From Firmicutes bacterium UBA1739 (GTDB taxonomy: Bacteria > Bacillota > Clostridia > Peptostreptococcales > Anaerovoracaceae), in NCBI GenBank assembly GCA_002315385.1, contig DCHZ01000025.1, forward strand, positions 23,287 to 47,286: a stretch of DNA of 24,000 nt. The letters run 5' to 3'. Position 1 is the first letter of the stretch. Every line of letters begins with the position of its first letter. Below, one piece after another: positions 1 through 24,000 of the stretch. Made by a program: the position numbers and the translations under genes. A model generated the notes under the pieces. The model made no database searches. It had not been told where the DNA came from and worked only from the letters and a program-made list of their open reading frames with translations.

Positions 1-318
1 CACCATATAGAGCTTAAGGACATATTATCCCATACACAGGAAGAGTTTTATTTTGATAACATAAAGGGCTCCCTGATATGCCTGTATTATCCCGATTACA
101 TGGACGGAATCAATGCACCGGGCTGGCATTTTCACTTCATTTCCGAAGACAGAAAAAAGGGCGGGCATGTTTTTGAGCTTTCGATGCTTCACGGCACCGT
201 AAGGCTTGATAAAATCAACGGTATCGAACTGAGACTTCCCGGAGATGCGGCTTTCGATACATATTCACTCAAGGAAGCTTCACAGAAGGACATTAAAAAG
301 GTAGAACAGGGCGGTTAA
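1..318 (+). CDS. alsD: alpha-acetolactate decarboxylase, C-terminal part (5' end outside window)
   Basis: Frame 1 is open from base 1. Translation ...IKGSLICLYYPDYMDGINAPGWHFHFISEDRKKGGHVFEL... carries the conserved GWHFHF..D...GGHV core of acetolactate decarboxylases. TAA stop at 316-318. Confidence 0.8.
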   Translation, partial: HHIELKDILSHTQEEFYFDNIKGSLICLYYPDYMDGINAPGWHFHFISEDRKKGGHVFELSMLHGTVRLDKINGIELRLPGDAAFDTYSLKEASQKDIKKVEQGG

Positions 319-421
319 GGTGAACCGGGTTAAACAGAGCAGAGTATATTTGATAATTCAGACTGAGAGCATTTGAAACCGAACATTCAGGGAATAAACA
401 ATACTGAAAGGAGAGCATGGA

Positions 422-772
422 ATGCTTTATATTTGTTATCCGAGATGTACGACCTGTAAAAAGGCACAGAAGTGGCTTGATGAACAGGGAGTGGATTATA
501 CTTTGAGGGATATTAAAGAAGACAAGCCTTCATACGAGGAATTAAAAGAATGGTATGAAAAAAGCGGTCTTCCGCTGAAAAAGTTTTTTAATACCAGTGG
601 GAAGCTGTACAAAGATATGGAACTTAAGAATAAGCTGCCGGATATGACAGAAGAAGAACAGCTCAGATTACTGGCAATGGACGGGATGCTGGTAAAAAGG
701 CCAATCGGAGTAAGCAGCGAAAGGGTACTTGTGGGTTTCAAACAGGAGGAATGGGAGGAGACCATTAAATGA
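422..772 (+). CDS. ArsC/Spx/MgsR-family thioredoxin-fold protein (arsenate-reductase-related)
   Basis: 116 aa. N-terminal CTTC (CxxC) right after the first beta strand, and a ...GMLVKRPI... motif typical of the ArsC-related family. AAGGAGAG RBS 7 nt upstream. Stop overlaps the crcB start (ATGA). Confidence 0.75.
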   Translation: MLYICYPRCTTCKKAQKWLDEQGVDYTLRDIKEDKPSYEELKEWYEKSGLPLKKFFNTSGKLYKDMELKNKLPDMTEEEQLRLLAMDGMLVKRPIGVSSERVLVGFKQEEWEETIK

Positions 773-1140
773 TTCCGTGCCTTTGTGTCGGCGCCGGCGG
801 TTTTGCCGGTGCCGTTTTAAGATATCTGCTAAGCGGCATTCCCACCGGAAACAGCAGCTTTCCTGTTATGACATTTATCATCAATATTCTGGGAGCCTTT
901 GGAATCGGATTTCTGATGGGACTGTCAGAAAAAACGGGATTTCCCAAAGGCAATCTTCTTCTGTTTCTGAAAGTAGGTGTTTGCGGGGGATTCACGACTT
1001 TTTCCACATATGCACTGGAACTCAGCGGATTATTCGAGGAAGGAAAATGGGTAACAGGTATTGCCTATGCATCTCTGAGTGTGATTATATGTCTCGTAGC
1101 TGTATATGCGGGACAGGCTGCGGCAAAAGCTATAAGCTGA
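769..1140 (+). CDS. crcB: fluoride ion channel CrcB/FluC
   Basis: 123 aa with four hydrophobic segments and the GGFTTFSTY signature of CrcB. Translationally coupled to the upstream gene. Confidence 0.9.
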   Translation: MIPCLCVGAGGFAGAVLRYLLSGIPTGNSSFPVMTFIINILGAFGIGFLMGLSEKTGFPKGNLLLFLKVGVCGGFTTFSTYALELSGLFEEGKWVTGIAYASLSVIICLVAVYAGQAAAKAIS

Positions 1141-1151
1141 AAACGCAAAGA

Positions 1152-1222
1152 CACCGTTAATCTCACAGATTTATGATTGAAATTACTGCATTCAATCGAA
1201 GACAATGAGAACGGTGCCTTGT
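1152..1222. terminator. possible nested-hairpin terminator between convergent crcB and the 1224-1754 gene
   Basis: Outer stem CACCGTT (1152-1158) / AACGGTG (1210-1216) encloses inner stem GATTGAA (1175-1181) / TTCAATC (1191-1197). It is followed by CCTTGTTTTACTTTTTC. The geometry is atypical. Confidence 0.3.
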
Positions 1223-1223
1223 T

Positions 1224-1754
1224 TTACTTTTTCAGAAAAGTATGTTTAATATAATGAAATGTTTCTTTTTCCCCTCTATCTTTCAGCATTGAAAGTAGAA
1301 AAAGAATTTTCCCCGCTGTTTCGGGATGTGAATATCTGGTATCTTTTACCATTGTAAGATAGTTTAGAGGAGACGCATCAGTATATTCTTTGCCCTGATA
1401 TGTTTTGCATGCGGCGATTCTGTCCATGATCATTTCCGCAATGTATTTGTCGGGGACATTAACATATTCGTAGCTGCGGGTTTTCGGAGATACATCTGTC
1501 CAGTATTCAAAATGATGGCGATTCCGTCCTTTGTGATGCATCCATGACTCAGAGTAGCCCTTATCTTCTCTTTCGGCATTGTTAGGACTTCTTGTCCCCT
1601 GAAAATATTTTACCCCGTTGATAAACTCAGTCGGAGAAAACTTAGACATGTCGTGCATCAGACCCTGTCGGTAAAGACCTACTTTAAAACAGTATGCCAT
1701 AACAAGATGGCGATGATGAAGGACGGTTCGTAAGTGCCCGAATAATTTGTTCAT
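1224..1754 (-). CDS. conserved His-rich hypothetical protein (resembles the DUF5662 family, often mis-annotated as catalase)
   Basis: 176-aa ORF with an AGGAG RBS 7 nt upstream. Motifs HHRHLV, HDMSKF and WMHHKGRNRHHFEYW. The family name is from memory only. Confidence 0.6.
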   Translation of the reverse strand: MNKLFGHLRTVLHHRHLVMAYCFKVGLYRQGLMHDMSKFSPTEFINGVKYFQGTRSPNNAEREDKGYSESWMHHKGRNRHHFEYWTDVSPKTRSYEYVNVPDKYIAEMIMDRIAACKTYQGKEYTDASPLNYLTMVKDTRYSHPETAGKILFLLSMLKDRGEKETFHYIKHTFLKK

Positions 1755-1771
1755 ATCTCAGCTCCTGACAC

Positions 1772-1800
1772 AAAACCGGGAAGTCGTCAGACCCGGTTTT
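1772..1800 (-). terminator. rho-independent terminator downstream of fabV
   Basis: AAAACCGGG (1772-1780) / CCCGGTTTT (1792-1800), 9-bp stem with an 11-nt loop. On the minus strand it is followed by TTTTGTGTC. It overlaps the fabV stop codon. Confidence 0.5.
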
Positions 1801-2983
1801 ATTCATAATATTGAGAAACATCGGAATTATAATCTATATTATCATATCTGAATCCGAACATATGATAAAAATCTTCCCAATAGTCCGACAGACCAGCCAG
1901 TTCTTCAGCGTTTTCGGTGTTGAGATGATCCATATTCCGGGTGATCCGGTTCTGAATCTCATCCTGAAGCTCGAAATCATCCAGTCTGATAATGCCATCA
2001 CTGTCGGTAATTACAGGTCTGCCCGGCAGCATTTTTTCCGTAAAAAGTCTGTTCATGTGCTGTATGCAGTCTTCATAACAGCCGGCGTTCTGCATAACTT
2101 TTCTGGCAACGGCGATATAAATCGGAGCCATGGGAATGGCTATGCTGGCCTGAGTAACCATACTTTTGTTCATGGATGTATATGCCCGAACTCCCAGATT
2201 GGAAAAATCAGTACAGATTAATTTTGAAGTTTCATAAACATGTTTTTTTGCAAAACCCATTGTACCGTGTCTGTATATAGGATAGGTAAGCTTCGGCCCG
2301 AGATATGAGAAAGCAACAGTAATAGCATTTCTGCTGAGGGCATCTGCATCCGAAAGTGCTTTTATCCAGTTGTACCAGTCTTCTCCGCCCATTACTTTAA
2401 CCGAGTCGTGGATTTCCTTTTCGGTGGCACATTCCATTCTGCCTTCTATAATTTCCAGTGTGTTTAAATCCAGATCCTTACTGATAAAAGGCTTTCCTGT
2501 GGTTTTAAGTGAAGAACGGTAAACCGTACCGTCATCCATAGCTCTTTTCGGAGCGGCAAGACTGTAAATAACCATATCAATCTGACCGAGCTCAGATTTG
2601 ATTATGTCAATAACCTTTGACTTTGTAGATGACAGGAAAGCATCTTCATTGACGGTTTTTGTCCGGAATCCATCGGCAGTGACAAGCTTATCAAAAGCAT
2701 GGTAGTTGTACCAGCCGGGGGAAGCGGTTTTTGTTTCGGAAGGCTCTCTTTCCCGGCATACTCCGATGGTTGATGCTCCGTAGGCATAGGTGGCCGCAAT
2801 TCTTGCGGAAAGCCCGTATCCTGCTGAACAGCCTATAATAAGAACTCTTTTGGGAGGTTCAGCTTCAAAGTCAGTTTTAGGAAGATTCTTCATGTAATTA
2901 ATTTCTCTTCTGACATGCTCTTCGCATCCAAGGGGATGAGCTGTGGAGCATAGAAAAGCGTTTACTTTTGGTTGAATTATCAT
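1799..2983 (-). CDS. fabV: trans-2-enoyl-CoA / enoyl-ACP reductase, FabV/Ter family
   Basis: 394 aa. N-terminus MIIQPKVNAFLCSTAHPLGCEEHV... and ...RVLIIGCSAGYGLSARIA... match the FabV/Ter pattern, and length is typical. RBS AGAGGTG. Confidence 0.9.
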   Translation of the reverse strand: MIIQPKVNAFLCSTAHPLGCEEHVRREINYMKNLPKTDFEAEPPKRVLIIGCSAGYGLSARIAATYAYGASTIGVCREREPSETKTASPGWYNYHAFDKLVTADGFRTKTVNEDAFLSSTKSKVIDIIKSELGQIDMVIYSLAAPKRAMDDGTVYRSSLKTTGKPFISKDLDLNTLEIIEGRMECATEKEIHDSVKVMGGEDWYNWIKALSDADALSRNAITVAFSYLGPKLTYPIYRHGTMGFAKKHVYETSKLICTDFSNLGVRAYTSMNKSMVTQASIAIPMAPIYIAVARKVMQNAGCYEDCIQHMNRLFTEKMLPGRPVITDSDGIIRLDDFELQDEIQNRITRNMDHLNTENAEELAGLSDYWEDFYHMFGFRYDNIDYNSDVSQYYE

Positions 2984-3168
2984 TGATTAGCACCTCTGAT
3001 TATGATAGTCATATAAGAACAGTAATTAATTATTGTATTTCCGGTTTGTCGAAAAAAACGGCACTGTATTATCTGTGATTTTCGTTAATATAGTTGATGT
3101 TTCGTTTTCTTCATATATAATAATTATAGTAAATTTTTACATAATATGCAATGATGGGAGAGATAATT

Positions 3169-3654
3169 ATGAGAATAGAATATAGCAAAGTTCTGATAAT
3201 TATGGAAATTATCGGTGTAATGATTCTTCTGGCTATACTGATAGCCACTGCGTACGTCTATCCGACTCTTCCGGACCGGGTGCCGACGCATTTTAATGCT
3301 CTCGGAGAGGCTGACCGATGGGGAGGAAAAGGGTATCTGTGGTTTGTGCCGGCAATGTCGGTTTTTCTTTATCTGTTAATAACAATAGCAGGTTTTTTTC
3401 CGAAAACATGGAATTACCCGTCAAAAATCGATCCGTCAAAGCTGCCTCTGGCAGAGAAAAAGGTCAGAAATCTGCTTATGATTGTCAAACTGATTATTAC
3501 AGCCATGTTTGGATATATACAATATATGATACTGAAGCTGTCGGGGCAGATATCCTTTCTGATAATGATATTGTTTACAGCTGTGCTTTTTGGAATAATT
3601 ATTTACTATATCGTTTCTCTGAGCAGACTGTCGGTTAAAGCTCAAAGAAAATGA
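3169..3654 (+). CDS. DUF1648-domain membrane protein
   Basis: The LPDRVPTHFNALGEADRWGGKG motif after the first TM helix is characteristic of DUF1648, and further TM helices follow. Start moved to the ATG at 3169, which has a GGGAGAG RBS; the track start at 3151 has none. Confidence 0.7.
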   Translation: MRIEYSKVLIIMEIIGVMILLAILIATAYVYPTLPDRVPTHFNALGEADRWGGKGYLWFVPAMSVFLYLLITIAGFFPKTWNYPSKIDPSKLPLAEKKVRNLLMIVKLIITAMFGYIQYMILKLSGQISFLIMILFTAVLFGIIIYYIVSLSRLSVKAQRK

Positions 3655-3704
3655 AATAAATATATGCATGTTTTTAGATTAGAAATTATTGAAACAGAGG
3701 AATA

Positions 3705-4553
3705 ATGAAAATGAGAGAAATATCTGTCAAAAAAATCACAGAAGCGGTGGCGGAGATGTCAGTTAATGCTAATTCTTTTCTGGGAGAAGATGTGTGTGAA
3801 AGAATAACCGAATGCAGAAAGAAAGAAGACTGGCCGGCAGCTGCCGAAATACTGAGCAAAATTGAAGAAAATATCAGAATAGCCCGGGAGGATCTGGTGC
3901 CGCTGTGTCAGGACACCGGAATGGCATGCGTGTTTATCGAAATAGGACAGGACGTGCATGTTGTGGGCGGCAGTATTGAAGAGGCCGTCAATGAAGGGGT
4001 AAGAAAAGGTTATACAGAGGGATATCTGAGGAAGTCTATTGTTAAAGACCCGATTCGTCGGGGCAACACGGGAGACAATACACCCGCGCATATTCATTAT
4101 GAAATAGTTCCGGGAGACAGACTGAAAATAGTGCTGGCACCGAAAGGGTTCGGCTCGGAGAATATGAGCCGGATCAAAATGTTTGCACCGGCTGCCGGAG
4201 AAAACGGCGTAAAAGATTTCATTGTTAACTGTGTCGAAGAAGCCGGAGCCAACCCGTGCCCGCCGGTGGTGGTGGGAGTCGGAATCGGAGGAACCTTTGA
4301 CCGGGCGGCGCTGATGGCAAAGCAGGCTCTGCTCAGACCGATGAAGGATTCAAATCCGGACCCGTATTATGCGGAAATGGAAAATGAGCTTCTGGAGAGA
4401 ATTAACAGCCTGGGAATAGGCCCGCAGGGATTTGGAGGAAGAACCACAGCACTGGCTGTGAAAATACAGACATATCCCACACATATTGCGGGAATGCCCG
4501 TGGCGGTCAATATCAACTGCCACGTTTCCAGACATCGGGAGGTGATCCTTTAA
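3705..4553 (+). CDS. class I (Fe-S) fumarate hydratase / tartrate dehydratase, alpha subunit
   Basis: 282 aa. Motifs PLCQDTGMACVF, GFGSENMS and NPCPPVVVGVGIGGT are typical of the N-terminal catalytic domain of class I fumarases. Stop overlaps the start of the beta subunit. Confidence 0.9.
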   Translation: MKMREISVKKITEAVAEMSVNANSFLGEDVCERITECRKKEDWPAAAEILSKIEENIRIAREDLVPLCQDTGMACVFIEIGQDVHVVGGSIEEAVNEGVRKGYTEGYLRKSIVKDPIRRGNTGDNTPAHIHYEIVPGDRLKIVLAPKGFGSENMSRIKMFAPAAGENGVKDFIVNCVEEAGANPCPPVVVGVGIGGTFDRAALMAKQALLRPMKDSNPDPYYAEMENELLERINSLGIGPQGFGGRTTALAVKIQTYPTHIAGMPVAVNINCHVSRHREVIL

Positions 4554-5110
4554 TGGAAAAGATGCTTGTGTATCCTTATGATAAGGAAAAGTTAAAAGAA
4601 TTGAAGGCCGGGGACAGTGTGCTGATAAGCGGAACTGTATACACGGCCAGAGATGCGGCACATAAAAGAATAGTGGAAATGATTGAAAATGGGGAGAAGC
4701 CTCCATTTGAAATTGAGGGATCAATAATATATTATGTGGGACCTACTCCGGCGAAGCCCGGGAAAGCCATCGGTTCGGCAGGCCCTACCACCAGCTATAG
4801 AATGGACTCGTATGCACCGCTGCTTCTTGATCTGGGGCAGGCTGCCATGATAGGAAAAGGTCAGCGCTCTGAAGAAGTAAAGGCGGCGGCGGTGAGAAAC
4901 GGTGCCGTATACCTTGCCGCAATCGGCGGAGCGGCAGCACTGATTGCAAAATCCGTCAGATCTGCAGAGGTAATTGCTTTTGAGGATCTGGGGGCGGAAG
5001 CGGTCAGAAAACTGGAGGTGGAAAACTTCCCGGCGGTGGTGGTAATTGACGCATATGGAAACGATTATTACGAAAGCGGAAGACTTCAGTATAAAAACGG
5101 AAATAAATAA
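4553..5110 (+). CDS. class I fumarate hydratase / tartrate dehydratase, beta subunit
   Basis: 185 aa. GTVYTARDAAHKR, GPTTSYRMD and MIGKGQRS motifs of the Fe-S hydro-lyase beta domain. GGAGGTG RBS. Confidence 0.9.
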   Translation: MEKMLVYPYDKEKLKELKAGDSVLISGTVYTARDAAHKRIVEMIENGEKPPFEIEGSIIYYVGPTPAKPGKAIGSAGPTTSYRMDSYAPLLLDLGQAAMIGKGQRSEEVKAAAVRNGAVYLAAIGGAAALIAKSVRSAEVIAFEDLGAEAVRKLEVENFPAVVVIDAYGNDYYESGRLQYKNGNK

Positions 5111-5291
5111 CCAAACGGGTTACGGAAGAAAAAGAGTCATTTGCAGGCTCGCGGGAACCGACAAAGCTTAGAACCGTTACGACCGATTCCGAGCATGAGA
5201 GATATAAAAACATGCACGACATAAAGAAAATATAAATTATTTAGAAGTTATATTAAAATAATATAAAATAGTTTGAGAATATGGGAAATAT

Positions 5292-5741
5292 ATGATAATA
5301 TCGAGGTTGCCGTCATTTACGAGTGCGGTAGTATCACCGGACAGAGTGGTTCTTACGGCAATTGATAAGGTATTTGCATTATGCGGAGCAACCATCGCAA
5401 CAATAATAATGTCCAACTGTGATATTGCAAGCCCGGGTTTTGCAATGATAGTCGGAATTCCGGCAGGAATCCTGAGCGTAGTGGGGTATAATATCATTGC
5501 ACCGAGACTACAGAAGCTTATCCGAGGAACAGACACCTGCGGAGTGCATAACCTTCACGGTATGCCGGGACTTTTGGGAGGATTATCTGTAATAGTACTT
5601 TGCGGAAACGTTAAAGTTCAGCTTCTGGGGATGATCGTTACAGTAGTAATCGCTTTAGTGGGCGGCAGAATTGAGGGAGCCATTATCGGTCTTCTCGGTA
5701 CAAAGGCTGTTGCTTACAGTGATGAAGGAGAATTTAAATAA
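5292..5741 (+). pseudogene. C-terminal remnant of an Rh-type (Rh50-like) ammonium transporter
   Basis: 149 aa containing TDTCGVHNLHGMPGLLGG, the Rh-family version of the twin-His pore motif (AmtB has D.C.V.GVHG..G). Only about 4 TM helices are present against about 11 expected. An AT-rich junction lies upstream with no recognisable RBS. Confidence 0.55.
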
Positions 5742-5783
5742 CATACATTGATGTCGGAAAGTAATAACATATGTCAGGATTTG

Positions 5784-5812
5784 AGGGTGCACCTTGAGGT
5801 GCACCTTTTCGA
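5784..5812 (+). terminator. rho-independent terminator
   Basis: GGTGCACC (5786-5793) - TTGA - GGTGCACC (5798-5805). The octamer is self-complementary, so the two copies pair. Followed by TTTTCGATTT. Confidence 0.65.
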
Positions 5813-5948
5813 TTTCCGGCACACTTCAATGTTCCTTCAGCTTTACAGTCAATTCGAATTCCGGATATGCCGGTTGCATACGTATTAAGTTTTTGTTAAA
5901 ACAGATTGTGAGTATTAATAATTCGCTGTCGCCGTCCTCAGTAACATT

Positions 5949-5976
5949 TTGAATTATGGGAATGATGTGGTAGAAT
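5949..5976 (+). promoter_or_regulatory. sigma-A-type promoter candidate for proA
   Basis: TTGAAT (5949-5954), 16-nt spacer, then TGgTAGAAT with an extended -10 (TAGAAT 5971-5976), about 58 nt upstream of the proA start. Confidence 0.4.
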
Positions 5977-6033
5977 AAACAGACAGGAAAGCTAAGCAAA
6001 ATAATTACGTAATAGAATATGGAGGATAGATTT

Positions 6034-7248
6034 ATGGTTACAACTCTTGAAATAATGAAAAAAGCAAAAAAGGCAGCACCGGAGATGGCGGTTTTGTCGG
6101 AAGAGTCGAAAAATCAGGCACTGCTTGCCATGGCAGAAATGCTGACTGAAAGCAGTGAAGAAATACTTAAAGCCAATTCAGCTGATGTTTCGGAGGCGGG
6201 AGACAGTATTTCCCCGGTAATGATTGACAGATTGAAACTTGATGAAAAAAGAATCGCGGATATGGCAGAGGGAATAAGACAGGTGGCGGAGCTTCCGGAC
6301 CCTGTGGGGAGAATAATAAGAAGTCATTCTCTGCCAAACGGTCTCGTGGTGAATAAAATGTCAGTTTCGCTGGGCGTAATTGCGATAATCTATGAAAGCA
6401 GGCCGAATGTCACATCTGATGCGGCGGCACTGGCAATCAAAAGCGGCAATGCATGTATTCTCAGAGGCGGGAAAGAGGCTTTTCGCACAGCGGATGCAAT
6501 AGTTCAGGCACTCAGAAAAGGTCTGAAAAAAACCGGATTGAACGAGGATCTGGTTCAGCTGATTCAGGATACCACCAGAGAAAGCGCAAAGGAACTTATG
6601 AACGGTGTCGGATATATTGACCTGCTGATTCCGCGGGGTGGTAAAGGACTCATTCAGTCCTGCGTGGATAATGCAAAGGTACCGTGTATTCAGACCGGAA
6701 CCGGAATATGTCATATTTATGTGGATGAATATGCAGACCTGGAAAAAGCAGTGAAAATAGTGGAAAATGCCAAAACCAGCAGACCTTCTGTGTGTAATGC
6801 GGCGGAGGTTTGTCTGATTCACAAAAAAGTCGCCGATAGATTTATGAATATGATGAAATCACAGCTGGTGGAAAAGAGAAAATCCGAAAACCTGACTCCG
6901 GTTCAGTTCAGAACTGATGAATTTGATACGGAATTTCTTGATTACGTTATGGCTGTAAAAACTGTTGACTCTGTCAGCGAAGCCATCGAGCATATAGCGG
7001 CACATTCGACAGGACATAGCGAGGCAATAATAACGGAAAATGCTGAGAATGCGGATTTGTTTGTGAAAATGGTGGACAGTGCTGCGGTATATGTTAATGC
7101 ATCAACAAGATTTACAGACGGAGGGGAATTCGGCCTGGGATGTGAAATGGGGATTTCCACCCAGAAGCTCCATGCAAGAGGACCAATGGGACTGGAAGAG
7201 CTTACATCATATAAATATGTGATTATGGGAAACGGTCAGATCAGGTAA
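6034..7248 (+). CDS. proA: glutamate-5-semialdehyde dehydrogenase (gamma-glutamyl phosphate reductase)
   Basis: Aldehyde-dehydrogenase fold with the ProA pattern ([44 protein letters not shown]). Start set at the ATG at 6034, 7 nt after GGAGGA; the track start at 6019 lacks an RBS. Confidence 0.9.
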
Positions 7249-7269
7249 AAGGAGTCGAAAAGTGTTGAT

Positions 7270-7290
7270 AAAACCGGTGCATCCGGTTTT
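7270..7290 (+). terminator. weak hairpin terminator after proA
   Basis: AAAACCGG-TGCAT-CCGGTTTT. The GC core is only 4 bp. Confidence 0.35.
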
Positions 7291-7497
7291 AACATATTAC
7301 GTATATTCTGCATGTTCCTTTGTATGAATGATTCCAAACACCCGCTGCAGTATCACTGCGATTGTGTTTTAAATCGAACCCGCAAAAAGAGCCGATATTA
7401 TACGCAAAGGTATGTAATAATTGCTGCATTGGGCACTTAGTCAAAATATAGGTTTTACTGAATGTCAATATGGAAAAAATAAGGATAACAATAATAA

Positions 7498-8136
7498 ATG
7501 GAAAATAATATTAAAAAAAGTGACAGGATAATACTGGCATCAGCCTCTCCACGCAGAATAGAGATATTCGGAAACCATGAAATAGAGGCGGAAATAATGC
7601 CTGCGGATATAGATGAAACTCTTCCTGACGGAATCGGAGCGGAGGATGCGGTAATGTTTCTTGCACTGAAAAAAGCCCTGCATACAGAGAAAAGAGTATT
7701 AATGAAAAATGCATCAGACTATGGTGAGGTAAAAGCTTCAGCGGATTTAAAGGTAAAAGAGAGAATAATAATTGTTGCTGCGGATACGGTGGTATTTTCC
7801 GATCGGATTTTAGGGAAACCTGCAGATGAAAACGAGGCGTTTCAGATGCTGTCGGCTCTGAGAAACAAAAGTCACTATGTTGCAACCGGTGTTGCAGTGA
7901 TTGAAGCAGGGGGAAGCCTGAGAAACGTGTTTTATGACAGGAGCGAGGTAAAATTTTCAAACTACAGTGACGAACAGATCAGAGAATACATAGCGACAGG
8001 CGAACCTCTGGATAAAGCCGGAGCATATGCCATTCAGGGAGGGTTTTCAAAATATGTTGAAAACTATACCGGTTCCTTCCTGAACATAGTCGGATTTCCC
8101 TGGGAACATTTCGAAAGAGAAATGAAGATAGAATAA
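7498..8136 (+). CDS. maf: Maf-family nucleoside triphosphate pyrophosphatase
   Basis: 212 aa. ILASASPRR near the N-terminus, AADTVV, and DKAGAYAIQG near the C-terminus. Contains a roughly 20-aa insertion relative to the usual Maf layout. Confidence 0.85.
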   Translation: MENNIKKSDRIILASASPRRIEIFGNHEIEAEIMPADIDETLPDGIGAEDAVMFLALKKALHTEKRVLMKNASDYGEVKASADLKVKERIIIVAADTVVFSDRILGKPADENEAFQMLSALRNKSHYVATGVAVIEAGGSLRNVFYDRSEVKFSNYSDEQIREYIATGEPLDKAGAYAIQGGFSKYVENYTGSFLNIVGFPWEHFEREMKIE

Positions 8137-8334
8137 TGCATTCTCCGGCCTCCGAATATGTATGAAAACCGGAGAATATTCTGCCGTGATATCGGAATAT
8201 TAAGGAAAGAAACGCGGAAAAGCCGGATTCAGTAATATTGATATTGAAAAATCTTGTTATAGACAGGTTAATATGATAAAATTAATCAGTAGATTTTTTA
8301 GAGAAACCGTCAGAGATGATTGTAAGGAGGTATC

Positions 8335-8943
8335 ATGAATAAAAAACTTATCGCAGGAATTCTGTCTTTGTCTTTGATTTTATCGTCTGCATTTTCAGCT
8401 TTTGCGGAGGATGCAACCCCCATAGCATATGCAGGCAATGATAACAGTGACAAATCAACGAGTACAATAGCAGTACAGATCGGAAATTATGCGGCAACGG
8501 TGGACAGTATGCTCGTATCAATAGATCCTGATAACAGGAAGGTTGTGCCGTATATTAAAAATAACAGAACATATATTCCTTTAAAATTCATCGGAGAGAA
8601 TCTTGGTGCACAGGTGTCCTGGGACAGTAAAAAAAGGGAAGCGATTATTCAAAAAGACAATACAAAAGTGGTAATTCCGGTGAATAAATCGTATTACTAT
8701 ATTAATTCAGTAAAGCATAATCTGGACGCACCGGCTGAAATCTATCAGAACAGGACCTTTGTTCCTATGAGATTCGTAGCGGAAGCGCTTAATATGGCGG
8801 TATACTGGGATAAAGATGCCAAGATGGCAGTAATTGCTCCTAAAGACAGGCAATGGACCGGCGTTAATAGTATTGAAGAAGATTTAATTGTTCAATATCT
8901 CATTTTAGTATATCCGTTTTTAAAAGATCATAGTGTCGATTAA
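8335..8943 (+). CDS. secreted protein with copper-amine-oxidase N-terminal (stalk) domain repeats
   Basis: Signal peptide (MNKKLIAGILSLSLILSSAFSAFA). Two repeats of the pattern NRTY/FVP(L/M)(K/R)F..E.LG/N..V.WD. Strong AAGGAGG RBS. Confidence 0.75.
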   Translation: MNKKLIAGILSLSLILSSAFSAFAEDATPIAYAGNDNSDKSTSTIAVQIGNYAATVDSMLVSIDPDNRKVVPYIKNNRTYIPLKFIGENLGAQVSWDSKKREAIIQKDNTKVVIPVNKSYYYINSVKHNLDAPAEIYQNRTFVPMRFVAEALNMAVYWDKDAKMAVIAPKDRQWTGVNSIEEDLIVQYLILVYPFLKDHSVD

Positions 8944-8954
8944 TACCGAACAGC

Positions 8955-8994
8955 ACATGAGACATGGAAAAATCCCTGTCTCATGTTATTTTTG
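8955..8994 (+). terminator. rho-independent terminator
   Basis: ACATGAGACA (8955-8964) / TGTCTCATGT (8977-8986), perfect 10-bp stem, followed by TATTTTTG. Confidence 0.7.
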
Positions 8995-9013
8995 ACAAAA
9001 AATACGGTCTCAC

Positions 9014-9048
9014 AAAAACAGCCCGGACTTAGGACCCGGACTGTTTTT
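9014..9048 (-). terminator. bidirectional hairpin terminator, most likely serving the 9095-9274 minus-strand gene
   Basis: AAAAACAG-C-CCGG (9014-9026) / CCGG-A-CTGTTTTT (9036-9048) with one C/A mismatch. Flanked by A5 and T5. Confidence 0.5.
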
Positions 9049-9094
9049 ACAGAGTCGCCGGGGTTATGTGCCCGGCTGCTGCATAATTATTAAC

Positions 9095-9274
9095 CTATTC
9101 GGCCGGCTGCCATTTGCATCTTACAGGCGAAACAATCTTTTCTTCCTTTTTTAGTTCTTTAAAAGCCTTGTCAATTTCCTTTCTGTCGATTCCTGTCATT
9201 TTTTCCACTTCTCCGGCACTGATGGGCTTTCCGGCTTCTTTCATAGCAGCGATTACAGCATCTTTAACTTCCAT
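9095..9274 (-). CDS. small winged-helix DNA-binding protein (59 aa), absent from the supplied ORF track
   Basis: Reverse translation gives MEVKDAVIAAMKEAGKPISAGEVEKMTGIDRKEIDKAFKELKKEEKIVSPVRCKWQPAE, with an AGGAG RBS 7 nt upstream. The helix-turn-helix-wing layout is typical of small MarR-like wHTH proteins. The plus-strand ORF 9114-9302 is its low-complexity shadow. Confidence 0.7.
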   Translation of the reverse strand: MEVKDAVIAAMKEAGKPISAGEVEKMTGIDRKEIDKAFKELKKEEKIVSPVRCKWQPAE

Positions 9275-9475
9275 GGTATATCTCCTTTCGATTTTGAAAT
9301 AATAATTTTGTTTATGAAATCATTATATATGTAAATCGAGTAATAATGCAATAAATAATTGAAACGTCCGGTAAAAACCATTGACTTTAATGAGTTTTTA
9401 TGGAAAAATCGATATTAAAGAGTATCCCGGAGTTTCGTATCTTTAAGCCGGGGATTCAATAATCAGGAGGACAGC

Positions 9476-9676
9476 ATGATATACATTAACGATATGAAAA
9501 GACCGTTTCACGATGGAATGACTATTTCAGATGCTTTCAGGGAGAATAACATTAAAATCCGACCGGGATTTCTGGTTTTTGTAAATGATGAAGAAATTGA
9601 TTTTTCGGAGTATGATTCATTTGAACTTCATGACGAAGATGACATCCAGCAGATGTTTCCTTTCCTTGTTGAATAG
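9476..9676 (+). CDS. ThiS/MoaD-like beta-grasp small protein lacking the C-terminal Gly-Gly
   Basis: 66 aa with an AGGAGG RBS. The layout MIYIN......GMTISD........V.VNDEEI..SEYDSFEL.DEDDIQ runs parallel to ThiS, but the protein ends ...FPFLVE instead of ...VGG. Confidence 0.5.
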   Translation: MIYINDMKRPFHDGMTISDAFRENNIKIRPGFLVFVNDEEIDFSEYDSFELHDEDDIQQMFPFLVE

Positions 9677-9695
9677 TGTGAAAGAAACAGTTAAT

Positions 9696-9723
9696 AAGGG
9701 CGTCCTGAGGGCAGGGCGCCTTT
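9696..9723. terminator. bidirectional terminator between convergent genes
   Basis: AAGGGCGTCCTG (9696-9707) - AGGG - CAGGGCGCCTTT (9712-9723). 12-bp stem including two G-U pairs. Confidence 0.65.
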
Positions 9724-9726
9724 GCT

Positions 9727-9963
9727 TTAATATACAATCACCAGAATAACATCCTCGCCGATTACTTTTACATCCTTCCACTTGATTTCCTTCTCCTCAT
9801 ATCCTGTCAGAATTCCCATGAGACCGCTTTTCTGAACCGGAATTATCAAAGAATATATCCGGGATTTTTCTATATTTATGTTAATATCCGATGCAAAACC
9901 GAGACTTTTCCCGTTCGTAAGATTTATTATCTCCCTGTTTTTAATTTCCCTGCCGGTAATCAT
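9727..9963 (-). CDS. ylmC: YlmC/YmxH-family sporulation protein (PRC-barrel)
   Basis: 78 aa. REIINLTNGKSLGF..D..I......I.SLIIP... and IKWKDVKVIGEDVILV match the YlmC/YmxH pattern. GGAGGG RBS. Confidence 0.85.
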   Translation of the reverse strand: MITGREIKNREIINLTNGKSLGFASDININIEKSRIYSLIIPVQKSGLMGILTGYEEKEIKWKDVKVIGEDVILVIVY

Positions 9964-9987
9964 TTTAGCCCTCCAATAAACAGAATA

Positions 9988-10037
9988 TATCCGAATTGAA
10001 AAAAATCTTAAAAGGTGTCCGGATTATAATTCGGATA
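9988..10037. promoter_or_regulatory. 10-bp inverted repeat in the ylmC upstream region
   Basis: TATCCGAATT (9988-9997) and AATTCGGATA (10028-10037) are perfect reverse complements 30 nt apart. The right arm also sits within the local near-palindrome TCCGGATTATAATTCGGA (10019-10036). Confidence 0.3.
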
Positions 10038-10249
10038 AAGCTATCTTTAATACTTAATATATTAATATATATTACTGAAACATGTCTTTATTACAGAATA
10101 AATGAAGCGCCGGCAGTCTGAACCGGTAAACATGGAAAGAAAAGCCCCAAACAGGCAAAAATCAGATACCAAACAAAATGACTCCGGACCGAGTTTTGGC
10201 AGGGAGGGACAGAGACATTCCCGAATCAGAAAAAAACAAATATCAAATG

Positions 10250-10297
10250 AAATGTCTCCATATTTGCAAAAAATTCAAAATATGGAGACATTTTTTT
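10250..10297. terminator. perfect 16-bp hairpin, bidirectional terminator candidate (copy 1 of a repeated module)
   Basis: AAATGTCTCCATATTT (10250-10265) / AAATATGGAGACATTT (10278-10293) with a 12-nt loop. TTTT follows on the plus strand, and CATTTGATATTTGTTTTTTT follows on the minus strand. Confidence 0.55.
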
Positions 10298-10410
10298 GAT
10301 TTGAGCAGTAAATGATGCGTATGCTTTTCATCAATATTTAAAATATGGGAAAAAATAGGATAATTCAGACGCAAATTTACTTCCGAACCCACCTATTATT
10401 CACTTTTTTG

Positions 10411-10465
10411 CAAATAATGTCTCCATTTTTTTTAAAATATCAAAATGTGGAGAAATTTCTGCTGA
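10411..10465. repeat. diverged second copy of the 10243-10300 hairpin module
   Basis: CAAATAATGTCTCCAT...CAAAATGTGGAGAAATTT parallels CAAATGAAATGTCTCCAT...CAAAATATGGAGACATTT. The stem is degraded to about 6-8 bp. Confidence 0.45.
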
Positions 10466-10642
10466 GATTTAGTTTTTGACTTTATCTGACTTTAGTTGTG
10501 CCGGTTGTGCTTTTATTCAAACGAAAAACCGGTCTGAAACCGTCAAAAATTACGATGTTTCCGGCCCGACCCAATGCGTCCGGCTGTGCCGGTTCAGAGC
10601 CCGATCGCCTGTTCCGAAGAACGGATAAAGGTGTCACAAGTG

Positions 10643-11824
10643 TCAATCAGGGTCAGAACCGGTGAAACCTACAATTTCATTTACTGCTTTTGCGGCTTCA
10701 ACGGCATCTTCTTCGGTGTTAAAGTATCCGAAAGAGAATCTGACACTTCCCTCCGGATAGCTTCCTAAAGCTTTGTGGGCGGAAGGAGCACAGTGAAGAC
10801 CCACTCTGGTTTTAATTCCGTAATCAGATTCCAGGGTAGCCGAAACCGCAGCACAGTCAATCTCCGTAAAGCACAGAGAAACGACACCAAGGCAGGCACA
10901 GCCGTTATCGTGAGCAAGTATTCTCAGTCCCTTAGTTCCTTTTATTTTTGAAATAAACAGCTCCGCAAGGCAGTTTTCTTTTTCAAGTATTGCTGCGATA
11001 CCTTTTTCTTTGATAAATCTGAGACCGGCCCAAAGGCCGAAAATGCCGGGAAGATTAGGAGTGCCGGGCTCAAACCTGTCTGGCAGAAAACCGGGTATTG
11101 TTTCAAGATGTGATATACTGCCGGTTCCCCCGCTGATAAGAGGAGTTATTTCCGGGACAATTCTGTTGGACAGAATAAATCCTCCGATACCCTGAGGCCC
11201 CATAAGTCCCTTATGACCTGTGAAGCAAAGTGCATCAATATTGTCTTTTTCCATATCAATCTCATAGCTTCCACCTGTCTGAGCGGAATCCACTATGAAG
11301 AACAATCCGTGTTTTTTGCAGAATTCTCCGGTTTCGCGAAGGGGAAGAATCATTCCGGATACATTTGATGCATGAGTCATGATTACAGCTTTAGTGTTTT
11401 TTTGAATCAGAGCTTCAAGTGAAGATACGTCAAAGAATAATTCATCGTTTTCGTTGGTGTTAAGTCCGGCCATACTGAGCTTCATACCATGTTCTTCCAG
11501 CTGACGCAGAGGTCTCATTACCGCATTGTGAGGAAGAGGGCATACGATTACGTGATCCGAAGCAGTGAGTAGACCCTTCAGTACGATATTCAGACTGAGA
11601 GTGATTCCGGAAGTGAAAATGACGTTTTTCTCGTCCGAACCGTTGAAAAGCTCTTTGAGAAGAGCTCTGGTTTCAAAAACAATATCCTCGGCTTCGTAGG
11701 CACTCTGATAGCTTCCACGATTTATATTGCTTCCGATGCGGGTAATATATTCTGTCATTTTTTCCGCCACAGAAGGCGGCTTCGGAAAAGACGTTGCCGC
11801 ATTGTCAAGATAAATATCCCTCAT
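10643..11824 (-). CDS. class V aminotransferase, cysteine desulfurase / selenocysteine lyase family (EF2568 type)
   Basis: 393 aa. N-terminus [16 protein letters not shown]-lysine motif [12 protein letters not shown], and catalytic-Cys loop [11 protein letters not shown]. The start overlaps the selD stop (ATGA). Confidence 0.85.
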
Positions 11825-12852
11825 TCGACTTTCACATCCTTTCCTGAGTAATCAGTTATATAGCCAATTATTGCCGCATCAGTGTGGTGACGGAGATCAC
11901 TGAGCAGTTTCAGGGCATCCGGCTCAGAGACAGCTATCAGCAATCCTCCGGAAGTCTGAGGATCATACATAATGTCTAAAAGAGGTAGTGATACTGATGA
12001 ATAGGCCTCAGTTTCGGATTCCGCATAATCTCTGTTACGGTATGCTCCCGCAGGAATCATTCCCATTGAAGCAAATTCCAGAGCATCCCGATGAAAATTC
12101 AGACTTGCTGATGTAATATGAACAGTAACTCCGCTGCCTGCTGCCATTTCACGGCAGTGACCGATTAGCCCGAATCCTGTGATATCAGTGCAGGAATGTA
12201 CCTGGTAATTTATCATGTTATCATGAGACTTTTTATTCAGTTCTGTCATTTGAATGGTAATTCTGTCAATAAGTGATTCGGAGACAAGACCGGCTTTTGC
12301 GGCAGTGGTAATTATGCCTATACCCAAAGGTTTTGTAAGAATCAGCACATCCCCGGGCAGAGCTCCTGAGTTTGTAAGGATTTTTTTAGGATGAACAAAG
12401 CCCGTAACTGAGAGACCGTATTTGGGTTCGGTGTCGTTTATAGTATGTCCGCCGGAGATAATTGCCCCGGCTTCGTAGGTTTTTTCGTAACCACCTCTGA
12501 GTATTTCGTGAACAGTCTCCCGTGTCATTGTTTCGGTAACCGTCATTATATTCAGAGCAAGCTTAGGTTCGCCGCCCATGGCGTATACATCGCTGAGGGC
12601 ATTGGCTGCCGCAATCTGACCGAAAAGGTGAGGATCATCCACAATGGGCGGGAAAAAATCCAGTGTCTGGACCAGTGCCAGTTCATCGTTTACGATATAA
12701 ACAGAAGCATCATCGCTTTTGTCAAAGCCGACGACCAGCTTATCATCCTTTATTACGGGAAGTCCTTCGAGCAGCTGAGCCAGAGTCCCTGCCCCGACCT
12801 TTGCTCCGCATCCTGCACAGGATGAGAGCTTTGTAAGTTTAATATCCTTCAT
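11821..12852 (-). CDS. selD: selenide, water dikinase (selenophosphate synthetase), Cys-type
   Basis: 343 aa. N-terminal [15 protein letters not shown] (Cys three residues before the catalytic Lys, encoded TGC rather than TGA). DDASVY and [30 protein letters not shown] motifs. GAGGA RBS. Confidence 0.92.
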
Positions 12853-12893
12853 AAGTTTGTCCTCGCTATTATTTCAGCTGTTTTTTCGCCAAA

Positions 12894-12953
12894 CCGGAAT
12901 CAGCTGTTAATCACCGGAACCGGCTGTTAATCACCGGAAACGGCTGTTAATCA
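12894..12953. repeat. 3 x 20-nt head-to-tail tandem repeat spanning the DUF3343 stop codon and the spacer to selD
   Basis: CCGGAATCAGCTGTTAATCA (12894-12913), CCGGAACCGGCTGTTAATCA (12914-12933), CCGGAAACGGCTGTTAATCA (12934-12953). A looser fourth match, TCAGCTGTT, lies at 12874-12882. Confidence 0.9.
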
Positions 12954-13207
12954 ACAGAAGAATAGACAGTTTCGTATTCTGTGTTTTTGGCTGAAAAGTC
13001 GGGCTTCAGCATTACTATCTGTTCGACTTCGTCCATGTTCTGCGGAAAGATGAGACTTTCTGCTTCAAAAACAGCACAGGTTCCGCATGATGACGACAGA
13101 AAGCGGGGAACCGGCTTCAGCTGTACTTCGGTCCCCGCTTTTCTCATTTCGCTTTTCAATCTTGATGCACCGAAGTGCGAATAAAATGTAATTATATAAG
13201 TGTTCAT
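12947..13207 (-). CDS. DUF3343-family putative Se/S carrier protein
   Basis: 86 aa. YIITFYSHFGASRLKSEMRKAG...KPVPRFLSSSCGTCAVF matches the DUF3343 pattern (P.PR..S..CG). ATGA overlap with the upstream yedF-like gene. Confidence 0.75.
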   Translation of the reverse strand: MNTYIITFYSHFGASRLKSEMRKAGTEVQLKPVPRFLSSSCGTCAVFEAESLIFPQNMDEVEQIVMLKPDFSAKNTEYETVYSSVD

Positions 13208-13410
13208 TTCTTTCTTTCAAGATATATGGTGTAAGTATCCCCTTTGTTTTCACTTGAAACACTGAAGCCCTGATGATTTGCAAACCTTGAGATGTTTTCA
13301 AAGGATGTACGGTTATCAGTGACAACAGTGTAGGAATCTTCTCCGGATTCCATAGCTTTTTTTACCATAATAACAGGTTCGGGGCATGAAAGTCCACATG
13401 TATCAATCAT
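13204..13410 (-). CDS. yedF: TusA/SirA/YedF-like sulfur/selenium transfer protein
   Basis: 68 aa. DTCGLSCPEPVIMVKKAM is the CPxP active-site motif of the TusA/YedF fold. AGGAGG RBS. Confidence 0.8.
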   Translation of the reverse strand: MIDTCGLSCPEPVIMVKKAMESGEDSYTVVTDNRTSFENISRFANHQGFSVSSENKGDTYTIYLERKK

Positions 13411-13425
13411 TTTTTTCCTCCTGAA

Positions 13426-14499
13426 TTAAGCTTTACTCTTTTTGGTGTTAATTATTGCGATAATTGTAATTACGCAGAGGCCGATTATTACGCCGATTTT
13501 TCCTGCAGATGTAACGCTGTCAGCAGAAGATGCAAGACCGAAGTTGTGGCAGAAAGCCGCACCGACAAGAAGGCCGAGAACGGTAATCGCAGAATCGGAA
13601 TTTCCTTCTCCGGACAGAACCAGCTGTCTCAGAGGGCAGCCGCCCAAAAGAACGCAGCCGTATCCGACTAAAAGCATACCCATGAAATTCCAGAGACCGT
13701 CATTATGAGCAATAGGCTGTCCGGTAAAACCGGGATTAAAGTTACCTAAGCAGAGGTTGATAATAAATGCCGTTGCAAGTAAGACAAGGAAACCGATTAA
13801 AAGTCTTTTTTCTCTGAAAAGTACGAAATCACGTATTCCACCTACCATACAGAGTCTGGAAAGCTGAGCCATTCCGCCGACAGTTAAACCTGCTATGAGA
13901 GACAGTAAAACAGGTGCATGTGATGCACCGGGGCCTTCAGCAGAGAAATATATGAACGCAGGTGCCGCTATAAGTAGAATAAAAAGAGCAATCTGGACAA
14001 CCGGCATAGTTCCGCCTTCTACAGCAGTTTGTGAGTAAGCACGTTTGAGAGAGAATCCTTTTTTAAGAAATATGATTCCTATGAGTATGCCGACAATAAA
14101 GCCTGCAAGACCTACAATCGCATTGAGGTCACCGCCGGCGATTCTCAGAGTCATTCTCAGAGGACAGCCCAGAAACATCAGACAGCCCACCATAACGAAG
14201 AACGCGATAACAAATCTTGTGATGGGAGAGGAACCACCCCGGGGCTTGAATTCTTTTCTGAAAAGTGCAGTTCCGAAAGCACCGAGAACAAGACCGATAA
14301 TTTCCGGTCTTATATATTGAACTTTGGCCGCTGTGTGAAGCCCTAAAGCTCCGGCAGTATCTCTGATAAAGCAGGCTATACAGAACCCCATGTTCTTAGG
14401 ATTTCCGTATTTAACAAGAATCGCACCGAACAGACCTGCAAGGATTCCGCAGACAGCAATAATCAGGTACTCTTTTTTTGATGACTGTAACTCATTCAT
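13426..14499 (-). CDS. yedE: YedE/YeeE-family membrane protein (putative selenium/thiosulfate-type importer)
   Basis: 357 aa, polytopic. Conserved Cys-bearing half-helices GFCIACF, FLGCPLR and LGGCPLRQL are typical of YedE/YeeE. GAGGTG RBS. Confidence 0.85.
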   Translation of the reverse strand: MNELQSSKKEYLIIAVCGILAGLFGAILVKYGNPKNMGFCIACFIRDTAGALGLHTAAKVQYIRPEIIGLVLGAFGTALFRKEFKPRGGSSPITRFVIAFFVMVGCLMFLGCPLRMTLRIAGGDLNAIVGLAGFIVGILIGIIFLKKGFSLKRAYSQTAVEGGTMPVVQIALFILLIAAPAFIYFSAEGPGASHAPVLLSLIAGLTVGGMAQLSRLCMVGGIRDFVLFREKRLLIGFLVLLATAFIINLCLGNFNPGFTGQPIAHNDGLWNFMGMLLVGYGCVLLGGCPLRQLVLSGEGNSDSAITVLGLLVGAAFCHNFGLASSADSVTSAGKIGVIIGLCVITIIAIINTKKSKA

Positions 14500-14537
14500 T
14501 TTTTCACCTCGAATAAATATGATTTTTCAGGTCCCGT

Positions 14538-14558
14538 ATAGTAATAGACTATTACTAT
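14538..14558. promoter_or_regulatory. perfect 10+10 bp palindrome in the yedE leader (operator or leader-hairpin candidate)
   Basis: ATAGTAATAG-A-CTATTACTAT, 39-59 nt upstream of the yedE ATG. It contains a dyad T-N11-A (T14542...A14554), as expected for LysR-type sites. Confidence 0.5.
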
Positions 14559-14829
14559 CCCAAAACCGGTATATGAAAATTATAAACTATTATAATGCAA
14601 AAATGAAATTGATTTATTTGATAAATAGATATATCATATAGGAAGAAGTTATAAATACCATGTTATTCTGAAATACCCGGCAGTATGATTGGGAAGCATC
14701 CCGGCGGATGTGACAACTTAATCAAAGCCCGGAAATCCCGTATGAATTATACACAGTTTCAATTAGTGTGGATGCAGGATCAGAAAAGAAAGCGTAAGAT
14801 GATAAAAAAACAAAAAAACGAGTAACAGG

Positions 14830-15504
14830 GTGAAGGGTATGAAGAAAAGGCTTTATAATAAACTTGGAATAAAAAAAGGTCTGACCTCGATTATCGGCTC
14901 AGGAGGAAAGACAACGCTGATAAAAAAACTTGCCGGTGAAATGAAAAAAGACGGATTCAGCGTTATTATCACAACAACGACGAAAATTTTCGTCCCTGAT
15001 TTCTGTCCCCTGGTCTGCAATCCGTCGGAAAACCGCGAAATGATTGACAGACTTATTGAGGAAAACGGAATTGTCGCTGTGGGAAGGCCCGTACTGACAC
15101 AATCCGGAGCGGTAAAACTGGGAAAATGCGAAACAGAATTTGAGGAGCTTGTAAAAGCTGCGGATTTTGTCCTGGTAGAAGCAGACGGGTCAAAGCATAT
15201 GCCGCTGAAGGCTCATGCGGAATATGAGCCGGTAATCCCGGACTGCACAAATCGGATAATACAGGTTGCGGATATTGCCGGAATCGGGAAAACTGCAGTT
15301 GAGGCAGTCCACAGATTCGAGATTTTTATAAGCATCACAGGCTCCGGTGCCGATGAAATCGTTACCGGGGAGGCTGTTGCCGAAGTGATTAATCAGGAAA
15401 AACTCGCCGATGTACTGTATATCAGTGGAATCAATGAAGAGAATCGCAAATTAGCGGAAAAACTGTCGAAACTGATAAATATTCCGGCGGTTATGGAGGA
15501 ATGA
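14830..15504 (+). CDS. yqeC: YqeC-family selenium-dependent molybdenum hydroxylase accessory protein
   Basis: P-loop-like IIGSGGKTTL, then VIITTTTKI and VLVEADGSKHMPLKAHAEYEPVIP, as in YqeC. The start is either the GTG at 14830 or the in-frame ATG at 14839. Confidence 0.8.
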   Translation: MKGMKKRLYNKLGIKKGLTSIIGSGGKTTLIKKLAGEMKKDGFSVIITTTTKIFVPDFCPLVCNPSENREMIDRLIEENGIVAVGRPVLTQSGAVKLGKCETEFEELVKAADFVLVEADGSKHMPLKAHAEYEPVIPDCTNRIIQVADIAGIGKTAVEAVHRFEIFISITGSGADEIVTGEAVAEVINQEKLADVLYISGINEENRKLAEKLSKLINIPAVMEE

Positions 15505-15506
15505 TA

Positions 15507-16409
15507 ATGGATTTCAGGCAAATTGAAACTTTTGCGGCGGTGGTGGAGCAAAAAAGCTTTTCCGCTGCTGCGGAAGCGTTACATGTGAGTCAGCCAACGG
15601 TGAGCAGTCATATAAAAGCTCTGGAGGCTGAGGTGGGCAGAGAGCTTATCACAAGAACAACCAAGCATTTTTACGTTACGCAGGACGGTTACCGTTTTTA
15701 CGAATATGCCGCAAATCTGCTGAAGCTCAGAAGAAGAGCTCTTTATGATATGACAAACAACAGTACGACAGTTATTCATATCAGTGCTTCAACAATACCG
15801 TCTGCTTATATTCTTCCGGGTATCATTTCAGAATTTAAAGCTGTACGGCCGGATGTGACTGTAAGCGTAATACAGTCAGACAGCGGAAAGGCAGTGGAAA
15901 GACTGATGGAGGGAAATGCCGATCTGGGAGTGGTGGGTTCCACCGGATACTCCGAAAATATTTATTTCAGCGAAATTATGAAAGACCGGCTTGTGGTATG
16001 TGCTCCGCCGGAAAAGTATTATAAAGAACTTAAAGCGGCGGGAACGGATTTAAGAACATTGCTGAAAGAGCCGATAATATTAAGAGAAAAAAGCTCCGGA
16101 ACCAAGAAGGAGGCCGAAAACATTCTGAAAAGAATGGAAATATCAGAGAATGATCTTAATATAGCGGCTTATATGAACGATATGGAAGCAATAAAAAAAT
16201 GCATTGCCGGCGGGCTGGGAATTTCAATTGTTTCATTTCTGTCTGTAGCGAAAGAGGCGGAAAGAGGCGAAGTGGTTGTTATGGAGCCTCCGGAATTATC
16301 CGGAGGCAGAAGCTTTTACATAGCTTTAAGAAAAGACTATGTTGTACCGGCAGCAGTGGAAGAGTTTATTGCGTATTTAAGAAAAAGTGTGGGCAGAAAC
16401 TGCCGGTGA
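15507..16409 (+). CDS. LysR-family transcriptional regulator (selenium-metabolism-associated by context)
   Basis: N-terminal wHTH FRQIETFAAVVEQKSFSAAAEALHVSQPTVSSHIKALE, followed by a LysR substrate-binding domain. GGAGGA RBS 6 nt before the ATG at 15507; the track start at 15501 overlaps the yqeC stop. Confidence 0.85.
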   Translation: MDFRQIETFAAVVEQKSFSAAAEALHVSQPTVSSHIKALEAEVGRELITRTTKHFYVTQDGYRFYEYAANLLKLRRRALYDMTNNSTTVIHISASTIPSAYILPGIISEFKAVRPDVTVSVIQSDSGKAVERLMEGNADLGVVGSTGYSENIYFSEIMKDRLVVCAPPEKYYKELKAAGTDLRTLLKEPIILREKSSGTKKEAENILKRMEISENDLNIAAYMNDMEAIKKCIAGGLGISIVSFLSVAKEAERGEVVVMEPPELSGGRSFYIALRKDYVVPAAVEEFIAYLRKSVGRNCR

Positions 16410-16537
16410 AATCAGTGCGGTAACCGGATGTACGAAAAGCAGAACCGTAAATACAAATGCAGGTGCAGCCGGTAAATATATCGGAATTTAATGCGGATAA
16501 ATGTTAAAAGTAGTTATTAAAAGCCGGGAGGAAAAAC

Positions 16538-17344
16538 ATGGAAGTAATTCTGATAAAAGGCGCGGGCGATATTGCCAGTGGCATTGCATACAGGTTGAAA
16601 AAGTGCGGATACAGGATAATTATGACTGAAACGGCTGTGCCGACGACGGTAAGGAGAACTGTGGCTTTTTCCGGAGCTGTTTATGAAGGCAGCTGCAGTG
16701 TTGAAGGTATACGGGCTGAATTGTGTAAGAATATTGAGGAAATAGAAAACTGCATCGAAAGAGATGTGATTCCCGTAATTGTTGATGAAAAAGCGGAAAT
16801 TATCGGCGAAGTCAGTCCTGATGTGGTGGTAGATGCAATACTGGCGAAAAAAAACCTGGGAACGGACAGAAGCCTGGCACCGTTTGTGATAGGTGTAGGA
16901 CCCGGGTTTACCGCCGGAGTAGACTGTGACTGCGTAATAGAGACAAAAAGAGGGCATTATTTAGGTAGAGTAATAGAAAAAGGGAGTGCGATACCGAACA
17001 CCGGCGTACCGGGCGAGATTGGAGGATACAGCATAGAGAGGATAATACGGGCTGAGGCAGAAGGAGTTTTTGTTCCCCGGAAATCCATCGGTGATGAAGT
17101 GCGGGAAGGCGATGTAGTGGCAGAATCCGGCGGAAAGAAAATCCGTGCACGAATGCCGGGTCTGATAAGAGGAATGCTTCAGGAGGGAGTAATAGTTACT
17201 CCGGGAATGAAGTGCGGAGATATTGATGCAAGATGTGAATATGAGTACTGTTTTGAAATATCCGATAAGGCTCTTGCGGTTGCCGGAGGTGTTCTGGAGG
17301 CAGTGGTGAGCCGCAGAAGCGGAAGATTTGAGAGAAATGATTGA
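16538..17344 (+). CDS. yqeB: YqeB/EF2563-family selenium-dependent molybdenum hydroxylase system protein
   Basis: 268 aa. N-terminus ILIKGAGDIASGIAYRLKKCGYRIIMTE..VPTTVRRTVAFSGAVYEG fits the family recalled from E. coli YqeB (C-terminal part) and E. faecalis EF2563. GGGAGG RBS. Confidence 0.75.
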   Translation: MEVILIKGAGDIASGIAYRLKKCGYRIIMTETAVPTTVRRTVAFSGAVYEGSCSVEGIRAELCKNIEEIENCIERDVIPVIVDEKAEIIGEVSPDVVVDAILAKKNLGTDRSLAPFVIGVGPGFTAGVDCDCVIETKRGHYLGRVIEKGSAIPNTGVPGEIGGYSIERIIRAEAEGVFVPRKSIGDEVREGDVVAESGGKKIRARMPGLIRGMLQEGVIVTPGMKCGDIDARCEYEYCFEISDKALAVAGGVLEAVVSRRSGRFERND

Positions 17345-17363
17345 GATACCGGGAGGAATTGTG

Positions 17364-18401
17364 ATGCAGAAGGTTTTTGAAAAAGGAAAAGAATTACTGG
17401 AACAGGGCAAAAGCTTTGTATACGCGGCAATAATATCCAAAAAAGGATCTGCGCCTTCCGATGTTGGGGCCCGAATGATAGTAACGCCATGTGAAGTGAC
17501 GGGAACGATAGGAGGCGGCGGTGTTGAGGCTGATGTAATAGAATATGCAAGAAAACAAACCTTAACAGATAAGAAGGCCGCAATAAGATATTATAATCTT
17601 AATTCAGATGAAGCTGCGGTTTCGGAGTTCATCTGCGGAGGAGAAACCGAGGTTATGCTGCTGTATATTGATGCCGGGGATAAAGATAATCATGAAATAT
17701 TTGCACGGGCCGTGGATGCGGTGGAGCATCAGAAAAAAGCATGGTTTGTATATGGAATAAATAATGAAAACGGCAAATCTCATATTTCTGTTGTATTAAA
17801 TGTAGATAATGAAGGAATATTCGGAAGATTTGAAGAAGGTTCAAATGTCAAACGGGAAATGCTGGCAAATCCTGTGAGAATCGCAATACAGGAGGAGGCG
17901 GATAGAGAAAAAGGCAGAAGATATGTTGTAGACAGCCTGGAGAATCCCGGCAGGATGTATCTTTTCGGCGGAGGACATGTTTCTCTGGAAGTCGCAAAGC
18001 TGGCGGTCGGACTGGATTATAAAGTCACTGTTATTGATGACAGACAGGAGTATTCTAATACAGGGAGGTTTCCGGGCTGCGAATGTCTTACCGTTGGCAG
18101 CTTTGATGAAATACCTGATCTGGAGATTAATTCCAATACATATATTTTAATTATTACCAGAGGGCATGCGGGAGATAAGGCCGCTCTGAAATGGGCTGTT
18201 GACAGAAAAGCGAAATATTTAGGAATGATAGGCAGCAAGTCCAAGAGAGACCGGATTTATGATATGCTGGTCAGTGAAGGCATTGACAGAGAACGGCTTA
18301 ACGCAGTTCATTGTCCCATCGGCCTGCCCATCGGAGCAAAAACGCCTCAGGAGATTGCCGTGAGCATTATGGCAGAGCTGATATCAGAAAGAAGAAAATA
18401 A
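17364..18401 (+). CDS. xdhC: XdhC/CoxI-family molybdenum hydroxylase maturation protein
   Basis: N-terminal XdhC_CoxI pattern (AAIISKKGSAPSDVGARMIV...GTIGGGGVE) and C-terminal Rossmann pattern (LFGGGHVSLEVAKLAVGLDYKVTVIDDR...YLGMIGSKSK). Start set at the ATG at 17364 after GGGAGGA. Confidence 0.85.
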   Translation: MQKVFEKGKELLEQGKSFVYAAIISKKGSAPSDVGARMIVTPCEVTGTIGGGGVEADVIEYARKQTLTDKKAAIRYYNLNSDEAAVSEFICGGETEVMLLYIDAGDKDNHEIFARAVDAVEHQKKAWFVYGINNENGKSHISVVLNVDNEGIFGRFEEGSNVKREMLANPVRIAIQEEADREKGRRYVVDSLENPGRMYLFGGGHVSLEVAKLAVGLDYKVTVIDDRQEYSNTGRFPGCECLTVGSFDEIPDLEINSNTYILIITRGHAGDKAALKWAVDRKAKYLGMIGSKSKRDRIYDMLVSEGIDRERLNAVHCPIGLPIGAKTPQEIAVSIMAELISERRK

Positions 18402-18557
18402 ACGGAGGATGTTTTCGATTCATAAGGATTCGGTTTTGAAGTCCGGAAAAAATATGATAGAATACAGAAAATGCTATTGCGAAAAAGATGAGAATAAAGG
18501 AATAAAGAAAAAACAGGAAAAACAGTAGAAATCAGAAAAAAGCAGGAGAAGCAGTGT

Positions 18558-19139
18558 ATGAATAATATTTTTGAATCATTAATTGAAATGACCGGCAGAG
18601 CAAAGGGTCTGGTGGAGTTTGCCGACGGAACCGTAGTTATCTGTGACTGGAGCCCTTTGGACGGAAGCCCCAGACTTGCGGTGGGAAGTATGTCAGGTTC
18701 GACAGATCCGGTTGAAGTTGAATCCGAAATCAGAGTAAAGTGCTGGAAGACCTTTGCGGAGGATGCGTCTTCTCTGATTAACTGTCTGGGAATAGATGTG
18801 GAAAGTGAAGAAGACTGCGGAGCTCGTATTTTCAATCTGACAGATGATATTTCGATAATAGTTCCGGACAACTGGGAGGAAAATAAAAAAACAATACCTG
18901 TTGCGGAAACTGAAAAGAAGGACGGAATGTTCTGTACCTGTAAAGATACAGCATGCCGCTTTCATCCTGTAAACCATGACAGGGGATGTACGCCCTGTAT
19001 TGAGAATAATCTCGGGAAGGGGGAAATCCCCGGATGTTTTATAAACAAAGCAGGCCTTCCGGGAAAAACGGAAGGATACTCAATAAAAGATTTTGCGGAG
19101 ACTTTGATGTTTTTGAATAAATCTACTGTGGAAATATGA
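18558..19139 (+). CDS. hypothetical two-domain protein: unknown N-terminal domain fused to a Cys/His-rich (DUF6485-like) C-terminal domain
   Basis: 193 aa with an AGGAGA RBS. The C-terminal segment CTCKDTACRFHPVNHDRGCTPCIENNLGKGEIPGCF carries 6 Cys and 2 His. The N-terminal ~120 aa match nothing I recognise. Confidence 0.6.
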   Translation: MNNIFESLIEMTGRAKGLVEFADGTVVICDWSPLDGSPRLAVGSMSGSTDPVEVESEIRVKCWKTFAEDASSLINCLGIDVESEEDCGARIFNLTDDISIIVPDNWEENKKTIPVAETEKKDGMFCTCKDTACRFHPVNHDRGCTPCIENNLGKGEIPGCFINKAGLPGKTEGYSIKDFAETLMFLNKSTVEI

Positions 19140-19221
19140 AATCCGCTGTGATATTATTAGATAAATATGAATTATTTCAATACAAATACAAAATATGATT
19201 CGGTAATGAAGGAGAACCAAA

Positions 19222-19977
19222 ATGAAAAAAATAGTGATTACAGGCGGACCTACCAATGAAGCCATTGATGAAGTAATGAAAATAACCAATATGTCAACGG
19301 GAAGTCTCTCTACCACTCTGTCGGAGCTGTTTCTGAATGCGGGATACAGGGTTACGCTTATTCTGAATAATGTAGTTAACAGCGAAAAGCTTGAAATGAA
19401 TAAAAACGCGGGAAATCTGAAGCTTGTATGGATAGAGAATACACAGGATATGCTTGATGCACTGGAGCGGGAAAGCAGGGAAGGCCAATGCGACTTTATC
19501 ATTCACGCATCTGCTGTAGGTGATTATAAAGCAGACTATACCTTCCTTATGGAGGATTTGGTTTCATATGTATGGAGTCAGATTGAAAAAGGCTGTGTTA
19601 ATTCAGAAGCCGATCTTCTTGAAATAATGCTGAAAAAGGAAAACTATCAGATTGACAACAGCTCAAAAATAAGCAGCTACCAGAAGAATCTTACGGTTAA
19701 ACTTGGCTTGACCCCTAAAATCATATCAAATCTGAGAAAATGGTATCCGGACAGTGTGTTAATAGGATGCAAGCTTCTTGAGAATGTAAGTAAAGAAGAG
19801 CTATACGGTGTAGCAACAAAGCTTTGCAATAAGAATCAGATGGACTACATTTTCGCAAATGATCTGGCAGATCTCAGAAACGGAATGCCGGCCAGATACC
19901 TCGTGAGCCGGGAAGGATATACGGGTACGATGCTGGATACTCCGAAAGACATTTTTGAGTTTGTAAACGGACTGTAG
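19222..19977 (+). CDS. coaB: phosphopantothenate--cysteine ligase (stand-alone CoaB)
   Basis: 251 aa. VITGGPTNEAIDEVMKITNMSTGSL, ASAVGDYK and a C-terminal ...DYIFANDL... follow the DFP/CoaB domain pattern. AAGGAG RBS. Confidence 0.8.
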   Translation: MKKIVITGGPTNEAIDEVMKITNMSTGSLSTTLSELFLNAGYRVTLILNNVVNSEKLEMNKNAGNLKLVWIENTQDMLDALERESREGQCDFIIHASAVGDYKADYTFLMEDLVSYVWSQIEKGCVNSEADLLEIMLKKENYQIDNSSKISSYQKNLTVKLGLTPKIISNLRKWYPDSVLIGCKLLENVSKEELYGVATKLCNKNQMDYIFANDLADLRNGMPARYLVSREGYTGTMLDTPKDIFEFVNGL

Positions 19978-20127
19978 GAAATGTGAAACCGGCAGCAGAG
20001 CCGAATCCGGAGCGGTAATGTTTCCCGGGCAGCGGCGTCTGTATATGATATGGTACAGTATATGAACACAGCGTTTTGAAAAACTGTGAACAGCAACAAT
20101 GAATGAGTGCTAAACAGAAATTATAAG

Positions 20128-20157
20128 TTGAATTGTTTTTACATTTCATGATATAAT
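20128..20157 (+). promoter_or_regulatory. sigma-A-type promoter candidate
   Basis: TTGAAT (20128-20133), 18-nt spacer, TATAAT (20152-20157). The AGGAGG RBS and the ATG at 20180 lie downstream. Confidence 0.5.
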
Positions 20158-20179
20158 GAAAAAAAAAGGAGGAAATTTT

Positions 20180-20989
20180 ATGAAAAAGATTATAGCGGTA
20201 TCATTAACAATAGCATTATGCTTATCGCTTTGCGCCTGCGGAAAGAGTGCAAAAGCCGAAAGTGGAGATCAGTTCGTAAAAAGCGGCACACTTACAAAAG
20301 CCAATGTTTCACAGGAAGAATTGTCTCAGATGATGAACGCATTAGATGATGTAGAACGTCAGATGGTTTATTTCGATAACCTTTCATCGATGGTGCTTGC
20401 ACTTAAATCTGATAATATTGATGAATTCTGGAGCACAACACCTGTCGGAAAGTATGTTGTTGAAAATAATGAAGATTTCACAATGGCAGAAATTGACTCC
20501 GGAGTGAAATATTCTATGTGTATGATGGAAGAGAATCAGGTGGTTTGCGATTTGATTAGTGAGGCAATCAAATCAATGAAAGAGGACGGAACTCTGCAGA
20601 AGCTTCAGGCAGATCTTATTGACGGAGAAAACATCAATCTTGAAACAGCTGATTATACACTTCCTGCATTTGACAGCGAAGTTGTTATTAAAGTTGGAAT
20701 CACAGGAGATTTACCACCGATGGACTACACTCTGGCTGACGGTACACCAAGAGGCTTCAACGTTGCTTTCCTTGCAGAATTATCAAACAGAATGGGCATG
20801 AATGTTGAGATAGTAAATATTGATTCGAGTTCAAGAACAGTTGCATTAACCAGTGGAAAAGTAGATGCACTTTTCTGGGTTTCCGTAAGTGATTTAGACG
20901 GAGACGGAATTTTCTCAGACGTTCCAAAGGGCACAGTATTAAGCGAACCGTATTTCGAAACCAAACACTGCACAGTAACAAAAAAATAA
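20180..20989 (+). CDS. lipoprotein with family-3 solute-binding-protein sequence in permuted order
   Basis: Lipobox LSLCAC. Residues ~180-277 (IKVGITGDLPPMDY..G.PRGFNVAF...SGKVDALFW...SEPYF) look like the N-terminal half of SBP_bac_3. Residues ~40-165 (FVKSGT...ALKSDNID.F...YSMCMMEEN...AIKSMKEDGTLQKLQ) look like the C-terminal half. The track start at 20156 lies inside the -10 box. Confidence 0.65.
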   Translation: MKKIIAVSLTIALCLSLCACGKSAKAESGDQFVKSGTLTKANVSQEELSQMMNALDDVERQMVYFDNLSSMVLALKSDNIDEFWSTTPVGKYVVENNEDFTMAEIDSGVKYSMCMMEENQVVCDLISEAIKSMKEDGTLQKLQADLIDGENINLETADYTLPAFDSEVVIKVGITGDLPPMDYTLADGTPRGFNVAFLAELSNRMGMNVEIVNIDSSSRTVALTSGKVDALFWVSVSDLDGDGIFSDVPKGTVLSEPYFETKHCTVTKK

Positions 20990-21042
20990 ACTGATTTATT
21001 TGATGCTTGATAAGAATAAGCGGATGCAATAACACAAAACAT

Positions 21043-21095
21043 AAAAGGCGGTTTTAATGCAGTCTATGACGTATTGAAGCCGTCTTTTTTCTTTA
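21043..21095 (+). terminator. rho-independent terminator
   Basis: AAAAGGCGGTTTTAAT (21043-21058) / ATTGAAGCCGTCTTTT (21073-21088), 16-bp stem with 3 G-U pairs, followed by TTCTTTATT. Confidence 0.65.
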
Positions 21096-21212
21096 TTATT
21101 TATTGCATTTACGGAACAGAGAATTATAATAAAAGCAGGGGAAGCGGTTAGAATTAACCGGACAGGTTTTTTGAAATTCAGTGAAACAAAATCAGAAAAC
21201 GGAGGTAATGTA

Positions 21213-21986
21213 ATGAAGAATTATTTCGATTTAACAGGACAGGTGGCTGTTGTTACGGGTGCTTCGACAGGTCTTGGGGTGCAGATGGCGAAGGCATTTG
21301 CGAATCAGGGCTGCAACATCGTATGCCTTGCAAGAAGAAAAGAACTGGTCGAAGAAAATGCGAAGAATATCGGGAAAGAATATGGAGTGAAAGCCATAGG
21401 AGTAGTATGCGACATTACGGAAACAGACAGCGTTGAAAAAGCAGTTGATTTAATTCTGGAGAAAATGGGGCGAATAGATATTCTGGTTAATAATGCAGGA
21501 ACAGGGGCTGTTGCACCTGCGGAACAGATAACGGATGAACAGTTCGGAAATGAACTCAATATCGATCTGTTCGGAACATTTAAGGTTGCAAGAGCCGTAG
21601 CAGCTAAAGCAATGATTCCGGCAGGATACGGAAGAATTATCAACATTTCATCCATGTATGGCATGGTAGGAAATAAGATTGCACCATGTGCTCCTTATCA
21701 TGCTGCAAAAGGCGGAGTAGTAAACCTTACACGCGCTCTGGCCGGTGAATGGGGAGAAAAGGGCATCACTGTAAATACAATCGCACCGGGTTATTTTGAA
21801 ACACCGCTCACAAAAGAAACACTGGACACACCTTTCTTCCAGGAATATGCAAAAACTATGATCCCGATGTCACGCTACGGAAAAGAAGGGGAGCTTGACA
21901 CTGCGGCGATCTTCCTGGCATCGCCTTTCTCTTCGTATGTTAACGGAATAGTATGTCCTGTGGACGGCGGCTATACATGTATGTAG
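21213..21986 (+). CDS. short-chain dehydrogenase/reductase (gluconate-5-dehydrogenase / 3-oxoacyl-ACP-reductase-like)
   Basis: TGASTGLG cofactor motif, NNAG, and the catalytic Y..AK (YHAAKGG). Start at the ATG at 21213 after GGAGGT. Confidence 0.85.
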   Translation: MKNYFDLTGQVAVVTGASTGLGVQMAKAFANQGCNIVCLARRKELVEENAKNIGKEYGVKAIGVVCDITETDSVEKAVDLILEKMGRIDILVNNAGTGAVAPAEQITDEQFGNELNIDLFGTFKVARAVAAKAMIPAGYGRIINISSMYGMVGNKIAPCAPYHAAKGGVVNLTRALAGEWGEKGITVNTIAPGYFETPLTKETLDTPFFQEYAKTMIPMSRYGKEGELDTAAIFLASPFSSYVNGIVCPVDGGYTCM

Positions 21987-22059
21987 TATAATTCAGACAC
22001 AGGGACAGAATAATTAGACGGGAAATAAATTGAAATCAATCAGATAATGGAGTGAGAAA

Positions 22060-22950
22060 ATGGAAAAACTTATTACTGTAACCGGAACAAATGCTTCGGG
22101 AAAAAGCGGTCTCGGAATAGAACTTGCAATAAAATACAACGGAGAAATTGTTTCGGCCGACTCAAGGCAGGTTTACAAGGGACTTGATCTGGGCTCGGGA
22201 AAAGTAACCAAAGCTGAAATGAAAGGTGTAGTGCACCATCTGATAGATGTGGCCGAACCAAATGATGTTTTTTCACTCCTTGACTTTCAACAGAAGGCAT
22301 ATTCGGCAATAGACGGAATCCATGAACGAAATAAACTCCCTTTTCTGGTAGGGGGGACAGGTCTGTACGTTAACTCCGTTGTTGACGGTTACGATATACG
22401 CAAAGAAAATCTTGATCCGGGTCTCAGAAAAGAAATAGCGGCAAAAAGTATTTTCGAGCTTACGGAAATTCTCAAAGAAAAAAATCCGAAAATCCTTGAG
22501 ACCATAGATTTGAAGAATAAGCGGCGTCTTGAAAGAGCTGTCGAAAGAGCTGTATCGGGAAATACGGAAACCAGAGAGAATAAACCGGAATATAAGACTC
22601 TTGTTCTCGGTGTAACCTGGCCCCGTGAAATTCTGTATGAAAGAATTCGCGAGAGACTGGACAGGAGACTGGAACAGGGTATGATCGAAGAAGTAGAAAG
22701 ACTGAAAGCTGAAGGTGCCACAGACAGCTTTTTATTTGGACTGGGCCTGGAATACAGATACATTAATATGTATCTGAACGGAGAATTCGGCAGCTACGAT
22801 GATTTTTACAATAAACTGTTTATGGAGATACGACATCTTGCCAAGGAACAGATGACATGGTTCCGAAAGCGAAAGGATATTCACTGGATAGATATGGAGC
22901 AGGATCCGCTTGAGGAAGCCTGCGGATATATTGATGATTTTCTGGAATAA
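22060..22950 (+). CDS. miaA: tRNA dimethylallyltransferase
   Basis: P-loop GTNASGKS, ISADSRQVYKGLDLGSGK, HHLIDV and VGGTGLY motifs of MiaA. Confidence 0.9.
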   Translation: MEKLITVTGTNASGKSGLGIELAIKYNGEIVSADSRQVYKGLDLGSGKVTKAEMKGVVHHLIDVAEPNDVFSLLDFQQKAYSAIDGIHERNKLPFLVGGTGLYVNSVVDGYDIRKENLDPGLRKEIAAKSIFELTEILKEKNPKILETIDLKNKRRLERAVERAVSGNTETRENKPEYKTLVLGVTWPREILYERIRERLDRRLEQGMIEEVERLKAEGATDSFLFGLGLEYRYINMYLNGEFGSYDDFYNKLFMEIRHLAKEQMTWFRKRKDIHWIDMEQDPLEEACGYIDDFLE

Positions 22951-22981
22951 TGGCTGAGGGACTGTTGAAGTAAATCCGTTT

Positions 22982-23410
22982 TTATTTCATGTTGATAAAA
23001 AACAGACCACCCAGACACATTGCGATTCCCATGAGCTTTTTCCACGTGATTATCTCGTGATAGAAGAAAAGACCTATGAATATTAATGCAACAGCCACGA
23101 CTGCGGCCTGTACGATTTGTGCGGTACTGACGGGCCAGCCGGCTTTGTACGCATAGATATATCCGACTTCAAGAAAAACTATGACAAGCCCCAGTACGAA
23201 GGGAGCCCAGTTAAGTTTGCCGTACTCTGCAATTAGATCTGCATTTTTATTCAGTATGAAATAGAAAACCAGGGAGATTACTGTACCCACCGCATATGTA
23301 ATTGTCAGACTGGCAAAAGGATTCATATCGGAGGGTACGGATTTTGCACAGATCTGATAGAAAATGTTTGCAAATATTATCATTGCAATCGGCCAAATAT
23401 AATTTATCAT
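22982..23410 (-). CDS. small EamA/DMT-superfamily membrane protein
   Basis: 142 aa from the ATG at 23410 (MINYIWPIAMIIFAN...), hydrophobic throughout with about 4-5 TM helices. The 55 codons upstream in the track ORF look non-coding. Confidence 0.65.
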   Translation of the reverse strand: MINYIWPIAMIIFANIFYQICAKSVPSDMNPFASLTITYAVGTVISLVFYFILNKNADLIAEYGKLNWAPFVLGLVIVFLEVGYIYAYKAGWPVSTAQIVQAAVVAVALIFIGLFFYHEIITWKKLMGIAMCLGGLFFINMK

Positions 23411-23657
23411 AATAAACTGCCTTTCATAAAATTCCGGGAATAATTTCACTTTCTTTTTTTCATTATAACACAATAACATATGCAGTTGAATAAAAATATT
23501 CCCCGGGAAAGTCGTGCATCGCACCGGCGACTCGGGCTTCAAAGGAAAACGCATATTGCGGAATAATAATTCCAAACGGATGATTTTTGTAAAATTTCGA
23601 ATATTGAAACTTTTCTGTTAAAAGTTTAGGATTCTGAAAAAAATAATACAATATGTG

Positions 23658-23686
23658 TTGATAATTAACAAAAATTGTATTAAAAT
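23658..23686 (+). promoter_or_regulatory. sigma-A-type promoter candidate for ilvE
   Basis: TTGATA (23658-23663), 17-nt spacer, TAAAAT (23681-23686). Confidence 0.45.
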
Positions 23687-23768
23687 TATTGCAATAACGT
23701 CTCATAAAACAGTTTTGAGGTTCGATGTGATGTATAAACGAAAAATGGAATTAACAAGGAGGATAATA

Positions 23769-24000
23769 ATGGAAAAGAAGAACATTGACTGGGGAAATCT
23801 CAGCTTTCAATATACAAGGACGGATTACCGATTTGTTGCTCACTATAAAGACGGTAAATGGGATGACGGAGAAATCATTACCGATTCTGATGTGGTATTG
23901 AGTGAATGTGCATGTGTATTTCAGTACGCACAGACCTGCTTCGAAGGATTAAAGGCATATACTACTGAAGACGGAAGAATAGTATGCTTCCGACCTGATC
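23769..24000 (+). CDS. ilvE: branched-chain amino acid aminotransferase, N-terminal part (3' end outside window)
   Basis: AAGGAGG RBS. MEKKNIDWGNLSFQYTRTDYRF...YAQTCFEGLKAYTTEDGRIVCFRPD matches the IlvE (class IV aminotransferase) N-terminus. Confidence 0.85.
   Translation, partial: MEKKNIDWGNLSFQYTRTDYRFVAHYKDGKWDDGEIITDSDVVLSECACVFQYAQTCFEGLKAYTTEDGRIVCFRPD

Follow-up and report, generated by a model that had tools for sequence, protein, structure and literature searches.

The model for sulfuration of the molybdenum cofactor (Moco) by XdhC and a NifS-type enzyme, and for its insertion into sulfur-dependent xanthine dehydrogenase (XDH), is Rhodobacter capsulatus; for sulfur-dependent XDH, the established route is sulfuration mediated by XdhC with the help of a NifS-like enzyme. 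Among selenium systems, a close one is the Se-dependent xanthine dehydrogenase cluster EF2563–EF2571 of Enterococcus faecalis (Haft & Self 2008, PMC2276186; Zhang et al. 2008, PMC2432076), whose EF2568 (SclA) acts as a selenocysteine lyase (bioRxiv 2020.02.07.939272). Selenium-dependent purine catabolism in C. difficile and C. sporogenes pairs the markers selD, yqeB and yqeC with XDH-family clients (PMC11448449; bioRxiv 2025.04.24.650524), and the need for selD and yqeB has been proved there by genetics. In C. difficile both genes are required for xanthine and urate use, with ΔyqeB phenocopying ΔselD on these two substrates (PMC11448449), and 2,8-dioxopurine dehydrogenase (DOPDH), a molybdenum hydroxylase, is inactive when purified from a selD mutant (bioRxiv 2025.04.24.650524).

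Here we describe a nine-gene locus in a 24-kb stretch of DNA from Firmicutes bacterium UBA1739 (the whole stretch is called the window below). We consider it likely, with a probability of about 0.8, that the locus forms a self-contained selenium cassette belonging to the SelD/YqeB/YqeC 'selenium cofactor' trait and supplying XDH-family molybdenum hydroxylases, probably by loading selenium onto the Moco of xanthine-dehydrogenase-type enzymes. Clusters of this type are well recognised in bacteria, and the locus is an unusually complete case rather than a new system: its components and linkages have all been published and are annotated by NCBIfam.

With the R. capsulatus model the cassette shares an XdhC-family chaperone and a class-V PLP lyase, and in both a terminal chalcogen would be added to the cofactor ahead of insertion; the cassette adds SelD, YqeB and YqeC, and its chalcogen would be selenium, with selenophosphate as the presumed donor. 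It has the same core genes as the E. faecalis cluster (PMC2432076), both systems holding YqeB (EF2563), YqeC (EF2564), a SirA/TusA-like carrier (EF2566), SelD (EF2567), SclA (EF2568) and XdhC (EF2571) in one locus, and the window genes match models named after the E. faecalis families. However, the E. faecalis cluster includes a client (EF2570) and a MobA/MocA-related gene (EF2569) that the cassette lacks, whereas YedE, DUF3343 and LysR_Se occur only in the cassette, whose YedF-like protein is TusA-only where EF2566 has a DsrE-like domain. Unlike the scattered, unlinked yqeB, yqeC and selD of C. difficile, the genes here form one compact divergent cassette. The initial annotation stated that YedE, YedF, DUF3343 and LysR had been linked to SelD by comparative genomics, and this is confirmed by Lin et al. 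2015 (PMC5322559); all four lie here beside SelD and a Sec-lyase-type gene. LysR_Se, found mainly in Sec-decoding clusters in that study, is flanked here by yqeC and yqeB within an operon of the cofactor trait.

Genes and predicted proteins of the locus

The leftward operon begins with yedE and continues through a tusA-like yedF, DUF3343 and selD to an sclA-like csd; the rightward operon consists of yqeC, lysR_Se, yqeB and xdhC. The features, by window position, are as follows.

10530–10542, minus strand: terminator-like hairpin and T-run, ~100 nt past the csd stop (consensus scan only)
10643–11824, minus strand: csd, class-V PLP cysteine desulfurase/selenocysteine-lyase type, EF2568/SclA family (TIGR01977, PF00266)
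11821–12852, minus strand: selD, selenophosphate synthetase, Cys-type (TIGR00476)
12947–13207, minus strand: DUF3343/Se_S_carrier small protein, 86 aa (PF11823)
13204–13410, minus strand: 'yedF', TusA/SirA-fold carrier, 68 aa (PF01206)
13426–14499, minus strand: yedE, YedE-family putative selenium transporter (TIGR04112, PF04143)
14500–14838, no strand: divergent intergenic control region, 339 nt (read directly)
14541–14555, no strand: near-perfect palindrome GTAATAGACTATTAC, ~45 nt upstream of the yedE start (dyad search)
14602–14640, plus strand: block conserved with UBA1768 (alignment, promoter scan, dyad search)
14839–15504, plus strand: yqeC, P-loop NTPase (TIGR03172, PF19842)
15501–16409, plus strand: lysR, selenium-metabolism-associated LysR regulator, LysR_Se (NF040786)
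16538–17344, plus strand: yqeB, EF2563 family (TIGR03309)
17364–18401, plus strand: xdhC, XdhC-family Moco chaperone/maturation factor (PF02625 and PF13478)

Direct reading bore out the coordinates and strands first given for the nine open reading frames, with two starts replaced. That of yqeC is most likely ATG 14839, behind AGGGTGAAGGG, rather than GTG 14830, and gene callers give a product of 221 aa; that of xdhC is ATG 17364, behind the ribosome-binding site GGGAGG, not TTG 17328, and xdhC therefore does not overlap yqeB. The operons are tight. The ATGA overlaps of start with preceding stop noted earlier for yedF/DUF3343 and selD/csd are present, and that count was one short, as the lysR start overlaps the yqeC stop in the same way. 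The leftward operon probably ends at the hairpin beyond csd.

Eight of the nine genes exceed the cut-off of a curated family model in an NCBIfam and Pfam profile search: csd (TIGR01977, the EF2568 family, 417 bits, cut-off 377), selD (376 bits, cut-off 125), DUF3343 (43.5 bits, cut-off 25), yedE (507 bits, cut-off 200), yqeC (160 bits, cut-off 73), lysR (NF040786 LysR_Sec_metab, 310 bits, cut-off 250), yqeB (352 bits, cut-off 220) and, through its Pfam domains, xdhC, which falls slightly under the cut-off of NF045664 XdhC_rel_AOR (341 bits, cut-off 350). On these scores the gene identities and the assignment to the 'third selenium trait', the maturation of Se-dependent molybdenum hydroxylases, hold, including for YqeC and YqeB, whose placement by profile models the initial annotation had named as critical. 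The csd product carries the group-II motif RVGLHCA and scores 367 bits on the SclA exception model NF040779, under its cut-off of 525. SelD is Cys-type, because its N-terminus, SSCAGCGAK, provides the catalytic pair Cys15/Lys18; there is no in-frame TGA. The name YedF suits only the N-terminal TusA domain of the ninth product (PF01206, 64 bits, cut-off 28.6), which carries a CPxP cysteine motif (GLSCPEP): it covers positions 1–68 of the 194 in TIGR03527 (59.7 bits, below the cut-off of 110) and is therefore TusA-only, without the DsrE-like half.

YqeC has the Walker A motif GSGGKTT and an invariant EADG. Its confident AlphaFold2 (AF2) model (pLDDT 96.8) finds weak Foldseek matches, at TM ~0.45, to FtsY/Ffh, MeaB, BioD, NifH and HypB, which suggests a SIMIBI P-loop NTPase whose role is hinted at by the predicted fold. 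YqeB (AF2 model, pLDDT 94.1) is predicted to combine a Rossmann-like N-terminal domain (GAGDIASG) with a barrel-sandwich-hybrid C-terminal domain, has invariant cysteines at Cys130 and Cys238, and finds only weak, domain-level Foldseek matches (TM ~0.28). Among its 120 best homologues, 21 are fused to PF12804 (MocA-type NTP_transf_3) and one to DsrE and TusA; the predicted folds and these fusions, often to a MocA-type domain, suggest the possible roles of YqeB. The weakness of the fold matches counts against the preferred reading, and so do the following points. When the profiles of YqeB and XdhC were compared, the alignment was confined to the Rossmann GxG region, with a probability of 1.7%; ΔyqeC has no phenotype in C. 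difficile (PMC11448449); and, as the initial annotation had stated, no biochemical activity of YqeB or YqeC is found in the searchable literature, although genetic evidence is meanwhile available.

Conservation and the control region

In the nearest genome, that of Firmicutes bacterium UBA1768 (the closest GTDB representative, with YqeB 77% identical), the identical nine-gene set recurs in the same order and orientation at 58–82% amino-acid identity. Synteny does not extend beyond them and the flanks are unrelated, in UBA1768 including a ModABC-like transporter and a molybdopterin-binding-domain (MoCF_biosynth) gene, which marks out the nine genes as a discrete cassette. Judged from gene content and order, the contiguity of nine selenium-linked families and their recurrence in a second genome cannot be a chance arrangement. 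Across 80 yqeB loci in GTDB genomes, surveyed for 10 kb around yqeB, yqeC was present in 67, selD in 46, csd in 36, a Mo-hydroxylase large subunit in 28 and xdhC in 24; LysR_Se-type lysR was present in only 8 and yedE in only 3.

A shared control region does lie between the divergent operons, but its reported size of 330 nt (14500–14829) is corrected to 339 nt. No Rfam family matched it, even at E ≤ 1, nor did any match in the window. The block conserved with UBA1768 contains a dyad, ATTTAT-N3-ATAAAT, of the T-N11-A type (14612–14626) and a promoter-like TTGATT-17-TATCAT, and ATAGATA-type motifs recur ahead of lysR at five further loci; the block is thus a candidate for the LysR_Se operator and for the promoter of yqeC. 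The palindrome nearer yedE is not kept in UBA1768, and may be a second operator or a 5′-UTR hairpin.

Proposed selenium supply and its possible recipient

The full chain from uptake to maturation drawn in the initial annotation is one that we too infer from gene content. The leftward operon would acquire and activate selenium: YedE would import selenium in some form, DUF3343 and the TusA-fold protein would hold it on cysteines, the SclA-type lyase would recover it from selenocysteine as an enzyme-bound perselenide, and SelD would convert selenide and ATP to selenophosphate. The rightward operon would use the activated selenium, with XdhC holding the mature Moco, YqeB, whose Rossmann-like domain would bind a cofactor, exchanging a terminal sulfido/oxo ligand for selenium from selenophosphate, and YqeC, which would share the SIMIBI class with the metallochaperones MeaB and HypB, coupling nucleotide hydrolysis to hand-over or insertion. 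LysR_Se, encoded within the operon, would control both divergent promoters from the 339-nt region by selenium status.

The locus had been described as having no client enzyme in view. This is correct for the 24 kb, where profile searches of the open reading frames and a tRNA search found no molybdenum hydroxylase, selA, selB, ybbB or tRNA gene, tRNA-Sec included, as first stated. The apparent absence of a client is, however, due to the window's edge. The window is 100% identical to part of the JGI metagenomic contig 3300001598|EMG_10000216 (90,966 bp), of which we read 51 kb (window-equivalent −9900 to 40995); past the window's end, 8.9 kb downstream of xdhC, lies an operon for the three subunits (FAD, 2Fe-2S and Mo-binding) of an XdhABC-type hydroxylase (window-equivalent 27349–30995). 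This enzyme would be the likeliest selenium recipient on the contig, with recipients elsewhere in the genome equally possible.

The chances are even that this neighbour is an ordinary sulfur-dependent xanthine/purine hydroxylase, nearby by chance, and that the true Se-dependent enzyme or enzymes lie elsewhere in the genome. Ten unrelated genes, including DUF6485, CoaB-like, SDR, MiaA, IlvE and a WYL regulator, part it from xdhC. Its proximity may be incidental, because its homologues in other genomes (64–81% identity) show neither yqeB nor selD within 10 kb and the UBA1768 cassette has no hydroxylase within 10 kb. Against this, it is the sole XDH-family enzyme in the 51 kb read, and the family models that it fits best are those for E. 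coli-type XdhA/XdhB/XdhC; in E. coli the chromosomal region of xdhABC also holds yqeB and yqeC, which favours it as the client. Its E. barkeri homologue adjoins a xanthine/uracil permease, which fits purine hydroxylation, the classic Se-dependent reaction. No uric-acid pathway genes (ygeW/X/Y, ssnA, ygfK, hyuA) were seen across the 51 kb. Se-dependent hydroxylases carry no sequence signature that tells them apart from sulfur-dependent ones, which counts against the selenium-cofactor reading.

Somewhat short of even odds, we place the idea that the cassette serves two purposes, the leftward operon and LysR_Se acquiring and activating selenium in general, also for Sec and/or selenouridine synthesis, with only yqeC, yqeB and xdhC specific to the Moco. 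LysR_Se orthologues are almost confined to Sec-decoding organisms (PMC5322559), and given this statistical tie the leftward operon may have uses beyond the cofactor trait; YedE, YedF and DUF3343 occur across all selenium traits (PMC5322559), and selenium traits co-occur significantly (PMC5029168). Conversely, the Sec and SeU traits are truly missing from 10 of 32 third-trait organisms, which thus have an orphan SelD; many of the ten are Lachnospiraceae-type Clostridia (PMC2432076). Only one selD lies within the 51 kb, which suits a shared supply, but the same stretch (window-equivalent −9900 to 40995) contains no selA, selB, ybbB or tRNA-Sec, and the SelD is Cys-type. Were the two-purpose reading true, this SelD would not be an 'orphan'.

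Very improbable is a sulfur pathway, in which a YeeE/TsuA-like thiosulfate importer, a TusA carrier, the cysteine desulfurase and XdhC perform ordinary Moco sulfuration: the established XdhC route and the distant relationship of YedE to the thiosulfate transporter TsuA (E 1e-6) speak for it, but YedE reaches only 23–28 bits on TsuA models, far from its score on the selenium-type model. Neither the TusA nor the DUF3343 family is specific to selenium (PMC5322559), but the operon includes a bona fide SelD, and YqeB, YqeC and LysR_Se all score above the cut-offs of selenium-specific equivalog models.

Genes and control region of the cassette

All nine ORFs of the initial annotation are present in the window, and eight of them exceed curated family cut-offs in NCBIfam and Pfam profile searches:

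10643–11824, −: csd, cysteine desulfurase of the EF2568 family (TIGR01977, 417 bits, cut-off 377)
11821–12852, −: selD (TIGR00476, 376 bits, cut-off 125, residues 5–312)
12947–13207, −: DUF3343 gene (PF11823, 43.5 bits, cut-off 25)
13204–13410, −: "yedF", 68 aa, TusA domain only
13426–14499, −: yedE, putative transporter of the selenium type (TIGR04112, 507 bits, cut-off 200, model positions 2–336 of 337)
14839–15504, +: yqeC (TIGR03172, 160 bits, cut-off 73)
15501–16409, +: lysR (NF040786 LysR_Sec_metab, 310 bits, cut-off 250)
16538–17344, +: yqeB (TIGR03309, 352 bits, cut-off 220)
17364–18401, +: xdhC (PF02625 XdhC_CoxI, 64 bits; PF13478 XdhC_C Rossmann, 143 bits)

The profiles bear out the predicted csd, SelD, DUF3343, YedE, YqeC and YqeB families. 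Csd carries the group-II motif RVGLHCA (RXGXHCA type) and scores 367 bits against the narrow SclA exception model NF040779, below its cut-off of 525. SelD, an equivalog match, is of the Cys type: its N-terminus, SSCAGCGAK, contains the loop motif CAGCGAK, which supplies Cys15 and Lys18, presumably the counterparts of Cys17 and Lys20 in the E. coli protein. YedE scores only 23–28 bits against TsuA models, setting it apart from TsuA/YeeE. The exception is "yedF", which has the TusA domain (it passes the Pfam TusA model) but not the two-domain architecture of a full YedF (about 194 aa, SirA/TusA plus DsrE-like). It reaches 59.7 bits against selenium-type YedF (TIGR03527, cut-off 110), aligns with model positions 1–68 of 194 and lacks the DsrE-like half; scores against the E. 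coli YedF (21.7 versus 79 bits) and TusA (31.8 versus 78 bits) models are also below cut-off. Judged by its sequence, the 68-aa product probably works like the N-terminal domain of YedF and is not a full family member.

In the rightward operon, lysR matches the LysR_Se equivalog, and XdhC has both the N-terminal XdhC_CoxI domain and the XdhC_C Rossmann domain, scoring slightly under the equivalog cut-offs (NF045664, 341 versus 350; TIGR02964, 142 versus 161.6). SelD, YqeB and YqeC together define the selenium cofactor, or "third", trait (Zhang 2008, PMC2432076; Haft & Self 2008, PMC2276186); all three lie within 5.5 kb here, and the earlier assignment to this trait stands.

The two ATGA overlaps that had been described, yedF/DUF3343 and selD/csd, are read directly in the sequence, and a third stop/start overlap of this type, previously missed, joins yqeC to lysR. 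Two starts required revision: yqeC begins at ATG 14839, preceded by AGGGTGAAGGG, and xdhC at ATG 17364, preceded by GGGAGG. With the yqeC start corrected, the divergent control region is present as proposed but extends over 14500–14838. Within it, alignment with the corresponding region of the relative UBA1768 reveals a common block at 14602–14640. Inside it lies a T-N11-A-type dyad, ATTTAT-N3-ATAAAT (14612–14626), overlapped by a promoter-like TTGATT-17-TATCAT that faces yqeC. An ATAGATA-type motif adjacent to AT-rich dyads occurs in the intergenic regions of five other loci in which lysR is divergent from selD. We propose the dyad and motif block as a candidate LysR_Se operator. At loci L012, L033, L034, L037 and L040 from other genomes, the ATAGATA-type motif also lies near an ATGATA(T/C)A −10-like element upstream of the selenium-type lysR; its recurrence across several lineages may mark a common operator for this regulator. 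An RNA element such as a riboswitch was considered for the 339-nt intergenic region and rejected, with Rfam empty both at gathering thresholds and at E ≤ 1.

Conservation of the cassette and the status of SelD

A YqeB scan of GTDB representative genomes yielded 80 loci, at which the other cassette genes accompany yqeB to very different degrees.

Genes found within 10 kb of yqeB (loci out of 80)
yqeC: 67
selD: 46
csd: 36
molybdenum hydroxylase large subunit: 28
xdhC: 24
TusA-type gene: 23
lysR of the cassette type: 8
yedE: 3
DUF3343: 3

Among these loci, all nine genes occur together only in the nearest relative, Firmicutes bacterium UBA1768, whose YqeB is the best GTDB match (77% identical). 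There, gene order and orientation are kept, with 58–82% amino-acid identity, and no homology between the two contigs is found outside the csd to xdhC interval. The same nine-gene order between unrelated flanks therefore indicates a discrete conserved unit in different genomic places. The UBA1768 cassette adjoins molybdenum genes: on its contig (L006, flanks at 267–3956 and 13569–14090), genes for a ModABC-like ABC transporter and a MoCF_biosynth-domain protein lie on the csd side, and the opposite end has a ToxN type III toxin alongside a radical-SAM gene.

Directly downstream of xdhC in the window lies a gene for a 193-aa protein (18558–19139, +) with a cysteine-rich C-terminal DUF6485 domain (77.7 bits), a faint DUF362-like N-terminus and its own promoter-like site (18436–18463). 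Since the UBA1768 copy lacks this gene, it probably does not belong to the cassette.

As the initial annotation had stated, the 24 kb contain no selA, selB, selU/ybbB or tRNA-Sec; indeed, no tRNA of any kind and no Rfam family is found in the window. The window is 100% identical to a 90,966-bp JGI metagenome contig (3300001598|EMG_10000216) and to contigs from SRR5323935. In the 51 kb of the 91-kb JGI contig that were read, window-equivalent −9900 to 40995, selA, selB, tRNA-Sec and ybbB are likewise not found. This stretch was walked outward from window genes and one homologue-search match; exact-pattern scans of metagenome contigs with 49–53-mers taken from the sequences labelled L005 and L001 gave no match. 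The literature on the orphan SelD status of such loci points both ways: 10 of 32 third-trait organisms are orphan-SelD organisms, many of them gut Clostridia (PMC2432076), and LysR_Se is found almost only in organisms that decode selenocysteine (PMC5322559).

Predicted roles of YqeB and YqeC

NCBIfam already names both YqeB and YqeC selenium cofactor biosynthesis proteins. AlphaFold2 models built on homologue alignments are confident, with pLDDT values of 94.1 for YqeB and 96.8 for YqeC. The predicted fold of YqeC is that of a SIMIBI-class P-loop NTPase, with Foldseek matches to FtsY/Ffh, MeaB, BioD, NifH and HypB at TM scores of about 0.45; in its homologue alignment the Walker A motif (G20, G22, G23, K24) and EADG are invariant, and no cysteine is. 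YqeB is predicted to combine an N-terminal Rossmann-like domain (GAGDxAxG) with a C-terminal barrel-sandwich-hybrid domain, and matches solved structures weakly and at the level of domains; C130 and C238 are its two invariant cysteines.

Two other identities for YqeB were rejected. As an XdhC paralogue, it gives nothing in BLASTP and only the Rossmann GxG segment in hhalign (probability 1.7%). As a biotinyl or lipoyl carrier, it has a non-conserved "SGGxPI" at the position of the "AMKM" hairpin in a by-eye alignment with the E. coli BCCP sequence, and its invariant SDKA falls within a segment predicted to be helical.

Domain fusions offer a further line of evidence. A MocA-type NTP_transf_3 domain is joined to YqeB in 21 of its 120 best homologues (444–461 aa; for example P0132, P0167 and P0199), and another, of 469 aa, combines YqeB with DsrE and TusA domains. 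Such proteins tie YqeB physically to the formation of dinucleotide Moco and to the selenium relay. The fusions and fold assignments would give concrete roles to two proteins that are described in recent literature as lacking recognisable domains.

Predicted folds, conserved residues and fusions fit a three-part model in which SelD would provide the selenium donor, YqeB would selenate the cofactor held by XdhC, and YqeC would serve as a nucleotide-driven chaperone. More specifically, the Rossmann-like domain of YqeB might be a binding site for Moco in its cytosine-dinucleotide form, a role that would account for the frequent MocA-type fusions, and its cysteine-bearing barrel-sandwich domain might deliver selenium from selenophosphate; YqeC, as a SIMIBI NTPase, would gate the hand-over to XdhC and the apo-enzyme. 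Found complete in two lineages, between flanks that are unrelated, the cassette may move between genomes as a unit. Taken jointly, we give a probability of roughly one in four to the reading that the nine genes are a "selenium-for-Moco" module, both portable and self-sufficient, with YqeB as selenotransferase and YqeC as gating NTPase, and constitute a minimal reconstitution set. Since the genes for uptake, selenium carriers, activation, regulation and maturation all lie within 7.8 kb, they could be the minimal set for maturation of a selenium-dependent hydroxylase in a heterologous host.

The nearest described system is E. faecalis EF2563–EF2571, which comprises YqeB, YqeC, a SirA-like protein, SelD, SclA, a MobA-related protein, XDH and XdhC (PMC2432076). 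The cassette differs in arrangement only: uptake, carrier, regulator and maturation genes are packed together, with the client enzyme and mocA outside. A 2015 paper linked YedE, YedF, DUF3343 and LysR_Se to SelD (PMC5322559), and genetics in C. difficile in 2024 (PMC11448449) and C. sporogenes in 2025 (bioRxiv 2025.04.24.650524) showed that selenium-dependent purine hydroxylases require selD and yqeB. The cassette leaves the existing picture of how molybdenum hydroxylases receive selenium unchanged and presents the machinery in unusually compact and complete form: SelD, YqeC, YqeB and XdhC stand together with a transporter, two small carriers, a lyase and the regulator in 7.8 kb, and a second lineage conserves the set as a unit. 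Its chief use is as a compact group of candidate genes for heterologous reconstitution of selenium insertion into molybdenum hydroxylases, the least understood biological selenium route and one made more relevant by gut anaerobes that degrade purines and urate with these enzymes.

A neighbouring hydroxylase and other genes

The earlier statement that no client enzyme is in view is true of the 24 kb, but the window stops short of a candidate client on the same contig, a three-subunit molybdenum hydroxylase operon of the XdhABC type, which also supplies the XDH-family enzyme expected of the third trait. This operon begins 3.3 kb past the window end and 8.9 kb downstream of xdhC (window-equivalent coordinates):

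27349–30995: hydroxylase operon with FAD-binding (284 aa), 2Fe-2S (160 aa) and Mo-binding (758 aa) subunits
27349–33927 (L086, a stretch of the same contig, 8631–15209): hydroxylase together with a four-subunit 2-oxoacid:ferredoxin oxidoreductase

A divergent 118-aa ModE-N-terminal-like regulator precedes the hydroxylase, and the oxidoreductase (ferredoxin-like delta, VorB-like alpha, TPP beta and gamma) follows it directly; hydroxylase and oxidoreductase may form one catabolic unit. The best models for the large subunit are of the E. coli XdhA type (582 and 562 bits, each short of its cut-off); second best is the alpha subunit of 4-hydroxybenzoyl-CoA reductase, which is also the best-matching solved structure (1rm6_A).

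Whether this enzyme is the client of the cassette is about even. It belongs to the XDH family and shares the contig, and its Eubacterium barkeri homologue (64% identical) adjoins a xanthine/uracil permease gene. However, ten unrelated genes separate the operon from the cassette, and in three contexts from other assemblies, neither yqeB nor selD occurs within 10 kb of homologues with 64–81% identity; two of the three have instead a ModE-like regulator, a Peripla_BP_2/FecCD ABC transporter and a gene fusing NTPase_1 with a MocA-type (NTP_transf_3) domain. The same three contexts led us to reject a regular partnership between this hydroxylase clade and yqeB or selD. No sequence feature is known that distinguishes selenium-dependent from sulfur-dependent hydroxylases (bioRxiv 2025.04.24.650524).

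The remaining ORFs in the window are housekeeping or unrelated genes, including FabV, fumarate hydratase, ProA, Maf, YlmC/YmxH, a CoaB-like protein, an SDR and MiaA; the sporulation gene YlmC/YmxH and the nearest relatives place the host in Clostridia. Two small ORFs, called as genes in public assemblies, lie 1–1.5 kb from the csd end (9476–9676, +; 9095–9274, −). One encodes 66 aa with a weak Urm1 match (PF09138, E = 9e-5) and may have a ubiquitin-like beta-grasp fold; the other encodes 59 aa. An inverted repeat (10244–10300), within a largely non-coding ylmC–csd stretch of about 680 nt, overlaps a dubious, highly basic 65-aa ORF (10102–10299) and gives weak, sub-threshold hairpin-type Rfam matches on both strands; these chance matches are all that an Rfam search of 8900–10700 returned. 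A 149-aa ORF (5292–5741, +) covers only positions 254–331 of the 399-position ammonium transporter profile and looks like a truncated amt remnant or pseudogene. Finally, a 277-aa protein (20156–20989, +), whose best Pfam match is SBP_bac_3 positions 1–62 of 132 (residues 178–239), seems to be an amino-acid-binding protein that is atypical or rearranged.

What the first reader, a model, noticed from the sequence alone, without database searches (positions are those of the whole stretch)
12873..12953. Three exact-period 20-nt tandem repeats between the DUF3343 gene and selD
Seen in the sequence: CCGGAAnCnGCTGTTAATCA occurs three times head to tail (12894-12953), with only 2 variable positions. 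A looser TCAGCTGTT match lies 26 nt further on, at 12874-12882. The promoter-distal unit contains the last two codons and the TAA stop of the DUF3343 gene. The other two units fill the 94-nt spacer before selD. This spacer is by far the largest gap (94 nt) in an operon whose other junctions are 4-nt overlaps or a 15-nt gap. On the mRNA each unit reads UGAUUAACAGCCGnUUCCGG. That places self-complementary CCGG and CAGCUG elements at regular 20-nt spacing, which allows several mutually exclusive hairpins upstream of the selD RBS. Inference: possible explanations are a repeated protein or sRNA binding site, an RNA processing or stability element that uncouples selD-csd from yedE-yedF, or a recent slippage duplication of the gene end. 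None of these is a known feature of selenium operons.
Basis: seen in the sequence. Interest (0 to 1): 0.6.

Follow-up and report, generated by a model that had tools for sequence, protein, structure and literature searches.

The report
Private tandem duplication before selD
Three head-to-tail 20-base repeats really do sit between two selenium-metabolism genes, but they are a one-off insertion found only in this organism and look like an ordinary replication-slippage duplication, not a regulatory device.

Summary
CCGGAAnCnGCTGTTAATCA occurs three times head to tail at 12894-12953 (TRF score 101; 0 matches in 100 shuffles). It lies in the 94-nt gap between the DUF3343/Se_S_carrier gene and selD, in a minus-strand yedE-yedF-DUF3343-selD-csd operon.

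The regulatory readings are not supported:
- The 20-mer occurs nowhere else in the 1.63-Mb genome or in 60 related genomes. It is absent from viral contigs and plasmids, and gives only chance single hits in the large metagenome and genome collections.
- The closest orthologous operons (SelD 77-81% identical) have gaps of only 4-15 nt. The window therefore carries a lineage-specific insertion of about 81 nt.
- An in-frame TAA-TAG lies 13 nt before the selD ATG. It looks like the old stop codon and matches the layout in relatives.
- The spacer RNA folds no better than shuffled sequence (z = -1.1). It has no Rfam match and no consensus promoter or terminator.
- Removing units in silico leaves predicted selD RBS accessibility unchanged.
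- The genome holds about 20 other small non-coding tandem arrays.
- Across 13 lineages this junction ranges from -8 to 94 nt, and the long spacers are unrelated in sequence.

Best reading: a slippage-type tandem duplication whose main effect is to lengthen the spacer and loosen translational coupling. No read-level, strain-level or RNA data could be obtained. Interest is low.

The parts
12934..12953 (-). Repeat unit 1 (mRNA 5'-most): TGATTAACAGCCGTTTCCGG. It holds the last codon (GAT) and the TAA stop of the DUF3343 gene.
12914..12933 (-). Repeat unit 2: TGATTAACAGCCGGTTCCGG. It equals the consensus of the three units.
12894..12913 (-). Repeat unit 3: TGATTAACAGCTGATTCCGG. It differs from unit 2 at two positions.
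12872..12893 (-). Non-periodic remainder of the insertion. It holds a partial out-of-phase copy AACAGCTGA (12874-12882), 26 nt from its match in unit 3.
   Evidence: 12 of 2000 shuffles reach the match
12866..12871 (-). TAA-TAG in the DUF3343 reading frame, 13 nt before the selD ATG. Inferred to be the ancestral stop of the DUF3343 gene, with the same layout as in L032 and L033.
   Evidence: inference
12853..12865 (-). 13-nt spacer holding the selD Shine-Dalgarno sequence (GAGGA, 12860-12864).
   Evidence: sequence reading
12947..13207 (-). DUF3343 / Se_S_carrier gene (86 aa).
   Evidence: (PF11823, E 2.2e-11)
11821..12852 (-). selD (343 aa, Cys form).
   Evidence: (AIRS, AIRS_C)

Best explanation
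The repeat is a lineage-specific insertion of about 81 nt (12872-12952). It sits directly after codon 85 of the DUF3343 gene and was built by tandem (slipped-strand) duplication of a 20-nt unit. A decayed out-of-phase partial copy lies beside it.

The insertion carries stop codons in every frame. The gene therefore ends one codon later (VD*). The old stop (TAA-TAG) and the old 13-nt Shine-Dalgarno spacer are left intact in front of selD.

The likely consequence is passive. Ribosomes now terminate 94 nt before the selD start instead of about 13 nt. Termination-reinitiation coupling is therefore loosened, and selD depends on fresh initiation at its own GAGGA site.

No dedicated regulatory role is needed to explain the sequence.

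Shown: the repeat itself, its uniqueness, its absence from orthologous junctions, and the lack of an unusual fold.

Inferred: the slippage mechanism, the ancestral stop, and the effect on coupling.
For: - The repeat is exact-period with 90-100% identity between units.
- The closest orthologous operons have the same gene order. YedE is 82-84%, SelD 77-81% and DUF3343 69-74% identical. Their gaps are 5, 4, 13 and 15 nt, with no unit present.
- The 20-mer is unique in the genome. It is not found in 60 relatives, viral contigs or plasmids.
- Single scattered hits in unrelated taxa number 16 in metagenomes and 9 in the genome collection. My estimate is about 17 chance hits for 18 fixed bases in 596 Gb.
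- Removing 81 nt gives ...TCT GTT TAA TAG + 13 nt + ATG, the same architecture as L032 (TAG + 13 nt) and L033 (TAG + 15 nt).
- The genome has about 20 other non-coding or gene-boundary tandem arrays of period 10-60. Five of them, counting this one, have at least 3 copies, and some straddle gene ends.
- The spacer fold has z = -1.1. Nothing was found in Rfam, and there is no promoter or terminator consensus in the spacer.
- Predicted unpaired probability of the SD (0.23-0.26) and ATG (0.59-0.61) is the same with 3, 2 or 1 units.
- Junction length is evolutionarily plastic, from -8 to 94 nt over 13 lineages, and the long spacers are unrelated in sequence.
Against: - The three substitutions among units cluster in a 3-nt patch (positions 12 and 14), while 18 positions are invariant. 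All three are compatible with a small hairpin GCYG[NUUC]CGGU. That is what a constrained element could look like. With only three changes it is not significant.
- About 5% divergence between units suggests the array has persisted for some time although tandem repeats are unstable.
- No strain-level, read-level or transcript data were available (one search failed), so copy-number polymorphism, the hallmark of slippage, was not observed.
- Similarity of the units to the putative ancestral junction is not significant, so the source of the first unit is unknown.
- One other lineage (L068) has a strong hairpin at the same junction (z -5.2). Selection for an intercistronic element at this position is therefore conceivable.
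Confidence: 0.72

Rival explanations
1. RNA-level intercistronic element. The units form hairpins (GCYG-NUUC-CGGU in each unit, and a 9-bp hairpin followed by UUU in unit 3). These would act as an exonuclease barrier, a processing site or a weak attenuator, so that yedE-yedF-DUF3343 and selD-csd are expressed at different levels.
For: - Small hairpins of -2.1 to -6.8 kcal/mol are predicted, and the three variable positions do not break the unit hairpin.
- Another lineage (L068) has an 87-nt spacer at the same junction with a highly significant hairpin (z -5.2).
- Outside the close clade, yedE-yedF-DUF3343 and selD are often separate units.
Against: - The whole spacer folds no better than shuffles (z -1.1, 28 of 200). 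With flanks, z is -1.7.
- The ensemble is diffuse: the MFE has 2% frequency and 61 structures lie within 2 kcal/mol.
- No terminator-like site was found in the spacer and there is no Rfam match.
- The sequence is not conserved in any relative.
- L092's 82-nt spacer at the same junction is less structured than shuffles (z +1.5).
Confidence: 0.12
2. Three tandem binding sites, one per 20 bp (about two helical turns), for a DNA-binding regulator or an RNA-binding protein that controls selD-csd independently of the yedE promoter.
For: - The exact 20-bp phasing and the invariant 17-nt core TTCCGGTGATTAACAGC resemble arrays of contiguous activator sites or iterons (my own knowledge).
- A TGnAATAAT extended -10-like motif lies 18-26 nt downstream of the last unit, at 12868-12876 (reading).
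- A LysR-type regulator is encoded in the locus.
Against: - No further copy of the motif, even with 3 mismatches, occurs in the window, including the yedE/yqeC control region. None occurs elsewhere in the genome. The two other TGATTAACAGC 11-mers are a coding site and a tRNA-adjacent site.
- The consensus scan found no sigma-70-type promoter in the spacer.
- A transcript started from the -10-like motif would begin inside the selD Shine-Dalgarno sequence.
- Relatives with the same regulator and operon lack the sites entirely.
- The two 10-bp halves of the unit are unlike each other, and the unit is not a dyad.
Confidence: 0.08
3. SECIS-like SelB-binding element that autoregulates selenium genes, by analogy with the SECIS-like hairpin in the E. 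coli selAB leader (my own knowledge).
For: Small G/U-containing loops (GUUC, UUUC) on short GC stems lie upstream of a selenium gene.
Against: - The own genome (89.6% complete) has no SelB match over the curated cut-off, only general translation GTPases.
- No tRNA-Sec was found among the 21 tRNAs detected, and no selU.
- SelD here is the Cys form.
- The stems are only 4 bp long.
Confidence: 0.01
4. Assembly artefact: the copy number or the whole insertion is a product of metagenome assembly.
For: The genome is a metagenome-assembled draft (40 contigs, 89.6% complete). The only second DNA copy readable (L028) is identical over 6261 nt and therefore not independent.
Against: - Each unit is distinguishable at positions 12 and 14, so the path through the array is unambiguous. 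At 61 nt the array is shorter than a typical read (inference).
- The flanking genes are intact and in frame.
- The protein is recorded from NCBI, JGI and Logan sources.
Confidence: 0.03

Closest known systems
Short intergenic tandem duplications / VNTR loci generated by slipped-strand mispairing (my own knowledge of the class)
   Same: Head-to-tail units of exact period and high identity between units. Present in one lineage and absent from orthologous sites in relatives. Many comparable small arrays occur in the same genome.
   Different: Copy-number polymorphism between strains defines a VNTR and could not be examined here. The units have already diverged at 3 of 60 positions.
Mycobacterial interspersed repetitive units (MIRU): tandem repeats in intercistronic gaps of operons (my own knowledge)
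   Same: A tandem array sitting between two cistrons of one operon, overlapping the stop codon of the upstream gene.
   Different: MIRUs are 40-100 bp and dispersed at dozens of loci per genome. They often preserve translational coupling through small ORFs. This 20-mer is at a single locus and has stops in all frames.
REP/BIME intercistronic palindromes that stabilise upstream mRNA (my own knowledge)
   Same: Position inside an operon between genes that may need different expression levels. Some hairpin potential.
   Different: REP elements are dispersed, strongly palindromic families. Here the repeat is direct and single-locus, and its fold is not better than shuffles.
Contiguous 20-bp activator sites (such as the OmpR F1-F2-F3 array) or plasmid iterons (my own knowledge)
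   Same: Three contiguous direct repeats with a 20-bp period.
   Different: No adjacent consensus promoter or replication gene, no other sites in the genome, and absent from relatives with the same regulator.

Membership tests
Slippage-type tandem duplication / VNTR | Head-to-tail copies of exact period with high identity | tested here: met
   Period 20, 3.0 copies, 92% matches, no indels. 0 of 100 shuffles gave a match.
Slippage-type tandem duplication / VNTR | Absent or single-copy at the orthologous site in relatives | tested here: met
   L029, L030, L032 and L033/L061 have gaps of 5, 4, 13 and 15 nt with no unit.
Slippage-type tandem duplication / VNTR | Copy number varies among strains or reads of one population | not testable with these tools
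No conspecific genome was found. L028 is identical to the window.
Slippage-type tandem duplication / VNTR | Microhomology at the array borders that could seed mispairing | tested here: inconclusive
   TTCTGT precedes unit 1, against TTCCGG at each unit end (4 of 6; reading). The flank-to-unit alignment is not better than shuffles.
Dispersed repeat family (REP, MIRU, MITE) | Many copies spread over the genome | tested here: not met
   The only three copies lie at this locus. None were found in 60 relatives.
Curated structured RNA family (Rfam) | Match to a covariance model | tested here: not met
   No hit overlaps 12853-12960, even at E up to 10.
Structured cis-regulatory RNA in general | Fold more stable than composition predicts, and conserved | tested here: not met
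   z = -1.1 for the spacer and -1.7 with flanks. There are no homologues to test covariation.
Intrinsic terminator / attenuator | GC-rich hairpin followed by a U-run | tested here: not met
   No terminator-like site in the spacer. The unit-3 hairpin is followed by only UUU.
Tandem transcription-factor sites upstream of an internal promoter | Adjacent promoter, and further sites in the regulon | tested here: not met
   No consensus promoter in the spacer. No further motif copies.
SECIS-like SelB target | SelB and tRNA-Sec present in the genome | tested here: not met
   No SelB over the cut-off and no tRNA-Sec. The genome is 89.6% complete.

The most novel reading that the evidence does not exclude
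The three phased 20-mers are a newly evolved cis element, either protein-binding sites or phased small hairpins. It would uncouple selD-csd expression from yedE-yedF-DUF3343 in an organism that uses SelD only for the YqeB/YqeC selenium-cofactor route. That would show de novo birth of an intercistronic regulator by tandem duplication.
Probability: 0.08. Interest if true: 0.5.

Novelty: new member of a known kind. Interest (0 to 1): 0.15.

Why it matters
It matters little as it stands. It documents that the DUF3343-selD junction, tight in the closest relatives, is evolutionarily plastic, and that a private tandem duplication has pushed selD 94 nt from the upstream stop codon. If the array were shown to change selD output with copy number, it would be a small natural example of expression tuning by repeat expansion inside a selenium operon. 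It could also serve as a strain-typing marker for this uncultured lineage.

Tried and rejected
- A protein-based scan of JGI metagenomes for close DUF3343 relatives confirmed no locus.
- Exact-pattern scans of metagenome, genome and viral collections gave only chance single hits or nothing. A plasmid BLAST gave nothing.
- I tested whether the 3' tail of the spacer, or the upstream coding sequence, is a decayed copy of the unit. It is not significant: 2092 of 5000 and 4008 of 5000 shuffles did as well. Only the 9-nt AACAGCTGA match to unit 3 stands out (12 of 2000).
- Two extra TGATTAACAGC 11-mers on the same contig proved to be unrelated. One is in a coding region and one sits next to a tRNA-like sequence.
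- The idea of an internal promoter (TGnAATAAT at 12868-12876) was rejected, because a start there would remove the selD Shine-Dalgarno sequence and the scan found no promoter.
- The SECIS/SelB idea was rejected, because selB, tRNA-Sec and selU were not found.
- Of four contigs that carry the identical DUF3343 protein, only one was shown by the look-up. Independent assemblies could therefore not be compared.

Full report
**The observation**

The window's + strand carries CCGGAATCAGCTGTTAATCA, CCGGAACCGGCTGTTAATCA and CCGGAAACGGCTGTTAATCA back to back at 12894-12953. Tandem Repeats Finder calls a period-20, 3.0-copy array with 92% matches, no indels and score 101. The degenerate pattern never occurred in 100 dinucleotide-preserving shuffles.

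The array lies on the antisense strand of a minus-strand operon, annotated with Pfam and ORF coordinates:
- YedE-like Sulf_transp, 13426-14499
- TusA/YedF, 13204-13410
- Se_S_carrier (DUF3343), 12947-13207
- SelD, 11821-12852
- Class-V aminotransferase (Csd), 10643-11824

On the mRNA the units read TGATTAACAGCCGTTTCCGG, TGATTAACAGCCGGTTCCGG and TGATTAACAGCTGATTCCGG. The 5'-most unit contains the last codon and the TAA stop. The looser TCAGCTGTT at 12874-12882 is real and 26 nt out of phase. Its 9-nt identity with unit 3 was reached by 12 of 2000 shuffles.

**Is it a dispersed or shared element?**

No.
- The 20-mer, with up to 2 mismatches, occurs only at this locus in the 1.63-Mb, 89.6%-complete genome. 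A short-word BLAST of the unit and of the whole spacer finds nothing else beyond chance 11-15-mers.
- Two other TGATTAACAGC 11-mers on the contig are unrelated: one coding site and one next to a tRNA-like sequence.
- Exact-pattern scans gave 16 single hits in the metagenome collection and 9 in the genome collection, all in unrelated taxa and all single units. By my estimate this is the number expected by chance for 18 fixed bases.
- No match was found in 60 related genomes, in viral contigs or in plasmids.

**Orthologous junctions**

Representative genomes of the family mostly lack a close DUF3343 homologue. The large protein collection gave three close relatives at 69-74% identity.

Their contigs carry the same divergent lysR-yqeC / yedE-yedF-DUF3343-selD-csd layout. 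YedE is 82-84% and SelD 77-81% identical. Their DUF3343-selD gaps are 5, 4, 13 and 15 nt. None contains a unit. The window therefore carries a lineage-specific insertion.

Reading the window's spacer in the DUF3343 frame, a TAA-TAG pair lies at 12871-12866, 13 nt before the selD ATG. Removing the 81 nt at 12872-12952 gives ...TCT GTT TAA TAG + 13 nt + ATG. This is the architecture of L032 (GTT TAG + 13 nt) and L033 (ATA TAG + 15 nt). I take this as the ancestral stop. That is an inference: frame agreement alone has a one-in-three chance.

More distant lineages that also join DUF3343 to selD have gaps of -8, 0, 1, 12, 38, 82 and 87 nt. The long spacers are unrelated in sequence. One (L068) holds a perfect hairpin of about 18 bp (z -5.2). 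Another (L092) is less structured than shuffles (z +1.5). The junction is thus plastic, and the window's spacer length is not unique.

**Does the array look functional?**

- The 108-nt spacer RNA folds at -27.6 kcal/mol against -23.4 ± 3.7 for shuffles (z -1.1; 28 of 200 shuffles do as well). The ensemble is diffuse. With flanks, z is -1.7.
- Small hairpins exist: GCYG[NUUC]CGGU in each unit, and a 9-bp hairpin followed by UUU in unit 3. The three substitutions among units happen not to break the unit hairpin. Three changes cannot carry a covariation argument.
- Rfam gave no hit over the spacer, even at E up to 10.
- The consensus scan found no promoter or terminator in the spacer.
- A TGnAATAAT extended -10-like motif at 12868-12876 would start transcription inside the selD Shine-Dalgarno sequence. 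I therefore reject it as a promoter.
- Removing one or two units in silico leaves the predicted unpaired probability of the SD (0.23-0.26) and ATG (0.59-0.61) unchanged.
- A SelB/SECIS-like reading is excluded in practice. There is no SelB over the cut-off, no selU and no tRNA-Sec. SelD here is the Cys form, whereas most SelD genes of the family carry one in-frame TGA.
- The gene families themselves are the known candidate selenium genes of Lin et al. 2015 (PMC5322559). That paper mentions no such repeat.

**Mutational background**

TRF over the whole genome finds 64 rows at score 60 or more. Among periods 10-60, about 20 loci are non-coding or straddle gene boundaries. Five of these, counting this one, have three or more copies, for example 28 x 3.6, 13 x 4.3 at a gene end, and 20 x 3.2. 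Short tandem duplication is thus a recurrent event in this genome.

**Verdict**

The most economical account is a private tandem duplication inside a lineage-specific insertion at the gene end. It passively lengthens the intercistronic distance and loosens translational coupling of selD. I give this a confidence of about 0.7.

The rivals rank as follows:
- RNA stability or processing element, about 0.12
- Phased binding sites, about 0.08
- Assembly artefact, about 0.03
- SECIS-like element, about 0.01

What is missing is population-level and transcript-level evidence. The one other readable copy is identical to the window over 6261 nt and so is not independent.

The earlier scan notes on this window agree on the gene context. 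I confirmed across the whole genome their statement that selB, selU and tRNA-Sec are missing.

Noticed in passing
L068:1399-1485 (G374:C65): A family member with a Sec-type (TGA) selD has an 87-nt DUF3343-selD spacer. It holds a perfect hairpin of about 18 bp (z -5.2), followed by an A/T-rich stretch. It is a candidate intercistronic terminator or stabiliser at the same junction.
   Followed up: partly
window 12866-12871 (- strand): TAA-TAG in the DUF3343 frame, 13 nt before the selD ATG. It looks like the relic of the ancestral stop and matches the layout in L032 and L033.
   Followed up: partly
whole genome G000; window 11821-12852: SelD here is the Cys form, while most SelD genes in the family carry one in-frame TGA. 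The own genome shows no selB over the cut-off, no selU and no tRNA-Sec (89.6% complete). SelD therefore probably serves the yqeB/yqeC selenium-cofactor route.
   Followed up: partly
L029:3265-3269 vs L030:3265-3268: Two near-identical contigs from different samples differ by one A in the A-run that forms the DUF3343-selD spacer (5 vs 4 nt). This is a homopolymer length polymorphism at the coupling junction.
   Followed up: no
window 12868-12876 (- strand): A TGnAATAAT extended -10-like motif lies just upstream of the selD Shine-Dalgarno sequence. A transcript starting there would lack the SD, so it is probably not a promoter.
   Followed up: partly
G000:C29:68010-68065; C20:60088-60189; C12:23399-23460: Other short tandem arrays in the same genome (13 x 4.3 straddling a gene end; 28 x 3.6 non-coding; 25 x 2.5 perfect at a gene start). 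They show that small tandem duplications are common here.
   Followed up: no
L092:2292-2373: A Lachnospiraceae MAG has an 82-nt DUF3343-selD spacer with no repeat and no notable structure (z +1.5).
   Followed up: partly
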